A DNA stretch of 64,000 nucleotides, from IMG/VR virus record IMGVR_UViG_3300015607_005478; one strand, written 5' to 3'. Shown here piece after piece: positions 1 to 64,000 of the stretch. The DNA is from an uncultured virus (IMG/VR IMGVR_UViG_3300015607_005478). Taxonomy: Duplodnaviria > Heunggongvirae > Uroviricota > Caudoviricetes. The notes below the pieces were generated by a model. That model was not told where the DNA came from. It worked only from the letters and a program-made list of their open reading frames with translations, and ran no database searches. The translations under genes and the position numbers were made by a program. Each line of letters starts with the position of its first letter. Within the stretch, counting starts at the first letter, position 1.

Positions 1-142
1 GTTGAAGCGAAGAAGCTACCGCGACGCTCACCCGCGTGGGCCAGCGTTCTCCGGAAGTACTATGTAAAGTTCAGAAAGAGTGACCCGCTGGGGGAGGCGC
101 TTCAAGCCAAACACGGCCGGTCCAAAACAAGGAGAACGGACG

Positions 143-298
143 ATGGACAAGTACGGAGTCGACGAAAACGTAGACGGTGAAGACCTCGAGAAGAAGGCTG
201 CGGAAGGTTGCCCGAAGTGCGGCGCGAAGCCGGTACGTCACGGCAAGCTTCTGATGTGCCCGACTCACGGGTCAGAGCCATTCGAACAACCGAAGTAG
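143..298 (+). CDS. Small Zn-ribbon-like protein
   Basis: GGAGA SD before ATG 143; CPKCG...CPTHG motif. Confidence 0.6.
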   Translation: MDKYGVDENVDGEDLEKKAAEGCPKCGAKPVRHGKLLMCPTHGSEPFEQPK

Positions 299-314
299 AC
301 CGCCAGGAGAGACC

Positions 315-1628
315 ATGCCCAAGCTTGCCGTTACGGAGATCACAAAGAAGGTTGCCGCGCTTGAAGCGAAACTGAACCGCGGCGCCAAGGTGAAGGGTGC
401 ACACGTTTGCGCGCCCATCGACCAGTCTCCCAACACGTACTTTCTTCGCCGGCCCTCCGGTATCGTGCCGCTCGATATTCACACGGGCGGCGGGCTGCCG
501 GCGGGTGGGCTTACGTACTTGTCGGGGCCCGACGGCGCAGGCAAGACGTTCCTGCTCTACAAGTACATCGCGATGTGCCAGAAGCTCTACGGACCGAAGG
601 CGTGCGTGGCGCTGGGCGTCAGCGAGGCCGCGCCGGACCACTTCTTCATGCGCAAGTGCGGTATCCAGATCGCTGTACCCGAGCGCATGATCGAAGAGCA
701 GGTCCATGAGCGAAAAGAGCGCGGCGAGCCACCGTTCACGAAGGAGCAGTTGAAGTCCTTTCGCGCGGCGACCGTCGGTGAGATAAAGCTTCTTCGCGGC
801 GCCACCGGCGAAGAGCTCCTTCAGGCCATCATCGACTGCTTCGATTCAGGGCTCTTTGACATCATCGGCCTCGACTCTATTTCTGCCTGCTTGCCGGAAG
901 CGGACGCGGAGAAGGACCTCGACCAGGCCGCGAAGCGCGCCGCTGCAGCCGGCATGGTCACGCGGTTCTTCCAACAGTATCTGAACGGCACGACCGGCTA
1001 CTACGGCCTCAACGCCACGACGGTCATCTTCACTTCGCAAGTGCGCGCCAACAACAAGAAGGCGGAGGCGCAGGCTCATATCGCGAGGTACTTGCCCGAT
1101 TACGCGCCGCAAGGTGCGTGGGCAGCGAAGCACGGGAAGCTGATCGACATTCTCATCAAGCCAGGTGAGAAGGAGAAGGAGAACGTTGCAGTCCAACCGC
1201 TGAGCGCCTTCGGTCAGGCAGCGGAAGCCGCGGCTAAGGAGAAGAAGAAGAAAATTCAGACCGGCAAGACCGTGAAGTATGAGGTCTTGAAAGGCAAAGC
1301 CGGCGTGCACGAAGGCATCACTGGTGAGTTCGACTTCCACTTCCCTGCGGGCATGGCCGCGATGCGCGACCCGAATCATCTGCTGACGGAGGATCAGCGC
1401 ATGGTCGTCGTCACCGGCATCCAGAACGGCATCGTCGAGGAGAAGGACGGCCTCATCACGTTCCACCATCCCGTGAGGAATGAGCCGATCGTCCACAATG
1501 GTCTGAAGCTCGAGAAGCTCGCGGGCATTGATCGCCTCGTGCAGCTGATGCGTGAGGACTTCGAGTTGGAGCTCACGCTTCGCCGCGCAGTCCTCTCATC
1601 GTGTGGCGTGGAATGCGCCTATCGCTGA
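315..1628 (+). CDS. recA: RecA/UvsX-like recombinase
   Basis: GGGLPAGG then Walker A GPDGAGKT; Walker B IIGLDS; AGGAG SD. Confidence 0.9.
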   Translation: MPKLAVTEITKKVAALEAKLNRGAKVKGAHVCAPIDQSPNTYFLRRPSGIVPLDIHTGGGLPAGGLTYLSGPDGAGKTFLLYKYIAMCQKLYGPKACVALGVSEAAPDHFFMRKCGIQIAVPERMIEEQVHERKERGEPPFTKEQLKSFRAATVGEIKLLRGATGEELLQAIIDCFDSGLFDIIGLDSISACLPEADAEKDLDQAAKRAAAAGMVTRFFQQYLNGTTGYYGLNATTVIFTSQVRANNKKAEAQAHIARYLPDYAPQGAWAAKHGKLIDILIKPGEKEKENVAVQPLSAFGQAAEAAAKEKKKKIQTGKTVKYEVLKGKAGVHEGITGEFDFHFPAGMAAMRDPNHLLTEDQRMVVVTGIQNGIVEEKDGLITFHHPVRNEPIVHNGLKLEKLAGIDRLVQLMREDFELELTLRRAVLSSCGVECAYR

Positions 1629-2161
1629 GCACGGCTCCTACCGAGGGCAACTGCTCAAAGTGCGGGCAATGGGCTCTTCTTGTGTCCTTCGCCGTTGTGA
1701 CGGAAACGCATAGCGGCGACGCGGACGCTCTCTGCAGCGGATGCCTCTTTCATCCAGAGGGTGTTCGTGTCGATGTTCCGATGGCTCCTCTTCTGGAGGG
1801 GCCGGCGCCTAGGCGCAAAGCCCTTCGGGAAAACAAGCGGCGGTCGCAGAAACAGGAAGTCGAGCTCGCCGAAGAGCTGAATTGGCGAACACAACCCGGC
1901 TCCGGTAATCAACGCGGCGCGAAGGGCGATGTCCGTGGTAAGAACATCGGGCGCCTCGAAGCAAAGTTCACGCAGGCCGATTCCTTCTCGTTGAAGCTCG
2001 CGGAGCTGGAGAAGATCGAAGGTGAGTGTACCGGTTTCGAGAAGCCGGTATTCGTCATCGACTTCATCGAACCGGGAACAAGAGGGCTGCGCGGCCGCTA
2101 CGCGGTCTTCGTCTTCGATCACATCAAGGAGCTACTACATGCCTCTGGCCAGCATCGCTGA
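1613..2161 (+). CDS. PD-(D/E)xK nuclease, Hjc-like Holliday junction resolvase with N-terminal Cys cluster
   Basis: PGSG...KGDV...LEAKFT...SFSLK pattern; CSKC...CSGC. Confidence 0.65.
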   Translation: MRLSLSTAPTEGNCSKCGQWALLVSFAVVTETHSGDADALCSGCLFHPEGVRVDVPMAPLLEGPAPRRKALRENKRRSQKQEVELAEELNWRTQPGSGNQRGAKGDVRGKNIGRLEAKFTQADSFSLKLAELEKIEGECTGFEKPVFVIDFIEPGTRGLRGRYAVFVFDHIKELLHASGQHR

Positions 2162-3026
2162 CCTGAACGGACCGCCCGAAGAAGTCGCCGCACGAATCAA
2201 GCAGGCGAAGACGCTCTCGGAGATGTACGACGACTTCATCATGCTCGAGCAGGACGCTCCTGATGATGGGAAGCGGAAGCCGGGTATCCATGCTTCGGAG
2301 CTCTATCCGTGTCTCCGAAAACCGGTCTACTCCTTGGGGCTCGTCGAGCCCCGTCGCCGCGTATCGAAGTTCTGGCTCCAGCGCTTCAAGGTTGGGTCAG
2401 TCATTCACGCAATGATGCAGGGTGACTTTCATCGCATGGCGAAGCGCTCACAGAAACGCCTAGCGATGCGTCAGGCGATGAAGCAAGCCGAGGACCTCGA
2501 CTTGGACCTCTTCTTCGAAGACGAGGTTCCCGTCAGCCCGGCCCACCAGCCGCTTGCGGCGCACTACCAGATGCATTCGAGTGCGGATGGCATCTTCACG
2601 TTTGCAGACCGCGTGCACGGTGAGCCCGTGTTGCGTATCGGGCTCGAGATCAAGACCGAGTCACCCGATGAATACGCCAAGTTGAAGGGGCCGAAGCCGG
2701 AACATCTGCGCCAGGCACACCTTTACATGGCCGCACTCGACCTCCCCCTCATGTGGTTCTTCTACATGAATAAGGGAAACCAGAACAACACGAACTCCGA
2801 GGCGCCGTACCTCGTCATCTGGGACTCGTTGATCTGGCAGGAGGTCGAGGACCGTATGAAGATCGTTCACGAGCACGTTCGTCTACGGACGTTGCCCGAA
2901 CGTAACGAGGGCATCTTCTGCGAGTTCTGTCCGTGGAACTACACCTGTGAGCCGCCGAATCTTTTCGCGGCACAACGCCAACGGCCGACGTCGCGACGGG
3001 AAACTCTGCGCGGCCCCGGCACTTGA
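2139..3026 (+). CDS. Solo Cas4-like PD-(D/E)xK exonuclease (probable Fe-S)
   Basis: HASELYPC, ADG...EIKT, QAHLYM, C-terminal CEFCPWNYTC (1+3 Cys arrangement). Confidence 0.8.
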   Translation: MPLASIADLNGPPEEVAARIKQAKTLSEMYDDFIMLEQDAPDDGKRKPGIHASELYPCLRKPVYSLGLVEPRRRVSKFWLQRFKVGSVIHAMMQGDFHRMAKRSQKRLAMRQAMKQAEDLDLDLFFEDEVPVSPAHQPLAAHYQMHSSADGIFTFADRVHGEPVLRIGLEIKTESPDEYAKLKGPKPEHLRQAHLYMAALDLPLMWFFYMNKGNQNNTNSEAPYLVIWDSLIWQEVEDRMKIVHEHVRLRTLPERNEGIFCEFCPWNYTCEPPNLFAAQRQRPTSRRETLRGPGT

Positions 3027-3034
3027 GAGGACGC

Positions 3035-3694
3035 ATGGCTCAACGTGAACCTCAAACGGGGTTAGGCCTCAACCTCCCCGACCCAAAAGAGATCGGTATC
3101 TCTGAGCGCGAGGCCCGCGCCAAAGAGAATGCATGGAGCACCATCGAAAGGGTCCGTGCGCGCATGACGGCGTGGGGCATCGGGGATAATCCTGAGCCGC
3201 GCATCGAGTGCCCGGAGGTTACCGCGCAGACGCTGCTGACGCCGGACATCAAGGAGTACTCGACAGTTTTCGCTGCGCAGCTGCAGTGGTACAACTACAC
3301 GAGCCGTCTGCTCGCGGACTGTCGCGCCGTTCTCCTCGAAGTCGAAAATGCGATGAGCGACATCGCGTCATCGCAGCGGCAGCAGTTCCGCAAGCAGAAC
3401 GAAAAAGCGGCGAAGGCGGACAAGATTCCTGTCAATGAGATGAATGATCTCATCGAGCAGGATCCGACGTACCGCGAGCTGAAGATGCAGCAGCAGATCA
3501 TCGAGCAAGAACGCATCCTTCTCTCCGCAAAAACAGACACGCTCGAACGCAACCTCAAGACCATCTCTCGCCAGATCGAGAATCGCAAAGCCGAGGCAGC
3601 TGGCGGCAACCGCGCCGCGAACATGCCCGGACATGTCGCGGGGCGGTGGGAGCAGGGCTTCGCTCGCCCAACCGGGTTTGGAAACAACGGATGA
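3035..3694 (+). CDS. Coiled-coil protein, possible recombination mediator
   Basis: Helical charged sequence, coupled to neighbours; function inferred from context only. Confidence 0.5.
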   Translation: MAQREPQTGLGLNLPDPKEIGISEREARAKENAWSTIERVRARMTAWGIGDNPEPRIECPEVTAQTLLTPDIKEYSTVFAAQLQWYNYTSRLLADCRAVLLEVENAMSDIASSQRQQFRKQNEKAAKADKIPVNEMNDLIEQDPTYRELKMQQQIIEQERILLSAKTDTLERNLKTISRQIENRKAEAAGGNRAANMPGHVAGRWEQGFARPTGFGNNG

Positions 3695-4137
3695 TCCGTC
3701 TCGAGCTCCCCTACCTTCCTCCCTCCTCGAATCAGGCCTACGTCAACATCCCGAGGAAGGGTCGTGGGCTCAGTCCGAAGGGGAGGAAGTTCAAGACAAC
3801 GGCCACGGCTCACTTCGCGCAGAAGTACCCGCGCGAGATGATGTTCTTCAAGCCGAACAAACCGTATCTCATCGTGATGCGGTTCCACTTCGAGCTGCTC
3901 GAGAACAAAGGTTTCGCGACCGGCGAGGCTGAATCACGGTATAAGGTCTTCGACGGCGGCAATCGTACGAAGCTGCTGGAGGACGCGTTGAAGGATGCCG
4001 GCGGCATCGACGACTCCCAAACGCTGACCTCCATCTGGCAGAAGGAGAAAGCCGACCACGAGTACACCATCATCTGGGCTTGGGCCCTCGAGGAGGAGTC
4101 CTGTGAACTCCACGAGCTCGTACGAAGTCTCGCCTGA
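3691..4137 (+). CDS. rusA: RusA-like resolvase
   Basis: PPSSN, DxxNxxKxxxDAL (DGGNRTKLLEDAL), IDDSQ. Confidence 0.85.
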   Translation: MIRLELPYLPPSSNQAYVNIPRKGRGLSPKGRKFKTTATAHFAQKYPREMMFFKPNKPYLIVMRFHFELLENKGFATGEAESRYKVFDGGNRTKLLEDALKDAGGIDDSQTLTSIWQKEKADHEYTIIWAWALEEESCELHELVRSLA

Positions 4138-4504
4138 GAACCGGGAGTTCTACGCGCTGTTCGCGCGGCTCAACCACACGGAGCTTTACCAGATTGCGCG
4201 CGAGGCCGGGCACGTTGTAATGCCCAACCTCACGCGTGAAGCACTCATCCGCATCATCATCTACGACCGCTCCGCGCCGAACATCGACGAACAGTCGTTC
4301 GATGAATGGCGTTGGGCCATCATGCGCTTCATCATCGATCATCGAAAGCGACTGGAGACGCAGATAAGCTGCCCCGCCCGCTCCTTCAAAGAAGACGCGT
4401 GCTTTGGCTGTGTCGACGCTCAGGTCGTGAGTTGCCTCGCCGATAACGCCAAAGCCATCCACCTGATCCAGCTGCACCGAAAGAAGCCAGGAGAGAGAAC
4501 ATGA
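4103..4504 (+). CDS. Hypothetical protein with Cys cluster
   Basis: GAGGAG SD before GTG; stop overlaps next start (ATGA). Confidence 0.6.
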   Translation: MNSTSSYEVSPENREFYALFARLNHTELYQIAREAGHVVMPNLTREALIRIIIYDRSAPNIDEQSFDEWRWAIMRFIIDHRKRLETQISCPARSFKEDACFGCVDAQVVSCLADNAKAIHLIQLHRKKPGERT

Positions 4505-5463
4505 GCGAATCGAACCTTACTCCGCAGACCGCCCCCCGCACGCTCGAGGGCTTGATGTCGGAGACACCCTTCAAACTGCGCCTGCTGCTCACCGACCTCG
4601 GCGGTCTCCAGACCGAAGAGCAGAAGATGGGCTGGCACCAACTCTCGACTCCCGAGATGCGCGCGCAGCACGTCCTCGCAGTGCTCAAGAATTGGGATCA
4701 AGCGAACCCGGGTGTCGCGCAGCCCCCGCCGCCCCCGATGCAGCAGCCGATGAACGGCCAGATGAACGGGACACATGTACCGCAGCAGCAGATGCCCCAG
4801 CAGCCGCCGATGCAGCAACCCATGGGCCTGACGGGCAGCGGCGCGGCTCAGGGCTTTATGCCGCCGCAAGGTTTCCCGGTGCAAGGTTTCCAGATGCCGG
4901 GTCAGGTACCGGGCTTCGTTGCGCCGCAGCCGGTTATGCCGGTTCCCGCGGGCACGGTGATGGCTCCTGGTGCCCCGCCGATGGTTTCCCAGCAAGCGGC
5001 GCAAGCCGCGGCTGCGGCCACGCAGAGCGAGACGCCGAAGAAGGGCGGCAAGCGCTCTCCGACGAACAACGGTGTCGATGCCGGCACCGGTGCGGCAGCG
5101 CCCGCCGACCTCGGCGCGCAAGTTCTCAGCATGCTGCAGACCGTGCTTCAGGGACTCGGCAACGAAGCCAACAACCGCATGGCTTGGCAGAAGCAGATCA
5201 CCGACATGCTCGAAGAGGCGGCGAGCTCGAAGGCGAGTCGCGTCACCGCGCTCGAGTCGAAGTACGGCGAGCTCGCAACCGCACTCCATTCCCTCTCCGA
5301 GGCGCTGCAGACGCAGCAGCGGCTTCAGATCTGGACCTTGATGGCGTTCCTCACGCTCGCTGAGCAGCAGACCGGCGCGAGCGTCGTGCAGATTCTTGGC
5401 ACGGCGATCAGCGACAGCGCGATGTTCAACAAGTTCGTCGATCAGGCCACGGGAAAATCCTAA
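4501..5463 (+). CDS. Q/P/M-rich low-complexity and coiled-coil protein (short frameshift isoform)
   Basis: AGGAG SD; QQPM repeats; ends ACG GGA AAA TCC TAA. Confidence 0.8.
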   Translation: MSESNLTPQTAPRTLEGLMSETPFKLRLLLTDLGGLQTEEQKMGWHQLSTPEMRAQHVLAVLKNWDQANPGVAQPPPPPMQQPMNGQMNGTHVPQQQMPQQPPMQQPMGLTGSGAAQGFMPPQGFPVQGFQMPGQVPGFVAPQPVMPVPAGTVMAPGAPPMVSQQAAQAAAAATQSETPKKGGKRSPTNNGVDAGTGAAAPADLGAQVLSMLQTVLQGLGNEANNRMAWQKQITDMLEEAASSKASRVTALESKYGELATALHSLSEALQTQQRLQIWTLMAFLTLAEQQTGASVVQILGTAISDSAMFNKFVDQATGKS

Positions 5464-5669
5464 GCGCCGGGTCCGACACGTGGCCGGGAACAACCCGGCC
5501 CGTGGGCGGCGTGGACGTCGCATCGTTCGACTTTGACGAAAGTGCGATCGATACGATGAGCGACGGCTCGATTCTCGAGCTCGCCTACAAGGTCGGGGTG
5601 CTGCTTGAGGAAGAGCGCCGGTTCCCTGAGCTTGTTCGGATTCGGCTCAAGCGAAACATCTACGCGTGA
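5451..5669 (+). CDS. -1 frameshift extension of 4501..5463 (~70 aa)
   Basis: Slippery GGGAAAA 5451-5457; -1 frame open to TGA 5667-5669 with protein-like sequence and no SD of its own. Confidence 0.65.
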   Translation, partial: GKILSAGSDTWPGTTRPVGGVDVASFDFDESAIDTMSDGSILELAYKVGVLLEEERRFPELVRIRLKRNIYA

Positions 5670-5699
5670 CAACCGCTTTGAGCGGAAGTACAACAGAGA

Positions 5700-6024
5700 C
5701 TCTCATCCCTAACCACTGCAGGCAGAAGTCCTTCTTACACGTAGTGACCCGTGAATCGAAGTCCGTCACTGTCCTTCGATAGGCGGCTGAAGAAATGGGA
5801 TACTGGGAAGCGAGTGGTAACAATTCACCTTCGCAAGGAGGCCGGGACGCCGGATGAATTGTAAGCGACCCACCTCAAGCCGACAGAGGTAGATGGGGCC
5901 AAAGGCCAAGGCGATAAAGTCGGAGCGGCGAGCACGCCGCACATACCCGCGCCACCGGCTTTGACCGGAGTGCAAAGGGTGCAGGGCTAGAAGAAGGTTC
6001 CGGGGTTCGCCCCGGGACCTTTTT
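5700..6024 (+). ncRNA. Unassigned large structured RNA candidate (~320 nt)
   Basis: No credible ORF; many nested helices, GCAA tetraloop, pseudoknot, terminal UUCG terminator. Confidence 0.65.
5994..6024 (+). terminator. Intrinsic terminator
   Basis: AAGGTTCCGGGG-TTCG-CCCCGGGACCTT then T-tract. Confidence 0.85.
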
Positions 6025-6033
6025 CGTTAGTCC

Positions 6034-6062
6034 TTGACTCGCCACCGATCGCCTCGTAGGTT
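6034..6062 (+). promoter_or_regulatory. Sigma70-type promoter
   Basis: TTGACT-17 nt-TAGGTT. Confidence 0.6.
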
Positions 6063-6068
6063 CAGGCC

Positions 6069-6193
6069 AGAACCAATCGCGTGGGGCATACACGCAAGCG
6101 TCCGTCAGGACACTTCTAAAGGGTAGAAACTGCAACGCCCCGTGCACTCGGTTCTCAGCTAAGGCTGCTCCTCCCTCCCGAGAGCAGCCTTTT
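6069..6193 (+). ncRNA. Unassigned small five-way-junction RNA candidate
   Basis: Closing stem AGAACC/GGTTCT, four internal hairpins, complementary loops; flanked by promoter and terminator. Confidence 0.6.
6161..6193. terminator. Probable bidirectional terminator
   Basis: AAGGCTGCTC...GAGCAGCCTT between convergent units. Confidence 0.75.
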
Positions 6194-6655
6194 CTACTTT
6201 GTGGCGCTCAGGCCCCATGCCGCGAACCCGACGGCGGCGAACGCTGCGGCCGCGCCTACGACGACGCCGAACCACATCGTTCGGTAGAACGGCGGGTCTG
6301 CCACCTCGAGCTGCAACTTCTTGTTCTTTGCTTCGAGATCCGTGACGACGCGCGTGTACTTCTCTTGCTCGATGACGACGAGCTTCTTCTGATAGTCGAT
6401 GTCGGCTTGATCGAGCTTCTTCTGGAGCTCGACGTCGGATTGCAGTCGGAAGCGGTATTGCTGCAGATAGTTGGCCCAGCGCAGGGCGGTAGCCGGGTCG
6501 TAGAGCTGTCCGGAGAACGGCGCGGGGTCGCCTTTCTTTACGGCCTCGATCTTGTCATCACCCGGCGGAACAGGAACCACCGGAGCGATCGGATCGGCCC
6601 ACGCGAGCCGCGGAAGGAGCGCCAAAAGAACAATCGCGAGAACAGCGTTGCGCAT
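6194..6655 (-). CDS. Exported coiled-coil protein with C-terminal TM helix (spanin-like topology)
   Basis: Signal peptide ...AWA-D, coiled coil, hydrophobic C-terminus. Confidence 0.65.
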   Translation of the reverse strand: MRNAVLAIVLLALLPRLAWADPIAPVVPVPPGDDKIEAVKKGDPAPFSGQLYDPATALRWANYLQQYRFRLQSDVELQKKLDQADIDYQKKLVVIEQEKYTRVVTDLEAKNKKLQLEVADPPFYRTMWFGVVVGAAAAFAAVGFAAWGLSATK

Positions 6656-6670
6656 GCTGCGAGGCTAACT

Positions 6671-6700
6671 AAAAGAACGGCCCCGCAATAGCGGGGCCCC
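6671..6700 (-). terminator. Terminator of the leftward helicase-UDG operon
   Basis: GGCCCCGC-AATA-GCGGGGCC with minus-strand TTCTTTT tail. Confidence 0.75.
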
Positions 6701-6704
6701 TCTT

Positions 6705-6989
6705 CTACTTCGTCAGCATCCCGAAGCCTATCTCCAAGAAGGAGACGGCTTTTTCGAAGGCCCTGTTCGCCGCTCGCTCGAGTGCGGCATCCGTCTGGTC
6801 ACACTGCAGCGTGACGTGGGCACTCAGCTTCACTTCGCCGTAACCGAGCGATCGACCCGCCGTGAAGCCGATAGTGGCGTGCGGGTGAGGTCCCGGGGTC
6901 CAGATGTCCATCCGCAGGGGGTCGAGGGCCTCTTCCGCCAGCGTCTTCGTACCATCCGGTGTCTCGACGTCGACCTTCACGCCATTCAC
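6705..6989 (-). CDS. Hypothetical protein
   Basis: 4-nt overlap with upstream gene. Confidence 0.6.
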   Translation of the reverse strand: MNGVKVDVETPDGTKTLAEEALDPLRMDIWTPGPHPHATIGFTAGRSLGYGEVKLSAHVTLQCDQTDAALERAANRAFEKAVSFLEIGFGMLTK

Positions 6990-7429
6990 GGAAGATTGAC
7001 CTTGTCCGGCTTGTGGAAGTTCGCCGTCTCTTTGCGCACGCGATCGACGACGCCGGTATCGAGCTTGTTCTGCGCGATGGAAGCCTCGAGCTTGCCCCGG
7101 TCGACCTCGTACTTCGTAATCGTTTCGATCTTTCCTCCGAGCTCGAGGAAGCGGTCACGACCCACGGCGTTGTAGAGCGCCTCCGCGTCGTACTTCGTCG
7201 TGAACTGGTAGAGGTTGAACGGTCCGCAGCTCACAGCCTTCGCGCGGCAAACCTTCTCTGCTTGCTCGAGGGACGTGTTGTACCGGTCCACCAACTGGTC
7301 GAGCTGCGCGAAGACATCGGCGTGCTCTTCACGAAACTCCTTCAGCGCTTCCTGTGCATCAACGAAGTTGACGACCTCAGGAATTGCGCCGATGTCGACC
7401 GTCTCTGCTTTCCTCTTCTGCATGGTCAT
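6986..7429 (-). CDS. Hypothetical protein
   Basis: AAGGAG SD; coupled to UDG. Confidence 0.7.
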   Translation of the reverse strand: MTMQKRKAETVDIGAIPEVVNFVDAQEALKEFREEHADVFAQLDQLVDRYNTSLEQAEKVCRAKAVSCGPFNLYQFTTKYDAEALYNAVGRDRFLELGGKIETITKYEVDRGKLEASIAQNKLDTGVVDRVRKETANFHKPDKVNLP

Positions 7430-8289
7430 TCTCCTTGAAGCTGTGTCTGCAGCTCTTGGTTCGTCCGTTGCACTTTTCTCTCCGGCGCCTCCCCGAAGGT
7501 CATCCGCAGATACTCATCGTATGTATTGATGGCCTTCTGAATGTCAGAGACGAACTGCTGGAACGGGTTGTCCGGTCCGTGGTCTGCAAGGACGCGAATC
7601 ACGTACGCGGGGTGAAGTGTTGGGATGAAGTGGTAGCGGACCTCGTTTTGCTCAACAGGGTCCACGTCCGCTTGCTTGATTTTGCGCCGCCACTTCCCGC
7701 CTTCAGTAATAGAAGGACGGAAGCTAGCGCCGGGGATGGTGATGCTGCGTCCCTCTCCGCGATCTCGTGTGATGGTGAGGGGTCGGCCGAGTAGCGTTTC
7801 ACACGCCTCGTTGCCGAGTCCCACGATGACGATTGGATCGACGAGATAGATCTGCTCGTAGAGCCGCGGCAGGCATGCGTTGCGCTGCGGAGGGATGGGA
7901 GGTACGTCCTTGAAGACCGGGCTTGAGATGCCCGTGCGCCGATCTTTTCGCGTTTGCGGTAGGCCCGTTTCTTGGTCAATGACCATCTCGCACGATCGGC
8001 AACAGACCGTGTTTGCCATGTAGACGTCGTGGAAATTGAGATGGTCAAGCACGCGGCGAAGGAGCTCGCCGCTGCGGCCTACAAACGGTCGGCCATGTAC
8101 TTCTTCCTCCGCTCCCGGACCCTCCGCGATGAGCATGACGGCGCGACTCACGCCTTCGCCAAAGATGAATTGGCCCCCAACCTCGATGCGGCGTTGACCC
8201 AGCGTGCACCGCGTACAGCCCGCCCATTCCTGGGCGAGCTGCGGCAGTGTCTTGCGTGCGTCCGGCCTAACGACCGATGCGCCGGACAT
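7426..8289 (-). CDS. udg: Family 4-like uracil-DNA glycosylase
   Basis: CTRCTL, FGEG, AEGPGAEE, GRPFVGRSG, HPAY. Confidence 0.9.
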   Translation of the reverse strand: MSGASVVRPDARKTLPQLAQEWAGCTRCTLGQRRIEVGGQFIFGEGVSRAVMLIAEGPGAEEEVHGRPFVGRSGELLRRVLDHLNFHDVYMANTVCCRSCEMVIDQETGLPQTRKDRRTGISSPVFKDVPPIPPQRNACLPRLYEQIYLVDPIVIVGLGNEACETLLGRPLTITRDRGEGRSITIPGASFRPSITEGGKWRRKIKQADVDPVEQNEVRYHFIPTLHPAYVIRVLADHGPDNPFQQFVSDIQKAINTYDEYLRMTFGEAPERKVQRTNQELQTQLQGE

Positions 8290-8815
8290 CTTCCGTGGTC
8301 GGTGCGATGAGATCGGACATCTTCAGCCGCATCTCCTTCATCATCTCGCGACACTCCTTCGCAAACTTCCTTTGCGTGTCGGCGTCGCGCTTGTCCATCT
8401 GACTGAGGAAGCGGAATGTGGTGCCGTAGCAGAGGCCCGGTACGTGTACTGGGTGCATCTCGATCGTGAAGCCGACCGGCATGACGAGCGGCGTCCGCAT
8501 GGGCTGCAGCGCCGGCGCGTTCGTCTGCGGGTCAACCAGCATCCGACCTGTTTTCGGATCCATCACCGGAATCTCACGAATCATCTCGCGGTATTCGAAG
8601 ACCGGGTTGAGCGTGACGCTTTTCGCAGCGAGGACCTCATCGACACCGACTTGGTCCCGCTGTTTCGGATCATCCCCGTCCTTATAAGGATTGATCACAT
8701 TGAGCATCTGCACACGGCCGAGATAGCCCTCGCCGTTGCGCGTAAGGGCGATGACCCACGTTCCCGTGTTGTAGTCGTCGCCTACCGACTGACTCTTATC
8801 GTTTCCGTTTTCCAT
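8267..8815 (-). CDS. Hypothetical protein
   Basis: Operon-embedded ORF with protein-like composition. Confidence 0.65.
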   Translation of the reverse strand: MENGNDKSQSVGDDYNTGTWVIALTRNGEGYLGRVQMLNVINPYKDGDDPKQRDQVGVDEVLAAKSVTLNPVFEYREMIREIPVMDPKTGRMLVDPQTNAPALQPMRTPLVMPVGFTIEMHPVHVPGLCYGTTFRFLSQMDKRDADTQRKFAKECREMMKEMRLKMSDLIAPTTEDVRRIGR

Positions 8816-10626
8816 TGATCCTGCCTTCGGGGCTTTGCATGCCCGTTGTTCTCGAACGTGAGGGGCCCGCCTTCATCAACCGGCCACTCGGAGAGGTGTC
8901 GACGCAGCTTCTTACACATGCCGATGAACGGCCCGATGTTGTCCTCGAAGAAGACAGCAATCGGTTCTTGCTTCCCACCCTTTTTGCGAAGGATGCGCCC
9001 GAGAAGCTGCTGCAGGGCGTTCTTGCTGGAGAGCGGCTCATTCACCATCACGGTGTCGAGGCTTCGCTCGTTGAGACCTTCGCGTCCGTATTTTGCGACA
9101 GCAAAGGTGACACGCTTCTCTCGAAGCATCCGCGCACGCTCAGCCGACTTGACCTTGTAGATCATGAGCCCGGCGTCGCTCGGCTGTGCGAGAAGCGCAG
9201 TGAGGTAATCACGCCGCTGTTTGTTCCAGAGCTTCTCGCACTTCTTGTACACGCGATGCGCTTCAAGCGCGTGCTCGATGGTCGATTTCTTCTGGAGCTC
9301 GTGCTGTGCTTTCGTTGCATCGCCCGCCACCTGGAATTGAGTGGCGCGCACAATGCACTGGTGTAGATCCTTCCAGAGTTTCTTCTCTTGCATCTTGTCG
9401 AGGAAGACCGGCGGAACGGTTTCGCCGACGTCTTGCGCCGAGGGGAAGGGGATGTCGGTGATGAACTGGCTTTGTTTGTTCCAGGCCGCGACGAGATTCA
9501 CGAGAGCATCGACGCTCTTTGAGAGAAAGAGCACCTTGCGGTTGCTGTCGAGCGCCATACGAACGTGCTTCAGTACGAAGTCGACGCGTTCTTTCCATCC
9601 ACCGAGGTAGGCCGCGATCTTACCGATGTGCAGCTCGCCGTTCTTATCCCGCGCTGCAGCCTGAACGTTCGGGTCGTTTTCGTCCAGCCCAAGACCCGTC
9701 CACTGGAAGATGATGCGTGGACGGAGCTCTTGGGTGAGATTCTTGTAGATGACGGGGCCGAGATGGAAGTTGTAGATGACGTGATAGCCGTCATCACGAT
9801 CAGGTGTTGCGGTCAGGCCTAGACGCACGCCGTAAAAAAGATCGGCGCTGCGCGAGAACGTTGGCGCAGCCACGTGATGCGCCTCGTCCCAGACAGCAGT
9901 ACCGAACCAACGACGGACCTCCTCGGGCATCGTCGGGGCCCAGTCCGCCAAAGAGTGATACGTCGCCAGCACAACGGACTTCTTCCAATCGCGCTTCTTG
10001 CCTTGAATGAGTCCGACGCCTCCAGGGATCTCGAGATGCGTCTCGATCTCTTCTTTCCATTGGCGCATCAACTCGGACGTGTCGAGGATGATGATGGCGG
10101 GGACGCCGCGGCGCGCGATGTAATCGAGCGCCACGACCGTTTTACCGAGACCACACGCGAGCTGCAGAACTCCGCCACGGGACTTCAAGAGGAGGTCCAT
10201 TGCATCGCGCTGAACTGTTTTGCCCGTCGGTTGTAGCCTGCCGTCCTCGAACGCGTGGTCGAGCATCACCTTGCTGCGGATATCCACCTTCGGAAAAGAA
10301 GATGGCCGCAGGTCGATGACGGGGAAGGAGAAGTCTTTCGGATCCCAGAACTCGCGTGGGACCAGGAGATGGTGCTCCGTTTCTTTCCACAACGTGAGCA
10401 GCATCACCTTCTGTTGATCGAAGAACTGAAAGGTGAGGGCGCGTTTCACGCCCTCCACCTGACAAGCCGACTTCGGTACCCAAAGCAGCGCATCCATGTA
10501 GCCGGTGTCTGGCCGGCGCACGATTAGGTCCATGCTGTCTCGCTTCGTCTCCTCGGGTTTGAGGATGGCGCACCGACTAACCCAGAGGCGCGTGTACTGG
10601 TGCTTCTTGAGATTTAGCTGGCTCAC
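8782..10626 (-). CDS. SF2 DEAH helicase (UvsW/XPB-like)
   Basis: LACGLGKT, DEAHH, GLTATP, QLLGRILR. Confidence 0.9.
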   Translation of the reverse strand: MSQLNLKKHQYTRLWVSRCAILKPEETKRDSMDLIVRRPDTGYMDALLWVPKSACQVEGVKRALTFQFFDQQKVMLLTLWKETEHHLLVPREFWDPKDFSFPVIDLRPSSFPKVDIRSKVMLDHAFEDGRLQPTGKTVQRDAMDLLLKSRGGVLQLACGLGKTVVALDYIARRGVPAIIILDTSELMRQWKEEIETHLEIPGGVGLIQGKKRDWKKSVVLATYHSLADWAPTMPEEVRRWFGTAVWDEAHHVAAPTFSRSADLFYGVRLGLTATPDRDDGYHVIYNFHLGPVIYKNLTQELRPRIIFQWTGLGLDENDPNVQAAARDKNGELHIGKIAAYLGGWKERVDFVLKHVRMALDSNRKVLFLSKSVDALVNLVAAWNKQSQFITDIPFPSAQDVGETVPPVFLDKMQEKKLWKDLHQCIVRATQFQVAGDATKAQHELQKKSTIEHALEAHRVYKKCEKLWNKQRRDYLTALLAQPSDAGLMIYKVKSAERARMLREKRVTFAVAKYGREGLNERSLDTVMVNEPLSSKNALQQLLGRILRKKGGKQEPIAVFFEDNIGPFIGMCKKLRRHLSEWPVDEGGPLTFENNGHAKPRRQDQWKTETIRVSR

Positions 10627-11222
10627 TTCAACGCACGCGTATCAAAGAAGTGCGCGATGGCGTGACCCGCGCCCTTCCCCATAGCCCGCAGCACCTCACG
10701 CAGCAACAGCTTCCAGATCGACTCGCCCGGCTGCAGGGTTTCGGGTGTGGAGAGGAATGGAGGACTCGTGTAATTCAGCTGCCACGTTTGTGCTGGATGC
10801 ACAGTGCCTGGCGCGAAGTGCACTTGTTGCTGCGGTTGTGCTGGCGCTGACGGCTGCGGCATTGTCGCGGTCGGTACGCCCGGATGAACTACCGGCGCTC
10901 CCCCGGGTCGCTGGCCTTGAATCCACTGCCCAAACGTTGTTGGTTGGGGCATCGCCGGCGTCACAGGCGGCGTTGTATTGGTCGGCGCATTCGGTGTTCG
11001 GAAAAGATTTTGTACAGGGATGAGCGTCCCGCTCGCATTCTTCGAGGCGTTCGTACGTGCGCCACAGGACAAGTACCAATCACAGGCATCCAAAACATGA
11101 GACCCCGTTCGAGGGTTGCGTCGAGTCGGATGGGGACCGCCAGCACATTCCGGCTCTTTGCTGTCCCAATCCGTGCCGAAACAAGACGGTGGCTTGGGGG
11201 GCGTCGACGTCACAACGTTCAT
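10623..11222 (-). CDS. Pro-rich protein with N-terminal Cys motif
   Basis: GGAGG SD before ATG 11222; PSCFG...ECAGG...CDWYLSC. Confidence 0.6.
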   Translation of the reverse strand: MNVVTSTPPKPPSCFGTDWDSKEPECAGGPHPTRRNPRTGSHVLDACDWYLSCGARTNASKNASGTLIPVQNLFRTPNAPTNTTPPVTPAMPQPTTFGQWIQGQRPGGAPVVHPGVPTATMPQPSAPAQPQQQVHFAPGTVHPAQTWQLNYTSPPFLSTPETLQPGESIWKLLLREVLRAMGKGAGHAIAHFFDTRALK

Positions 11223-11334
11223 GTCATCCTCCGAGGGAGTTACGTGGGTCTCCCTCGCTTTCCTTATGCCGGGTGAGGCCCTCTTGTTGCGGTACGGCTT
11301 ACGCATTGAGACCGCGCCGGTGTATGCTGGCGCT

Positions 11335-12894
11335 ATGCAGACGAGCGGCCTGACGCTGGACGTGTACGACGATTTCGACGGCGCAACTCTTCGCGCGCTC
11401 TACCCGTCCCTCGGTGACATTCCGGACGGCGTGAAGCAGGCACATCGCATCGCACCGAGCGAGCGCGACGGCCTCCCCGACGACGTTTTCGCACTCGTCA
11501 TGCTCAACAATGGTGAGAAGCTTCGGAAGTACGCTTGCATCGATGAGGGCAATACGGTTCTCTCGGTTCAGTACTTCTTGAAGAACGCGCACAAGCTTCC
11601 GCAGGAGGCCCAGAAGACCGCTGCTGAGAATCTCATCGTTGCATCTTCTTGGTACGACCTCGAGGTTCCGGAGGATCTCCGCAAGCTCGCTTTCGGTCTG
11701 GGCACCGCGATGTCGGCCATGTCCGCGCTGCCCGTCATCAAGGGCACGCATCAGGCCATCAAAGACAACATGGCAGCCACAAAGCACCTCGAGGCGCAGG
11801 GAGCCGGTGTTGTAACGCCCAGCATGCGGAACGCAGTCCTCGGCAAGATGGCTGGCTCGCCGGCGTCGGCTCTCCTTTTGGCGCTCGAGGAGATGAAGCT
11901 CGCCGAGCTTACGGGTACACCCGCAATGCCGAGTCAGCCGATGGGCGATCCGAAAGTGGCTCCGACGAAGGCCGTCATCGCGAAGACGGCTTCGGGCGGT
12001 ATGGGTCATCTCGTTCCTGGCCACAAGGGCGAGCACGGCAGCTTTGGGCCTATCGAGACCGAGGCGTACAACGGATATACGAAGGGCAAGGCGCCTGAGC
12101 GTTTGCCGCAAGCGGGTAATCTTCGCCCGACCGTCGATGTGTCCGCGCGTGAGGCGTCGAAGAGCGTTGGCGAGAAGATGGCGTCCAACTTCGCGGTGCC
12201 ATCCCAGAACAAGTATCCGCTCGACAGCTACGATCAGGTGAAGCGCGCGAGCGCGTACTTCGACGAGTACCGTGGGCACATGTCGCCTCCGATGCGTCGT
12301 GAGTTCGCGTCGAACCTCGTAATGCGCGCAGACGCACTCACCATCCCCGTGAGTGAGGAGGCTCGCAAGTACGGGTCCGCGGGCTTCGCACCGGAGCACG
12401 AGATCAAGGCGGCGTTCGACGCTCGGCGAATCGAGCTCGGCGAACAGGAAGAGGCGCTCGCGCTCCTCGCGCAGGTCGAGAAGGTCGCGCGCTTCCGTAT
12501 GTGGAAAGACGAAAACGGTGAGAAGCTGGCGCAGGTGGAGTCACCGGACTTCGTCGTCGAGCTCCTCGCGGAGTTCGACAAGGTCGCGGGCCTCAATCAT
12601 CGCTACGACCGCGGTGTCCCCGATCCGTTCTACTCCATCTTCGGCTTCGAAAAGCGCGCCGAGGATGACGCTCGTTGGAGCGACCTCATCGGCAACGCGT
12701 ACGTCACCGCCTCGGACTTGAAACGCCTAGCGAAGGTTGGAGCGCAGACGCTCAAGCACACGTTCGGCGAAGACTTCCAGAAGGAGTTCATCAAGGACCC
12801 GATCGCCATTTACAGCAGCCTCCCGATCGATCAGAAGAAGATGCTGATCAACATGGCGGTGGGCACTCAGCCCGGTAACGAAGTCGTCTACTAA
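11335..12894 (+). CDS. Probable virion/head protein with K-x-A motifs
   Basis: Leaderless start after TATGCT; first gene of portal operon; many KxA motifs. Confidence 0.65.
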   Translation: MQTSGLTLDVYDDFDGATLRALYPSLGDIPDGVKQAHRIAPSERDGLPDDVFALVMLNNGEKLRKYACIDEGNTVLSVQYFLKNAHKLPQEAQKTAAENLIVASSWYDLEVPEDLRKLAFGLGTAMSAMSALPVIKGTHQAIKDNMAATKHLEAQGAGVVTPSMRNAVLGKMAGSPASALLLALEEMKLAELTGTPAMPSQPMGDPKVAPTKAVIAKTASGGMGHLVPGHKGEHGSFGPIETEAYNGYTKGKAPERLPQAGNLRPTVDVSAREASKSVGEKMASNFAVPSQNKYPLDSYDQVKRASAYFDEYRGHMSPPMRREFASNLVMRADALTIPVSEEARKYGSAGFAPEHEIKAAFDARRIELGEQEEALALLAQVEKVARFRMWKDENGEKLAQVESPDFVVELLAEFDKVAGLNHRYDRGVPDPFYSIFGFEKRAEDDARWSDLIGNAYVTASDLKRLAKVGAQTLKHTFGEDFQKEFIKDPIAIYSSLPIDQKKMLINMAVGTQPGNEVVY

Positions 12895-12904
12895 GGAATC
12901 GACC

Positions 12905-13639
12905 ATGCCGGATTATGAGAGCGCGTTTCTCGACGCGCTCGAGAGCATCGGTGCAGAGCGCCAGCCTCCTCCTGCAGGAGAGAAAGAGGTTGTTGCCGAG
13001 GCGCCTCCTGCTGCGGTGACTGCCAAGAACATCTGGCATCACCCGGACGCGCACCCCATCGCTCTCGACATGTTCATGCTCCGTCAGTATGGCCCTGAAT
13101 GGCTATGCTGGGAGCCCGAGACGCTCCAGCATGTTGTGCCGGAGGATTTCAAGACCTCGGCGCTCAGCGATATGAACTTGGCGAAGCTGCAGGCGTGTAA
13201 GACGCTCCATCTCGTCGACTCGTTCTGGGAGCGCTGGGAGGTCTTCGTCGTTTGTCTGATGCCCTTCAACGGCGTCTTTCCGGACTTCCAGGTGATGCAG
13301 GTCCCAACCGTCGCGCAGTGCTTGGTTGCATGCGATGTAGCGACGCGCATCCGGAAGGACGTTGCCTGGTCGGAAGAGCTGAAGAAGTACGTCGGCGCGG
13401 TCTATCACCACGATGGCATCTTCTTGCCTATTCCTCCTGCGGACTTCGCGGAGTTCGAGATGCCTGAAACCATCGATGCTAAAGCGCTGGCGGAGCGCTG
13501 GCCCGCAGTGCGTGCTTCAGGGGTTGCACCGAAAGGCGATACGGTTCTTGATGAACAGCTGCGGCGCCTCCTCATCGTGAATGGGTTCCTCGAGGAGAGT
13601 CGCCTTCGGCTACAACAACAGCTGCGCCTCAATGCCTGA
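12905..13639 (+). CDS. Hypothetical protein
   Basis: AAGGA SD; operon context. Confidence 0.7.
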   Translation: MPDYESAFLDALESIGAERQPPPAGEKEVVAEAPPAAVTAKNIWHHPDAHPIALDMFMLRQYGPEWLCWEPETLQHVVPEDFKTSALSDMNLAKLQACKTLHLVDSFWERWEVFVVCLMPFNGVFPDFQVMQVPTVAQCLVACDVATRIRKDVAWSEELKKYVGAVYHHDGIFLPIPPADFAEFEMPETIDAKALAERWPAVRASGVAPKGDTVLDEQLRRLLIVNGFLEESRLRLQQQLRLNA

Positions 13640-14672
13640 ACTCACCGAGCATCTCCTGAATGGGTTCCGCGCCGGCCTCCGCAAGGAAGCCGGTTTCGCT
13701 GATCTGATGTCGCGCGCAGCGCCACGCCTTCGCTCGGCAGGTTCTCTCGCGGGTGTTGGCGCGCTCGCCGGCTCTCTAGCTGGTGGCGGCCTTGCCGGAA
13801 CAAAGGCTTATCGAGAGGCAAAGGAAGAGGGACATGGAACGGCAAGAGCCGCACTCCACGCTCTCGGAGGCGGTCTCGGAGGTGCGGTCAGCGGCGCCGC
13901 CGGCGGTGCGCTGCTTGGCGGTGCGGTTGGTGGAGCGAGCGGCCTCGGGAAGAATCTCACGGCGCGTACGGGCGCGATCGGCGCGGCCTCGCGTTTTGGC
14001 CAACGCCAGATACACGCACTTACCGGTGTACTCAATCCCGCCGAGCTCGAGTCCATCGGCGGCGGCGCCGCAACAGCGCGTTCTGCATACAAGGCGCTCG
14101 AAGACAAAGCCTTTCAGCATGCAACGACGCCCGGCGGTGCCTTCTCTGATTATGCCGGCAAGCTGCAGAAAGCTCAGCGTGGTCTCGACGCGTCCGTTCG
14201 TGCGCAAGACATGGGGCTCACCAGCATCCCTGGCTATCTGCGCTCGATGAAGGAGCACGGGCTGGCGCCGACGCTGGGCGCGAGTATCAAAGACCAGTGG
14301 CACAGCATGACACCGGGAAATGCTGCTCTGATGGTCGGTCTTCCGGCGGCGTTGGCGGCGGGGACGCTGATCAAGAAAGAGCACCCGACGGGTCCCGGTA
14401 AAGGGGAGGAGCTCGGGAGGAACATCGGCGGTCTTGTTGGCGGCATCGCCGGCGGCGCGATGCCTATCGTCGGCAACGCCGTGGTCGGCAGCCTCGCCTC
14501 GAGCGCCGGCGGACAGATTGGCAAGGGCATCGATTGGATGCGCGGCCGTCGCAAGCCGCTTCCGATGATCGGCGGTAAGCCGGACCTCGAGCCCGCCGAA
14601 GGCCAACACATTCCGAGTGAGCGAGTTATGAGCCCGGCCGCTGCAGGCCAGATGCCGGAGGTCAACGTCTAA
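13632..14672 (+). CDS. Glycine-zipper virion protein
   Basis: Repeated GxxxG runs; N-terminal segment ending RKEAG. Confidence 0.65.
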   Translation: MPELTEHLLNGFRAGLRKEAGFADLMSRAAPRLRSAGSLAGVGALAGSLAGGGLAGTKAYREAKEEGHGTARAALHALGGGLGGAVSGAAGGALLGGAVGGASGLGKNLTARTGAIGAASRFGQRQIHALTGVLNPAELESIGGGAATARSAYKALEDKAFQHATTPGGAFSDYAGKLQKAQRGLDASVRAQDMGLTSIPGYLRSMKEHGLAPTLGASIKDQWHSMTPGNAALMVGLPAALAAGTLIKKEHPTGPGKGEELGRNIGGLVGGIAGGAMPIVGNAVVGSLASSAGGQIGKGIDWMRGRRKPLPMIGGKPDLEPAEGQHIPSERVMSPAAAGQMPEVNV

Positions 14673-16732
14673 TGAGCTTCGTTGGATTTGGGGCAGGCGG
14701 CGCGACAGGTCCGGCCTCGGGCCTTCGCTTTGCGCAGACGCGCGGGCGTATTCAGGGTGGCGCCCCGATGCAGGGCGTCAACTATCCGTCGCCCTTCTTC
14801 GACGTTGCTCACACGTATCTGCCGGTCACGGTCAAGCAACTCTTCAAGTGGTGCCGCTACTACTTTCTCACGAACCCGCTCATCAACGCGACGGTATTCA
14901 AGCTGAGCGAGTATCCCATCACCGACGTCATCGTTGAGCACGAAGACTCGAAGGTGCAGCGTCGTTGGAGCGAGTATCTCCACGACCATCTGCGCATCAA
15001 CCCGTTCCGCGTAGAGGTTGGACTCGACTACAACTGCTACGGCAACAGCTGCGTGAGCCTCGGCTACCCGTTCAAGAAGTTCCTCTTCTGTCGCGGCTGC
15101 AAGTTTCGCGACGAGGCCGGGAAGATTCGCTCGCAGTGGGTCTTCACGAACTTCCAGTTCCGCATGACGTGCCCGCGCTGCGGGTTCATCGGTGACGCGG
15201 TCGCGCAGGACTTCTATTACAAGAACGCGAGCGGCATCAAAACGATCCGGTGGAACCCCGAAGACATCGAGATCACGTACAACGACATCACCGGAGACTA
15301 CACGTATTTCTACACTATCCCTGCCGTCGTCCGGAATGACATCGTCATCGGCCGCAAGGACGTCGTGGAGAGCATCCCGCAAGTCTTCATCCAGGCGATG
15401 CGCGAGTCGAAAGGCGTCATCTTCTCGAAGGACAACTTCTTCCACATGCGCCGGCCGACGTTGGCGACGCAGGATCGTGGCTGGGGTACGCCGCTCCTTC
15501 TCCCGGTGCTGAAGGACACGTTCTATTTGCAGGTGATGAAGAAGGCTCAGGAGGCCATTCTCCTCGAGCACATCGTACCTCTGCGTATCCTCTTCCCGCA
15601 GGCCGGGTCCGGCTCGAGCGACCCGTACACGACCATCAACCTCGTCGATTGGCGTGACCAGATCGCCGCCGAGATTGCGCGTTGGCGCTACGACAACAAC
15701 TACATCCCGATTCTGCCCCTCCCCGTCGGTAATCAGAGCATCGGTGGTGACGGCCGAGCGCTTCTCCTCACGCAGGAGATTCAAGCGTGGAGCGAGCAGA
15801 TCATGGTCGGCATGGGCGTGCCCCGTGAGTTCCTCATGGGTGGTATGAGCTACGCCGGCACAAACGTCTCGATGCGCATGCTCGAGAACATGTTCCTCGG
15901 TTACGTGAATCGGCAGAAGCAGCTCGTGCGCTTCCTCGTGAAGCAGGTAGCTGCGTTCCTCGGCTGGCCGGAGGTGAACATCCGGTTCAAGCCATTCAAG
16001 ATGGCGGACGACTTGCAGCGCAAGGCGTACCTCTTCCAGCTCAATCAGGCGAACAAGATCTCGGACACGACTCTTCTTGCTGAGAGCGACATGTCTCAGG
16101 AAGAGGAGAACGAGGTCATGATCCGCGAGACGGACAAGCGCCTCGAAGCCACGAAGAAACAGCAGGTCGCCATGGCCCAGATTCAGGGCGAGGCACAGCT
16201 CGTCATGATGAAATACCAGGCCAAGGGTCAGCAGGAGATGCAGGCCGCGATGATGGCGCCGGCGGCGCCGGGCGAACCCGGCGGGCCCGAGTCGCAGATC
16301 GCTGGCGGCGCTCCTGGCGGTGATCAGGCCGCGCCCGGTACGGCCGGTGGCGTACAGGACCCGATGGCGGCGGGAGCAGCACTCCCTCCCGCTGGCCCGC
16401 CGTCACCGGGATCTACGCCGCAGGACTTCCTCTCGCAGGTCTCAAGCACGCTCACGGGAAGTCAGCGGATGAACGGTGGCGCGAACGGAAACGCGAACGT
16501 CGACCTTCCTTCGTTCGCGATGGCGCAGGCGCGTGCAATCGCGCAGATGACGCCGCAACAACAACAACTGGCCCTGCAGAATCTTCAGCTGCAAAGCCCC
16601 GAGCTCGCGCAGATGGTGAAGACGATGCTGTCGTCGATGCAGGGCGATCAGCCGCAACAGCAAAGTGCAGGCGTCGATATGCGTCCGCTCCCCGAGAAGC
16701 TGCCGCCGCGTCGTGCTATGCCTCTCATCTGA
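14672..16732 (+). CDS. Portal protein with Zn-ribbon insert and low-complexity tail
   Basis: Portal-like segments (YNCYGN, GWGTPLLLP, IMVGMGVPREFL..SY); size and context. Confidence 0.7.
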   Translation: MSFVGFGAGGATGPASGLRFAQTRGRIQGGAPMQGVNYPSPFFDVAHTYLPVTVKQLFKWCRYYFLTNPLINATVFKLSEYPITDVIVEHEDSKVQRRWSEYLHDHLRINPFRVEVGLDYNCYGNSCVSLGYPFKKFLFCRGCKFRDEAGKIRSQWVFTNFQFRMTCPRCGFIGDAVAQDFYYKNASGIKTIRWNPEDIEITYNDITGDYTYFYTIPAVVRNDIVIGRKDVVESIPQVFIQAMRESKGVIFSKDNFFHMRRPTLATQDRGWGTPLLLPVLKDTFYLQVMKKAQEAILLEHIVPLRILFPQAGSGSSDPYTTINLVDWRDQIAAEIARWRYDNNYIPILPLPVGNQSIGGDGRALLLTQEIQAWSEQIMVGMGVPREFLMGGMSYAGTNVSMRMLENMFLGYVNRQKQLVRFLVKQVAAFLGWPEVNIRFKPFKMADDLQRKAYLFQLNQANKISDTTLLAESDMSQEEENEVMIRETDKRLEATKKQQVAMAQIQGEAQLVMMKYQAKGQQEMQAAMMAPAAPGEPGGPESQIAGGAPGGDQAAPGTAGGVQDPMAAGAALPPAGPPSPGSTPQDFLSQVSSTLTGSQRMNGGANGNANVDLPSFAMAQARAIAQMTPQQQQLALQNLQLQSPELAQMVKTMLSSMQGDQPQQQSAGVDMRPLPEKLPPRRAMPLI

Positions 16733-16733
16733 C

Positions 16734-17241
16734 TTCTTAGCCTCGAAGCGGCAACGAAGCCGCAGAAGGCAGGACATCATGGAACGAGCGTTCAAGAAGG
16801 GCTGTCACGTTATCTACTTCGACGAGTACCGTCGCCCGCACGATGCCATCGTCACCAACTGGTTCCACGGCGGACCGGATGGTCAGACGGAGGCAGAGGC
16901 GCAGCGGATTCACGATGAGCGTCAAGCGACCAACTCTCCGGAGCGTCGCTCGTCGTTCTATCGTCCCTCCTGCAACCTCGTGTACGTGACGACGGACAAA
17001 ACGAAGACCGATCCGTACGGAGACCAGATCGAACGCAACACCTCGACGTCGTACGGCCGTCAGCAGGGTAGCACCCCTTTCCTGGGGCGCTGCTGGGCAT
17101 GGCCGGATGAAGCCGAGGAGGCGAAGGAGCTCGCGGCCAAGTCGTTCGATGAAGCCGTGGCGAAGTAGCTAGTCCCAGATAACCGAGTGGTACCGATGAG
17201 GCGCCGTCAGCTCGGTTTCGATGTCGCTTCGAGGCTAAGAA
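16734..17241. repeat. 29-bp imperfect inverted repeat pair (16734-16762 / 17213-17241)
   Basis: TTCTTAGCCTCGAAGCGGCAACGAAGCCG vs reverse complement TTCTTAGCCTCGAAGCGACATCGAAACCG; 26/29 identical. Confidence 0.85.
16779..17168 (+). CDS. Hypothetical protein inside the inverted repeats
   Basis: AGGA SD before ATG 16779. Confidence 0.7.
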   Translation: MERAFKKGCHVIYFDEYRRPHDAIVTNWFHGGPDGQTEAEAQRIHDERQATNSPERRSSFYRPSCNLVYVTTDKTKTDPYGDQIERNTSTSYGRQQGSTPFLGRCWAWPDEAEEAKELAAKSFDEAVAK

Positions 17242-17272
17242 AGGAAGGGGCGCCCGAATGGGCGCCCTTCTT
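17238..17272 (-). terminator. Intrinsic terminator, possibly bidirectional
   Basis: GGGCGCCC-GAAT-GGGCGCCC with pyrimidine tails on both strands. Confidence 0.75.
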
Positions 17273-17553
17273 CACATCCACGTCTTCGGCAGGGGAATCT
17301 CCGCGAGTATTGTTTGGGGATTCTGCGGCTCGATGAACAGCATTTCGAGTTCTGCTTTGAGGAGCTTCGCCTTACGCACGGTCAGCTCCGGCGGGAAGCT
17401 GAGCGTTGTTTCATCGTGAATGAAGTTCGAGCAGTAGATGCGATGGGACCGCAAGACATCGAGGATGCTCGACTGCTTGGCCGGAAATGTTGCCAGCAGC
17501 CAGCTAATCCGAGCCGTTAGAGCCAGGAGTTCTATCATCCCTTCCGCCTTCAA
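17272..17553 (-). CDS. Hypothetical protein
   Basis: Last ORF of the leftward operon; start uncertain. Confidence 0.5.
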   Translation of the reverse strand: MKAEGMIELLALTARISWLLATFPAKQSSILDVLRSHRIYCSNFIHDETTLSFPPELTVRKAKLLKAELEMLFIEPQNPQTILAEIPLPKTWM

Positions 17554-17743
17554 GAATCTCCACCTCCGCTACCGCAGTAGCTTCGAGTTGTCGCAGCCGT
17601 GCTAGATCTTCTTCACTTTGATAGGGGATGGATCGGAGATACGCGTAGCAGCGTCGGATGTTCTCCGGCGACTTGTTCTCGCGCTGCTCCAATCCATACC
17701 AATGCTTACCGCTCCAGCAGCCCATGGGCCACCACCACCTCAA
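17504..17743 (-). CDS. Hypothetical protein
   Basis: 4-nt overlap with VWA gene stop. Confidence 0.45.
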   Translation of the reverse strand: MRWWWPMGCWSGKHWYGLEQRENKSPENIRRCYAYLRSIPYQSEEDLARLRQLEATAVAEVEILEGGRDDRTPGSNGSD

Positions 17744-19119
17744 TCGTCCTCGTAGTAATCGTCATCGTCATCCGGGTATTTGATAGGCGCCGCTCGCTTC
17801 TTCGGGTCATCGCTGATCATGACTGTGTGTCCCCACTTCGCAGGCGCGCGATTCCAGTAGCTCGGAACGACACACCACACGACAGCCAAGTCGAGCGGTG
17901 CTTCTTTCGGCGCGGAACCGTCACCGTCGGTGACGTACACCAACAGGTCTGGTTGGGGGTGAAGACGTCGGGCCGACGCAATCGGGCCGACGAAGTCCGT
18001 ACCGCCTCGGCCGGTCACCTCCGTCAGCGTTCGAAAGAAGTCAGGGCCGACGCGCTTCCATTCGGTGACGGCTGTGTCTGCATCGGTGAACCAGACCTCA
18101 TCGATGCCGAGCGCCTGTAGAATGGCGTATGCCTCACGGCACGCCGCAACGAGTTGCGGCGCACCCATGGATCCAGAGCTGTCGCGGATGATGGCCACTT
18201 CGGGTAGCTGCTCGATCATGCCGGCACGAACAACGCCACGCATCATTGCGCGCTTGGCCGGACGCGCGAGCGAGAAGTCTTGTCCTCCTGCCTGAAGCCG
18301 CCCGGTCGTGTCTCGAAGAACTTGGCCAAGCTCGTCCTCCCAACGAACCCAGGAAGGTTCATCGATGGCATCGAGGAGCTCACGCAGACTCGCGGGAATG
18401 CTTCCACGACCGTTGCTTGCGGCATGTGCCTTCACCGCAGCAATGACCTTCTTCTCGATCACCTTCATCTCGACCTCGGTGCGGCCTAGGTCGGGTGTGT
18501 TGTCGAGTGCATTCTCGATTTCTGGATAGGCTGGCGCGCCTGATATGCCCCCGCACTTTCCCGAACCGACACCGGGAGGCGGATTGTTACCCGGCTGCCC
18601 CGCCGCTCCTTGCGTCGGCTTCTCGTTTGCGCCGCGGCCTCGTGTCTTCGGCTTTAGCCCTCCTCCACCTTGCTGCTGTTGCTGCTGGTTCAGCAGGTCG
18701 TAGTACTCCTCCATCGTTTTTCCGCGAGGGAGTTTGAAGTTCTCAGGCATGAGCGCGGACTGATCCAAGTCCCATCCGCCATCCACGATGTCGGGATTGA
18801 TGGCGCAGTCACCGCAGATGTTCATGAGTGCGAGGTCGAACATGACGCCGCGGAGGAAGTGCCGACGCGCGAAGTGATGAATCTCGTGATAGATGTCCGC
18901 GGCGAGTTTCGAGACCGGGGCCTCGAGTGCCCACTTAGGGCTGTACCCAAGGATCAACTTCCTCGTCACGAACATCGTTGCAATGGTGTCCACGGGCACG
19001 AACACCATTCCGTAGATCGCATCCGAGAAGAATGGCGCCTTGAAACGTACGGTCGCACGCGCGAGTCCCATCTTCTCCTCGGCTTCGGGGATCACCGTGC
19101 CGACGAAGGGATGGCTCAT
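17740..19119 (-). CDS. Metallopeptidase-like (HExxH) plus VWA-domain protein (DUF2201-like)
   Basis: YHEIHH; MIDAS DSSGSM, GGTDF, TDG. Confidence 0.85.
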   Translation of the reverse strand: MSHPFVGTVIPEAEEKMGLARATVRFKAPFFSDAIYGMVFVPVDTIATMFVTRKLILGYSPKWALEAPVSKLAADIYHEIHHFARRHFLRGVMFDLALMNICGDCAINPDIVDGGWDLDQSALMPENFKLPRGKTMEEYYDLLNQQQQQQGGGGLKPKTRGRGANEKPTQGAAGQPGNNPPPGVGSGKCGGISGAPAYPEIENALDNTPDLGRTEVEMKVIEKKVIAAVKAHAASNGRGSIPASLRELLDAIDEPSWVRWEDELGQVLRDTTGRLQAGGQDFSLARPAKRAMMRGVVRAGMIEQLPEVAIIRDSSGSMGAPQLVAACREAYAILQALGIDEVWFTDADTAVTEWKRVGPDFFRTLTEVTGRGGTDFVGPIASARRLHPQPDLLVYVTDGDGSAPKEAPLDLAVVWCVVPSYWNRAPAKWGHTVMISDDPKKRAAPIKYPDDDDDYYEDD

Positions 19120-20372
19120 GGCTTACCTGCGAGTTGAGAGAGGCCGCTCGTGCCGAATTTGAAGATGATGGGTTCGGCGACCGCGGCGATATCCGCACCG
19201 GCGCTCATGGAGTAACCACCGCGCATGAGCGCCGCTGCCGGCGCCAGCGCGACGTCGGCAAGCCCCATCTCCAGGGCTGGCGTCTGGAGCAGCTTCCATG
19301 CGAGGACCGCGTAGCGTCGTTGCTCCGCCTTGTCCTTCTTCGAGAGCGCAAAGCTGACAGCGGAAGAGTACGCGGCGAATGCGATATCGAGTCGGCGCCT
19401 ATCCGGCTCCCAGCCATTCTTCAGCATCACTTCTGGGTCGGGAAGGTTTGCGTCTGCAACCCATGCCATCCACGGCCCAGCCATACCTGCGCCCACGGAG
19501 GCCGCCAGAAGATCTACGCCAAGCTCCTTCTCGCCCAGGATCTCGGCCGTAGCGACACAGCGAAGAGCGACCTCCCATGAGCGCGGAGAGGCCCATGCAC
19601 GACCACGATCAATGTGTCCCGCCTTCGGCAAGGAATAGAGCGTGCTCGTCCCGTCCGTATTCGTCTGGCGGTGCTTCATGAAGCCCGCGCCGAGCGCGCG
19701 AACTTTCGCCCAGGTAACGTCCCACTTCTCCCGAACCAACTGCTCGCTGGCGAGGGCCGGCTGCAGTGTGCTCTGGTCGCCGGAAAGAAGCCAGGTGCTC
19801 CAGTCATTGATGCTCGGAGCGTTGACGTGCAGATGCAGAAAGCGGTTTGCCATGGGGGGCGTGAGATTCCATCCGCCCGCGGCAACGTCGACCGGGTTCG
19901 CGGCGGCGATGACGCGAATACCTCCCGGAAGACGCATACCAGCCCAGAAGCGCTCGTGAACGACGCTCAGACCAGCGCCTTGCATTGCCGGTCGGGCGTT
20001 ACTCAATTCATCGAGGAAGAGGATGCCTCGCTGTTGGCTCACGAGGTAGTTCACTTGCGGAAGCGGGCACACGGTAATGGCGCCGCCCTTACCGTCGGAC
20101 ATGAAGACGCCGGAGATATCTTCTGGTTGATGCGTTGAGAGGTACACCGTCGCCGTCCCGAGCCCCAAGCGAAGACCGACGTTGTCGACGCGACCAGACT
20201 TACCGATGCCCGGCGGCCCCCAGATGAGGGTGGGCGCTCCCATGCGGCAGTTTGGATCCGACGGGTCATCCATCGGAACCTGCACCACGATGGAGAGAAG
20301 CTTCTCGAGCTCGGCGGTGACGTACTTCGTCGGATCGAGGGCCTCGGCTTTTTCCTTATCAACCTTGCTCAT
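19116..20372 (-). CDS. MoxR-family AAA+ ATPase
   Basis: GPPGIGKS, LFLDE, AAAN, ANRF, SPRSW. Confidence 0.85.
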   Translation of the reverse strand: MSKVDKEKAEALDPTKYVTAELEKLLSIVVQVPMDDPSDPNCRMGAPTLIWGPPGIGKSGRVDNVGLRLGLGTATVYLSTHQPEDISGVFMSDGKGGAITVCPLPQVNYLVSQQRGILFLDELSNARPAMQGAGLSVVHERFWAGMRLPGGIRVIAAANPVDVAAGGWNLTPPMANRFLHLHVNAPSINDWSTWLLSGDQSTLQPALASEQLVREKWDVTWAKVRALGAGFMKHRQTNTDGTSTLYSLPKAGHIDRGRAWASPRSWEVALRCVATAEILGEKELGVDLLAASVGAGMAGPWMAWVADANLPDPEVMLKNGWEPDRRRLDIAFAAYSSAVSFALSKKDKAEQRRYAVLAWKLLQTPALEMGLADVALAPAAALMRGGYSMSAGADIAAVAEPIIFKFGTSGLSQLAGKP

Positions 20373-20997
20373 GTTCGTGAGTCTCCTGTGTTGTCTCTTG
20401 GTGGCAGGCGCAGCTGCAACCCGGATTCTGATATCGCCAACAGCGGAAATGCGTGCAGTCTGCACACTCCCCGAATTGCGATAGCTCGTTCCACATCTCG
20501 ATGTAGTTCTCGTTGAACGTCCGCAGGCAGTAGAGGCAGATGACCTCTGGCTTGTTTACCGGAACGAAGTGCGCTCCTGGCGTGTTGTTGGGTTCGCGCG
20601 GGGAGGTGCGGAGCTCGCCAAGCGTGAATGTGCCCGCATACTCCCATTCGCGAATGCCGCTTCCGCAACAAGCGCACTCAATGACGCTGTAACCGTCGGC
20701 CACTGGTGGGGAGTCGTTTGCCTCATCCTTCAGGTTGTCCCAGTGCTCCTCCCAGCACGTGAAGCAGTAGAGATACGGCTCGAATAGAAAGTCACCCGCA
20801 ACATCGTGCTCGTCGATGACGGGGAAGAAGAGGACAGCACCTCCTGCCTTTGCCGGCGTTACCACTTGAACGAGGAACGCCTCCTCGGTGAGCGCGATGC
20901 CGCTCTCGCAATCCGCACAGACATTACCTGTGGGGTTCTCTTCGTCCTCGATCAGCTCCGGTCCCATCTCACTTTTCTCCTCTCTGAACGCATCCAC
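20359..20997 (-). CDS. Acidic multi-CxxC protein
   Basis: Five CxxC pairs plus CSCAC. Confidence 0.65.
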   Translation of the reverse strand: MDAFREEKSEMGPELIEDEENPTGNVCADCESGIALTEEAFLVQVVTPAKAGGAVLFFPVIDEHDVAGDFLFEPYLYCFTCWEEHWDNLKDEANDSPPVADGYSVIECACCGSGIREWEYAGTFTLGELRTSPREPNNTPGAHFVPVNKPEVICLYCLRTFNENYIEMWNELSQFGECADCTHFRCWRYQNPGCSCACHQETTQETHEHEQG

Positions 20998-21536
20998 CTC
21001 CTCTCGAGTGTCTCGAACCGGGAGTCGGGGAACATCCCCGAAACGGGGTCATAGTCTTGGGTCACGATGTAGAGCTCCTCGCAGTCGCTTCCGGGACTCA
21101 AGTGCACGCGGCGCTCAGTCTCCATCCCAGGCACAAGCAATCCGCCAGGAAGGCCGGAACGAAGAAACAGCTCGCGCTCGTACAAGTCGTCGAGCAAGTC
21201 GTCTTCATCGCAGCAGAGACCGAACCAGTTACGGTCGCCAGGGCCGACGTACTCATCCTCGCGCCAGCGGATGGACGTGCCTGGGCGAGCAAGGCCGAGA
21301 AGCACCTCGAAGTCACGCTGGTTGCAGAAGGTAATGAAGCCCTTCTGATCTAGGAGCTTTGCGCGGATGCCGCCCAGAGCACGACCCGCAATTGGAAGGT
21401 ACAACCCCTGCACCTCCCAGATACGCTCTTGTTCGCGCAGGTCACGGATGCGTGTGCCGACGACCCCAAGTGTTTCTTCCAGCATGCGCGTGCCGGGCAC
21501 GGTTATCAGCCGGTGTTGATACGCGTTGATCAGCAT
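20952..21536 (-). CDS. Hypothetical protein
   Basis: GAGG SD; operon context. Confidence 0.6.
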   Translation of the reverse strand: MLINAYQHRLITVPGTRMLEETLGVVGTRIRDLREQERIWEVQGLYLPIAGRALGGIRAKLLDQKGFITFCNQRDFEVLLGLARPGTSIRWREDEYVGPGDRNWFGLCCDEDDLLDDLYERELFLRSGLPGGLLVPGMETERRVHLSPGSDCEELYIVTQDYDPVSGMFPDSRFETLERRWMRSERRKVRWDRS

Positions 21537-21667
21537 TCATCCTCGCGTTCCTTATCCCCATCCTCCGGGTCTTCTTTTTCTTCCTCTTCCGGCTCATCTC
21601 GAAACAGTCTGTCGACCTGCTCTTTGAAGTCGGTGCCCGTGTTGCGCTTCGCTTTCGGTCCGGTCAC
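21530..21667 (-). CDS. Small acidic protein (45 aa, not in the ORF track)
   Basis: AAGGAG SD, GTG start; translates MTGPKAKRNTGTDFKEQVDRLFRDEPEEEEKEDPEDGDKEREDEC. Confidence 0.5.
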   Translation of the reverse strand: MTGPKAKRNTGTDFKEQVDRLFRDEPEEEEKEDPEDGDKEREDEC

Positions 21668-21771
21668 GTCATGCGTCTCCTTCCATAGTTCTTATCTCTG
21701 CGTAGAAGGCTGCCTTGCCGCGCTACGGCCGCGCGAGGTACTCTGCAGCACAACCATCTGGAACCCAGACG

Positions 21772-24700
21772 ATGGCCTACCTCGACCCGAAAGAAGCTTT
21801 CGAGCACCTCCAAACCCGCGTCCTCGAAGGCATTCGGGCTCAATTCCCCATCCAGGGGAAGCAGCAGTCACTTCATCTCGAAGGCCTCGAGGTGAAAGAC
21901 GAGCTGCACCCGGACGACATCAAGGGGCAGCAAGAAGCGAAGGTGTCCGGTAAAACGTGGTCGGTGCCCGTCTACGCCAACCTCGTCCTGAAAGACAATG
22001 CAGGGAAGGTCATCGACCGGCGCCGCTGGCGCGTCGCGGAGATTCCCAAGACGACGAGCCGATACAGCTACATCGTCGGCGGTCAGGAGTATCAAGTCGA
22101 CAACCAGTGGCAACTCAAGCCCGGCGTCTATGTTCGTCGCGACGCGAGTGGTGAGCTCGAAAGCCACTTCAACGTGACGGGCAAAGGCGCCCGAGCCTTT
22201 GACGTTGTGCTCGACCCGGCAACCAAGATTTTCTCAATGCAATACGGCAAGAGCCGGGCACATATCCCGCTCTACCCGTTGCTCAAGACGCTCGGTGTTC
22301 CGGATCAAGATCTCGAACGCTCGTGGGGAAAGGAAATCCTCCAGGCGAATCAGACCGTGCGCAAGGTCGACTCTGCGCTCGAGGCTTTCTACAAAGTGAA
22401 CAAGAAGACGGCTCCGCCCGATCGCGAGACGGCAGCGCAGCACTTCTACGATACGATGGCCGCGTCGACTCTGCGCCCCGAAGCGACGCAGGTGACCATC
22501 GGCAAGCCGTTCTCGTCGGTCAGCGGCGAAACGCTGAAGCTCGCCACCGAGAAGATGTTGAAGGTTCAGGCCGGTCATCCTGAGGACGATCGTGACTCTC
22601 TCGTCTTCAAGGACCTTCGTACGACGGGTGACTTCGCGTTCGACAAGCTGCGCAACGCAGGGCGCACGATCAAGCAGAAGGCAGAACGCAAGATCAACCA
22701 GGCGAAGGATATTCGCGACATCGTGAAGTTCGATCACTTCAACGAGCCGTTGAAGGAGACGTTCACGAAGAACCCGGCTTCGCGCACGGCAACGCAGATC
22801 AATCCACTCGAGATGGTGTCGTCCGCTCTCCAGACGACGATCATGGGCGTCGGCGGCATCAAAAGCGAGCGCTCGGTTACGGATGAAGCGAAGTTCGTGA
22901 ATCCGAGTCATCTTGGATTCCTCGACCCGATCCACACCCCTGAAGGTGAGAAGACGGGTATCACTCTGCGCTTGCCCATCGGCATCAAGAAGGTCGGCAA
23001 TGAAGCGCGCATCCCGCTCTTCAACTTGAAGACTGGGCGCATCGAAGACGTGTCCGCACCCGAGTTCATGCGCGCGAACGTTGTTCTTCCCGACCAGGTT
23101 CGTTGGGAGAACGGGAAGCCGCACCCGCTCGGCGCGACCGTGCGCATGAGCGGAAGCGACAACCAGATTCGAGACGGTCACTTCAAGGACGCGCAGTATG
23201 TGATGCGTCATGCGTCGCAGCTCTTCAACATGACGTCGAACCTGATCCCGTTCCTCGGGAACACGTCCGGCAACCGCGCTTCGATGGCCAGCCGTCAGAT
23301 GGAACAGGCCATCTCTCTGGTTCATCGCGAGGCGCCTCTCGTGCAGGTCGGTACAGGTAGCACTCTGAAGGGCGCCGACACGTTCGAGAATCTGATGGGG
23401 CGCCAGACGGCACACGTCGCGCCGGTGGACGGCAAGGTCGTGGCGCTCACGCCGGATCACATCACGATTCAAGACCACGCCGGCGAGAAGCATCAGGTCA
23501 GCCTTTACAACAACTATCCGCTCAACGATGCGAAGGGCGTCATGCACTCGACGCCCCATGTCGAGGTCGGCTCTTCGGTGAAGAAGGGCGAAGTCATCGC
23601 CGACACGAACTTTTCGAAGAAGGGAACGCTCGCCCTCGGTACGAATCTCCGCGTCGCGTACGTTCCGTTCAAGGGCTACAACTTCGAAGACGGCATCGTC
23701 ATCTCGCAAAGCGCCGCAGACAAGCTCGCGAGCGAACACCTCCATAAGCCGAATCTGGATGTGGACAAGGACATGGTGCTCGATAAGCACAAGTTCCACA
23801 TGCAGCAGCCTGGCGCGTTCTCTGTCGCGCAGCTCGGGAAGCTCGATGATCGAGGCGTCATCCGTGTCGGTCAGAAGGTGAAGCCGGGAGACCCGCTCAT
23901 CGCAGCGATGAAGCCGTACAACATCAAGGACCGCACCGGCCTCGACGCGATTCGTCGGGGCATGAGCGGCGCTCACACGGACAAGAGCCTTCGCTGGGAC
24001 AGCGAGTTCGACGGCGAGGTTGTAGGCGTTCACGAAGGCAAGAACGGCCTTTCTGTTCACGTACGCACCGTCGAGCCGATGCAGATCGGCGACAAGATGG
24101 CCGGTCGATACGGCAACAAAGGCATCGTGACGATGATCCTGCCGGATCAGGAGATGCCGCACACAAAGGACGGCAAGCACATCGAGGTCGCCCTGAATCC
24201 GTCCGGTGTGCCCGGACGCATGAACGTCGGCCAAGTGCTCGAGACGGCCGCGTCGAAAATCGCGCTCAAGACGGGCAAGCCCTACATCGTGAAGAACTTC
24301 GAGCCGAACACGGACTTCTTGAAGAAGGTCCAAGCGGACATGAAGGCGCACGGGTTGAGCGACACCGAAGAGCTCCACGACCCGGTCACAAAGCAACCGC
24401 TCGGTCCGGCACTCGTCGGCCAACAACACCTCCTCAAGCTCGTTCATCAAGTTGAGAAGAAGCTCTCCGTACGTAGCGGCACGAGTACCGTCGGCGGCGC
24501 AGTGGAGCGCTACGACCAGAACCTGCAACCCACCAAGGGCGGGGGCACCGGCGGTCAAACCATCGGCACGCTCGGTCTGTACGCTCTGCTCGCGCACGGC
24601 GCGAAGGCAAACATCCGCGAGATGCAGACGTACAAGTCCGAAGGCCCGGATCCGCAGACGAACCCTGCGAAGCAGTGGCCCTCGGATCACAACCGCCTCT

Positions 24701-27700
24701 GGGCAGCGATCCAGACGGGTGGTGCATTCCCTACGCCGAAGCCGACCTTCGCCTTCCAGAAGTTCACGGACATGCTCCGCGGTGCGGGCATCAACGTCGA
24801 GAAGGACGGACACAACCACGCATTCATCCTTACGCCGTTGACGGATGATCACATCAAGTCCTTGGCGAAGAAGGAGCTGCCGAAGCCCGCCGAAGTGCTT
24901 CAGGCGAAGCTCGATAAGAACGGCGATCCCAAACCGAAGCCGGGCGGGCTCTTCGACGAGCACCTCACGGGTGGGCACGGCGGTCGGCAGTGGACGCGTA
25001 TTGGCCTCGCAGAGCCACTTCCGAATCCTGTCTTCGAGGGACCCATCCGATCGCTTACGGGCCTGAAGCAAAAGGACTTCGATGGAATCATCGGAGGATC
25101 GATCGGTGTTACTGCCAATGGCCGTCTCACACAGCCGTCGGCTGGTGTAACGGGCGGTGCCGGCATCAAGATCTTGCTCGACGGCATCAACGTAAAGCGG
25201 GACCTGCCCATCGCGGAGAACGAGCTCCGTGACGCGAAGGGACAGCAGCACGTCGATAATGCACTGAAGAAGGTGAAGTACCTTCGCGCGCTCGACCAGC
25301 TGCAGATGACGCCGTCGCAAGCGTACATCCTGCACAATCTTCCGGTCGTTCCTCCGGTGATGCGCCCGGTCAGCAAGATGCCGAGCGGCTCGCTGCGCTT
25401 CGCGGATCTCAATCAGCTCTACTCCGACTTCGCGAAGGTCAACGAGAAGCTGAAGGACCCCGTTCTCTCGAAGAACCTGACCGACGAGGGTAAGAAGAAG
25501 CTCCGCGAGGATTTCTACGATGGCGCGAAGGCCATCACCGGAATCGGCAAGAGCTACGAGCTCGCCGATCACAAGGGTTTGCTTCACGAGATCATGGGTA
25601 GCTCGCCGAAGCGCGGCTACTTCCAAGACGTGCTCGTGAATCGTCGGCAAGATCTCACGATGCGCTCGACCATCGTGCCCGAGCCCAAGCTCGGACTCGA
25701 TGAAGTCGGCCTCCCGAAGAACGCTGCGCTCGACCTCTTCCGGCCCTTCGTCATTCGCAAGTTGAAAGAGATGGGCGCCATCCAAAACGAGCTGCAGGGT
25801 CCTGCGGCAATCACGAAGCAGGGTCCGCAGGTCTGGCGCGCGCTCGACAAGGTGATGGCCGAGCGTCCCGTGCTCCTGAAGCGCGACCCCGCACTGCACA
25901 AGTACAGCGTTCAAGCCTTCCGAGCGCGCGCCTCTGAAGGCAACGCCATTCAGATTCATCCACTTGTCACGGGCGGCTTCAACGCCGACTTCGACGGAGA
26001 CACGATGAGTGTCTTTGTGCCCATCACGCGCGAGGCCGTTGCGGAAGCGCACAACATGTTCCCCTCGCGAAATCTCTTCAGCGAGGCCTCGGGCAAGGTC
26101 ATGTACCAACCGACGCTCGAATCCGCGCTCGGTCTCTACAAGCTCTCAGACGTTCGGCACAAGACCGACCGCGCGTTCACCAGCACGGACGCCGTCATCG
26201 AAGCAGCGAAGAAGGGCTCGGTGCACATCAATGACATCGTCCGCTTGCCCAGCGGCCAGACGACGCCTGGTCGTGTTCTTCTTTCGAACGCGCTGCCTGA
26301 GCCGATGAGGCCCAAGTTCCTCCACGATCTCGACTACCGCATCAACAAGAGCGGTCTGAGCTCGATGTTGCACCAGCTCGCGAAGGACCACTCCCCGCAA
26401 TTCGGAGAAGTGGTCAACAAGCTCAAAGACCTTGGCAATACAACCTCGTTCGGTGCGATCGAGGTGCCGAAGGCGACGGCCGCTGGACATCCGTTCGACT
26501 TCAAATCGTTCGACAAGACCCCGGTGGCCGTACACAACAACGCTGCGACGACGTTCATTCCTATCGGGACGCACACGCTGTCACTGAAGGACTTCGAGCC
26601 GGATCTCCAGACGCGCAATCACGTTCTCGGCCATGCCGAGAAGACGGTTGCCGGCATCTACGGAAACAACAAGCTCACGCAGGCCGAGAAAGATCGGCAG
26701 GCCATCTCGGTCTACAAGCAGGCTGAGAAGGAGATGAAAGCACTTCACGAAAAGAAGCTCGATAAGAACCCGACGAATCTCTTCACGATGTACCGTGCCG
26801 GCGTGAAACCCGATTGGACGGCGTACAAGCAGATGGTCATCGCACCGATGATCTATAAGGACTCCGCCGACCGCGAGATCCCTACGCCAGTCACGAAGAG
26901 CTACGCCGAAGGTCTCGACGTTGGTAGCTACTGGACGCAGATGCACGGCGCGCGTCGTGGCTCTGTGCTCAAGGTGCAGGAGGTTCGCGAGCCTGGTTAC
27001 ATGTCGAAGCTCTTGATGAACAACATGATGCACATGCTCGTGACCTCGCCGGATTGCGGCACGACGAAGGGTATTTCCCTCGAGGCGCATGAGCCAGACG
27101 TCCATGATCGTTATCTTCAGCAGGACTTCACGCACGGCAAGATGCACATCCCTGCAGGGACGATGCTGACGCCCGACGTCGTCGGGAAGATCCGTGCCGC
27201 AAAGAAGGATGCGCTGCTCGTCGTTCGCAGCCCGATGAAATGCGAAGAGGAGAAAGGCGTCTGCCAGAAGTGCATGGGTATCGGCGCTGAGGGCAAGCAC
27301 TACGACATCGGAACGAACATCGGTGTACAGTCGGCTCACGCTGTCGGTGAGCGTGCCGTGCAGCTCACACTCAAGAGTTTCCACACCGGCGGCGCTGATA
27401 CCGGCGGTTCGAAGGTGCTGAACTCCTTCTCGCGTTTCCAGCAGCTCATGGAGCTTCCGAAGCACATTCCGGATGAAGCTTCGCTTGCAATGGTGAGCGG
27501 CAAAGTCGAGAAGATTCAACCGACGGCCACGGGCGTCGACATCTTCATCAACGGACGCAAACATCACGTTGGACGCGATCGTTCTGGTGCGGCGCTGCAC
27601 ATCCCGGCTCCGGGCGTTCCGCTCGAGGAGCCGTGGAAGATCCCTTCGCTTGGAACAACGGTCCGCGCCGGCGATCCACTCTCCGACCCAAACCGCACTT

Positions 27701-28212
27701 ACGTGAACCCGCACCACCTCTACGCAGCGACGGGCTCGATGGAGGAAGTGCAGAATCACCTCGCTCGTGAAGTCAACGAGCTCTACAAAGGTGAGAACGT
27801 GAAGCGCCGAGCCGTCGAGACCGTCGTTCGTGCGATGGGCAACCTCACGGAAATCATCCATCCAGGAGATCACGAAACGGTTCTTCGCGGTGAATACCGC
27901 CCGCTGTCTTCGGTTCAGCGTATGAACCAAGAGCTGACGAAGCAGGGGCTTCAACCCATCGAGCACCGGCCCGTGCTGAAAGGCGTCACCGTTCTTCCTC
28001 ATGAGATCCATGAGGACTGGATGGCCAAGCTTCAGCACGACAATCTTCGCGCGACGTTGTTGGACGCTGCCGCGACGCGAGGTATCTCTCACATTCACGG
28101 AAATCACCCCATTCCGGGTGTCGCTTTCGGTGCCGAGTTCGGTCTGACCGAGAAGGACTCGCTCAAGCCCGGCCTCGGCCATCTGAAGAACGTGCCGGGA
28201 CACAGCTACTAA
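21772..28212 (+). CDS. rpoBC: Single-polypeptide beta-beta' fusion DNA-directed RNA polymerase (phage-encoded)
   Basis: Beta motifs TPEGEKTG, GYNFEDG, GDKMAGRYGNKG, NPSGVPGRMNVGQ; beta' motifs RDPALH, NADFDGD (25981-26001), GERAVQLTLKSFHTGG; all in one frame. Confidence 0.95.
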   Translation: MAYLDPKEAFEHLQTRVLEGIRAQFPIQGKQQSLHLEGLEVKDELHPDDIKGQQEAKVSGKTWSVPVYANLVLKDNAGKVIDRRRWRVAEIPKTTSRYSYIVGGQEYQVDNQWQLKPGVYVRRDASGELESHFNVTGKGARAFDVVLDPATKIFSMQYGKSRAHIPLYPLLKTLGVPDQDLERSWGKEILQANQTVRKVDSALEAFYKVNKKTAPPDRETAAQHFYDTMAASTLRPEATQVTIGKPFSSVSGETLKLATEKMLKVQAGHPEDDRDSLVFKDLRTTGDFAFDKLRNAGRTIKQKAERKINQAKDIRDIVKFDHFNEPLKETFTKNPASRTATQINPLEMVSSALQTTIMGVGGIKSERSVTDEAKFVNPSHLGFLDPIHTPEGEKTGITLRLPIGIKKVGNEARIPLFNLKTGRIEDVSAPEFMRANVVLPDQVRWENGKPHPLGATVRMSGSDNQIRDGHFKDAQYVMRHASQLFNMTSNLIPFLGNTSGNRASMASRQMEQAISLVHREAPLVQVGTGSTLKGADTFENLMGRQTAHVAPVDGKVVALTPDHITIQDHAGEKHQVSLYNNYPLNDAKGVMHSTPHVEVGSSVKKGEVIADTNFSKKGTLALGTNLRVAYVPFKGYNFEDGIVISQSAADKLASEHLHKPNLDVDKDMVLDKHKFHMQQPGAFSVAQLGKLDDRGVIRVGQKVKPGDPLIAAMKPYNIKDRTGLDAIRRGMSGAHTDKSLRWDSEFDGEVVGVHEGKNGLSVHVRTVEPMQIGDKMAGRYGNKGIVTMILPDQEMPHTKDGKHIEVALNPSGVPGRMNVGQVLETAASKIALKTGKPYIVKNFEPNTDFLKKVQADMKAHGLSDTEELHDPVTKQPLGPALVGQQHLLKLVHQVEKKLSVRSGTSTVGGAVERYDQNLQPTKGGGTGGQTIGTLGLYALLAHGAKANIREMQTYKSEGPDPQTNPAKQWPSDHNRLWAAIQTGGAFPTPKPTFAFQKFTDMLRGAGINVEKDGHNHAFILTPLTDDHIKSLAKKELPKPAEVLQAKLDKNGDPKPKPGGLFDEHLTGGHGGRQWTRIGLAEPLPNPVFEGPIRSLTGLKQKDFDGIIGGSIGVTANGRLTQPSAGVTGGAGIKILLDGINVKRDLPIAENELRDAKGQQHVDNALKKVKYLRALDQLQMTPSQAYILHNLPVVPPVMRPVSKMPSGSLRFADLNQLYSDFAKVNEKLKDPVLSKNLTDEGKKKLREDFYDGAKAITGIGKSYELADHKGLLHEIMGSSPKRGYFQDVLVNRRQDLTMRSTIVPEPKLGLDEVGLPKNAALDLFRPFVIRKLKEMGAIQNELQGPAAITKQGPQVWRALDKVMAERPVLLKRDPALHKYSVQAFRARASEGNAIQIHPLVTGGFNADFDGDTMSVFVPITREAVAEAHNMFPSRNLFSEASGKVMYQPTLESALGLYKLSDVRHKTDRAFTSTDAVIEAAKKGSVHINDIVRLPSGQTTPGRVLLSNALPEPMRPKFLHDLDYRINKSGLSSMLHQLAKDHSPQFGEVVNKLKDLGNTTSFGAIEVPKATAAGHPFDFKSFDKTPVAVHNNAATTFIPIGTHTLSLKDFEPDLQTRNHVLGHAEKTVAGIYGNNKLTQAEKDRQAISVYKQAEKEMKALHEKKLDKNPTNLFTMYRAGVKPDWTAYKQMVIAPMIYKDSADREIPTPVTKSYAEGLDVGSYWTQMHGARRGSVLKVQEVREPGYMSKLLMNNMMHMLVTSPDCGTTKGISLEAHEPDVHDRYLQQDFTHGKMHIPAGTMLTPDVVGKIRAAKKDALLVVRSPMKCEEEKGVCQKCMGIGAEGKHYDIGTNIGVQSAHAVGERAVQLTLKSFHTGGADTGGSKVLNSFSRFQQLMELPKHIPDEASLAMVSGKVEKIQPTATGVDIFINGRKHHVGRDRSGAALHIPAPGVPLEEPWKIPSLGTTVRAGDPLSDPNRTYVNPHHLYAATGSMEEVQNHLAREVNELYKGENVKRRAVETVVRAMGNLTEIIHPGDHETVLRGEYRPLSSVQRMNQELTKQGLQPIEHRPVLKGVTVLPHEIHEDWMAKLQHDNLRATLLDAAATRGISHIHGNHPIPGVAFGAEFGLTEKDSLKPGLGHLKNVPGHSY

Positions 28213-29448
28213 ATGTCCAGCAAGTTCCGATCGTCGTTCACGCACAAGGAGGGAACAGACCCGGCCGAGGTCGTTCAGGGCCGCGTTGTGAATGTGAACG
28301 TGAAGAAGTGGACGGTCGACGTCATCGCGCAGTTCGATCGCAAGCGCTACTTCAACATTCAAGTCGGCAGTCCATACATGCATCACTCGAACGGTGAAGG
28401 CATCTACGCGGTGCCCGAAGTTGGAGCGACGTGCATGGTCTGCATCCCCTCGGATAGCTCGCCGATGTTCATCATGTCCTTCATTATGGCTCACGAGCTC
28501 GTTGACGACGCGTCTGACGATGCGCCGCAGGGAACGAACTCGCACGGCGGCGCCGTGCCGAATGCAACGGATGCATCTTTCGCCGGCGGGCGACCGAAGG
28601 CGATTCCCGGCAGCATCTATCTCCGCACACGCGATGGGAATTTTGTGGCGCTGCACCGCGGCGGCGTTCTACAGCTCGGCGCAACCGAGCTCGCGCAGCG
28701 CATCTATATCCCGCTCGGCAACCTCATCACGGACATCAGCGAGAACTACGAACACCACAACGCGTCTGGCTCCATCAAGTGGGGAATCCAAGACGGGCCC
28801 TCGAAGGACAAGCTGCCGGCGCAATGGCAGCAGACCTTTCGTGTCTTCGCTGCCGATAAGTACGCCGACGTGAAGGTTGCGTGTGGGCGAGTCTTTGCAC
28901 CCGTTCCCGAGCCCGACGGTGGAACAACCCTCGCGGAAGCAGGAGTGGGACAGGGCTCCGACAATCCGATCATCTTCGAGGTCTCGGTCAGCCCCAAAGG
29001 CTTCGTTGCCGAGAGCGGCGAGGTCGTCGATGCGAGCACTGTAAAGAACTCGGTGATGAAGTTCACCTTCGACCGCAAGGGCAACTTGCTTCATCGTGCC
29101 GAAGGCAACGTCGTCTTTCAGTTCAAGAAGAAGCTCACCATCAAGGTGACCGAAGATGTTGACCTGCAGACGGGTGGTGGGGCAAGGATCACCGCCAAGA
29201 ACGGCTTCGACATCAACGGTGGAGCCTACACGCACGTCAAAGGCGACGTTGTTCGACTACAACAAGGACAATTGCCTCTCGCGCGACTCGGGGATGTAGT
29301 AACTATTCCCTTGGTGGGAGCGCCGATCTTTCTGACCTTTGATTCTCCGCCCATTCCGCATACACCGATCGCGTGCACGATCACCACGCTGCCAGGTCCG
29401 GCGCTTTCGGGCACCATCGCTTCGGGTAATTCCAAACTCCTCGGATGA
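28213..29448 (+). CDS. Baseplate spike (gpV/gp5-like)
   Basis: N-terminal OB-like region (GIYAVPEVGA.C.V), beta-repeat region, C-terminal LARLGD. Confidence 0.65.
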   Translation: MSSKFRSSFTHKEGTDPAEVVQGRVVNVNVKKWTVDVIAQFDRKRYFNIQVGSPYMHHSNGEGIYAVPEVGATCMVCIPSDSSPMFIMSFIMAHELVDDASDDAPQGTNSHGGAVPNATDASFAGGRPKAIPGSIYLRTRDGNFVALHRGGVLQLGATELAQRIYIPLGNLITDISENYEHHNASGSIKWGIQDGPSKDKLPAQWQQTFRVFAADKYADVKVACGRVFAPVPEPDGGTTLAEAGVGQGSDNPIIFEVSVSPKGFVAESGEVVDASTVKNSVMKFTFDRKGNLLHRAEGNVVFQFKKKLTIKVTEDVDLQTGGGARITAKNGFDINGGAYTHVKGDVVRLQQGQLPLARLGDVVTIPLVGAPIFLTFDSPPIPHTPIACTITTLPGPALSGTIASGNSKLLG

Positions 29449-30074
29449 GCACTGTTCTTGTTGGGTCCTACACGCTTGGTGGCGTGAACGTCGCCTTGAA
29501 TGGCGCCGTCGTTCTTGTAGTGCCCCTGCTAACGCAGGTGGATCTGATGCTCACGGGACCCTTCGGACTTGGTGCCGTGCAGGCAGATCTCGCCGCGCAG
29601 CTCAACGCCGCGCTCGCAGCGCAGGCGCAGGTTGCCATCTCCGTGTCGAATCCCATCGCCGCGCTGAAGGCACAACTGCAGGCTATGTTGTCGGTGCAGG
29701 CTGGTATTGCAGCGTCGCTGTCTCTCGGTCTTCCACCCGTGGTTGTGAACGTGAGCGCCTCCCTCGCAATCAGCGCCGCGCTCGCCCTAAAGCTGGGAGG
29801 CATCCGTCTTCTCATTCAGCTCGTTCTGCAATTGAAGCTTCCGCTCGTGAACCTTCTTGCGGGACTCAACCTAAGCGCGGGCCCGTTCGTCCTCATGTCG
29901 ATTGGCTTTGCAGGTCCGAGCACGCTTCTGAGCTCGACGGCCGAATACACCGCGCTCGCCGCCGGTGGCGTGGGCGGCATTCTTCCGACCGACCAAGTCT
30001 ACGGCGTCACAATTCTCACCAAGAGCCCGGCGGCTTCTCTCGCCCTGGCTGGGGTGATTAGAACGACCCCTTGA
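29445..30074 (+). CDS. Hydrophobic Ala/Leu-rich protein, probably baseplate-associated
   Basis: Coupled to the spike gene. Confidence 0.55.
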   Translation: MSTVLVGSYTLGGVNVALNGAVVLVVPLLTQVDLMLTGPFGLGAVQADLAAQLNAALAAQAQVAISVSNPIAALKAQLQAMLSVQAGIAASLSLGLPPVVVNVSASLAISAALALKLGGIRLLIQLVLQLKLPLVNLLAGLNLSAGPFVLMSIGFAGPSTLLSSTAEYTALAAGGVGGILPTDQVYGVTILTKSPAASLALAGVIRTTP

Positions 30075-30594
30075 GATGTTTCCGGAGATTGGTCGTGAGC
30101 AGCTCCAGCTCCGCGAGCGAAGCATCGTTCTTTACAGCATTAGCTCGATGCGAAATGACCCAGATGTTCCCCTTCACATAACCGAGGGCGGGAATCATTC
30201 TGTCCAATGTGGGAGACGCCGGCCCCACCTTCCCCTTGCCTGCCGCTAGAGGAACGCCGAGTAGCGGACACTTCTTCGGGATTACGATATCCGCCGGCTT
30301 GATATCGAATGGGAGGTTCAGCCGCGTGGCGCGCAAGCGCGCATGTCTCCAGAGACGTAAGCCAGGATAGCGTTCGTGCGATCGACGCTCGTACTCCTTG
30401 TATTGCTCGGGACGCGCATCGCGATACGCAGCCGATCGAGCCAAGATCGTCTTCTTGTTTTTCTTGTAGTGGTTTGCCGCCCATTGCTTCTGACAAGGCT
30501 TACACCACTTCTGCAGACCATCTTTCTCGGCGCGATTAGTCCCAAACGGCCCCGGTCCACCACACTTACTGCACTTCTTCTTGGCGCTCTTCAT
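30058..30594 (-). CDS. Free-standing HNH-like endonuclease
   Basis: CSKC..CKPC, CPLLG, TLDR..PALGYVKGNIWVISHRAN. Confidence 0.75.
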   Translation of the reverse strand: MKSAKKKCSKCGGPGPFGTNRAEKDGLQKWCKPCQKQWAANHYKKNKKTILARSAAYRDARPEQYKEYERRSHERYPGLRLWRHARLRATRLNLPFDIKPADIVIPKKCPLLGVPLAAGKGKVGPASPTLDRMIPALGYVKGNIWVISHRANAVKNDASLAELELLTTNLRKHLKGSF

Positions 30595-30610
30595 TGCTAC
30601 GCTGCCCGAG

Positions 30611-32644
30611 ATGGCCACGACTCAGCCCCTCTTCTTCACGCCCGATGTGCAGTTCGAGAAATCAGCCGCGGAGGTCATGCTGCCGGAGGACCCCAATCGG
30701 TGGCCCAACGAGCTTATGCAGGAATTGTATAAGCAAGTACCATTTGTAGCTGATTTTGAGCCTCACGTCACCATGGATCGCGTCGACGCCGAGAAGGGCT
30801 ACGGCCTTGGCAATATCGAGGTCCAGAACAAGACCGAGATTCAGCACGGTGCTGATGAGGCCGGAAAGATGAACGCGGGCGTGAAGAGCGTGCGCATTCC
30901 GGTCATCATCTCCAATCGCAAGCTTCAACCACTCGACCTCATCGTCACGGGTGATTCGAAGACGCTGCCGCTTACGGAGGCCCGTCTTCGTGCAGCCATC
31001 TTTCGTCCGCAGGTCTTCGACATCACCGGTCGCGGACCCGGCGATATGTCGATGATCGGTCAGCTCTACCCCCCGTACCGCCAGAACTACGGCTTCGGTG
31101 GCGGCGGCGCGACGATGAACGTCGGGATGGGCAAAGAGGGCTCGAAAGCTTCGCTCCTCGTAGCCATCATGCCGACGGTCAATGAGCGTGACTACAACGC
31201 CTTCTTCCAGAAGGTCGCGAGTGATCGTGGGCTGCAGGCGCAGCTGGCGACGAACGGTGCGTGCTCGGAGGCTCTGAAGTCTCTCGCGTCCTACGAACCC
31301 GTTGGCGCCGCCAAGCTCGCCGAGGCGGCGCTTTCGAACATCGTTCCGTCCGTCGTCCAGCTCTCGAAAGAGGTTGAGGGTTACTCGATCAAGAGCGCGT
31401 CGCACGCGTGCTGGTTGCCCAAGACCGAGCTCGTCAACCGTGGTGACGCCGTGCGTCTTTTCGGTGCGAAGGTCGTTCTCGCTGCCGACCAGACGGGCGC
31501 CGTGACGATGTCCAACGGCGAGAGCGTTCAGGAAGAGAAGCAGCAGAATCCCGAAGCGGACAAGCCCGAGCCCATCACGCAGTTCGGCATCTACAAGGTG
31601 CAGAACAAGGAAGGGCAGGAGCTGATCGGGTACGTCTTCACCAACCTCATCGACATCGACGGCAAGGCACTGCCGATCGCGCTCTTCACGAACGGCAGCC
31701 AGAAGGCCGTTCAGGGCGATATCGTCGGTATCAACGTCGGCGGCGGCGCGAGCCTTTTCGAAGGACCTCCGCGCGGTACCGGTTGCTTTTACCATCTGCT
31801 TTCCAACGGGCGCGCGCAGGCGACCGTGCCGATGACGCTCAACGCATCGATGGACGTTGAGGGTCACGGTGCAACGACGATGCACGGCCAGACGTACGAT
31901 GGCACGCCCGTCGTGGTCTCCGTTCAGCCGAACATTCAGGAGTGCACGTTTGTCGACGGCACGCTCCTCGTTCCAGAGTCGTACTCCTGGTTGCCGCTCG
32001 ACACTGCGGAGGATACGCAGCTCGTTGAAGCACCGGAGGGATGGAACGCGCCGCAGGAAGCGAAGCAGGCATTCGCGACCGTCGAGCTCCGACACGCGGG
32101 CGAGGGCACCTTCTCTATTCGCGGCTTCGCGGTCGACAAGGTCGCGAGCGCGGAGCGCGAGTTCATGTCACTCGACGAGACGATGTTCCTTCTCGGCGGG
32201 CTCGGCGTGGACTTCAAGTATGCGCAGGAGAAGATCGGTGAGGCCGCTGCATGGAGCCGGCCGGTCAGTGTGCGCGTGGGACGCTACATCAAGACGGCGG
32301 CAGACGCCGTGGCGGAGTCGCGGGTGAAAGCAGCGTCGGTGATGGCGCTCTTCCAGGATCTCATCCCTGCACTCCGCAAGGACCTCCTCAAGGAGGCGGC
32401 GGTTATTCCGGACCCGACGGCCGTGGACACGGTCCTCTCGTTGGGCTTCTTGAACCCCGAGAATCTCGGCACGTTCATCTCGTACCTCCCGGTCCTCGAT
32501 GAGGGCCAGGCGAAGCTCTGTGAGCTTCTTCTTGCATCTCGCCTCGGTATGCGGGAAGTTTCTTCAGGCGCTCTCGAGAAGGCCATCCGCTCGACGGAGG
32601 AGGCTATCGAAGGACTCAAAGTTTTGGCCTTCCAGAAACAATAG
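30611..32644 (+). CDS. Probable virion structural protein with K-x-A motifs
   Basis: Leaderless start after TGnTACGCT; EKSAA, KVAS, KTAA, KEAA motifs. Confidence 0.65.
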   Translation: MATTQPLFFTPDVQFEKSAAEVMLPEDPNRWPNELMQELYKQVPFVADFEPHVTMDRVDAEKGYGLGNIEVQNKTEIQHGADEAGKMNAGVKSVRIPVIISNRKLQPLDLIVTGDSKTLPLTEARLRAAIFRPQVFDITGRGPGDMSMIGQLYPPYRQNYGFGGGGATMNVGMGKEGSKASLLVAIMPTVNERDYNAFFQKVASDRGLQAQLATNGACSEALKSLASYEPVGAAKLAEAALSNIVPSVVQLSKEVEGYSIKSASHACWLPKTELVNRGDAVRLFGAKVVLAADQTGAVTMSNGESVQEEKQQNPEADKPEPITQFGIYKVQNKEGQELIGYVFTNLIDIDGKALPIALFTNGSQKAVQGDIVGINVGGGASLFEGPPRGTGCFYHLLSNGRAQATVPMTLNASMDVEGHGATTMHGQTYDGTPVVVSVQPNIQECTFVDGTLLVPESYSWLPLDTAEDTQLVEAPEGWNAPQEAKQAFATVELRHAGEGTFSIRGFAVDKVASAEREFMSLDETMFLLGGLGVDFKYAQEKIGEAAAWSRPVSVRVGRYIKTAADAVAESRVKAASVMALFQDLIPALRKDLLKEAAVIPDPTAVDTVLSLGFLNPENLGTFISYLPVLDEGQAKLCELLLASRLGMREVSSGALEKAIRSTEEAIEGLKVLAFQKQ

Positions 32645-32675
32645 CTAAGAGACGGGGCCCTTGCGGGCCCCTCTT
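32645..32675. terminator. Bidirectional terminator
   Basis: GGGGCCC-TTGC-GGGCCCC between convergent genes. Confidence 0.7.
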
Positions 32676-33106
32676 CAGCGTCGCTTTGCTCGAATCGGTG
32701 TCGTGAGTGCTCGCTCGGTATCCCATCCACTCGAGAAGCGTGTCTGAATCCGCTCCGGGTTCTCAGGGAATAGCTGTTCGGCCCATTGGGTAACTGTTTT
32801 GGTTTCGCCCCGAAAGGTTACGTACCGATTACTGCGTCGGTTGTTGGATTGCTCTTTGTCGGTAGCCCAATAAACATTCGCAGGCGTGTATCCTCGTGCG
32901 TTGTTACGGCGCTCCAGCGAATGTGCGGGAGAGGGCCGGGCACCGATATCCGCCACGAAGTTGGTGAACGACGTACGCCAGCGCCGGCAGACTTTGATGC
33001 CTCGCTCGCCGTAATCTTTGTACGCTGGATGCGCAGGGTTGGTGCAACGAAGCACCATCTGCTTCCATGCATTGTACAGATATCTCTTCTCAGGTTTGTG
33101 CGGCAT
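32675..33106 (-). CDS. Free-standing HNH endonuclease
   Basis: YxxWxxMxxRC, YGERGIKVC, SLERRNN..GY.P.N..WAT; GGAGG SD. Confidence 0.8.
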   Translation of the reverse strand: MPHKPEKRYLYNAWKQMVLRCTNPAHPAYKDYGERGIKVCRRWRTSFTNFVADIGARPSPAHSLERRNNARGYTPANVYWATDKEQSNNRRSNRYVTFRGETKTVTQWAEQLFPENPERIQTRFSSGWDTERALTTPIRAKRR

Positions 33107-33151
33107 GTGCACCTCCTCGTTGTTCTTGTGCCCGTTTCATGCCTAGTATTG

Positions 33152-34138
33152 ATGGCGATGCGCCTCCGGAGTCCTGCCGAGTTCTATCTCAAGTACTTGG
33201 TGGTTCATCCGGATCGTTACGACAACATCGCGATCAAGAATCGACTCCTTGATGAGGGGCTCGACTTCATCTCCGAGGTCTACGTAGAGGGCCTGCGGAA
33301 GAAGTTGAAGCCCCCGAAGGCGTTCAATCCTACAAACCCGCGACACTTTCCGTCGTATCGCTTCATCATCAACGAGCGCATCAATCGTATCTTCCAGCCC
33401 GATGCGGCGATGCGCGGCGCGCGCGAGATCCTCGAGACGCCGCGCGCCAAAGAGTTCGTGGAATCGATGCTGCTCGTGCACGTTCCGCTCTCGGCTATTG
33501 CGAGCTTCGTGACACGCCATCGCGGTGTGCATTGCACGGTTGCGGCGCTCGAGCTCTACAAGCACTACTTCTGGAACATCGAGCTGCTCGACTCGACGCA
33601 GATGCGCGTTCTTCTGCGTATGCGTGTGGACAATGCCGTCGACGGCATCGAGGAGTTCAAGGGCAAGTCGGCCATCTTGAAGAACGCGTATTACAAGGAC
33701 CCGCGCACCGTTGCGGCGAACCTGCCGTATACGCCGACCGCCGCGCTCCTTGCTCAGACCCGTCTCGGTATCCGACCTTCGCGCGCAGAGATCGCGCTTC
33801 GTATGCTGGAAGCCCGAGACATCGCCGCGCTCCGAGCGATTGAGGCTGCTCACACGGACGGGCCGAACGACGACCAGAAGTTCATGAACTACGTCAACGG
33901 CGTGCGCATCCTCGAGGAGCTCCTCCAGATGGTCGCCAAGCCAGAAGACCAGCTGCGGAAACAGCTCTCTGCTATCACTTTGAGAACTGAGCTCGCGCCG
34001 GTGCCGTCGATTCATGCCCTGAGCGGCGGACAGCACACCGTTGACCTCGCACCTGTGAAGGACAAGACCGATGACGACTCCGAATCCGACGACGCCGACT
34101 TTGAGTCCGGATCAAGCGACGACGACAATCCTGGATGA
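33152..34138 (+). CDS. Hypothetical protein upstream of terminase (terminase small subunit candidate)
   Basis: Helical with acidic tail; function inferred from position only. Confidence 0.5.
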   Translation: MAMRLRSPAEFYLKYLVVHPDRYDNIAIKNRLLDEGLDFISEVYVEGLRKKLKPPKAFNPTNPRHFPSYRFIINERINRIFQPDAAMRGAREILETPRAKEFVESMLLVHVPLSAIASFVTRHRGVHCTVAALELYKHYFWNIELLDSTQMRVLLRMRVDNAVDGIEEFKGKSAILKNAYYKDPRTVAANLPYTPTAALLAQTRLGIRPSRAEIALRMLEARDIAALRAIEAAHTDGPNDDQKFMNYVNGVRILEELLQMVAKPEDQLRKQLSAITLRTELAPVPSIHALSGGQHTVDLAPVKDKTDDDSESDDADFESGSSDDDNPG

Positions 34139-34532
34139 GTCGAAAGCGACCATTCCGGTCTTTCAACTTCATTTCATTCCAATTGACACGCACACAACCT
34201 TCCGTGCGCAGCTCGCCATCACGGACGGTGACCTCATCATTCACTTCTTCATGAACGACGAGATTCGGAAGATGCCGGATCCGATGAAGTACTGGCGCGA
34301 GGTCTTTCCGAACACGCTCTCCGCGACCGCGGAGAAGTACTTCGATGCCACATACCCCCGCCTCAAGGCCGCGTACACGGAAGACCAGTTCGTAGAGGGC
34401 GGCCCGAGCTGGTGGATGCGCGCGTACGGCTTCGGTCACGTCCTCGACCCGCACAAGTTCGCTTACCGCTTCTTCGACGAGCTCGACGCGGCCCTCGACC
34501 TTGCTCTTGGCAACACCCCTACGCAGGCGTAG
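34071..34532 (+). CDS. Hypothetical protein
   Basis: Aromatic-rich, protein-like ORF; start uncertain. Confidence 0.6.
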   Translation: MTTPNPTTPTLSPDQATTTILDESKATIPVFQLHFIPIDTHTTFRAQLAITDGDLIIHFFMNDEIRKMPDPMKYWREVFPNTLSATAEKYFDATYPRLKAAYTEDQFVEGGPSWWMRAYGFGHVLDPHKFAYRFFDELDAALDLALGNTPTQA

Positions 34533-34783
34533 GTCTTTCCGAATCGTACGCCCTGCACGGACCAGCCACTCGCCTGCGCGTAGCTGCGGATGTACTTCAC
34601 GAGTGCGGGGCGTACTTCTTTCGGTACCCCACCGGGGGCGTAGTAGAGAACGCAGTCGTAGCCGCCTTCATCTCGCGGTTCGACGCGCGCATCTTGGCCG
34701 AAGAAGTCCCCACCGCGTTGCACGCTCGCCCACAAGTTCGAGAGCAGCGTTTGTGGAGATGAAGTCTTTTCTGGAGGAAACAC
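34463..34783 (-). CDS. Small hypothetical protein divergent from terminase
   Basis: AGGAG SD and GTG at 34783; fills the gap before terminase. Confidence 0.45.
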   Translation of the reverse strand: MFPPEKTSSPQTLLSNLWASVQRGGDFFGQDARVEPRDEGGYDCVLYYAPGGVPKEVRPALVKYIRSYAQASGWSVQGVRFGKTYACVGVLPRARSRAASSSSKKR

Positions 34784-36655
34784 GTGAACGTTGCTCCTAA
34801 TCCTGTTTACCAGAAACCGCCGGGCTCGCCGCCGCCCTTTGCGGATGGTGAGCTCGAGGAGCTCGAACGCGAACTGACCGACGAAGAGCTCTATCTCGCT
34901 GAAGAAGGCGAGTACTGGCTGCCGCCCGACTTCGAGCCATTCCCGGATGCGTACACGTTCGAGGAGGACGATCAGGCGCAGATCACCGTTCCGCCGAAAG
35001 TGCTGCCTTCGCAGTTCACCGAGGCAGCCTTCCGGATGCCGAACAAGGACGGCATCTTCGAGCCGTTCTCCTTCAACGGCCGGCGCCACATGCGGCGCAT
35101 CTACGACACGCCAGCGAAGCGCATCCTCCTTTTCTGCGGCCGTCAGGTTGAGAAGAGCACGTTGCTCGGCAATCGGATGCTGACGTACTCGTGCATGATC
35201 CCGGCGTTCAAGTCGCTCTACGTCTCGCCCTCAGCGACACAGACGAAGACGTTCTCGATTGACCGCATCAAAGAGCCGCTCGAAACCAGCGACGTGCTCC
35301 GTGGCTTCACCACGACCGCACTTCAGCAGAACGTCTTCGAGAAGCAGTTCATCAATCGCGCGAAGATCACTCTTCGGTATGCCTTCCTCAACGCCGATCG
35401 AACCCGCGGCATCCCGGCATGGCAGCTTCTCCTCGACGAGCTCCAGGACATCCTCGGCGACAACATCCCCGTCATCGAGCAGTGCACGGCCCACGCACCA
35501 GAGGAATGGAAGTCCTTCGTCTATGCCGGTACGCCGAAGGGCCTAGACAACATCATCGAGTTCTATCGGAGCGGCACCGCCAAGGGTCGCCCGATGTCGA
35601 CGATGGGCGAGTGGGTCGTTCCCTGCGACCGCTGTGGGTCGTCCGCCGGCGCGGGCCGTTTCTGGAATGTCCTCGGCGAGAAGAACATCCAGAAGAAGGG
35701 TCTCTCCTGCGAGCGCTGCAAGCAGCCCATCAATCCCATGCACGACGACGCGCAGTGGGCGATGATGCAGGAGGCGGGGATCTACGAGAGCTATCGCATC
35801 CCGCAGCTGATGGTCCCATGGCGATCGTGGGACGAGATCATGCTCGACTACGCGCGCTACGAGCGCGCGCGGTTCTACAACGAGGTTCTCGGCATCTCGT
35901 ACGACTCCGGGCTTCGACCGCTTACGCGGCAGCAGGTTCGTGAGTGCTGCAGCGATGACATCTCGATGCATCCGTCGCACCTCGAGAAGTACCGAGCGAT
36001 GTCTGCCGGTACGCCTATCTTCGCAGGCATCGACTGGGGTACAGGCGAGAACACGTTCACGGTCCTTTCGCTCGGTTGCTACGTGAACTCGAAGTTCCGC
36101 ATCTTCTTCGTGCACCGTTTCACCGGTGAGGACGTTGACCCGCCGGCGCAGCTCGAAAAGATCGACCAGATGCTCTCGTACTTCAATGTACGAATCATCG
36201 CGACGGACTATGGTGGTGGCTTCGACCGCAACGACCACCTGGTTCGCAAGTTCGGCCCGAAGCGCCTGCACAAGTACCAATACATGGCGCGCGGCAAGAA
36301 GAAGATTGCTTGGAACCCGATGTACCGCCGCTGGCAGCTCACGCGCACGGAAGTGATGAGCGACATCTTCAACGCCATCAAGCGAAAGCAGGTCGAGCTT
36401 CCGCGCTGGGCCGAGTTCGAAGACCCCTACGCGAATGACTGCCTCAATATCTTCAGCGAGTACAACGAGACGCTTCGTATGGTGCAATACGGCCATCGAC
36501 CGGATCGCCCCGACGACACGTTCCATTCCATCCTTTACTGCCTGCTCGGCTCGATGATCATGTTCCCGCGGCCGGATATCCTCGTGCCTGTTCGCGAGCA
36601 CAAAGGGCAGGGGCCTCTCGTGACGTCGTATCGTGGGCCTGTTGACCAGGGCTAA
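34784..36655 (+). CDS. terL: Terminase large subunit, GpA-like
   Basis: CGRQVEKST Walker A, LLLDE Walker B, GTP coupling motif, AGIDWG and PDDTFH nuclease motifs. Confidence 0.9.
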   Translation: MNVAPNPVYQKPPGSPPPFADGELEELERELTDEELYLAEEGEYWLPPDFEPFPDAYTFEEDDQAQITVPPKVLPSQFTEAAFRMPNKDGIFEPFSFNGRRHMRRIYDTPAKRILLFCGRQVEKSTLLGNRMLTYSCMIPAFKSLYVSPSATQTKTFSIDRIKEPLETSDVLRGFTTTALQQNVFEKQFINRAKITLRYAFLNADRTRGIPAWQLLLDELQDILGDNIPVIEQCTAHAPEEWKSFVYAGTPKGLDNIIEFYRSGTAKGRPMSTMGEWVVPCDRCGSSAGAGRFWNVLGEKNIQKKGLSCERCKQPINPMHDDAQWAMMQEAGIYESYRIPQLMVPWRSWDEIMLDYARYERARFYNEVLGISYDSGLRPLTRQQVRECCSDDISMHPSHLEKYRAMSAGTPIFAGIDWGTGENTFTVLSLGCYVNSKFRIFFVHRFTGEDVDPPAQLEKIDQMLSYFNVRIIATDYGGGFDRNDHLVRKFGPKRLHKYQYMARGKKKIAWNPMYRRWQLTRTEVMSDIFNAIKRKQVELPRWAEFEDPYANDCLNIFSEYNETLRMVQYGHRPDRPDDTFHSILYCLLGSMIMFPRPDILVPVREHKGQGPLVTSYRGPVDQG

Positions 36656-37353
36656 TGCAAAATCGCCATGATCTCGTCAACCGCACCCTTCGCCCCACCG
36701 AAGACACGGTCGGCGATGCGCCGACCGTGCGTCTTTCGGCAAGCCATGTAGCCGACGTACCAGAGGTGCCGTTTGCCAGCGTCGAAGTACTTGTACGCGG
36801 CGCTTAGCGACTGTGTGACTCCTTCGCCGAGAACATGACCTGCGCGCGATACGTTGTTGGCGAAGTCCATGTAGTGGCGCCACGGTTCGTCGTTATTGGT
36901 GTGCATGGCGACGAGCTCGAGGTAGACCTCGTCCATCATGAAGAAGGCGCCGGCCCAGAAACGCACCCAGTCCGGGCTCCGCAACTTCTGATCGGTGAGT
37001 GCTTCGGCCGCGTAGGCATAGAGGTCTTGCACACCCGCTTCATCTCGAGCCAGGGGAACGCTGTTCAGCCCCAGGTGCTCTAGAAGAAGGCCTAGCTTGT
37101 GCTCCGCGACGCGCGCCGTCGCAAGCGCCTGCAGCGCAATGACCTTCACGCTCCATACGTCGGTCGACTTGTCCTCGCGCATGGCGCGAAGGGCCTGAAC
37201 CTCCACCCGATTGAACATCACGTTCTTCTGATCGGAGAGCAGGCGGGGCGAGAGTAGCCCCTGATCCACCCATCTCTGAATCGTTCTTGGCGTTGTACCC
37301 AGCAGGGCCGCCGCCTCTTTCTTAGATACGTACTCGCTGTCGGCCTTCTTCAT
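36652..37353 (-). CDS. MerR/excisionase-type HTH DNA-binding protein
   Basis: SKKEAAALLGTTPRTIQRWVDQGLL. Confidence 0.75.
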   Translation of the reverse strand: MKKADSEYVSKKEAAALLGTTPRTIQRWVDQGLLSPRLLSDQKNVMFNRVEVQALRAMREDKSTDVWSVKVIALQALATARVAEHKLGLLLEHLGLNSVPLARDEAGVQDLYAYAAEALTDQKLRSPDWVRFWAGAFFMMDEVYLELVAMHTNNDEPWRHYMDFANNVSRAGHVLGEGVTQSLSAAYKYFDAGKRHLWYVGYMACRKTHGRRIADRVFGGAKGAVDEIMAILH

Positions 37354-37403
37354 GGGGCTTCAACCACTTCCCGCAGCTATGGCGCCTGGTCTATTCTCCA
37401 GAC

Positions 37404-38606
37404 ATGAGCGACCTTCCCACGCAGGGACTGCTTCAACAAATGCGGGCCCACCGGCACACGGGCGAAGAGCTCGAAGTGCTCGGGAAGCACGCGGCGGCGC
37501 GCTGGACGTCGGGAGCATACAAGACCCTGACGGAATCGGTCACGCAGACGGTGAAGCAGGCCCAGCTCTCTCCGGAGCAGGTGAAGCGCGTCGTCGAGTT
37601 CGCAAATACGGCTGCGTATCTCGATGCCTTCAAGAAGGAAGGCTCGCAGCACCGGGTCATCGACTTCGAGGGCGGCCCGGCCGACGCCTCCGAGATTCTC
37701 AAGGACCTCAATGACGGTGGCGGAGGCTCGGTCTTCGATCGCGGCACGGCCGACTACGACGCGCCTCCGAGCGGCGAGAAGACCTCGAGTGCGCACGAGG
37801 AGACTGCACTTCTGACGCTCTTCGGCGCCGAGAAGACCGCGGAGGTTCTCCCGTACGCCGATCAGCACACGGAGGTTATCCAGCTCCGTGACAAGCTCGC
37901 GGGCGCCGCGGACCACGCGCAGGCTCAGATCTCCGGCCTCGAGGTGATGTACGCAGACCTCGCAGATCGCGTCTATCAGCAGGTGAAGCAGGCGTCGCTC
38001 AACGGCATCACGCTCAGCAGCGTGCTGAAGGCGTGGGAGACGGTCGCGCCCAGCCCCGATTACATCAAGGTCGCGTTCGAGCTCCTGACCCCGCGCCTTC
38101 TCCGCGAAGGCGTTTTCCATAACGTCGAGGACATGGTCGCCTCGGTGGAGAAGACTGCGAGCGCTGGCTTCGTGAATACGGAGCACGAACTCGTCGTCCA
38201 CTTTGGGGAGTTCTGCGAGACGCTCTCCAAGCTCGCCGAGATGCGCGAGGCGCGTGCCGAGCTCCGTGAGAATGCGGAGAAACTCGCGCAGTACCTCAAG
38301 ACGGCCTCCACGGTCGGCAACGCCTGGCGCGCGGCGCGCGATACCGCGGGGGCCGCGGCGGAAGCCTCCCGCCCTTTCTTGGAGAAGCACCTCGGTGAGA
38401 CCGCCGGCGGTGCGCTCGCGACGGGCATCAAGTACGCGCCGCACGCCGGTGTCGGCCTCGGCGCCATGGAAGTGAACCGTCGCATCGAGAACAGCCCGAG
38501 CGCGCCGGCGCGCGCCGCGCGCGCTACGAAGAACGTCATCCTGCGCAACATCCCCGGCACGCAGGAAAACCTCATGGAACAGTATCGCCTGCAGAGCGGT
38601 GGATGA
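37404..38606 (+). CDS. Head-module protein, K-x-A rich
   Basis: Leaderless start after TATTCT; first gene of head operon. Confidence 0.7.
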   Translation: MSDLPTQGLLQQMRAHRHTGEELEVLGKHAAARWTSGAYKTLTESVTQTVKQAQLSPEQVKRVVEFANTAAYLDAFKKEGSQHRVIDFEGGPADASEILKDLNDGGGGSVFDRGTADYDAPPSGEKTSSAHEETALLTLFGAEKTAEVLPYADQHTEVIQLRDKLAGAADHAQAQISGLEVMYADLADRVYQQVKQASLNGITLSSVLKAWETVAPSPDYIKVAFELLTPRLLREGVFHNVEDMVASVEKTASAGFVNTEHELVVHFGEFCETLSKLAEMREARAELRENAEKLAQYLKTASTVGNAWRAARDTAGAAAEASRPFLEKHLGETAGGALATGIKYAPHAGVGLGAMEVNRRIENSPSAPARAARATKNVILRNIPGTQENLMEQYRLQSGG

Positions 38607-38610
38607 CCCG

Positions 38611-39099
38611 ATGAGCAAGAATCCCGTCGAAGAGTACCTGAGCGAGAAGACGGCCGGCTTCGGGCGCAACTTTGCGAACGAGGTCGTCAATGCAGTGCGT
38701 CCGGGGAATCTCGGGCAGCTGGCCGGCAGGGGTCTCGTCAACGCTGGGGCTGCCGCCGCTGGCGCGGGCGCCGTCGCCCTCGGAACGCACGGAGCGCAGG
38801 TGCTCTACGACGCTGCAACCAAGGCGCGCGACTTTCGCTCGATGCTCGAGCAGAACCCGGACCTCGCGCAGAAGCAGCAAGAAGAACCGAAGCTCGTGAA
38901 CCAGATGTTCTCGACGCTTCGTACGTTCAATCCAGCCTTCACTCGCGACCCCGTCGTCGCCGGTTCATACGTCCGGCAGATGGTCGAGAACCCCATGCAC
39001 GCCGGCGGCATCGCCGTCGAAGCGTTGCAGTACCGCGACAAGACGAAGAATCAGCTCGGAGACCAAGTCACGCGCGCAGTCTTCAAGCGCGGAGAATAG
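38611..39099 (+). CDS. Head/internal protein
   Basis: N-terminal VEEYLSEKTAG; Gly/Ala hydrophobic stretch. Confidence 0.65.
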   Translation: MSKNPVEEYLSEKTAGFGRNFANEVVNAVRPGNLGQLAGRGLVNAGAAAAGAGAVALGTHGAQVLYDAATKARDFRSMLEQNPDLAQKQQEEPKLVNQMFSTLRTFNPAFTRDPVVAGSYVRQMVENPMHAGGIAVEALQYRDKTKNQLGDQVTRAVFKRGE

Positions 39100-39100
39100 C

Positions 39101-40807
39101 TTGCTCAAGGTCGCCTTCTTCCAGGGCGAGAACGAACACGGGCAGCACGTCTTCCCGCTCTTCGGTCCGTCAGACAGCGCCTTCGAGAAGGTGGCCGCGC
39201 CGGTTCTTCTCCCGGAAGTTGTCCGCTACATCGACGCGCTGAAGCCAAGCCCGTCGTCTCAGTACGTCCTGCTCAACGCCATGGGCGCCGTTGAGTGGTG
39301 GGGCTCGAACATCAACGGCGACGCGTTCACCGAAGCGTCGCTCATCCACAAGCCTGATAACTGGACGGGCAACCCCCTTATCGACCAGGTGAAGGCGAAA
39401 GACTGGGCGTACGGGTTTCCGACGTTCTACTTCGCTCACCCGTACGCCCACCACCGGAACAAGGACGCGACCCGCGCGTTCGGCGAAGTGGAGCTCGCCG
39501 CGTGGAACCCACGCATGAAGCGCGTAGAGCTAGTTACACGCGTCGACAAGGACAAGTGCGAGCGCTTCGGCGGCACCGGTGTCTGGGACAAGTTGAAGAA
39601 CGGAGACTTCCCCGACGTGTCGATGGGCTGCAAGGTCCCCTACGACACGTGCAGCATCTGTCTCGATTGGAAGCGATACCGCGATGCGCAGGCGACGTAT
39701 GATCCGAAGCGGCACAAGTCGCCGGGAGATGCTGTCCTCGAGGTGCACAAGAAGCACCCCATTCGCGGCGTCAGTATCACGCGGAAGGACTACTGCGAGC
39801 ACGCCCGTAATTCGATGAATCGCATCCTGCCCGATGGCAGGAAAGTGTTCGTCTACAACGACTACCCGCGCTTCTTCGACATCTCGTTCGTCTTCATCGG
39901 TGCGGACAAGACGGCCAAGACGATGATGAAGATTGCCGGCGCCGGGCAGGCGTTCTGGCATGTCGGTTCGAGTATCGAGCTCGCGGAGAAGCTCGGGTAC
40001 TACGACACGGATGAAACAGAGAAGACCGCGAGCGCGCCCGATGAATTGAAGCTCGCCTTTCTCGGCAAGACCGCGAAGAACAAGGACGCGGAGATTGTGA
40101 AGGACACTGTCCCTTCTCAATTCGCGTCGAAAGCCGTTCCTGTTCTTACAAGGAACGAAGAAGACCTGCCGTCGAACCTCCTCGATGCACTCAGCGCCTC
40201 CCCGCTAGAAGAAGCTCTCTCCACGCCGAGCGCTCTCGGTATGGTTCTTCGCCCGCGGGAGTTTCAACGCATCATCCTCGTTCAGCTGGGACACCGGCCT
40301 CTGGCTGATAGTCTGGAGCGCGAGGGTAGGGTGTTTCCCCGCGTAAAAGACGAGGCTTCGGTACCGATGGGGCCCGAGTTCTTCTCGCCCCTCCTCGCTC
40401 GTCTTCTTCTCCCGATGATGGATGCTCGTTCTGGTTTGGGGCCCTCGGTCGAGAAGAGGGTGCTCATCATGAGCACCTCCCCCAAAGAAAAGCGGGGTTC
40501 GACTTCTTCCCTTTCAACAGACCTGCTGCGTAAGATAGGGGCTGCGTACAACGGATATCGAACTGGCGTCATGGAACTTGTTGCACATGCTCAAGACCTC
40601 ATGTCCTCGATGGCTATGCCGTCGGGCGAGCTGCACAAGCTTTCTTCGGCGTCCGTCGAAGACCTCTTCACCCCGTTGTCGGCGAACTATCTGAAGCTCG
40701 CCTTCTGGGATGAAGTTGCTGTAGAACAACAAGTATCTGCTGGCGTGGAGAGGGGATTCCCCTCAAGGAACACCCGGCCCGTGAACAAGCCTGGAGGCTA
40801 CACATGA
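39101..40807 (+). CDS. Prohead maturation serine protease
   Basis: His (AHH), VSMG, DISFV..GAD pattern of HK97/T4 gp21-like proteases; CSIC...CEH insert; upstream of capsid. Confidence 0.75.
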   Translation: MLKVAFFQGENEHGQHVFPLFGPSDSAFEKVAAPVLLPEVVRYIDALKPSPSSQYVLLNAMGAVEWWGSNINGDAFTEASLIHKPDNWTGNPLIDQVKAKDWAYGFPTFYFAHPYAHHRNKDATRAFGEVELAAWNPRMKRVELVTRVDKDKCERFGGTGVWDKLKNGDFPDVSMGCKVPYDTCSICLDWKRYRDAQATYDPKRHKSPGDAVLEVHKKHPIRGVSITRKDYCEHARNSMNRILPDGRKVFVYNDYPRFFDISFVFIGADKTAKTMMKIAGAGQAFWHVGSSIELAEKLGYYDTDETEKTASAPDELKLAFLGKTAKNKDAEIVKDTVPSQFASKAVPVLTRNEEDLPSNLLDALSASPLEEALSTPSALGMVLRPREFQRIILVQLGHRPLADSLEREGRVFPRVKDEASVPMGPEFFSPLLARLLLPMMDARSGLGPSVEKRVLIMSTSPKEKRGSTSSLSTDLLRKIGAAYNGYRTGVMELVAHAQDLMSSMAMPSGELHKLSSASVEDLFTPLSANYLKLAFWDEVAVEQQVSAGVERGFPSRNTRPVNKPGGYT

Positions 40808-41559
40808 GTGGGATGGATCAGTTCCTCGCCGAGCACTATGGGACCAACAAGACCGCGGCTGCTGCCGTGTCCGAGGAGGACACCGAGAAGGCGGCGTCCG
40901 TCGAGCTCTTCATGAAGCTCGCGTCCGATCAGAAGATCGACCTCGCCAACATGCCGGAGGAGCAGGTCACCGCGCTCTACAACACGTGGGCGGCGAAGGT
41001 CGCGTCGGAGCAGGCGGCTCCGCCAGCACCGGCGGCGACTCAGCAGCCGGCCGCGCCCGACGCGAAGATTGCGGCGGCGCAGGCCGAGTTCCTCGAGAAG
41101 AAGGCGGCAGCCGACAAGATCGCTGAAGCCGACTTCCTCGGTCGCGTGATGGCGCACGCCTACACGCAGGAGCTCTTCAAGATCGCCGAGGCCCACAAAG
41201 AGAAGGCCGCCGAGCTCCCCGAGGCTTTCCGCAAGAACATGGAGGCCAAGAAGGGCGAAGGCGGCGAGGAGAAGAAGGACGAGAAGAAGGACAAGGAAGA
41301 GGAGAAGAAGGAAGGCTCGGCCAAGAAGACCGCGTCGGCCATCGACGACCTCGCTGTCCCGCGCGCCATCGCGATCGTGAAGGAAGCCGGCCTCGACGCC
41401 GATCAGGCCGCGCGCAAGGTCGCGGCGGTGCTCGAGCTGAATCTTCTCGGCGAGAGCCAGAAGACCGCGTCGGCCGCGAACCTCGACCAGGCCGTTCACA
41501 TCCGCGCTCTCGAGATGCTCGAGCGCGCGGGTTACCCCATCAACTGGAACCAGCAGTAA
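40804..41559 (+). CDS. Scaffold-like protein
   Basis: Charged, Ala-rich; about 13 KxA motifs; between protease and capsid. Confidence 0.65.
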   Translation: MSGMDQFLAEHYGTNKTAAAAVSEEDTEKAASVELFMKLASDQKIDLANMPEEQVTALYNTWAAKVASEQAAPPAPAATQQPAAPDAKIAAAQAEFLEKKAAADKIAEADFLGRVMAHAYTQELFKIAEAHKEKAAELPEAFRKNMEAKKGEGGEEKKDEKKDKEEEKKEGSAKKTASAIDDLAVPRAIAIVKEAGLDADQAARKVAAVLELNLLGESQKTASAANLDQAVHIRALEMLERAGYPINWNQQ

Positions 41560-41588
41560 TTCGGAAGGGATGATGGGAGGTCGTGGTC

Positions 41589-43016
41589 ATGAAGGGTCGC
41601 TCGAAGCACGCGGAGGATCTCGCGTCTTCAACCGGCCTGACTGCGCCCTCCCCCATCCCCTCCCCGTCCATTTCGCCGACCTTCGCTCCTGGGAAGAAGG
41701 GTCCGGCCGGTCTCGCACCTCGAACGAATTATTCCCGGGTGAACACGGGCGAGCCCCCAGCAGCGGATGCCGGGGCCTCTGCTCAAAAGTCGATGCCCCC
41801 GAGGGGCGCTGAGATGTTGCCGAAGGTCGCCGGAGGAGAAAGTCACATGGGAAACATGGCAGGTCGCACCAGTCTTCAGGATCTCGTGAAGAGCGCGATG
41901 GTGTCGTCCGCCGAACGTGTCCAGGTGACGCGCGAAGCGGCGCGCCAGGCGGGCAACCTCGGCGAGAAGACCGCGAGCGCGAATGCGCACGGCACCTTCA
42001 CCAACGACGGGACGAAGATCGCGTCGGCGCAGGAGGTTGAGAAGCTCGCATGCGCGCTCGACTTCATCGTGGACTCCCTCAAGAAGGAGGCTTCGATGGG
42101 CGGTCCCTACTCGCTCAGCGAGAAGACGCAGGCGCCGCCTCCGGGCGTCAGCGCCGCGCAGGCCTCGACGCCCCTCCCGGACAAGAAGGGCCAGGGCGTC
42201 AACGTCGTTCCGATGCACCCGGGAACCCAGAAGGGTCTTTCGACGGAGCACGGCGGCACGCAGATGGCGAACACGCTGGACCACGCTCCCGGCGGCCGTG
42301 AGCACATGGTTCAGAAGAACGCCTCTGTGGGTGCGCTCATCCTCGCAAAGCTGAAGACGGCGAGCTCGGACCACGAGAAGAAGGAGACCGAGGGTCTCCA
42401 AGAGGCGAAGGCGGGCGTCGAGAAGGCGGAAGCCGCGCACAAGAGCGAGCCCGAGAACAAGTCGGCCGCCGCCGAGAAGTGCAAGGATTGCGGCAAGGAG
42501 AAGGACGCGTGCTCCTGCTCCAAGACGGCGAGCGAGAACAACGCGCTCGTCGACTACATGCTCAGCCGCACGACGAAGCAGGCGGAAGACGCGATCAACC
42601 CCGCGCAAATCTCTGCGGGTCCTGCGGTGCCGCCGGAGACGAGTCAGGCGGGTCAGTCCGGCGGCAAGCCGGCGGGCGGCATGCCCCAAGGCCCGACAGG
42701 TCTCGTCGGCTCGAACGAGTCGGCGAAGAACTACACCCGCGGGCAGGCGTACTCGAACCGCAAGGACGACCTCGGCAGGTACTTCAAAGAGCCGGCGATG
42801 AGCGCCCAGCACGACAACGTGCTCCAGGTCGCGTTCAAGCACACGGGTCAGGCCGGCCCGAAGATCGCGTCGGCGGAAGGCGCGACGCAGGAAGAGCCCG
42901 CGAGCCCCGCGCCCGCGGTCAGCGTCAAGACGGCGGCGGCCAAGGCGCTGCTCATGAACCTCGCGAAGACGGCGGAGGCGGAGATCGCCAAGACCGCTTC
43001 GAGCAAGTCGGCCTGA
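41589..43016 (+). CDS. Scaffold/internal head protein
   Basis: About 16 KxA motifs; second SD+ATG at 41847. Confidence 0.65.
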   Translation: MKGRSKHAEDLASSTGLTAPSPIPSPSISPTFAPGKKGPAGLAPRTNYSRVNTGEPPAADAGASAQKSMPPRGAEMLPKVAGGESHMGNMAGRTSLQDLVKSAMVSSAERVQVTREAARQAGNLGEKTASANAHGTFTNDGTKIASAQEVEKLACALDFIVDSLKKEASMGGPYSLSEKTQAPPPGVSAAQASTPLPDKKGQGVNVVPMHPGTQKGLSTEHGGTQMANTLDHAPGGREHMVQKNASVGALILAKLKTASSDHEKKETEGLQEAKAGVEKAEAAHKSEPENKSAAAEKCKDCGKEKDACSCSKTASENNALVDYMLSRTTKQAEDAINPAQISAGPAVPPETSQAGQSGGKPAGGMPQGPTGLVGSNESAKNYTRGQAYSNRKDDLGRYFKEPAMSAQHDNVLQVAFKHTGQAGPKIASAEGATQEEPASPAPAVSVKTAAAKALLMNLAKTAEAEIAKTASSKSA

Positions 43017-43032
43017 GCGTCCGAAGGAGCGA

Positions 43033-43404
43033 TTGAAGATGAACAAGATCAGCAACGCCCAGATGGCCGAGGTCCTCTCCGACGCGGCCACCACGCTGCG
43101 CGCGCAGCAGGCGTACATCGGAGAGCTCGAAGAGAAGCTCGCGTCCAAGGAGACGCGCGAGCGCGTCGAAAAGCTCGCGAGCGCGATGCACCAGAAAGGG
43201 CTCGAGCTCGACGTCACGGTGAGCGATCTCGCTGACCGTCTCGAGAAGGCCGCCGAGCAGCAGAAGCTCGACGTCATCGAGGAAGCTGTCAATCTGACCG
43301 GGCCGGACATGGGGTCCAAGCTCGCGTCTCTCACTCACGACGTCACCGGGGGTTCCTCGGGCTCGACGGATCTGGAGCGGTACATCGTCGGCCACGCGGG
43401 CTAA
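43033..43404 (+). CDS. Small scaffold-like coiled-coil protein
   Basis: AAGGAG SD; three KLAS motifs. Confidence 0.65.
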   Translation: MKMNKISNAQMAEVLSDAATTLRAQQAYIGELEEKLASKETRERVEKLASAMHQKGLELDVTVSDLADRLEKAAEQQKLDVIEEAVNLTGPDMGSKLASLTHDVTGGSSGSTDLERYIVGHAG

Positions 43405-43443
43405 CGCCGCCCCGACCCAACGGTAGTCTGGAGGAAAAGCATC

Positions 43444-43995
43444 ATGTCGACTGTGCAGAAGGTCAACTTCACCCCCGTTTCGGACATCCTCCCGGTGCAC
43501 CGCCGGGATTTCCCGCTGGTCAACCCGGCACTCGCCAACCCGATCAACGCGCTCGCGTTGGTCGACGGCGAATGGATGTACGTCACCGCCGCTGGTCAGC
43601 TCCAGCGCGCGTGCGACGTCACCTCCACCGGCAACCAGGCCGTGAACCTCCCTGGTTCGAAGCCGGTTCGCTCGTTCCCGCTCTGGGCGGAGCGCGGCCG
43701 CTCGGACGTGCAGGCGAACAGCGGCACGAAGATGCCCATCATCTTCATGGGCCAGTACGAGTTCGACACCCGCATCTTCGACGCTACGGCGGTCGTTGGT
43801 TCGGGCGCGGCGATCACGTACGTCGGTCAGCCGCTCAAGGTTGCGTCGATCGCCATCGGCGGCCGCAACTACTCGGGTCTCGTCGGCAGCGCCGATATCG
43901 GCGGCGCCGACACGACTCCGATCGTGGGCTACGTCACCAAGCTTCCCGCCAACAACGGCGGTCAGCTCCGGTTCATGTCGGGCTGGCGCTCGTAA
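43444..43995 (+). CDS. Capsid decoration/cement protein
   Basis: Beta-rich, 183 aa, immediately before the capsid gene. Confidence 0.55.
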   Translation: MSTVQKVNFTPVSDILPVHRRDFPLVNPALANPINALALVDGEWMYVTAAGQLQRACDVTSTGNQAVNLPGSKPVRSFPLWAERGRSDVQANSGTKMPIIFMGQYEFDTRIFDATAVVGSGAAITYVGQPLKVASIAIGGRNYSGLVGSADIGGADTTPIVGYVTKLPANNGGQLRFMSGWRS

Positions 43996-44030
43996 CCGGA
44001 ACCCTAGGAAAGAGAAAGGAGACCAAAACA

Positions 44031-45158
44031 ATGAGTGCAGTTCCGGCGCGAGTGCTGAATGAGCTCTTCACCCAGAAGCTCGGTTCGAGCGAGGGCAAAG
44101 AGAAGATGGCGGAGTACGGTGGTACGTACATCCGCGACCGCCTTCGCGAGGTGTCCTACGCCCGCAAGGTCATCCCCCCGGAGAACGTCACCCGGGCGGA
44201 TTGCCAGGTCAGCGTGAATCACGACACGTTGGTCAAGATCGTGAACGTCGAGCCGCAGTCGCGCGCGATGACGATCACGTTCCGTGGCCAACCGACGGCC
44301 CGCTTCATCCGCGGACCGAAGGCCGAGGTCGGCTTCTTCACGGTGAGCTCCGAGGTCTTCCAGAAGACCGAGCAGGAGCTTCTCGCGTACGAGATGCCGA
44401 TCACGAAGATCATCGAGGAGAACTCGGTCAAGGACCTTCAGGAGGTCGAGGACCGCGAGTTCACCGTCCACATCGAAGCCGCCGTCCAGGCGCTTCAGGT
44501 GCAGGCGAACGCGGGCACGGCGACGGCGCTCAACGCGACGACGCTCGCCGCCGGCGGCGTCATCGAGTTCTCGATCCGCAAGGGCGAGCTCGCGCGCAAC
44601 GCTGGCGTGAACGACACCGTCGTCCGCCCGCTCCAGCGCCCGGACCTCGTCAATCTCTTCAAGATGCTCGACACCAACCGCCTTCGTTCCGAGCGCATGC
44701 TCATGACGGAAGGCGACTGGGACGACATCCTGCAGTGGACGGTCGAGGACTTCGGCGACCGCCTCCAGTCGGAAACGGCTGTCGAGGGCTTCAAGTACAA
44801 CACCCTCATGGGTCGTTCGTACATCCGGACGATCAAGACGGACATTCTCCGCCAGGGGAATATCTACGTCTTCACGAAGCCGGAGTTCTTCGGGAAGTTC
44901 TACGTCCTGAACAACACGAAGTTCTACATCGACAAGATCGCCAACATGATCACCTTCCAGGCCTGGGAGGATATCGGCATGGCGGTCATCAACATCGCGG
45001 CGGTCCGCAAGTTGGAGCTCTACTCCGGCGACGCGAACCCGACCACGAACGCGGACAGCCTGCTCGCGAACTTCATCCCGGTGGCGGAAGACGCACTCGG
45101 TGCCCCCAATAACCGTGTCGATGCCGGTCTCAAGTTTCCGAATATCGTGCAATTCTAA
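44031..45158 (+). CDS. Major capsid protein
   Basis: 375 aa, strong SD, highly biased codons, followed by terminator; order protease-scaffold-decoration-capsid. Confidence 0.8.
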   Translation: MSAVPARVLNELFTQKLGSSEGKEKMAEYGGTYIRDRLREVSYARKVIPPENVTRADCQVSVNHDTLVKIVNVEPQSRAMTITFRGQPTARFIRGPKAEVGFFTVSSEVFQKTEQELLAYEMPITKIIEENSVKDLQEVEDREFTVHIEAAVQALQVQANAGTATALNATTLAAGGVIEFSIRKGELARNAGVNDTVVRPLQRPDLVNLFKMLDTNRLRSERMLMTEGDWDDILQWTVEDFGDRLQSETAVEGFKYNTLMGRSYIRTIKTDILRQGNIYVFTKPEFFGKFYVLNNTKFYIDKIANMITFQAWEDIGMAVINIAAVRKLELYSGDANPTTNADSLLANFIPVAEDALGAPNNRVDAGLKFPNIVQF

Positions 45159-45191
45159 GCAGTTAGCTGCTTAGGCTTTACGCGAAGCTTC

Positions 45192-45225
45192 AAGAAAGGG
45201 CGCCTCCTCAAGAGCGCCCTTTCTT
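45192..45225 (+). terminator. Terminator after capsid gene
   Basis: AAGAAAGGGCGC...GCGCCCTTTCTT. Confidence 0.8.
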
Positions 45226-45278
45226 GTGGTCTCCGCACTAATCATAGGGCCTTCCGCGTCACCTGTTACCGTTAGGGT

Positions 45279-45848
45279 ATGGAATGCCGAAAGTGCGGTG
45301 GAGACTTGGCCGTCTTGGGCACGTACGGCAAAGACCGTGGTGTCTGCAGGGGCTGTCATCGCGTGCGTGTCTACGCACGACGCGACGCACTAAAGGCCGA
45401 GGGCAAATGCACTGGGTGCCAACAACCGCACAATGAAAGCGGTCCCTATTGCGCTGACTGCAAGGAGAAGAACCTTCAACGCTACTACGACAATCACGAG
45501 GCTTACCGAGAAACGGCGAAGCAGCGGCGCCGGCGTCTCAAACGTGAGGTTGTTGAGGCATATAGTGGCGGCGCTTGCGAGTGTTGCAATGAACGAGAGA
45601 TCGAGTTTCTAACGATCGACCACGTTCTAGGAAATGGCGCGGAGCACCGACGACAATTGAAGGAAGAGAAAGGATGGGATGTGCCCGCTTCCTCGATGGC
45701 GGGCTCCCACTTCTATCTCTGGTTGAAGCAAAACAACTTCCCACCGGGCTTCCGCGTACTCTGCCAGAACTGCAACTCCTCCTACGGACACTTCGGCTAT
45801 TGTCCGCATCAACGTAAACTCCAACTCGTCCAGGAGACCGGATCATGA
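45279..45848 (+). CDS. Free-standing HNH endonuclease
   Basis: CECC..LTIDH..G.G...LCQNCN. Confidence 0.8.
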   Translation: MECRKCGGDLAVLGTYGKDRGVCRGCHRVRVYARRDALKAEGKCTGCQQPHNESGPYCADCKEKNLQRYYDNHEAYRETAKQRRRRLKREVVEAYSGGACECCNEREIEFLTIDHVLGNGAEHRRQLKEEKGWDVPASSMAGSHFYLWLKQNNFPPGFRVLCQNCNSSYGHFGYCPHQRKLQLVQETGS

Positions 45849-46441
45849 CGGAAGAGAACGAAGAGAAGACGGCGACCGAGACAATGGCGCCGCCCGCCGT
45901 GCAGTACAAGCTCTGCTCGGTGGTTCGCTCCCGGCACAACCGGACCCAGCGCGCAGCGCTCCCGGTGAAGCCGCGGCGCAAGCAGTACGTCGGCAATGAG
46001 ATGATTCGCTTGGCGCACGGTCGACCGACGATCATCACGGGCGAGACGCTCCAGAAGAATCTCGAGGAGATCAAGGACAAGGTCGCGAACCACGTCCTCG
46101 AGGTCCGCACGATGGACGACAAGCTCGTCGACCTCGAGACGATGGAGGCGATCGACACCGCGGCACCCGCTGGCGAAACACGCCCGCAGTTCCCGCTCGA
46201 CTCCGTCGCCAACGACAAGAACTTCCCGGGGCTCAACATGCCGCCGGCGTATCCGAACGATGATCTCACCCCGCCCGAGGTTCTCGAGCCGGGCCAGAAG
46301 CCCGACCTCTTCGAGGCTGCAGAGACGGTGGCTCGCGAGGCCGATGAAGAGGCCCAAACGGGGGAGGCTGCTCCTGAGGCGAAGGAAGAAGTATCCTCTG
46401 ACAAGGCGTCGAAGACGTCTGGAAAGAAGAAGAATCGATGA
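45845..46441 (+). CDS. Hypothetical head-completion region protein
   Basis: AGGAG SD; context. Confidence 0.6.
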   Translation: MTEENEEKTATETMAPPAVQYKLCSVVRSRHNRTQRAALPVKPRRKQYVGNEMIRLAHGRPTIITGETLQKNLEEIKDKVANHVLEVRTMDDKLVDLETMEAIDTAAPAGETRPQFPLDSVANDKNFPGLNMPPAYPNDDLTPPEVLEPGQKPDLFEAAETVAREADEEAQTGEAAPEAKEEVSSDKASKTSGKKKNR

Positions 46442-46761
46442 GCCGCAAGGTCTTCAACCTCACCGATCGCAACAGTGCGGAGCTCCGGCAGCGGGGGCTC
46501 GTCGGCTCATCGATTCCGGTGGGCGACAAGATGCTGGCTCCGGGCGAGATGCTCGAAGTCGATGACGACACCTTCGCGCTCGCGCAGCCGGGCCTCGAAG
46601 ACTTCGTTCGCCTCAAGGCGCTCGCCGTCGACGTTTTGCCGGAGGATTACGCGAAGGAGAAGGCGGCGACGAAACCGCGTACTCCTTCGACTTCTGACCC
46701 GGCCGACATGCCGACGGATGAACCGAAAGCCGAAGAGCCGAAGAGCAGCAAGAAGAAGTAA
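46438..46761 (+). CDS. Hypothetical protein
   Basis: Coupled ORF. Confidence 0.6.
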   Translation: MSRKVFNLTDRNSAELRQRGLVGSSIPVGDKMLAPGEMLEVDDDTFALAQPGLEDFVRLKALAVDVLPEDYAKEKAATKPRTPSTSDPADMPTDEPKAEEPKSSKKK

Positions 46762-46764
46762 GCG

Positions 46765-47265
46765 ATGTCGCTCCAAGGAATCCCCACGCAAAGCCAGGAC
46801 TTCAAGGACTTCGTCCAGATGGTCCGGGCGTACATGCGTGACATTCCCGAGCTCAATCGCATTGTGACGGGGGAGGAGTCGAGCGACCGCCAGATTGCAT
46901 GGGCGATCCTCGACGCCCTCTCGGACTTCAACGGCACACCGCACTTCACGCAGTACTCCCTCGAGGAGCTGCTGATGTACAACCAGCACGCGCTGCTTCG
47001 GCGCATGACTACGATCTCTCTCATCGAGAGCATCGGCCTTCTTCAGACCCGGAACCACATCAACTACTCCGACGGCGGCCTCAACGTAGGCGTGAACGAC
47101 AAGACGCCGTTGCTCATGAATTGGCTGCAGTACTTCAAGGCTTCTACCGACCAGATGAAGCAACGCGTGAAGGTGGCGTTGAACATTCAGGGTATCCTGG
47201 GTCCAAGCAACACCGGCGTCTTCAGCGAGTACTGGGCCGTCAATCAGACGTATGCGAGCTACTAA
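46765..47265 (+). CDS. Head-tail adaptor/neck candidate
   Basis: Helical, 166 aa, downstream of capsid. Confidence 0.55.
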   Translation: MSLQGIPTQSQDFKDFVQMVRAYMRDIPELNRIVTGEESSDRQIAWAILDALSDFNGTPHFTQYSLEELLMYNQHALLRRMTTISLIESIGLLQTRNHINYSDGGLNVGVNDKTPLLMNWLQYFKASTDQMKQRVKVALNIQGILGPSNTGVFSEYWAVNQTYASY

Positions 47266-47301
47266 GCGGCATACTGGTCATCAGCATGATACGCTGCCTT
47301 C

Positions 47302-47838
47302 ATGGCAGGAAGAAAACCCGGCAGCAAGAACAAGAAGCAGAGGATCACGAACGTGGCGATGCAGAAGATGGTCGAACGCTATAACGCCGGAGAGAGCACC
47401 TCTTCTCTCGCAGCGGCGTTTGACCTAAATCCGTCTTCTGTTCAACGGAAGCTTCGCGCCGTCGGTGTTGTGCTTCGCCCTGCCGGCTTCCGTTCAGGTC
47501 CGGCACATCATGCGTGGACCGGTGGACGCGTTGAACATGAAGGCTACGTCCTCGTTTTGGTTCACGCGGACAATCCGTTCTACTCAATGGCGCGCATCAA
47601 GTCGCGCAACTCGAACGGCGGACGTTACATCCTCGAGCACCGCCTGGTGATGGCACAAAAGCTCGGGCGCATCCTCGCAGATCACGAAACGGTTCATCAC
47701 AAAGACACGAACACGCTGAATAACCACCCCGACAATCTTCAACTCCGGCAAGGACGTCACGGCAAAGGTGGCGTCTTTCATTGTGCGGATTGTGGCTCCC
47801 ACAACATCGTTGCCACCGAGCTGGCGGAGATGAACTAA
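47302..47838 (+). CDS. Free-standing HNH endonuclease with N-terminal HTH
   Basis: EHRLVM...ETVHHKD.N..NN..DNL. Confidence 0.85.
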   Translation: MAGRKPGSKNKKQRITNVAMQKMVERYNAGESTSSLAAAFDLNPSSVQRKLRAVGVVLRPAGFRSGPAHHAWTGGRVEHEGYVLVLVHADNPFYSMARIKSRNSNGGRYILEHRLVMAQKLGRILADHETVHHKDTNTLNNHPDNLQLRQGRHGKGGVFHCADCGSHNIVATELAEMN

Positions 47839-48372
47839 ATGTCTACCAATCGCGTTCGTAAGTTCACCGAAGTCTTCGAGCTCGAGACGTTCCTCAACGG
47901 CGGCCTCATCTTGGGCCAGATCGGGGGCGCGGCTGGCAGCCCCGCCTCCCTGCTGAACGGCATTTATGGCCTTGTCGGCAAGACGCTCAAGTTCACGTCG
48001 CCCTCGGGTGTCACGGTCACGTTCGCAGCATCCAGCGGGACAGGTGGCTCGGCAGATCCTGCGAAGGCCGTCGATGCGCGCAACCCGGACCCGAGCGTGC
48101 TCGTACTCGCAGACATCAAGGCCCAGATCGAGGCCGCCATCGCAACGGTGAGAGTCAGTAGCTACAAGGGGCGTCTCGTCCTCATCGAGGTGACGCCGAC
48201 GAGCGGTATTGCGCTCGACAAGACGGGAACGGCGAACGCGCTTCTAGGCGTGGACGCCGCTGTGAACACCGTCGGCAAGATCTACGCACCGCCGCCTTCA
48301 GCGACACCACCGTGTTGGACCTGGCATTCCATCGACGGTAGTAACTCGCACACCATCCTCACCCTGGAGTAG
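47839..48372 (+). CDS. Structural protein resembling the sheath repeat domain
   Basis: VTVTF...IKAQIEAA...GTANALLG resembles sheath repeats. Confidence 0.55.
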   Translation: MSTNRVRKFTEVFELETFLNGGLILGQIGGAAGSPASLLNGIYGLVGKTLKFTSPSGVTVTFAASSGTGGSADPAKAVDARNPDPSVLVLADIKAQIEAAIATVRVSSYKGRLVLIEVTPTSGIALDKTGTANALLGVDAAVNTVGKIYAPPPSATPPCWTWHSIDGSNSHTILTLE

Positions 48373-48375
48373 TCG

Positions 48376-50070
48376 ATGAAGAGCCTCGAAGATGTCTTCT
48401 CTCAGGGAATCCCGCTCGGCGAAGCGGCGAGCTTCCTCATGCGCTTGCGCGGCACCGATAAGACGGCGTCCGTCGCTGACCTCGAGGCTGCTGTCGCCGC
48501 GCTCCCGGAGGACGAACGCGTCGAGATCCAGAAGATGGCTGAGGGTATGGGCATGACCCTCCCCTCGGCTGCCCAAGGCCAGGTGATGAAGCCGGCACCT
48601 GCCCCCGCGCTCCCGCCGACGGCGATGGGTCAGAACTCGAAGGTGGCGAACGATCGACAGGACGATGCAATTGGCCGCTCGCGCGGGCGCGCCGCGACCT
48701 CTGCACACTTCGAGCGCCAGTCGCATCGCAGCAGCGAGAAGAACCGCGAGCTCGCGGGGCGTCTCGGGGGCGCCGCGGCCGGGGGTGCGGCCGCGCACTT
48801 TGGCGGGAAGAAGAACCCGCTCTCAACTCTCGTAGGTGTTGCGCTCGGCTCGCACCTCGGCGGCCGTGTCGGGAAGCGTTCGGGGCAGGTCGCCGACGCG
48901 AAGAAGTGGGAGAGTGAGAAGAAGGCGTTCGACGCTGCGCTCGAAGAAGCGGGACTCGCTCCGCAGCCCTCTGCGCAGAAGCCGCCACCGGTGAACACGC
49001 CACCGCCTGCCGCGGTAGAGCCCCAGATCGATCCGCAGACGCAGGCGTACCTGCAACAAGAGCAGGCGGCGGACGCCGAGGCAGAGACCGCACATATCGG
49101 CATGCTTCGCGAGAAGCTGCAGCAGGCGCAGGCCGAGCTCCAGGAGTCGAAGACGGTTTCGGATACCCTCCAGCAGACGCAGGCGCAGCACGACGCGACG
49201 CTTCAGCAGATGCAGCAGCAGGTCGCCGAATCGTTCCAGCAGGCGGCCGGCGCGCAGGACGAAGTCCTGAAGAACCAGCAGGCGGCCGCTGCGATGCGGA
49301 TGGCCTTTCAGCAGCTTCGCGGCAAGGTCCTCGAGCTCGCGGCAAGCGATCCGCCGACGCTCAGCCCCGACGCGCAAGCGCTCATGGCTGCTGCCGCGGC
49401 ACCTCCGACAGCAGGCGCACCGACCCCGCAGCAGGGACCGGCAAACCAGGCCGGCTCCCCCGGAGCAGCGCCGGGTGCTGCTCCTCCTGCCGGCGATGAG
49501 GCCGTGAATCAGAATGCGAGCTCAACGAGCTCGGACCCGGTTGGCGAGTCCTCGCCGTCGGGTCAGACGGGGCAGAAGGACCAGCCCTCAAGTGGTGGGG
49601 ACAACAAGGGCAGCGAGTCGAGCGGTTCGAAGGTCTCTCTCAAGATCGGCGCGGCCGCATTCGCCGAGGTCATGAAGGAGGCCTCCCTCGGGGACTTCAT
49701 CGCACAGCACGGCTACGCGGCAGCGGCGCGACTCCCGCACGCCGCTGCGGGCGCGGCTCTTGGCGCCGGGCTCGGTGCCGGCGAGTCGTTCACCAGCAAT
49801 GAACCACTGAAGCAGCGCATTCAGGGGCTCGAGGGCAAGAAGGAGCGCGGTCTTCGCGATACCCTAGACCTCGCGCAGCTTCGCGCGCGACACACTGTCG
49901 GCGAGTTTGCACAGGAACATCCTGGCGCCATGATGGGTGCTGGCGCTCTCGGCGGCGCGCTTCTCGGCGCGCAGCACGGACCGAGCCTCGTCGATGCAGC
50001 CAAGCAGAGCGTTCAACAGGGCGGCGACATCGCCAAGAAGATCAAGATCATGATTCAAGGAGCGGTGTGA
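48376..50070 (+). CDS. Glycine-zipper and coiled-coil virion protein
   Basis: GxxxG runs, Gln-rich coil, KTAS/KEAS motifs. Confidence 0.65.
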   Translation: MKSLEDVFSQGIPLGEAASFLMRLRGTDKTASVADLEAAVAALPEDERVEIQKMAEGMGMTLPSAAQGQVMKPAPAPALPPTAMGQNSKVANDRQDDAIGRSRGRAATSAHFERQSHRSSEKNRELAGRLGGAAAGGAAAHFGGKKNPLSTLVGVALGSHLGGRVGKRSGQVADAKKWESEKKAFDAALEEAGLAPQPSAQKPPPVNTPPPAAVEPQIDPQTQAYLQQEQAADAEAETAHIGMLREKLQQAQAELQESKTVSDTLQQTQAQHDATLQQMQQQVAESFQQAAGAQDEVLKNQQAAAAMRMAFQQLRGKVLELAASDPPTLSPDAQALMAAAAAPPTAGAPTPQQGPANQAGSPGAAPGAAPPAGDEAVNQNASSTSSDPVGESSPSGQTGQKDQPSSGGDNKGSESSGSKVSLKIGAAAFAEVMKEASLGDFIAQHGYAAAARLPHAAAGAALGAGLGAGESFTSNEPLKQRIQGLEGKKERGLRDTLDLAQLRARHTVGEFAQEHPGAMMGAGALGGALLGAQHGPSLVDAAKQSVQQGGDIAKKIKIMIQGAV

Positions 50071-51161
50071 TGCTCGACGAGTTCCTCCAGGTCACGTACC
50101 AGACGCAGACGCGCAAGCAGGCTGAATACGAGCTCGTGGGAATGATGGAAGGCCTCCCGGTCGTCGAGCTCAAGAAGCTCGCGGAGGGAACACCCGTCGC
50201 CGAGCTCTACGGCCACCTGGACAAAACCGCGGGCGTTCTCGAGTGCAGCCCCGATGGGACTCCGAAAAGCTTTCTCGAGAAGTTCCAGGGCACGCCGCTC
50301 TTCGAGCAGGCACTCGCGCTCGAGCAGCAGGAGCTGCAGGCCGAGATGACCGACATGCAGAAGCGGCAGGAGCGTCGGCAGCAGAACGCGGCCGATGATT
50401 CGCTCTACGACGCGAAGGATCGCATCCGCGTCCAGAAGCGACTTCTCGAGCTCGAGCTTGCGAAGCAGCAGATGGGCGGCGGGCAAGCGGCGCCGGCGGC
50501 CCCTCCCGCGCCCAGCGCGACCCCGGCGCAGGGTGCCGGCGCTCCCGGCGAGGTTCCTCCTGAGGGCATCGAGGCCGGCGCGAGCGGCGTTGCAGGCAAG
50601 ACCGCAGCGTTCGCGAAGACGGCGCAGGGCCAGCAGCTGCTCAAGATCGGCAGCGCCGCAGGCGCCATCATGGCGAAGACCGCGCTGGATCTTGGAGGCA
50701 TCACCTCCGCCCTTGGCGGTCTCGGCTCGGCGGCGAGCGGCGCGCTCAAGGGGATGGGCGGTCTCGGCGGCGCTGCCAGCAAGGCGATGTCCTTCGCCTC
50801 GAAGAATCCGGCACTTGTCGGGGCAGGCCTCGGCGCTGCAGGTGGCGCGCTCGCGGGCGGCCCGAACCATCGCCTTTCCGGGGCGCTCGGCGGCGCTGCT
50901 CTGGGTGGCGGCGCTGGGGCGGCTCTTGGCAAGATGGCTCCGGGCGGAATCGCGGGGCAGCTCGGCGGCGCTCCGCGCGCGGCGGCTACGCACGCTGACC
51001 CGTCGGTGCTCCACATGAAACCGAGCCAGGTTGGTCCGTCGCTCGCCGCGCCGAACCCGATGGACTTCTCCAAGCCGACGCTCGGACAGCGTGTGATGGG
51101 CGCTCTCGGCAAGACGCCGCCCGCGCCGAATACGGGTGCGCCGACCATCTCGCCGATGTGA
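50067..51161 (+). CDS. Glycine-zipper virion protein
   Basis: GAGLGAAGGALAGG runs; KTA motifs. Confidence 0.65.
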   Translation: MMLDEFLQVTYQTQTRKQAEYELVGMMEGLPVVELKKLAEGTPVAELYGHLDKTAGVLECSPDGTPKSFLEKFQGTPLFEQALALEQQELQAEMTDMQKRQERRQQNAADDSLYDAKDRIRVQKRLLELELAKQQMGGGQAAPAAPPAPSATPAQGAGAPGEVPPEGIEAGASGVAGKTAAFAKTAQGQQLLKIGSAAGAIMAKTALDLGGITSALGGLGSAASGALKGMGGLGGAASKAMSFASKNPALVGAGLGAAGGALAGGPNHRLSGALGGAALGGGAGAALGKMAPGGIAGQLGGAPRAAATHADPSVLHMKPSQVGPSLAAPNPMDFSKPTLGQRVMGALGKTPPAPNTGAPTISPM

Positions 51162-51162
51162 C

Positions 51163-52056
51163 ATGGGCATCCCGCTCGTCATCAAAGAGTTCCGCGTCCG
51201 CTCGTTGGACATCGACTACAACGAGTTGTCGTGGAAGCTCGCCGACACGAGCGAGGACGTGCTCGACTACACGTTCCAGATCCTGCGCAGTGAATCACCG
51301 AGCGGTCCGTTCGATGTACTCACTGCGCCGTTTCAAGACCGCTATCTCGTTCTCGACAACACCCTTCAGACGGGCCATCGCTGGAGGAAGTACTTCTACA
51401 AGGTTCGCACCGCGAGCCTCAAAGACCCGACCGACTTCAAGGACACGGACGCAGCGGCGAAAGAAGCGGACCCGGACATCTACGCCCTCGAGATTCGGCG
51501 CCACGAACAGCTCCTCTTCCAGGAGCACGCCGGTCGGCGCTGTTGGATTCTTCCGGTGCGTACCTCCGGCCAACGCTGCCGGTCATGCTGGAACCCGCGC
51601 CTGGGCCAACGCTCTCGATCCGGTTGCAAGGTCTGTTACGACACCGGCTTCGAGCGCGGCTACTTGCACCCTATCGAGCAGTGGCTGCAGATTGATCCGT
51701 CTCCGAAGACCAAGCAAGTCATGAACGTCGGTGACTCGCAGCAGTCGAATACGACGATGCGTATGGCGTGGTTCCCGCCAGTGAAGCCCGACGACATTGT
51801 CATCGAAGCGGAGAATCGCCGCTGGAAGATTGTAACCGTCACGCAGACGGAGAAGGGTCGTGCGGCACTTCATCAAGAAGTGTCGCTGCATGAGATTCCG
51901 CAGAAGGACATCGAGTTCTCCATCGAACTCGATTTGAAGGCAGCCCTCCGCGACCTCTGGATTAGTCCCTCGAGGAACTTCACCAATCCGACGAACATGG
52001 AGGGCGTGCAGAATACCGAGCCGGACATCTTCTCGCTCTACACGCGTCGCCGCTGA
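51163..52056 (+). CDS. Neck/head-closure-like protein with Zn motif
   Basis: CRSC...CKVCYDTG; position before sheath. Confidence 0.55.
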   Translation: MGIPLVIKEFRVRSLDIDYNELSWKLADTSEDVLDYTFQILRSESPSGPFDVLTAPFQDRYLVLDNTLQTGHRWRKYFYKVRTASLKDPTDFKDTDAAAKEADPDIYALEIRRHEQLLFQEHAGRRCWILPVRTSGQRCRSCWNPRLGQRSRSGCKVCYDTGFERGYLHPIEQWLQIDPSPKTKQVMNVGDSQQSNTTMRMAWFPPVKPDDIVIEAENRRWKIVTVTQTEKGRAALHQEVSLHEIPQKDIEFSIELDLKAALRDLWISPSRNFTNPTNMEGVQNTEPDIFSLYTRRR

Positions 52057-52106
52057 TTCTGCGCGTGCACCTCTTCCGCGATACACTGCACGTGAAGGAG
52101 TAGCGC

Positions 52107-53093
52107 GTGTCCGTCAAAGTCCCCCACACCGACCCGTTCGGCCCGAACCCGGTAGACTCGCGAAACACGCCGCTCGAGTACCTCCGCTCGGTCTTCACGG
52201 CGTTCTATCAGGGGCTCTTCAGCTACATGCCGCCGGGCATGTACCACTGGTCGGAGAACGACGAGCAGTCCGAGATCTTCATCTCCATGGAAGGTCCGGT
52301 GAAGGCTTCGACGGTCGGCGCCCGTCCCTGCATCTCCTTCACCCGCGCTCCGCTCAACTTCTACTCCCTCGGTCTCGACGACATGATGGAGTACGACCAA
52401 CGCACGGGACAGAAGACGAAGTCTGTTCTTGTTCCGGGCACGTTCATCATCAATTGTAGTTCGCGCGTCCCGCTCGAGTGCGAGCGCATTGCTTGGGTTT
52501 GCGCCGAGCAGCTCTGGCTTCATCGCGAGCTCCTGATGCGCGCGGGCTTCTTTGAAATCGGCCGCTCGCCAGCCATCAGCGCTGTCTCGCCGGCAGGCTC
52601 TATCATCCAGAATGACGGCGGCGATGAGTGGTACACGACGTCCGTTACATGCCCGTTCCAGTTCTACCGAACGTCGGCCATGACGCCGCTCAACGCACCC
52701 ATTCTGAGCCACATCAACATGCTTCTTCGTCTGCGTCTGCGGACGATCAATGAGCAGTTCATTCACCTCGATGGACACGGTGGTCCGCTCAACAACGGCG
52801 CCGGCGTACCCATCGGTGTTGTGGCATATCCGCCACCGCCACTTGCACCGCTGGCCAGCGACGTTTACGGGCGAACGCCTACGGCAGGTGAGCCTCCTAT
52901 ACGTCTTCCGGTACAACCGCACCCACTCAATCCGGCGGTGAGCGTTGTAGTTCGCGGGGTGCGTCCAAACAGTCCGGCGTTGAAGCCACCGAGCATAGGA
53001 GGCCGAGCTATTCCCATAGCGCCGGCCCGTGTGGAAGAATCGTTCCCGAGCCAGACGGATGACCCCGGTGAACCACGTAAGGTCAAAGTGTGA
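52107..53093 (+). CDS. Tail terminator-like protein
   Basis: AAGGAG SD; immediately upstream of sheath. Confidence 0.5.
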   Translation: MSVKVPHTDPFGPNPVDSRNTPLEYLRSVFTAFYQGLFSYMPPGMYHWSENDEQSEIFISMEGPVKASTVGARPCISFTRAPLNFYSLGLDDMMEYDQRTGQKTKSVLVPGTFIINCSSRVPLECERIAWVCAEQLWLHRELLMRAGFFEIGRSPAISAVSPAGSIIQNDGGDEWYTTSVTCPFQFYRTSAMTPLNAPILSHINMLLRLRLRTINEQFIHLDGHGGPLNNGAGVPIGVVAYPPPPLAPLASDVYGRTPTAGEPPIRLPVQPHPLNPAVSVVVRGVRPNSPALKPPSIGGRAIPIAPARVEESFPSQTDDPGEPRKVKV

Positions 53094-53111
53094 TGAAAGG
53101 AGCCTCTGAAC

Positions 53112-56100
53112 ATGGCGGCTGAACTTCCGAGGCCCGGTGTAGAAGTCGTACAAGTCTTCCGCTCGGTCTCGCCGACGGTCATCACGCCCACGCTTACGCC
53201 GTGCATCGTTGGCGTTTGCAGGCAGGTCGTTGATGTCCTGGTCCCGAACGCCGTCGGCGCTCAGGTCTTGAACAGCGAGGCTCTCGTCCCGCTGCAGGCG
53301 ATTCTCGAAGCGAAAGACGGTACTGGAACTCCCGCGGTTTACGCGGGGCTCGACGGACTCACGTTCGTTCTGTCCCTGAACCACGGCCCCGACCTCACGA
53401 TCACGTTCGCCGGAACGCCCCTCAGCCCCTCGCAGGTGGTGGCGCAGATTCTCGCCGCATTCTCGGCGGCGGGTGTCTCTGCATTCACTGCTGAAGTCGT
53501 GGGCAACGGCTTCCGCATCCGTTCGTACGCGGGCGATGAGTTTCAGACCATCGAGGTGCGGACGGGTACTGCGAACGCGGTTCTTGCTGCGTTTGGCACC
53601 GCCATCGGAAAGGTCTACGCCGGCGCGTCGGCCTACGATCAGCACATCACGCGGGTTGCTGCCCCGAGCTTCCCCGACCCGAACCGCAACATCGCTCAGC
53701 TCGTCATCCAGCCGGAGACGGTTCGCGCGTTCTTGTACCTCGGCGGGTCTGGTTCGGGCAGTGCTCTCCTCGAGCTCCTTCGCACCGAGTCGTTCCTCCG
53801 CAAGGGCATCGGTACTGCCGGCGCACGTACGGGCACCGTCGACCTCACCAGCCTGACACTTCCTGGTGACATCGGCACCGGCACGCTGCAGGTGAAGATC
53901 GACGGCGCGGCAACGCAGACGATTACGTTCGCGAACCCCGCGAACCCCGCAGCCATCATCAGCCAGATCAACGCGGCCATCGGCTCCGTCGCTCTCGCTG
54001 AGCAGCTCCCGACGTCGAACTTCCTCCGCATCACGTCGCTGAAGCTCGGCTTCGGCTCGAGCGTCGAGATCGTTGGCGGCTCGAAGGCAGCCACGCTCGG
54101 AATGGCGCTCGCCGCTACGTCCGGCGTCGCGGGCGTTGTCTCCATCGATGCCGGCAACGGCACGCAGGTCACGCCCATCCTGGAGATGGTGGGCGCCGAC
54201 TTCACGGCTTCTCCCACGAGCGCGGTGATCGAGGGCACGGTGGACATCACCGGCCTGTCGTATCCGTCCGCGCTGAACAACCTCACCCTCATCCTCGAGG
54301 ACGGCAACGTTCAGCAGACGGTCACGTTTGCCTCTCCGGCCAACGTTGCTGCACTGCTTTCGCAGCTCAACGCCGCCTTCGGATCGGCCGCGGGCGGACG
54401 TCTCACGGCGACGCAGGGCGGCACGGGCGGCAACAAGCTCGTTCTGACGAACAGCGCGCTTGGCGTCGAGTCGATCGTGAAGGTCGTTGGCGGCACCGCC
54501 GCTGCCACGCTCGGCCTCACGGCTGGCTCGGTTGCTCGCGGTGGTGCATACGTCCCGGTCTCGGGCGATGCGCTTTTCGTCGATGGCGTCTTCTACGCGA
54601 CCATCACGCAGGTTGCTCCCGGCGGCACCGTCACGCGCGTCAAGATCGACAAGCTCGTTCCGGTCTCCACGAACGTCGGCCTCTCCTGGTACATCGTCGC
54701 GAAGAATCTCGACGCGAACGCTTCGAGCTCGGGCGTCACCCGCCCGACTCCGAACCTCATCGTCGATTCTTCGGCGAACTTCACCATCAAGCCGGAAGTG
54801 CTGCGCGACACACGCGGCAACGCAGTGAACCCGTCGCGTGCGCAGATCTACGTTGCGTACAAGGCGCTCCGCCTCGACGTGACGGCGAAGGCGAAGAGCC
54901 CGGGCCTCCTTCGTTTCAGCGACACGACGTCGCTCGATTCGAACCTGGCACCGGTCTCGGTCGATAACCCGCTCGCGCTCGGCTTCTACTTCGCTCTCCT
55001 CAACGCACCCGGCACGGTGGTCACCGGCGTCGGTGTCGATGAAGCAACGGCGAACGCGCCCTACGGCACCGTCGAAGGCTTCACGCGCGCGGCGACGTTC
55101 CTCGAGGCCTTCGAGGTCTACGCCATCGCGCTTCTGACGCACGACCCCACGGTCTTCCAGATCTTCGCCACGCACGTCAGCGTGATGAGCGACGCGGAGA
55201 ACAAGGGCGAGCGTATCGCGCTCATCAACCACACGATGCCGCGTACGAAGCTCGACACTCTCGTGGCGTCGGGCGTCAACGGCAACACGACGACCACGCC
55301 GAATCAGTTCGATACGGGCGTCGCGAACCTCGGTGCACTCCTGCTCTCGCAGGGCCTCTCCGGCGTCGGTCCCTACGCCGTCAGCGCGGGCATCTTCCTC
55401 GACGTCGGCGACGGCAAGAAGTACGCGGTCACCAACGTCATCGGCTCCGTCGTTACGTGCAAGACCTCGAGCTTCCTCCCCGGTGAGAACGACGATGGCT
55501 TCTACGCCACGACGACGCTCCCGAGTCCGCTCATCAACGAGACCTTCGCTGTCCGCATCCGCGGCGCCAGCCTGACCCTGCCCGACAGCACGTTGGACAA
55601 GGAAGGCATCGCGCTCACGATGCAGCAGACGGCGCAGGGCTACGGCAACCGCCGCGTCTGGAACATCTATCCGGACCAAGCCGCCGCCACGCTCGAAGGT
55701 GTCGAGCAGATCATCGAGGGCTTCTACATGTCGGCGGCCATCGCCGGCATGATCGCACGCCAGCCCCCGCAGCAGTCGTTCACCAACTTCCCGATGACGG
55801 GCTTCACGCGCGTCATCGGCTCGAACGACCGCTTCGGTGAGCGTCAGCTCAACGTGATGGCGGCGGGCGGTAACTACATCATCGTCCAGGACGCGCCGGC
55901 AACGCCGCTCATCAGCCGCATGGCGCTGACGACGGAAGCGACCTCCATCGAGACCCGCACGGACTCGGTGGTGAAGGTCGTCGACTTCACCGCGAAGTTC
56001 CTCCGCCAGGGTCTCAAGAACTTCATCGGGCGCTTCAACATCACCCAGGGCTTCCTCGACAGCCTCGGTCATGTCATCCAGGGCCTCCTCGGATTCCTCA

Positions 56101-56237
56101 CGGAGTCCGGCGTCCTCATCGGCGCGAACCTCAACAACCTCATCCAGGATACGGATGCGCCGGATACGGTGCTCGTCGACATCACGCTCGACGTGCCCTT
56201 CCCCTGCAATTACATCCGCCTCACGCTCGTCATCTGA
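53112..56237 (+). CDS. Contractile tail sheath
   Basis: N-terminal PGVEV, C-terminal VDFTAK.LR..L..FIG.FN and FPCNYIRLTL. Confidence 0.85.
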   Translation: MAAELPRPGVEVVQVFRSVSPTVITPTLTPCIVGVCRQVVDVLVPNAVGAQVLNSEALVPLQAILEAKDGTGTPAVYAGLDGLTFVLSLNHGPDLTITFAGTPLSPSQVVAQILAAFSAAGVSAFTAEVVGNGFRIRSYAGDEFQTIEVRTGTANAVLAAFGTAIGKVYAGASAYDQHITRVAAPSFPDPNRNIAQLVIQPETVRAFLYLGGSGSGSALLELLRTESFLRKGIGTAGARTGTVDLTSLTLPGDIGTGTLQVKIDGAATQTITFANPANPAAIISQINAAIGSVALAEQLPTSNFLRITSLKLGFGSSVEIVGGSKAATLGMALAATSGVAGVVSIDAGNGTQVTPILEMVGADFTASPTSAVIEGTVDITGLSYPSALNNLTLILEDGNVQQTVTFASPANVAALLSQLNAAFGSAAGGRLTATQGGTGGNKLVLTNSALGVESIVKVVGGTAAATLGLTAGSVARGGAYVPVSGDALFVDGVFYATITQVAPGGTVTRVKIDKLVPVSTNVGLSWYIVAKNLDANASSSGVTRPTPNLIVDSSANFTIKPEVLRDTRGNAVNPSRAQIYVAYKALRLDVTAKAKSPGLLRFSDTTSLDSNLAPVSVDNPLALGFYFALLNAPGTVVTGVGVDEATANAPYGTVEGFTRAATFLEAFEVYAIALLTHDPTVFQIFATHVSVMSDAENKGERIALINHTMPRTKLDTLVASGVNGNTTTTPNQFDTGVANLGALLLSQGLSGVGPYAVSAGIFLDVGDGKKYAVTNVIGSVVTCKTSSFLPGENDDGFYATTTLPSPLINETFAVRIRGASLTLPDSTLDKEGIALTMQQTAQGYGNRRVWNIYPDQAAATLEGVEQIIEGFYMSAAIAGMIARQPPQQSFTNFPMTGFTRVIGSNDRFGERQLNVMAAGGNYIIVQDAPATPLISRMALTTEATSIETRTDSVVKVVDFTAKFLRQGLKNFIGRFNITQGFLDSLGHVIQGLLGFLTESGVLIGANLNNLIQDTDAPDTVLVDITLDVPFPCNYIRLTLVI

Positions 56238-56647
56238 TGGCCGACCTCCGCAAACTCGCTGCCGAAGTCATGGGGCGCGCCGCTCTCGAAGAGCGGTTCG
56301 CCCCGCGGCAGCTTTCTGCGGTCGACGCCATCCTGATGCAGAAGCAAGCAAGCACCGACCCCGCCCTCATCAAGGTCGCGGCGACGATCGCGCCCGACGC
56401 GGTGCTGAGCACGTACGAGAAGCTCGGTGGGGGGTACGAGACGAAGGAGGCCGTCTCGTCGAAGTGGGTGCGCGAGGCCGTGTCGTCTGCGAAAGCCACC
56501 CCCACACGGCTCGAGCGTTTCATCGACAAAGTCCAGGAAACACACGGCAGTGCATGGGGGAAGACCCCGACGCGCGACTACCACCGGCGCAATCTCGTGC
56601 GGGAAGAAGCGGTTCGCGCAGCCACCAAGCATCCAGGAAGCAAGTGA
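56237..56647 (+). CDS. Hypothetical K-x-A-containing protein
   Basis: KLAA, KQAS, KVAA, KEAV; coupled to sheath. Confidence 0.55.
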   Translation: MADLRKLAAEVMGRAALEERFAPRQLSAVDAILMQKQASTDPALIKVAATIAPDAVLSTYEKLGGGYETKEAVSSKWVREAVSSAKATPTRLERFIDKVQETHGSAWGKTPTRDYHRRNLVREEAVRAATKHPGSK

Positions 56648-57303
56648 GGAAGAACAACGGCACCACCATCGACCTGACCGGGCAGGCCTTCGGCCTGCTC
56701 ACGGTCGTCGAGCGCGCGCCGAACGACAAGTTCGGACGCGTGTACTGGCGGTGCATGTGCCGGTGCGGGGCATCCGCGTTGAAGTGCGCGCACCAGCTCC
56801 GGGCCGGGAAGTTCTTCACGTGCGGCGCTCCCGCCTGCCGTTTCTGGGAGAAGGTCTACATCCCGGACGCCGCTGATGCGCTCTGCCCGTCTCCGCTCGG
56901 CTGGTGCTGGGAGTGGACGGGTGCACTGAAGGAAACGGGCTACGGCGTCTTCAAGCAGCCGGGCGAGAAGAAGACCCTTCGCGCACACGTGTTTTCGTGG
57001 GAGCTCCACAACGGTCCGATCGAGGACGCGCTTTGGGCCCTCCACAAGTGCGATAACCGGAAGTGCGTACGCCCCACGCACTTGTTTCTCGGAACGCACG
57101 ACGACAATATGCGTGACATGGCCCAGAAGGGCCGCGTCGGTCTGCAGCGAGTGTTCCTTTCCGAAACCCAGAAGAAGCAGATTGTTCTCGACTACCAGCA
57201 AGGCGGTCTTACCCACCCCGACCTCGCTGCGCGCTACAACGTGAGTCTGGCAACGGTGGGTAGAGTCCTCCGACGAGGGCCGCACAAGGAGCACCTATCA
57301 TAG
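56644..57303 (+). CDS. Free-standing HNH endonuclease with C-terminal HTH
   Basis: DLTGQ.FG.LTV..W.C.C.CG, CWEWTG, HKCDN..CV.P.HL..GT..DN. Confidence 0.85.
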   Translation: MRKNNGTTIDLTGQAFGLLTVVERAPNDKFGRVYWRCMCRCGASALKCAHQLRAGKFFTCGAPACRFWEKVYIPDAADALCPSPLGWCWEWTGALKETGYGVFKQPGEKKTLRAHVFSWELHNGPIEDALWALHKCDNRKCVRPTHLFLGTHDDNMRDMAQKGRVGLQRVFLSETQKKQIVLDYQQGGLTHPDLAARYNVSLATVGRVLRRGPHKEHLS

Positions 57304-58058
57304 CCGGGAACTTCAGCGACTGGGCACCATACTCGAACTACGTCCAGGCCGGACTGGTCGACGGGCGCTACGCGAACGCGGGCTTCACGATGCTCGCCGC
57401 GGGTCCGCCGCGTCTCGCGAACATCGGCGGTGCAGCCGCGGTCGCCGGCGCGGTTGCGGGCAACGGCCAGGCGGCGAACCAGATCGTCTTCCCGATCGGT
57501 ATCGTCCAGAACTTCAACCTCTCCCACACCCGCCAGTTCTCCCGCATCTTCGAGATCGGGTCGGAGCGCAGCTACTTCATCGCCGGTCGCACGGTCGGAC
57601 AGCTCGGTCTCGGCCGCATCTACTACCACGGCGCGTCGCTGCTTCGCATTCTGTACGCGTACTACCAGAACCTCATCCCTCCGACGATCGTGCCGGCGAT
57701 GTTCCCGAACGCGGGCGCCGCGTCGGTCTCGAACCCGCACGACGTCATCATCCCGCCGGGCTACGAGAACATCTACGTCAACCTGGCGTCGGACCTGTTC
57801 GCGCAGCCCATCGGCATTCTGATGTACGTCCGCGACATCAACCTCGACACCCTCGCGGCGGTCTACTTCGAGGCCTGCTACCTGCCGAATCACTCGTGGG
57901 CGACGGACGCGCAAGGCGTCCTCATCCAGGAGTCGGTCGCGGTGCAGTTCGAGCGCGCTGTTCCAGTCGCTGTCGCGGCTCTCACGCTCATCACCAACTC
58001 CACGGTGACGAACGCGGGCGGCGCGAACGCCACCTTCCCCGGCATTCCGAACTCCTAA
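57300..58058 (+). CDS. Tail tube protein (probable AUA start)
   Basis: IGIVQNF...RIFEIGS...IQESVAVQFE; near sheath; AAGGAG 8 nt before ATA 57300. Confidence 0.7.
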   Translation: MAGNFSDWAPYSNYVQAGLVDGRYANAGFTMLAAGPPRLANIGGAAAVAGAVAGNGQAANQIVFPIGIVQNFNLSHTRQFSRIFEIGSERSYFIAGRTVGQLGLGRIYYHGASLLRILYAYYQNLIPPTIVPAMFPNAGAASVSNPHDVIIPPGYENIYVNLASDLFAQPIGILMYVRDINLDTLAAVYFEACYLPNHSWATDAQGVLIQESVAVQFERAVPVAVAALTLITNSTVTNAGGANATFPGIPNS

Positions 58059-58068
58059 GAGGTAGTCG

Positions 58069-58443
58069 ATGCAGCCCGTTGCATTCGCAGGCGCTCTGCA
58101 ACTCGCGGCGGACCAATCGCTTCCGCAGGAGCCGATTCCGTTCAACGCGTCGGGGCAGTACAACTCGCTCGCCGAGTTCGTGCTCAACGTGCAGTCGGGA
58201 ACGACGGCCGTACCCTTCGGCAGTATTGCCTCCCCCGGCGCGAAAGGTGTCTTCATCCGCTACGATGCGCAGCCCTCGCCAGCGGCGGCTGTGCAGGTCA
58301 CCGTCAACGGTGGCAATCAGCCCGTGGAGCTCACACCCGGCGGCTTCTTCGCCTACTGGAGCCCGAGCCCGGCGACGGGTATTACAGCCATGAGTATCGC
58401 AGCGACCGCCAACTGTCAGCTGCGCGTCTGGCTTCTTGGATAG
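58069..58443 (+). CDS. Small beta-rich structural protein
   Basis: GAGG SD; composition. Confidence 0.6.
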   Translation: MQPVAFAGALQLAADQSLPQEPIPFNASGQYNSLAEFVLNVQSGTTAVPFGSIASPGAKGVFIRYDAQPSPAAAVQVTVNGGNQPVELTPGGFFAYWSPSPATGITAMSIAATANCQLRVWLLG

Positions 58444-58488
58444 AACACCGGGAGCCGGCGGGCTGTTACAATTACCGTCGGAGGCCTC

Positions 58489-58995
58489 TTGGTGGATTGG
58501 AGCAAAGCAATAGAGGTCGCTGTCACCGCGGGTGGTAGCGGCCTCGCCTCATTCGGTGGTGCGTTCCTCCGCTTCAAGCAGCGCCTGAAGGACGCAGAGG
58601 ACTTCGCAAAGGAAGCGAAGGCGCTCGCGACTGCAGCCATAGAAGGGAATCGTGCGCTCAAGACCGAGCTCGATAACTTCGTGCGCATGACGGAGTCGAA
58701 TCTCCGCGGTTGGCGTCTGGAGTTCGATGGGTTCAAGGAGGACTACGCACGTGATGAGCGGCACCGACATGAGCTCGAGGAGGCGCGCGCAGAGGCGCGG
58801 CAGAGCCGGCCTGACCCAGTTGAGGCATTTCGGCACGAGCTCGCCGACCTAAAACGGCAGCTCGAGCGCCTGCGCGAAAGGCAGGGGACTTATGTTCGGA
58901 ACGAAACGTTCGTCGAACACACCCGCGGGCAGGAGCAACAATGGAAAGAAATCCAAAGGACCCTCGGCCGCCTCGAGGCACTCGCCAAACTGTAG
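58489..58995 (+). CDS. N-terminal hydrophobic segment plus coiled coil (holin-like?)
   Basis: TGnTACAAT promoter-like site, GGAGG SD; topology only. Confidence 0.5.
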   Translation: MVDWSKAIEVAVTAGGSGLASFGGAFLRFKQRLKDAEDFAKEAKALATAAIEGNRALKTELDNFVRMTESNLRGWRLEFDGFKEDYARDERHRHELEEARAEARQSRPDPVEAFRHELADLKRQLERLRERQGTYVRNETFVEHTRGQEQQWKEIQRTLGRLEALAKL

Positions 58996-59003
58996 GACAA
59001 ACC

Positions 59004-59171
59004 ATGTCGACCACCATCGAAGACCAAGACGAAGAAGTTACATCGCCTGGCGTCGAAGACCCGAAGCTACGCGCGGCGCTCGACTCTCTTCGGCGGACAC
59101 AACAAGTCACGCGGAGCCATGCTTCTAATATTGAAGCCCTGCTGGTAAAAAAGAAGACACCTCTTCCATGA
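59004..59171 (+). CDS. Small hypothetical protein
   Basis: AGGA SD; ATGA overlap with next gene. Confidence 0.5.
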   Translation: MSTTIEDQDEEVTSPGVEDPKLRAALDSLRRTQQVTRSHASNIEALLVKKKTPLP

Positions 59172-59884
59172 CCTCCACCCCGAACGCCGCTCTCATGCAG
59201 CACTACGGCACCGAGTCCGTCTTTCTCGAGAAGAAGGCCGGTGCCGCATCGCTGCTCGAGCGTTTGGCGGGCGGGGCTATGGGTGTCGGCTTGTGGCACC
59301 ACAACGCGCAGTCCTTGGCCAAGCAGCAACAGCAGGCCGAGCAGATGAATGAAATGCTGCGGGAGCTCGAACTTGCGCGTGTCGATCAGGCGGGACAGAC
59401 ACTTCGTTTCACACCCGTTCCGCGCTTCGCCCCGTCGTTCGTGCCCCCTGGTTGGGACCAGGGCATGGTACGTCTCGCCTCGGTCGCGGCGCAGGCCGGC
59501 GCCGACATGGCGAAGGAGGCAGGCCTCGGTGGCTTCTCCGACTTCATGAAGTCGATGGCGCCAGCGCTCAAGGGCGCGGGCCAGAAGCTCACGAGCGCGT
59601 TCAATACCGCTGCCCCGCAGCTCGGTCAGGCGAGCTCGGGCCTCCTGTCGAAGGGTAAGGAGATGTTGGGGGGCAGACTCGGTCTGGGCTTGAAGGGAAA
59701 CCTCGCCCTTGCCGGTATCGCCGCCGGAGGCCTCGCTCTCGGGAGCAAGGGCATCCAAAAAGCGACTCAGACCATGGGCGAAGAGGCAGGTGGTCCTGCT
59801 GTCTATGGTGCTGGGCGACACGGCTATCAGCTGTCCTATGGTGTGAACCAGTACGGCCAGCCCCAACTCGGAACACCTCTGTAG
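59168..59884 (+). CDS. Gly-rich virion protein with K-x-A motifs
   Basis: N-terminus (HYGTESVFLEKKAG) resembles that of 40804 (HYGTNKTAA). Confidence 0.6.
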   Translation: MTSTPNAALMQHYGTESVFLEKKAGAASLLERLAGGAMGVGLWHHNAQSLAKQQQQAEQMNEMLRELELARVDQAGQTLRFTPVPRFAPSFVPPGWDQGMVRLASVAAQAGADMAKEAGLGGFSDFMKSMAPALKGAGQKLTSAFNTAAPQLGQASSGLLSKGKEMLGGRLGLGLKGNLALAGIAAGGLALGSKGIQKATQTMGEEAGGPAVYGAGRHGYQLSYGVNQYGQPQLGTPL

Positions 59885-59893
59885 GAGAAGAAC

Positions 59894-60571
59894 ATGAGCA
59901 CCATCGTCGGTTCTGGCATTTTTGCGAAGCAGCTTCCGGACGTTCCTCACCTCAACACGGGCGAGATTGCGGACCTTCGGAGGGATGTTAGGGGCGTTCT
60001 CGCCCCGCTCGCCTCCATGTGCGTCGTCGAATACACGGACCCCGCGGCCGCCGCGCCGGCAGGTCTTCGCGTGGCCACGGCGACTGTCGCTGCACCGGTG
60101 ACGGTGACGAGCTTCCTCGCTCCGGGCCTGGCTGCCCTTCTTGCGGATGGACGCAACGTCACGTTCACGACGGCGGGTGGTACCGCGGCTGACGCGCCGG
60201 CCACGGCGACCATCACGGGCACGGACATGGACGACAAACCCCAGACCGAGACGGTGAACCTCGCGCAGACCGCCACCATCGCGAACGGCGTGAAGATCTT
60301 CAAGACGATCTCGAAGATCGACTTCCCGGCGGCGGACGGCACAGGTGCGACCATCGCCATTGGCTTTGGCCTGTCGCTCGGTCTCCCGCTTCCGATGAAG
60401 TCGCGCGCGGGTCTCGCAGGCATCATTCGCGAGATCGCGGCCGGCGCGGTTGTCACGAACGGCGTCGTCAGCGCGACGAATCGCTCGTACACGCCGAACA
60501 CCGCGCCGAACGGTTCGAACGACTACGCGATCTACTACGAGTACGACGCGTCGGTCATCAAGGACCAGTAA
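59894..60571 (+). CDS. Thr/Ala-rich structural (decoration-like) protein
   Basis: AGGAG SD; beta-rich; followed by terminator. Confidence 0.6.
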   Translation: MSTIVGSGIFAKQLPDVPHLNTGEIADLRRDVRGVLAPLASMCVVEYTDPAAAAPAGLRVATATVAAPVTVTSFLAPGLAALLADGRNVTFTTAGGTAADAPATATITGTDMDDKPQTETVNLAQTATIANGVKIFKTISKIDFPAADGTGATIAIGFGLSLGLPLPMKSRAGLAGIIREIAAGAVVTNGVVSATNRSYTPNTAPNGSNDYAIYYEYDASVIKDQ

Positions 60572-60589
60572 GTCGCGCCGCAGCGGATG

Positions 60590-60626
60590 AGGGCCGCGCT
60601 CACTCGGTGGGTGCGGCCTTCTTTTT
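60590..60626 (+). terminator. Intrinsic terminator
   Basis: AGGGCCGCGCTCAC-TCG-GTGGGTGCGGCCTT then CTTTTT. Confidence 0.8.
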
Positions 60627-60641
60627 GCGTGTTGCTCGGCC

Positions 60642-60977
60642 ATGAAATCGATACCTCCGCAAGACATCCAGCAAACCGACAACAACCGGTTCGAGCTCCG
60701 CGACGCTCCAGGTCCCGGCGGCAACGTCATCGACAAGTTCGCCACACGTGAGGCCGCAGATCGAGCGCTCGCAGAGAACCAAAAGAAGAACCCTGGCATC
60801 GAGTACATCATCGCCGACATGGGCGCGCGGGCCGCGCCGACTGCGGCGGACCAGCACGCAGAAAACGGCAAGACCGCCGAGCAGAAGCAGCAGGAAGAAG
60901 ATCAGAAGAAGGCAAACGCGCCGGATCCGAACCGCCGCTCAGTCGAGACGCCGCGCAGTCAGGACGCCCACCAGTAA
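60642..60977 (+). CDS. Hypothetical protein
   Basis: Protein-like ORF. Confidence 0.55.
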   Translation: MKSIPPQDIQQTDNNRFELRDAPGPGGNVIDKFATREAADRALAENQKKNPGIEYIIADMGARAAPTAADQHAENGKTAEQKQQEEDQKKANAPDPNRRSVETPRSQDAHQ

Positions 60978-61501
60978 GGCGTCATCGCGCCGCCGGGCAT
61001 TTCGACCTGAGGCTCGCGCCCATCACGGAGCTCGTCCTCACTCATCATGAGGACGGGCTTCTGTACTTTTGGCGGAGGGGGCTTCACAGGCTGTGCCTTC
61101 GGCTTCGGTCGGCGCACGGCGGTGAAGCTCATGACGGCCTGCGTGAGCATCTGCCCATCGCTCCGCTCGAGTGCCTTCACGTTCTTCTGCTCTGAGGCGA
61201 GCTCTTCGAGAAGCGCCCGCTCTTGCGGGGAATAGCGCTCAGGATCGCGCTGCGCGTCTTGGACCAGAACGTCGAGATTGCCGCCCAAGATACCGTCGAA
61301 GACGGTTGGCTCATTCAGCGGCTTGGTCTCGGTCAGCTGGACGAGCGGATGTAGCTTCTCCCCCGATGCGTGTTGAAGCAGCTGCTCCACCGTTGGAAAT
61401 TCGAGGGGCGCGTATACCTCTGGAGCGATGGGCGCGCGGAAGTCCGGTACGGACGCTGTGGGATCGAAGGGCGCCTTCGACGAAGAGTCGTTCCGCTTCA
61501 T
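60959..61501 (-). CDS. Hypothetical protein
   Basis: GGAGG SD before ATG 61501. Confidence 0.55.
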   Translation of the reverse strand: MKRNDSSSKAPFDPTASVPDFRAPIAPEVYAPLEFPTVEQLLQHASGEKLHPLVQLTETKPLNEPTVFDGILGGNLDVLVQDAQRDPERYSPQERALLEELASEQKNVKALERSDGQMLTQAVMSFTAVRRPKPKAQPVKPPPPKVQKPVLMMSEDELRDGREPQVEMPGGAMTPYWWAS

Positions 61502-61709
61502 CAGTGATGGCCTCCAGAATGTCTTCTGCATGCTCGACGACGTAGGCAGTGATGATGGCGCCGGCGATCTCGCTCTGAGTCACCGGCGCCTTGTGCAGTT
61601 CCCGCTCTTTCTTCTTCACGAGTGCGACGAGCGCATCGAGAAGAATAGCGGCGTCTCCCTCGAGCTTGAGAGACACCTGACGAACGGGCGGGTTCTGCTT
61701 GCTTCGCAT
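61311..61709 (-). CDS. Possible ribbon-helix-helix-like DNA-binding protein
   Basis: VRQVSLKL strand followed by helices. Confidence 0.4.
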   Translation of the reverse strand: MRSKQNPPVRQVSLKLEGDAAILLDALVALVKKKERELHKAPVTQSEIAGAIITAYVVEHAEDILEAITDEAERLFVEGALRSHSVRTGLPRAHRSRGIRAPRISNGGAAASTRIGGEATSARPADRDQAAE

Positions 61710-62492
61710 CTAGAAAAGAAGGCGGTCCATGCGCGTGAGCATGTGCAGGTCCCGTGTCCCCGTCCAGCCCATGTAATCGTCGTCGATGAGGAGATGGCCG
61801 TCATCGCCGTAGGCCTCGCCCCAGGAGTTGCGGATACGCCAGCAGCGTTTGCCGTTGATGTAGCGGATGCCGACAATAGCGAGCGCGTGGCCGCCGATGT
61901 TGCCCGTGGGGATGGAAAGAACGTCGCCCGCCTTGTAGTTCTGAATCGACGAGTCCACCGTCGTGCCGAACATGACCGGGTGGTTCGAGCGGATGGCCAC
62001 ATCGAGCTGGTCGAGGCGATCTCGGCCTGTGCCTTGGATGTCGAACCAGGCCGTCGCCTTGTTATCGCTCGCCTCGGGGTAACACTCCGGCGGAATCCCG
62101 CCATACATGTTCGCCGTGACGTACGGGAAGGTCGCCTCGGTGCAGATGCCGATCTTTCCGACGCGCTCGGCTGCGAGGTACGGGTACGTGCCAGAGTCCT
62201 GTCCCTCGGTGTGCATCGCCAGACGGCAGAGGCGATAGAGGAACATGCGTGAGAGCATCGTGGTCTTGTCGCCCTGGAGCTCGAGGACGATGTTCATCAC
62301 GCCTGTCAGTGCGTTCGCTACGCACGAGCCCCACATCCCCTGGTCGTAGACCGGAAGCTTCGTGGGGATGTCGTAGTCGCCGATGGAGCTCGCCGCCCGC
62401 GCGGAGAACACGCCCATCACGCCTTCGAAGGCGCGACGCTTGTAGCCCTCGGGGAGCTCTTCGGGATCTGGGTGCCAACCGGCGAGCGTCAT
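61710..62492 (-). CDS. Papain-like C1 cysteine peptidase
   Basis: DQGMWGSCVANA, GGHA, IRNSWG. Confidence 0.9.
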   Translation of the reverse strand: MTLAGWHPDPEELPEGYKRRAFEGVMGVFSARAASSIGDYDIPTKLPVYDQGMWGSCVANALTGVMNIVLELQGDKTTMLSRMFLYRLCRLAMHTEGQDSGTYPYLAAERVGKIGICTEATFPYVTANMYGGIPPECYPEASDNKATAWFDIQGTGRDRLDQLDVAIRSNHPVMFGTTVDSSIQNYKAGDVLSIPTGNIGGHALAIVGIRYINGKRCWRIRNSWGEAYGDDGHLLIDDDYMGWTGTRDLHMLTRMDRLLF

Positions 62493-62788
62493 GACCGACA
62501 TTGTGAAACTCCTACGCAGTCGACCGCGCGCGTAATGCATTCGGTCTTCATGTCGACGCCGTTGTTGATGTTCTCGTGGCAGATGTCTCGCCACGGTTTG
62601 TCGTGCATGTTGGGGCCGCCAATGAGGCGACCACGGCGATCCTTGCATTCGAGATCCAGCAAGCGCTTCTCAGCGGTCTCGCAGGACTCGCCACCAGGAG
62701 CCGGTGGAGGAGGTGGCGGCTTCGGCTCAGGTGTTGCCGGGCAGCCTAGAAGAACAGCAGGTAGAACGAGCAGCAGGAGCTTGCGCAT
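62489..62788 (-). CDS. Cys-rich lipoprotein
   Basis: MRKLLLLVLPAVLLG-C lipobox; poly-Pro linker; six further Cys. Confidence 0.8.
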   Translation of the reverse strand: MRKLLLLVLPAVLLGCPATPEPKPPPPPPAPGGESCETAEKRLLDLECKDRRGRLIGGPNMHDKPWRDICHENINNGVDMKTECITRAVDCVGVSQCRS

Positions 62789-62870
62789 GCTCGAGATTCT
62801 ACAGACTCGTTGTTCTTCCGCTAGATCGGGAATAACAACCGAGGGGCCCCTTACTACTACTGGAGGTGTT

Positions 62871-63083
62871 ATGCGAGAGGTTGTTGCAGGGTTCGGTCTT
62901 GCCGCACCCTGTGTTCTTTTTGCGGCCTTATTTTCAGGGCCTGGCTCCGTTCGTTTGTTTCTTGTAGTGGCTGGCCTTCTCTGCCTTGTGAGCTGGTTGA
63001 CTTCCGAGAGCAGGGTAGTACTTCTTCTATTTCCGCCAATTCAATCGCCCGAAAAGGGCCAAGGCAAACGGAGACGACGATGA
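62871..63083 (+). CDS. Small membrane protein
   Basis: GGAGG SD; two hydrophobic stretches. Confidence 0.45.
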   Translation: MREVVAGFGLAAPCVLFAALFSGPGSVRLFLVVAGLLCLVSWLTSESRVVLLLFPPIQSPEKGQGKRRRR

Positions 63084-63874
63084 ATTACGCAAAGCTCACG
63101 GTCGATGGCTTCAAGGCCCGACTCGAGGCTGGTGACTACCAGGGCCTGACGGGAGCGCGCCGTGCGATCGGCAAGGTGCAAGGATGGACCGAGAAGGATC
63201 GCAACGCCGCGCGGAAGCTCGCCGATGAGTACTTCGCGAAGCAAGGCGATGGCGGCAAGGGCCTGCCGAAGAAGGCCGCCTCCTCGAAGCCGATTCCGAA
63301 GAAGGCCGCGGCCAAGAAACCCGCGGCCGCGAAGCCGGCACCGGCCGCCCCGGAACCGAAGCCCGCTCCGAAGAAAGCTGCTCCGAAGAAAGCGGCATCT
63401 TCTCGTACAGCCGCGCCGGCAGAGACTCCCCGCGCCACCGAGCGCGCGCCGCAGATCACGCCGGCCGCCATTCAACCGGCACCGGCCGCCTATGAAGACG
63501 GCGTTCGCGCGAACGCAGCAGCGACGGTCATTCAGGTGATGCGCGGTACGGGTCCGCTCTCGCCGCTCGAGCAACGCACGTATCACGTTGCGATGGAGGA
63601 GTTCTTCCTCAGCGCGCGCGAGGCTGCGCGGCGCGCCGTCGAGGTGGCGAACAACGGGGTGCCTGTCGTGACGACGCCTCCGACGCACATCGCGCAGCCC
63701 GAACATGTCGTCGCGCCGATCGGTAGCGTTCCGCGTATCCCGCTTCAGACGCAGCCGAATGGTACCGCTGAGGGCCTCACGCCCGAGCAGCAACAGCAGT
63801 TCGAGCGCCTCAAGCAGGGCGCGGTTGCCGTTCCGGCCATTCTCGGCACCACGCCTCCGGACACGCAGTCCTAA
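63080..63874 (+). CDS. Protein with histone-H1-like PKKAA repeats
   Basis: Four PKKAA repeats in a K/A/P-rich linker. Confidence 0.65.
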   Translation: MNYAKLTVDGFKARLEAGDYQGLTGARRAIGKVQGWTEKDRNAARKLADEYFAKQGDGGKGLPKKAASSKPIPKKAAAKKPAAAKPAPAAPEPKPAPKKAAPKKAASSRTAAPAETPRATERAPQITPAAIQPAPAAYEDGVRANAAATVIQVMRGTGPLSPLEQRTYHVAMEEFFLSAREAARRAVEVANNGVPVVTTPPTHIAQPEHVVAPIGSVPRIPLQTQPNGTAEGLTPEQQQQFERLKQGAVAVPAILGTTPPDTQS

Positions 63875-64000
63875 TTACGAGCAGGCTTCCACAGGAGACC
63901 AACGCACTCCGCGTTGTCCTGTACGGCCGGTTCACAGCAGACGGTCACGTCTCCATGGCGCTCGAGTCTCATTACCCAGGCTCGGGCGCCGTGGCGCGTT

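Follow-up and report, generated by a model that had tools for sequence, protein, structure and literature searches.

A probable folded RNA gene, absent from known families, between convergent operons of a large tailed phage

The DNA analysed here (64,000 nucleotides, called the window throughout) is part of a large tailed phage, and its genes can be read from matches of the PHROG and Pfam type. They include proteins of DNA metabolism, such as a UvsX-like recombinase, a Cas4-like nuclease, a RusA-like resolvase, a helicase and a UDG-family protein, as well as structural and packaging proteins (a large terminase, a portal protein, a major head protein and a sheath-like protein). Several PHROG 'RNA polymerase beta subunit' families match different parts of a 2165-aa ORF (21715-28212, + strand), whose product looks like a fused phage RNA polymerase of the multisubunit type. 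Because the phage encodes this RNA polymerase-like protein, it may use promoters of its own that a sigma-70 scan would overlook. A look-up in sequencing runs found near-identical DNA in wastewater metagenomes, from which the phage may come.

The locus of interest is a non-coding gap of 524 nt (5670-6193) at the junction of the recombination operon (UvsX-like, Cas4-like nuclease, RusA-like) with a convergent operon. The + strand ORFs adjoining the gap end at 5463 and 5669, and a convergent gene on the - strand (6194-6655, ending at 6194) borders it on the right. The gene preceding the gap (4501-5463, + strand) encodes a Q/P-rich, low-complexity protein of 320 aa to which Pfam and PHROG assign no family; used as an anchor, this ORF yielded no relatives among viral contigs. 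According to a crude gene caller, the gap is the largest stretch of the window without a plausible gene. The original prediction, made from the letters of the DNA, had called it the largest ORF-free gap, which is essentially right because other long gaps mostly hold an ORF with coding bias. All flanking genes have a GC3 of 0.69-0.81 and a GC2 of 0.34-0.48; unlike them, the gap has no third-position GC excess in any frame, and coding bias is also absent from the small ORFs inside it, including one of 90 aa on the - strand (5875-6147).

The gap probably holds a folded RNA gene whose family is found in no database. As we picture it, this candidate (RNA1) would be a non-coding + strand RNA (~5700-6025) closed by a strong intrinsic terminator. 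Its length would be ~325 nt with a start at the proposed promoter, and greater if transcripts of the upstream operon have it as their 3' end. A base-by-base reading recovered, each in its place, all the complementary segments that the original prediction had listed (Table 1).

Table 1. Position of RNA1, of its proposed parts and neighbouring signals, and of the foreign contigs that match it.
Feature	Position	Strand	Basis or remarks
RNA1, candidate RNA	5700..6025	+	no coding bias; + strand folds better than - strand; G-U pairs and U tract fit + strand only
Upstream repeat copy	5661..5686	+	20/26 identical to 5944-5969 (repeat search)
Promoter-like GTGACA-17-TACAAC	5666..5694	+	sequence reading; predicted start near 5701-5703
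5' domain: P1 ACCACU/AGUGGU plus internal stems or H-type pseudoknot	5707..5819	+	least supported part
End-closing segments CCCT/AGGG	5707-10/5983-86	+	sequence reading
P1 ACCACT/AGTGGT	5712-17/5813-18	+	sequence reading; pair probability 0.5-0.67
Pseudoknot stem AGTGAC/GTCACT	5743-48/5765-70	+	sequence reading
Pseudoknot stem ATCGAAG/CTTCGAT	5755-61/5774-80	+	sequence reading
Three-way junction	5820..5862	+	best supported part; z -3.94 (5818-5864), 0/200 shuffles as good; pair probabilities 0.72-0.96
Junction closing helix, 8 bp, ACAATTCA/TGAATTGT	5820-27/5855-62	+	sequence reading
Invariant core, 66 nt	5863..5928	+	no difference listed in X6, X8 or X9, all of which cover it
Stem ACCTC/GAGGT	5872-76/5886-90	+	sequence reading
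Candidate long-range contact AAGCCG/CGGCTT	5877-82/5956-61	+	sequence reading
Hairpin GCGGCG-AGCA-CGCCGC	5925..5940	+	pair probability 0.95-1.0
Variable 3' domain	5944..5986	+	z -0.48; outer stems not conserved in detail
Inner hairpin CCGG-CUUUGA-CCGG	5955-5968	+	lies in downstream copy (5944-5969) of 26-nt repeat
Intrinsic terminator: 16-bp stem, UUCG loop, A-rich 5' arm, U tract	5990..6025	+	pair probability 0.99-1.0
Contig X6, soil DNA	5863-6072		16 other letters, 5 gaps
Contig X8, guessed RNA library	5777-5928
Contig X9, RNA library, depth 12.5	5841-5944		unaligned tails

Folded as a whole, the + strand (5700-6026) reaches -130.9 kcal/mol with a z of -3.07, and none of 100 shuffles is as good; the - strand has a z of -1.98. 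The + strand value arises mainly from the 16-bp terminator, since the body without it (5700-5990) has a z of -0.77, and 37/200 shuffles fold as well. Among the parts, the three-way junction stands furthest from its shuffles (Table 1), and the junction taken together with the core (5818-5943) has a z of -2.71 (3/200 shuffles as good), compared with -0.80 for the 5' domain (5707-5820, 40/200) and 58/200 shuffles as good for the 3' domain (5941-5990). Thermodynamically, only the centre of RNA1 exceeds chance. The initial description of ~320 nt of highly structured RNA, with a comparison to shuffles as its check, therefore stands for the three-way junction and for the whole stretch, terminator included, but not for the body as such.

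In the proposed architecture, the functional centre would be the GNRA-capped junction followed by the 66-nt core, both flanked by variable stems. One arm of the junction is the hairpin CCTTC-GCAA-GGAGG, capped by the GNRA loop GCAA, and the other is the hairpin CCGG-GACG-CCGG. The core contains the hairpin ACCUC-(AAGCCGACA)-GAGGU, the hairpin GGCC-AAA-GGCC and a purine-rich linker, AAGGCGAUAAAGUCGGA.

Variation in this region can be followed in contigs from public sequencing runs, which were compared with the 801-nt stretch 5500-6300. Three short contigs from three other studies (X6, X8 and X9) match within 5777-6072 at 90-96% identity; all three map to the RNA, and the coding flanks of the stretch have no such match. 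For X8 and X9 the evidence consists of contigs, from which neither transcript ends nor strand can be read, and presence in an RNA library is not proof of transcription. These two contigs are identical across their overlap. The differences are clustered: X8 has seven substitutions and three deletions in 5777-5862, while in X6 11 substitutions and three indels fall in 5929-5984 and none in 5985-6030, a segment that includes the terminator. By our own arithmetic, X6 and X8 would each leave the 66-nt core free of changes with a probability of ~0.02, two values that are not independent because the contigs may share ancestry.

Several of the differences bear on the fold. In the X8/X9 type, the junction pair 5822:5860 has changed on both sides, from A-U to G-C. 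The GNRA hairpin of this type carries three substitutions and two deletions and looks broken when read in a fixed register, but re-forms as a 4-bp stem, with two of the substitutions in the stem; the third turns the loop from GCAA into GUAA, which is still GNRA. Refolded as a whole, the X8-type junction recovers the original three helices at -15.1 kcal/mol. As a control, 3000 random variants of the 47-nt junction were made with equal numbers of changes: their mean was -8.96 +/- 3.0 kcal/mol, 104/3000 reached -15.1 kcal/mol and 34/3000 also kept the shape. Against the fold, X8 turns 5827:5855 into A-A and loses the outermost junction pair through a deletion.

Beyond the core, 5929 C>U in both X6 and X9 converts a C-G pair of the 5925-5940 hairpin into U-G, which is permitted on the + strand only. 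In the 3' domain, X6 keeps the inner stem of 5955-5968 and changes its loop, and the unaligned tail of X9, read by eye, holds a 5-bp version of the same hairpin in which a C-G pair is replaced by U-A. The changes at 5948 and 5951 are one-sided and allowed; X6 breaks the outer pairs 5945:5980 and 5952:5970 and folds its outer 3' stems in another way. The long-range contact listed in Table 1 is a putative one, and it would compete with the inner hairpin, where the compensatory change is seen. Taken together, the fixed-register reading and the refolding give one change on both sides, one re-registered hairpin, three compatible one-sided changes and three broken pairs, spread over two or three lineages. 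This pattern is suggestive of selection for structure on the + strand at the centre of RNA1, though short of statistical proof.

In the 5' domain, an H-type pseudoknot is an unproven candidate that can be read from two crossing stems. Their pair probabilities are 0.00 and ~0.09 in a nested ensemble, a model unable to represent pseudoknots, so these low values speak neither for nor against the pseudoknot, and no variant contig spans the stems. The X8 change 5815 U>C affects P1, at a base whose pairing partner lies outside X8 coverage.

The family is rare. No full-length homologue of RNA1 was found in phage and plasmid collections, IMG/VR, prokaryote genomes or the contigs of public runs; in particular, blastn gave no match in the phage collection (with 346-nt and 6-kb queries) or among plasmids. 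Core words, degenerate patterns and gapped patterns were scanned through IMG/VR and one genome per prokaryote species, and a three-block gapped core pattern occurred in none of the genome contigs. Loci found with a core 19-mer (four in genomes, one viral) and with two 18-mers (none and two viral loci, respectively) had only 18-26 nt in common with RNA1 and were set aside as chance. The 61 viral loci with a degenerate loop pattern were likewise all rejected, the best of them reaching 10.8 bits with R1, a covariance model built on 5818-5942. Within the 64-kb window, the RNA1 element is the sole site that scores with this model. In the whole records of the related loci G001-G004 (L005 left out), its sole matches reach 12.7 bits and lie inside a 960-aa ORF, which we regard as chance.

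Relatives of the surrounding genes show what the locus looks like elsewhere. A neighbouring 153-aa ORF, used as an anchor, led to four viral, one metagenome and two genome loci at 40-60% identity, none of which has RNA1 similarity by blastn. In G002 and G003, the ORF next to a homologue of ORF 4103-4504 is 318 aa long and reaches the convergent gene with zero gap. This proline-rich ORF (L002 3379-4335, - strand) occupies the same position as the gene for the 320-aa protein and has no detectable similarity to it. In G001, the closest retrievable relative, the same + strand operon ends with a terminator directly after its last ORF. The operon-end element there is a 12-bp G+C hairpin (L081 1738-1765) that was called on the - strand; by our reading, a T run follows it on the + strand too, and it may work in both directions. 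An RNA1-like insert is thus absent from all three syntenic relatives, so RNA1 appears to be a lineage-specific insertion, not part of a conserved backbone.

That absence, the ordinary folding energy of the body and the high identity of the foreign contigs, much of which shared descent could explain, are what would be expected if the segment had no RNA function. That is, it might be a decayed remnant or filler between convergent operons around a shared, possibly bidirectional terminator, with its similarity to other DNA due to close phage kinship. We consider this unlikely. The changes are unevenly spread, the 66-nt core having none and the 86 nt and 56 nt on its two sides ~10 and 14, respectively, and the arithmetic for an empty core given above (P ~0.02 per contig) points the same way. 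Moreover, the changed junction keeps its fold to a degree that few random variants do, and retains the loop class.

A more serious question is whether RNA1 is a unit of transcription in its own right. The promoter-like site in front of it is an unproven candidate for a promoter of its own: a consensus scan of 5300-6500 accepted no promoters, this site being among those not accepted, and a k-mer search of intergenic regions for a phage promoter motif returned codon-like words only. In addition, a terminator scan found no site between the ends of the + strand ORFs (5463 and 5669) and the one at 5996-6024. Since nothing terminator-like separates them, transcripts of the operon must run into RNA1 whether or not the weak promoter is used. 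With neither a separating terminator nor an accepted promoter, RNA1 may be only a 3' UTR.

Read in this way, the segment would be the structured 3' UTR of the recombination operon, lacking a promoter of its own and serving either as protection against 3' exonucleases or as the source of a 3'UTR-derived small RNA. A 26-nt direct repeat with copies 283 nt apart (5661-5686 and 5944-5969) can be fitted into such a scheme. Its upstream copy, which lies outside the proposed transcript, overlaps the stop codon of a 55-aa ORF (5502-5669), sits in the spacer of the proposed promoter and forms a hairpin of four G+C pairs around a UUUGA loop (5673-5685). Hairpins with a (C)TTTGA loop occur just twice in the 64 kb, counting both strands, the other being that at 5955-5968; in a 3' UTR, the pair might be processing or binding marks. 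By our own estimate, the chance of the repeat alone is ~0.04, which is borderline, and the copies could be processing marks, protein-binding sites or a product of chance. What weighs against the 3' UTR is the element itself, as 330 nt with an invariant 66-nt core exceeds the needs of a stability element, and G001 closes the same operon without one.

A second contig from the wastewater run X5 touches the same question. It is 251 nt long, with a depth of 2, and matches just 5652-5709 (six differences), which includes the promoter-like site; its 193 nt beyond 5709 are unlike the window. A relative co-occurring in X5 thus seems to carry different sequence where RNA1 begins, which is consistent with a unit boundary near 5710 and speaks against a 3' UTR. 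Altogether, we hold the 3' UTR to be a somewhat unlikely account of RNA1.

At the other end, the UUCG terminator of the original prediction proved to be a strong intrinsic terminator on the + strand, and its core (5996-6024) was picked up by the terminator scan. The reverse complement of this element also reads as a hairpin followed by a U-rich run, so that the two convergent operons may share it as their terminator. On the - strand, another terminator-like site was found at 6097-6077.

Directly 3' of RNA1 we noted a second candidate small RNA, RNA2 (6034-6198, + strand; RNA part 6065-6198). It has a promoter-like TTGACT-17-TAGGTT (6034-6062), where the X6 change 6039 T>A gives a perfect TTGACA -35, and a closing helix GAACC/GGUUC that encloses a 9-bp G+C helix. 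It ends in a + strand terminator (stem 6161-6170/6182-6191, U-rich tail), within which the stop of the convergent gene also falls. Its fold has a z of -2.66, with 1/200 shuffles as good, and no Rfam family matches it at the gathering threshold. Pairing between the 3' domain of RNA1 and RNA2 gave no signal (243/300 shuffles as good).

It had been argued that no gene follows and that a riboswitch is therefore improbable. For protein genes on the + strand this is correct, as no ORF with coding bias was found there between 6026 and 6193; it does not hold for RNA2 and the convergent gene, and the presence of these two leaves room for a read-through switch. In such a sensor, formation of the terminator would be controlled by the junction and core, acting as a domain that binds a ligand or a protein, with read-through into the RNA at 6065-6198 and antisense transcription into the convergent gene as the output. 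Riboswitch-controlled antisense RNAs are known, and RNA1 resembles a riboswitch-terminator unit in having a conserved folded domain directly 5' of a strong terminator. A 7-nt word, CCGGGAC, is also common to the second junction arm (5842-5848) and the 3' arm of the terminator (6012-6018), so that the junction arm could pair with the 5' arm of the terminator. By our own estimate, however, the shared word is within chance, and the terminator has a pair probability of ~1.0 with no competing fold in the ensemble. RNA1 also differs from a riboswitch unit in having no known aptamer class (no riboswitch family matches at E<=10) and no + strand ORF downstream, and its terminator-proximal part (5944-5986), where a switch would act, is the most variable. 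We regard the sensor as decidedly unlikely.

Comparison with known families was equally negative. With the 4227 models of Rfam 15 and the gathering-score criterion, the whole window has no match. At E<=10, the stretch 5400-6300 gives seven weak matches, the best at 21.7 bits where the cut-off is 100; the terminator lies at the centre of those in 5916-6037, and three on the - strand (6067-6253) lie outside RNA1, whose body (5655-5995) has a single match of 11.2 bits. ARAGORN found no tRNA or tmRNA gene in the whole window, two-piece forms included, and none of the six frames, read by eye, has a tag-like peptide whose last residues before the stop are alanines. No RNase P model scores either, and so the original statement that the RNA matches none of tRNA, tmRNA and RNase P survives the Rfam comparison that it had called for. 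The ROOL, GOLLD, 6S, phi29 pRNA and HEARO models do not match RNA1. Three words of the core occur nowhere in six of the supplement files of a catalogue of structured phage RNAs (PMC10690425).

One resemblance was followed further and dropped. The segment AAAGUCGG (5917-5924) can pair with CCGGCUUU (5955-5962), and the two resemble what we take to be the strands of helix P4 in RNase P RNA. As an RNase P RNA the segment was rejected, given that the P4-like strands lie 30 nt apart, the other conserved regions are absent, no model scores and X9 favours the local hairpin. We treat the resemblance as coincidence.

The multi-helix junction with its GNRA tetraloop, the invariant core and the possible pseudoknot are features common to ribozymes, and a self-cleaving or otherwise catalytic RNA would accommodate them. 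No ribozyme family in Rfam matches RNA1 even at E<=10, though, and there are no flanking exons or repeats and no circular or multimeric context. On this basis, a ribozyme appears highly improbable.

Among known systems, RNA1 invites comparison with several. Like ROOL and GOLLD, which are multi-helix non-coding accessory RNAs of phages and prophages, it combines a conserved core with variable peripheral stems; those RNAs are roughly twice its length or more, and it differs from them in having no tRNA neighbours and no Rfam match to either model. ROOL and GOLLD have been described as forming RNA-only complexes (PMC12286853). RNA1 also resembles a moron in its place at an operon boundary, its absence from syntenic relatives, and its flanks of a promoter-like site and a terminator of its own. 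Classical phage morons encode proteins, whereas RNA1 has no coding signal. The phi29 pRNA, a protein-bound scaffold, is likewise a phage-encoded RNA built around a three-way junction. RNA1 is longer, lies in a region of DNA metabolism and has no Rfam match to it, and its host phage differs from phi29 in its large genome and sheath-like tail protein. The riboswitch-terminator unit and RNase P RNA are discussed above. We rate RNA1 as a new family within a known kind, the accessory structured RNAs of phages.

Our preferred reading, to which we give a probability of roughly 45%, is that RNA1 folds stably and acts in trans as a binding RNA, and that the phage carries it as an RNA-only moron. Under it, an accessory, RNA-coding moron would have been inserted where the recombination operon meets the convergent operon, and its invariant loops and linker would bind a protein or another partner. 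The analysis shows that the segment is non-coding and matches no known family, and it shows the strand, the terminator and the junction fold with its conservation; we infer the start of the transcript, its action in trans and a binding or scaffold role. Several features speak for this reading: the invariant loops and linker, the GNRA junction (GNRA junctions are typical of compact tertiary folds), the strong terminator of its own, the optional presence and the recovery of just this stretch from RNA libraries. Long antisense pairing would not be part of this mechanism, and no signal emerged when the core was scanned for duplexes with 63 translation-start regions (9/100 shuffles did as well). 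Against a trans-acting RNA, the covariation comes from at most three lineages, and the body and the 5' and 3' domains are ordinary when compared with shuffles.

A bolder version of this proposal, which we think quite unlikely, would make RNA1 the first member of a new class of compact accessory phage RNAs with a host-acting tertiary fold, an RNA-only moron that moves independently of its flanks. The junction and the 66-nt core might then, for example, act as a small ribozyme, or as a decoy or sponge that captures a host protein of defence or RNA processing.

To our knowledge, few structured phage RNAs besides tRNAs are known, and ROOL and GOLLD have no known function. Comparative screens need many homologues, so RNAs as rare as RNA1 escape them. 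RNA1 would be a compact case that lends itself to experiment, being ~325 nt long with a clear terminator, a defined junction and a core that is unusually invariant. It looks like optional cargo and not core phage machinery, which points to a role in interaction with the host. Should experiments confirm its fold and a discrete transcript, the invariant core would offer a direct pull-down handle for its partner.

What the first reader, a model, noticed from the sequence alone, without database searches (positions are those of the whole stretch)
21772..28212. Compact single-chain beta-beta' RNA polymerase in a structural operon
Seen in sequence: all beta and beta' catalytic motifs lie in one 2146-aa ORF, shorter than a typical bacterial beta plus beta'. 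The beta' N-terminal Zn-binding cysteines are missing (GGLFDEHLTGGHGGRQWTRI), while the second Zn site (DCGT...KC...VCQKC) is kept. No alpha or sigma gene is recognisable in the window. The stop (28212) abuts the baseplate spike start (28213). Established knowledge: some tailed phages encode cellular-like multisubunit RNAPs, and phiKZ-type enzymes are split. Inference: a late-made, possibly virion-packaged, alpha-independent enzyme.
Basis: partly seen in the sequence, partly recalled or inferred. Interest (0 to 1): 0.8.

Follow-up and report, generated by a model that had tools for sequence, protein, structure and literature searches.

The report
Single-chain phage RNA polymerase beside portal
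A large uncultured phage encodes both big subunits of a bacterial-type RNA polymerase as one protein, lacking one zinc finger, in its virion-gene block, and it probably works with the phage's own sigma factor.

Summary
Window 21772-28212 (+) is one 2146-aa ORF. It joins a complete bacterial-type beta to a beta' with no linker. All catalytic motifs are intact. The beta' N-terminal zinc-binding domain is deleted and the second zinc site is kept.

It is not a host capture. It is about 27% identical to Salmonella and S. aureus beta/beta', which share 55-59% with each other. It belongs to a very large uncultured phage clade in which every complete copy is fused. The cultured relatives, Salmonella phage Arash and Vibrio phage D69, split the same enzyme in two.

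Near-complete relatives carry one RNAP gene, no alpha or omega, and a conserved ~250-aa sigma. That sigma is the orthologue of Arash gp10, and it lies outside this 64-kb window. So the enzyme is probably alpha-less but not sigma-less.

The order portal, RNAP, spike-like protein, then TerL further on is conserved across the clade. Arash virion mass spectrometry found the RNAP and sigma in abundance. Packaging is therefore plausible but unproven.

Four literature searches aimed at this architecture found no description of it. The published mReC phages all have separate genes (0 of 104 fused). This scan has found the same family before on six other genomes.

Verdict: a new variant of a known kind.

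The parts
21772..28212 (+). Fused beta-beta' RNA polymerase ORF (2146 aa, P0001)
   Evidence: full-length fused homologues.
21772..24813 (+). Beta module (residues 1-1014). It runs through the equivalent of the very C-terminus of bacterial beta (GINVEKDGH, 1006-1014).
   Evidence: Pfam Rpb2_3 and Rpb2_6. PDB beta chains match, 8syi_C at 8.8e-78. Alignment to Salmonella and S. aureus RpoB.
22777..22848 (+). Equivalent of the rifampicin-binding stretch of beta. By alignment, Q513R, D516T, H526S, R529Q and S531T in Salmonella numbering.
   Evidence: That these positions govern rifampicin binding is recalled knowledge.
24088..24123 (+). Beta catalytic loop GDKMAGRYGNKG (residues 773-784). Relatives carry an intein here.
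24787..24843 (+). Beta/beta' junction. The end of beta runs directly into the equivalent of beta' residue ~16, with no linker. The first ~15 beta' residues are absent.
   Evidence: Alignments. In the AF2 model of residues 870-1345, model residues 144-420 superpose on E. coli beta' 16-345 at Z 22-23, rmsd 2.6-3.0 A over 250-266 residues.
24943..25002 (+). Scar of the deleted beta' zinc-binding domain (GGLFDEHLTGGHGGRQWTRI, residues 1058-1077)
25405..25527 (+). Beta' clamp helices (residues 1212-1252), the sigma region 2 docking site. It is retained, but the sigma70-contact positions are changed (R275V, E295K, A302F).
   Evidence: Alignment and helices in the model. In a same-genome relative pair this region is the modelled interface with the phage sigma. 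The identity of the contact residues is recalled.
25981..26001 (+). Beta' Mg-binding motif NADFDGD (residues 1404-1410). Relatives carry an intein at about 1410-1412.
27052..27273 (+). Second beta' zinc site: DCGT (1761-1764) and KCEEEKGVCQKC (1823-1834)
21691..21746 (.). Conserved boxes in the divergent intergenic region upstream of the RNAP gene: CTTAT (21691-21695), CTTGC (21714-21718) and GGTACTCTGC (21737-21746)
   Evidence: In a 12-sequence alignment, CTT.T and TTGC are invariant and the remaining letter of each box is nearly invariant (at least 90%). Read leftward, CAAG-N(14-22)-SATAAG occurs 3 times against 0.73 expected. The GGTAC box is unique in the window. Function not shown.
14672..16732 (+). 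Portal-like protein (686 aa). It directly precedes the RNAP gene in distant relatives and in Arash and D69.
   Evidence: phrog_16240 portal, E 1.3e-6. tblastn matches Arash gp204, which is annotated as portal.
28213..29448 (+). Central-spike-like protein (411 aa). Its start abuts the RNAP stop.
   Evidence: conserved downstream of the RNAP in 22 of 22 loci.
29445..30074 (+). Conserved 209-aa protein of unknown function; its start overlaps the spike gene's stop by 4 bases
   Evidence: (matched in 14 of 22 loci).
30581..32644 (+). Conserved 687-aa protein of unknown function in the same block
   Evidence: 22 of 22 loci.
34784..36655 (+). Large terminase, at the far end of the conserved block
   Evidence: phrog_675 at 1e-52; PF05876.

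Best explanation
The ORF encodes a catalytically intact, single-chain bacterial-type RNA polymerase core of a ~170-200-kb contractile-tailed phage clade.

Shown: beta is fused head-to-tail to beta' at the natural ends of the two subunits, which lie next to each other in the clamp. The active-site motifs and the second zinc site are intact. The beta' zinc-binding domain is deleted.

Inferred from relatives: the phage supplies no alpha or omega, has only this one RNAP, and supplies its own sigma-70-family factor (the Arash gp10 family). That sigma docks on the retained but re-surfaced clamp helices, so the enzyme reads phage-specific promoters and not host ones. The covalent link probably replaces the alpha-dimer scaffold that normally brings beta and beta' together.

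Inferred from gene order and from Arash proteomics: the gene is expressed with the portal, spike and head genes, and the enzyme, probably with sigma, is carried in the particle to start transcription of the injected DNA. The changed rifampicin pocket predicts insensitivity to rifampicin.

My odds: active fused RNAP 0.95; uses the phage sigma 0.75; needs no alpha 0.6; virion-packaged 0.5.
For: Fusion and motifs.

Junction: the fold is confident across it and superposes on the bacterial beta' clamp at Z 22-23.

The fusion is conserved. In 50 of 70 IMG/VR loci the longest ORF is a single 2061-2217-aa frame. The other 20 are longer (2517-3008 aa; 6 of these were examined and all carry inteins) or are cut by contig ends. 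The best 120 clusters are 56-74% identical and 1952-2913 aa long, with 106 of them 2119-2171 aa. All of the best 150 representatives at 50% clustering score E<1e-156.

One RNAP gene per genome in 5 of 5 near-complete relatives.

Alpha and omega: PF01000 0 of 5, PF01193 0 of 5, PF01192 0 of 5 over the cut-off, while the same searches hit all 14 control genomes.

Sigma: a ~250-aa family is present in 7 of 8 records. Its profile hits RpoD at 5.8e-13. Pfam finds Sigma70_r3 in 7 of 7 and r4 in 4 of 7. It is the orthologue of Arash gp10 at 1.7e-38.

Complex model: a same-genome clamp plus sigma pair scored 0.87, with the best control at 0.48. That mark was reached by 116 of 157 solved complexes and 2 of 215 mismatched pairs. 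The runs agree in at least 35% of contacts and the partner's pLDDT is at least 74. The interface is the clamp helices against sigma residues 63-78 and 108-116. Holoenzyme structures are solved, so this pass may reflect likeness only.

Gene order: portal, RNAP, spike, then TerL further on in 22 of 22 loci. The portal directly precedes the RNAP in the 7 distant loci and in Arash and D69.

Arash virions (passages read, PMC10585845): gp206 was the most detected protein at 3516 spectra, gp216 had 1210, and sigma gp10 had 467 with 100% coverage.
Against: No experiment exists on any fused member.

The Arash 'virion' sample held 116 proteins, including ribonucleotide reductases, kinases and a NAMPT. 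The authors themselves offer carry-over of abundant proteins as an alternative. Spectral counts above the major capsid protein are hard to square with a packaged enzyme.

Arash is only 33% identical, and its enzyme is split.

This window holds no sigma gene, and its full genome was not available. The closest large relative, G001, which is 91% complete, showed no sigma in three searches.

Recruitment of host alpha or omega cannot be excluded from sequence.

No promoter class shared between the RNAP gene and other virion genes was found.

The flap-tip helix is only partly conserved.

The complex model used a relative's proteins, not this window's.
Confidence: 0.55

Rival explanations
1. The enzyme is a non-packaged, intracellular phage RNA polymerase. 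The host RNAP reads the early genes. The fused enzyme, with phage sigma factors, then takes over middle and late transcription. Its position beside the portal gene is historical, and its presence in Arash particle preparations is carry-over.
For: The Arash preparation contained 116 of 272 proteins, many of them metabolic, and the authors note the carry-over alternative. There is only one RNAP gene per genome, so the enzyme must in any case work inside the cell. Three of 5 relatives carry a second sigma-type gene, which fits temporal switching.
Against: The position between the portal and spike genes is kept over the whole clade, down to 38% identity, and in Arash and D69. Other phage RNAPs examined sit in DNA-metabolism modules instead (Carin-5, YerA41). 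The RNAP and sigma are among the most detected proteins in Arash particles. No sigma70-consensus promoter was found in 16-35 kb, against 3.7 expected, though this is weak evidence in a 60% GC genome.
Confidence: 0.35
2. The enzyme still needs host alpha, and perhaps omega, to assemble or to respond to activators. The fusion only tethers the large subunits, as in cellular RpoBC fusions.
For: The beta and beta' bodies are otherwise bacterial in architecture, and the clamp superposes at Z 22-23. Cellular fused RpoBC enzymes (Helicobacter, Wolbachia) still use alpha; this is recalled and was not tested here.
Against: No alpha or omega gene was found in 5 near-complete relatives. The clade is diverse: members are about 40% identical to each other and about 27% to bacterial subunits, so conserved docking of many different hosts' alpha is not expected. 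The phiKZ and AR9 enzymes work without alpha (statement read in PMC13282480).
Confidence: 0.25
3. The gene is a recent capture of a host rpoB-rpoC pair, or of a cellular fused rpoBC. It would then be a passenger with no dedicated phage role.
For: Bacterial beta' and beta are the best solved-structure matches, at E 2e-95 and 9e-78. One 2045-aa homologue is recorded in a 13.6-Mb Pendulispora rubella genome.
Against: Identity to Salmonella and S. aureus subunits is 25.6-27.4%, while those two share 54.6-59.0%. The three bacteria form a clade at 100 SH-aLRT, apart from the fused group. All of the top 150 representatives are members of the phage family. Fusion, zinc-domain loss and gene position are conserved across a clade more diverse than the Firmicutes-Proteobacteria pair sampled.
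Confidence: 0.03

Closest known systems
RNA polymerase of Salmonella phage Arash (gp206 + gp216, with sigma gp10; PMC10585845) and of Vibrio phages D69, D148 and D181
   Same: They are homologous over the whole length, at 33% identity over residues 3-1492. Beta is already fused to the N-terminal half of beta'. The gene follows the portal gene. The same sigma family is present. Genome size and tail type are similar.
   Different: In these phages the enzyme is split into two genes at about residue 1492/1498, separated by 2-9 other genes. The window's enzyme is one chain. Only Arash has any experimental data, namely virion mass spectrometry.
mReC phages (multimeric RNAP-encoding Caudovirales; Weinheimer and Aylward 2020, PMC7481178); Cobetia phage Carin-5 and Yersinia phage YerA41 have the same separate-gene layout
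   Same: These are tailed phages from metagenomes with recognisably bacterial-like beta and beta' that form lineages apart from cellular enzymes (Results section read).
   Different: Beta and beta' are separate proteins in 104 of 104 rows of their table, the longest being 1563 aa. Their MCP and TerL families (PF07068, PF03237) were not found in the window, whose TerL hits PF05876. In Carin-5 and YerA41 the RNAP genes lie among DNA-metabolism genes, not beside the portal.
phiKZ- and AR9-type jumbo-phage multisubunit RNAPs (virion and non-virion sets)
   Same: Both are phage-encoded two-barrel RNAPs without alpha or omega. One phiKZ set is packaged and injected (read in PMC7824862 and PMC13282480).
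   Different: Those enzymes are split into 4-5 polypeptides, come in two paralogous sets, are far more diverged, and have no sigma-70-family factor. This clade has one gene, one copy per genome and a true sigma-family partner.
Cellular fused RpoBC of Helicobacter and Wolbachia, and engineered E. coli beta-beta' fusions (recalled; no sequence fetched here)
   Same: They show the same end-to-end beta to beta' fusion, made possible because the beta C-terminus and the beta' N-terminus lie close together.
   Different: By recall, the cellular fusions are much longer (about 2900 aa), keep the zinc-binding domain, and work with alpha, omega and host sigma. A search for papers linking such fusions to phages found none.
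Single-chain two-barrel phage RNAPs: crAss-like gp66, YonO, and the P23-45 tape-measure-fused RNAP
   Same: Each has both barrels in one polypeptide, and the crAss and P23-45 enzymes are virion-borne (abstracts seen).
   Different: Those enzymes have almost no sequence similarity to beta or beta'; PMC7481178 says this of crAss. They also lack the bacterial accessory domains. This enzyme matches bacterial subunits at E 1e-95 over nearly their whole length.

Membership tests
Bacterial-type multisubunit RNAP catalytic core (beta + beta') | Beta' double-psi barrel with the NADFDGD magnesium site | tested here: met
   Residues 1404-1410; conserved in 8 of 8 clade members aligned. Pfam Rpb1_2 at 2.9e-27.
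Bacterial-type multisubunit RNAP catalytic core (beta + beta') | Beta barrel with the two catalytic lysines (GDKxAGRHGNKG) | tested here: met
   GDKMAGRYGNKG at 773-784. Pfam Rpb2_6 at 2.7e-58.
Bacterial-type multisubunit RNAP catalytic core (beta + beta') | Bridge helix and trigger loop (beta' domain 5) | tested here: met
   Pfam Rpb1_5 over residues 1714-2034. The stretches at 1726-1757 and 1858-1875 resemble the bacterial elements; their names are recalled.
Bacterial-type multisubunit RNAP catalytic core (beta + beta') | Beta' N-terminal zinc-binding domain (four cysteines) | tested here: not met
   A 32-residue gap in 8 of 8 aligned sequences, and a cysteine-free scar in all 44 relatives printed.
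Bacterial-type multisubunit RNAP catalytic core (beta + beta') | Second beta' zinc site (C814, C888, C895, C898) | tested here: met
   present in 8 of 8.
Bacterial-type multisubunit RNAP catalytic core (beta + beta') | Assembly on an alpha dimer, with omega | tested here: inconclusive
   No alpha or omega gene in 5 near-complete relatives or in the window. Use of host alpha cannot be tested from sequence.
Bacterial-type multisubunit RNAP catalytic core (beta + beta') | Sigma-70-family initiation factor docking on the beta' clamp helices | tested here: inconclusive
   The clamp helices are present. A sigma family is present in 7 of 8 relatives. The complex model of a relative's pair scored 0.87, with the best control at 0.48; that mark was reached by 116 of 157 solved complexes and 2 of 215 mismatched pairs. 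No sigma gene lies in this window.
Arash/D69-type phage RNAP | Homology over the full length, including the beta to beta'-N fusion | tested here: met
   33% identity over query residues 3-1492, plus gp216 and D69_264 matching up to residue 2124.
Arash/D69-type phage RNAP | Beta' split into two genes | tested here: not met
   The window ORF is continuous, as are 50 of 70 related loci.
Arash/D69-type phage RNAP | Gene placed directly downstream of the portal gene | tested here: met
   The order is the same. In the window a leftward 4-gene block is inserted between the portal and RNAP genes; that block is absent in the 7 distant relatives, Arash and D69.
Arash/D69-type phage RNAP | Presence in virions | not testable with these tools
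   Only the Arash mass spectrometry exists.
mReC phage RNAP (PMC7481178) | Separate beta and beta' genes | tested here: not met
   0 of 104 table rows are fused; the window is fused.
mReC phage RNAP (PMC7481178) | MCP of PF07068 and TerL of PF03237 | tested here: not met
   Neither family was found among 62 window ORFs at E<=0.01. The window's TerL hits PF05876.
phiKZ/AR9-type split RNAP | Four to five polypeptides, two paralogous sets, no sigma-family factor | tested here: not met
   One ORF, one copy per genome in 5 of 5 relatives, and a sigma family present.
crAss gp66 / YonO-type single-chain RNAP | Minimal two-barrel enzyme without recognisable similarity to beta or beta' profiles | tested here: not met
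   Four Pfam beta/beta' domains score above their cut-offs, and PDB matches reach 1e-95.

The most novel reading that the evidence does not exclude
The phage carries a ready-made, self-sufficient holoenzyme in its particle: one 236-kDa chain plus its own sigma. The same single enzyme, re-aimed by further phage sigma factors, transcribes every temporal class. Infection would then be independent of host RNA polymerase and insensitive to rifampicin from the first minute. On this reading, fusing beta to beta' and losing the zinc finger, alpha and omega are adaptations. They would let a bacterial-type core be delivered through the tail as one polypeptide and refold without an assembly scaffold. This would be the simplest natural bacterial-type RNAP known.
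Probability: 0.3. Interest if true: 0.8.

Novelty: new variant of a known kind. Interest (0 to 1): 0.6.

Why it matters
Known phage-encoded cellular-type RNAPs are either shattered into many subunits (phiKZ, AR9), have separate beta and beta' genes (mReC), or are so diverged that they barely resemble beta and beta' (crAss, YonO).

This clade takes a different route. It has a near-complete bacterial core in one chain, with a true sigma-family partner and no alpha or omega genes in the 5 relatives searched. All of the best 150 representatives at 50% clustering belong to it.

If the enzyme is active alone with its sigma, it would give:
- a natural test of what the alpha scaffold and the beta' zinc finger are for;
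- a compact orthogonal sigma-dependent transcription system;
- a second, independent case of a virion-delivered cellular-type RNAP.

Cultured relatives exist (Arash, D69), so these questions can be tested directly.

Tried and rejected
- Whole genome of the window: none is held, so the sigma gene of this very phage could not be sought.
- Sigma in the window: none found by Pfam or tblastn. One apparent 'sigma' hit in a relative (L081) was an HNH endonuclease with an HTH domain. It matches window 47368-47826 and was rejected.
- Promoters: the GGTACTCTGC box upstream of the RNAP gene is not repeated elsewhere (67 two-mismatch matches against 53 expected). CTTGC-N(16-24)-GTACNNT occurs once against 0.41 expected. 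Whole-window 9-mer counting returned only coding-bias words. No promoter class could be assigned to the RNAP gene.
- Host: the genome-contig scan found only a 2-kb contig of a Myxococcota MAG at 36% identity. That is too little to name a host.
- Phylogeny: the quick beta' tree had 24 rows and only 3 bacteria, with no archaeal or eukaryotic outgroup. It left the placement of Arash/D69 and support for the fused group weak (59). Carin-5 and YerA41 sat on very long branches. It cannot date or root the clade.
- Expression: no RNA holder is listed among public runs.
- phmmer against PDB did not align the junction and N-terminal beta' stretch. A profile alignment and a fold were needed instead.
- tRNA and Rfam scans of the window found nothing.

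Full report
THE OBSERVATION

Window 21772-28212 (+) is a single open frame of 2146 codons. An upstream TTG at 21715 is possible, but homologues align from the ATG at 21772.

Pfam finds beta domains (Rpb2_3 at 340-401, Rpb2_6 at 552-903) followed by beta' domains. Rpb1_2 (1291-1429) and Rpb1_5 (1714-2034) score above their cut-offs. Rpb1_1 and Rpb1_3 score below theirs.

Against solved structures, the best matches are bacterial beta' (M. smegmatis 5tw1_D, E 2.4e-95) and beta (8syi_C, E 8.8e-78).

The window is from a contractile-tailed phage. It encodes a UvsX-like recombinase, a Cas4-type exonuclease, RusA, a helicase, a portal-like protein, the large terminase, a major head protein and a tail sheath.

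ANATOMY OF THE ENZYME

I aligned the protein and 15 clade members with Salmonella and S. aureus RpoB and RpoC. Those bacterial sequences came from contigs filed among phage records.

- The beta part runs to the very end of bacterial beta: GINVEKDGH at 1006-1014 aligns with the last residues of RpoB.
- The next residues align with beta' from about residue 16. So there is no linker, and the first ~15 beta' residues are missing.
- An AlphaFold model of residues 870-1345, built from 42 sequences, has mean pLDDT 71.6. Most of model residues 120-410 score above 85.
- Model residues 144-420 superpose on E. coli beta' 16-345 at Z 22-23, rmsd 2.6-3.0 A over 250-266 residues.

The catalytic motifs are intact: GDKMAGRYGNKG (773-784) and NADFDGD (1404-1410). 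So is the second zinc site (DCGT, then KC...GVCQKC).

The N-terminal zinc-binding domain (Salmonella 68-99) is deleted in 8 of 8 aligned members. The cysteine-free scar appears in all 44 distinct relatives printed.

The clamp helices are present. Three positions that I recall as sigma70 contacts are changed: R275V, E295K and A302F. The flap-tip helix is only partly kept. The rifampicin-pocket positions are changed: Q513R, D516T, H526S, R529Q and S531T.

Compared with S. aureus, the missing segments are beta 1-18, 208-227, 273-363 and 1151-1180, and beta' 66-97, 550-565 and 591-624 (numbered along the S. aureus open frames). These account for the small size.

THE FAMILY

The fusion is not peculiar to this window.

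- The 120 best 90%-identity clusters are 56-74% identical. Of these, 106 are 2119-2171 aa long. Eleven are longer (2472-2913 aa), nine of them carrying an intein-type endonuclease domain. Three are shorter (1952-2045 aa). They sit on contigs of up to 200 kb.
- A scan of IMG/VR gave 70 loci at 33-71% identity. In 50 of them the longest ORF is a single frame of 2061-2217 aa. The other 20 are longer (2517-3008 aa; the 6 examined all carry inteins) or are cut by contig ends.
- An exhaustive search of 1.84 billion representatives with the beta' half returned 150 best hits, all at E<1e-156. Most are fused or intein-bearing, the longest being 4739 aa.
- The inteins sit at about residue 398, at about 777 (the beta catalytic loop) and at about 1410-1412 (the NADFDGD motif).

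The cultured relatives are Salmonella phage Arash and Vibrio phages D69, D148 and D181, at about 33% identity. They carry the same enzyme split at about residue 1492/1498 into a 1525-aa and a 606-aa protein.

NOT A HOST CAPTURE

P0001 is 25.6-27.4% identical to Salmonella and S. aureus beta and beta'. Those two bacteria share 54.6-59.0%. Distant members of the clade are about 41% identical to P0001.

In a quick maximum-likelihood tree of 24 beta' sequences, the three bacteria form a clade (100 SH-aLRT) and the 16 fused sequences lie on one side of a branch (support 59). The placement of Arash and D69 is unresolved. With three bacteria and no outgroup, the tree says no more than that.

WHAT THE ENZYME WORKS WITH

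No whole genome is held for the window, so I searched near-complete records of relatives.

- Alpha: PF01000 0 of 5 and PF01193 0 of 5.
- Omega: PF01192 0 of 5 over the cut-off. All three of these searches hit all 14 control genomes.
- RNAP copies: each of 5 records has a single RNAP gene.
- Sigma: PF04542 hits 3 of 5 records. A separate, conserved ~250-aa protein occurs in 7 of 8 records.

The profile of that ~250-aa protein matches RpoD at 5.8e-13. Pfam finds sigma region 3 in 7 of 7 members and region 4 in 4 of 7. It is the orthologue of Arash gp10, which is annotated as a sigma factor, at E 1.7e-38, and of a D69 protein.

In relatives this sigma gene lies 75-85 kb from the RNAP gene. That explains why the 64-kb window has none.

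A complex prediction used the clamp segment and the sigma from one relative genome. It scored 0.87, with the best control at 0.48. That mark was reached by 116 of 157 solved complexes and 2 of 215 mismatched pairs. The runs agree in at least 35% of contacts and the partner's pLDDT is at least 74. The interface is the clamp helices against sigma residues 63-78 and 108-116. Bacterial holoenzymes are solved, so this pass may only reflect likeness.

GENE CONTEXT

The order portal-like, RNAP, 411-aa, 687-aa, 450-aa, TerL is kept in 22 of 22 fused loci examined. The 209-aa gene matched in 14 of them and the 153-aa gene in 15.

A leftward block lies between the portal and RNAP genes in the 15 closer loci. 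It holds a DUF2201/VWA protein, an AAA ATPase and two small genes. In the 7 distant loci, and in Arash and D69, the portal gene directly precedes the RNAP gene.

The 411-aa gene starts at the base after the RNAP stop. Its model (pLDDT 65.8) matches central spikes of contractile systems (7aef_q, 4s37, 3qr8, VgrG) with high Foldseek probability but low TM-scores.

Other phage RNAPs I looked at (Carin-5, YerA41) lie among DNA-metabolism genes.

In Arash virion mass spectrometry, gp206 was the most detected protein (3516 spectra), gp216 had 1210, and sigma gp10 had 467. However, 116 proteins were detected, metabolic enzymes among them, and the authors allow for carry-over (passages read).

PROMOTERS

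In the 12 sequences aligned, the intergenic region upstream of the RNAP gene carries the boxes CTTAT and CTTGC. CTT.T and TTGC are invariant, and the remaining letter of each box is nearly invariant. Read leftward, they resemble a bipartite promoter for the divergent genes.

A GGTAC(T/G)CTGC box 30-45 nt before the start codon is seen in at least five of the closest relatives aligned and weakens in the others. It is not repeated elsewhere in the window.

No sigma70-consensus promoter is found in 16-35 kb, against 3.7 expected. I could not assign a promoter class or an expression time.

LITERATURE

- Weinheimer and Aylward 2020 (PMC7481178; Results section, term passages and one supplementary table read) describe phages with beta and beta'. 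All 104 table rows list separate proteins, and the text mentions fusion only for crAss.
- Iyer et al. 2021 (PMC7824862; passages read) and the 2026 jumbo-phage review (PMC13282480; passages read) do not describe a fused bacterial-type enzyme.
- Four searches aimed at this architecture found no paper on it.
- Earlier agents of this scan reported the same family on six other genomes. I reached the same reading before seeing those notes, and I re-tested the zinc-domain loss, the sigma partner, the spike neighbour and the inteins here.

VERDICT

The enzyme is a new architectural variant of phage-encoded cellular-type RNAPs. It is probably alpha-less and dependent on a phage sigma. It is plausibly virion-borne, but that has not been demonstrated.

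Noticed in passing
window 21691-21746: The boxes CTTAT and CTTGC sit upstream of the RNAP gene in the 12 relatives aligned; CTT.T and TTGC are invariant and the remaining letter of each box is nearly invariant. On the other strand they read CAAGG-N16-GATAAG, a candidate leftward promoter. A second such site lies at 11263-11286 (-), at another divergent junction.
   Followed up: partly
window 17740-21536 (-): A leftward block holds a DUF2201 metallopeptidase/VWA protein, an AAA (MoxR-like) ATPase and two small genes. It is inserted between the portal and RNAP genes. It is present in the 15 closer relatives and absent in the 7 distant ones, Arash and D69.
   Followed up: partly
window 30058-30618 (-); also 47302-47838 and 56071-57303 (+): An endonuclease VII/HNH-type gene lies antisense inside the RNAP-spike block and has no counterpart in 22 relatives, so it is probably a homing endonuclease insertion. 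Two further HNH genes lie among the head and tail genes.
   Followed up: partly
relatives L018, L025, L030, L042, L045, L068: Inteins interrupt the fused RNAP at about residues 398, 777 (beta catalytic loop) and 1410-1412 (NADFDGD). Up to two occur per gene in these six, and database members reach 4739 aa. The Arash/D69 split point (1492/1498) is not one of these sites.
   Followed up: partly
P0091; L090: A 2045-aa homologue at 60% identity is recorded in a 13.6-Mb Pendulispora rubella (Myxococcota) genome. A 36%-identical fragment sits on a 2-kb contig of a Myxococcota MAG. This is a possible host lead or an integrated copy; the context could not be fetched.
   Followed up: no
L073, L074, L075 (relatives G003, G002, G004): Three of 5 near-complete relatives encode a second sigma-type protein (397, 185 and 192 aa, with PF04542 hits) besides the gp10-family sigma. 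This suggests several sigma factors for one core enzyme.
   Followed up: partly
window 5670-6193: A 524-bp stretch has no called ORF and contains GC-rich hairpins followed by T runs. No tRNA or Rfam family was found there.
   Followed up: partly
window 61710-62648 (-) and 7426-8289 (-): A papain-family (C1) cysteine peptidase and a uracil-DNA-glycosylase-superfamily protein are encoded by the phage.
   Followed up: no
window 16000-35000: No sigma70-consensus promoter was found, against 3.7 +/- 1.8 expected from shuffles.
   Followed up: no
window 21500-29500: Near-identical DNA (0.90 of the sampled words) is held by a wastewater metagenome run of a second, independent study (X5). Four runs of another study may be the source of this DNA.
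   Followed up: no
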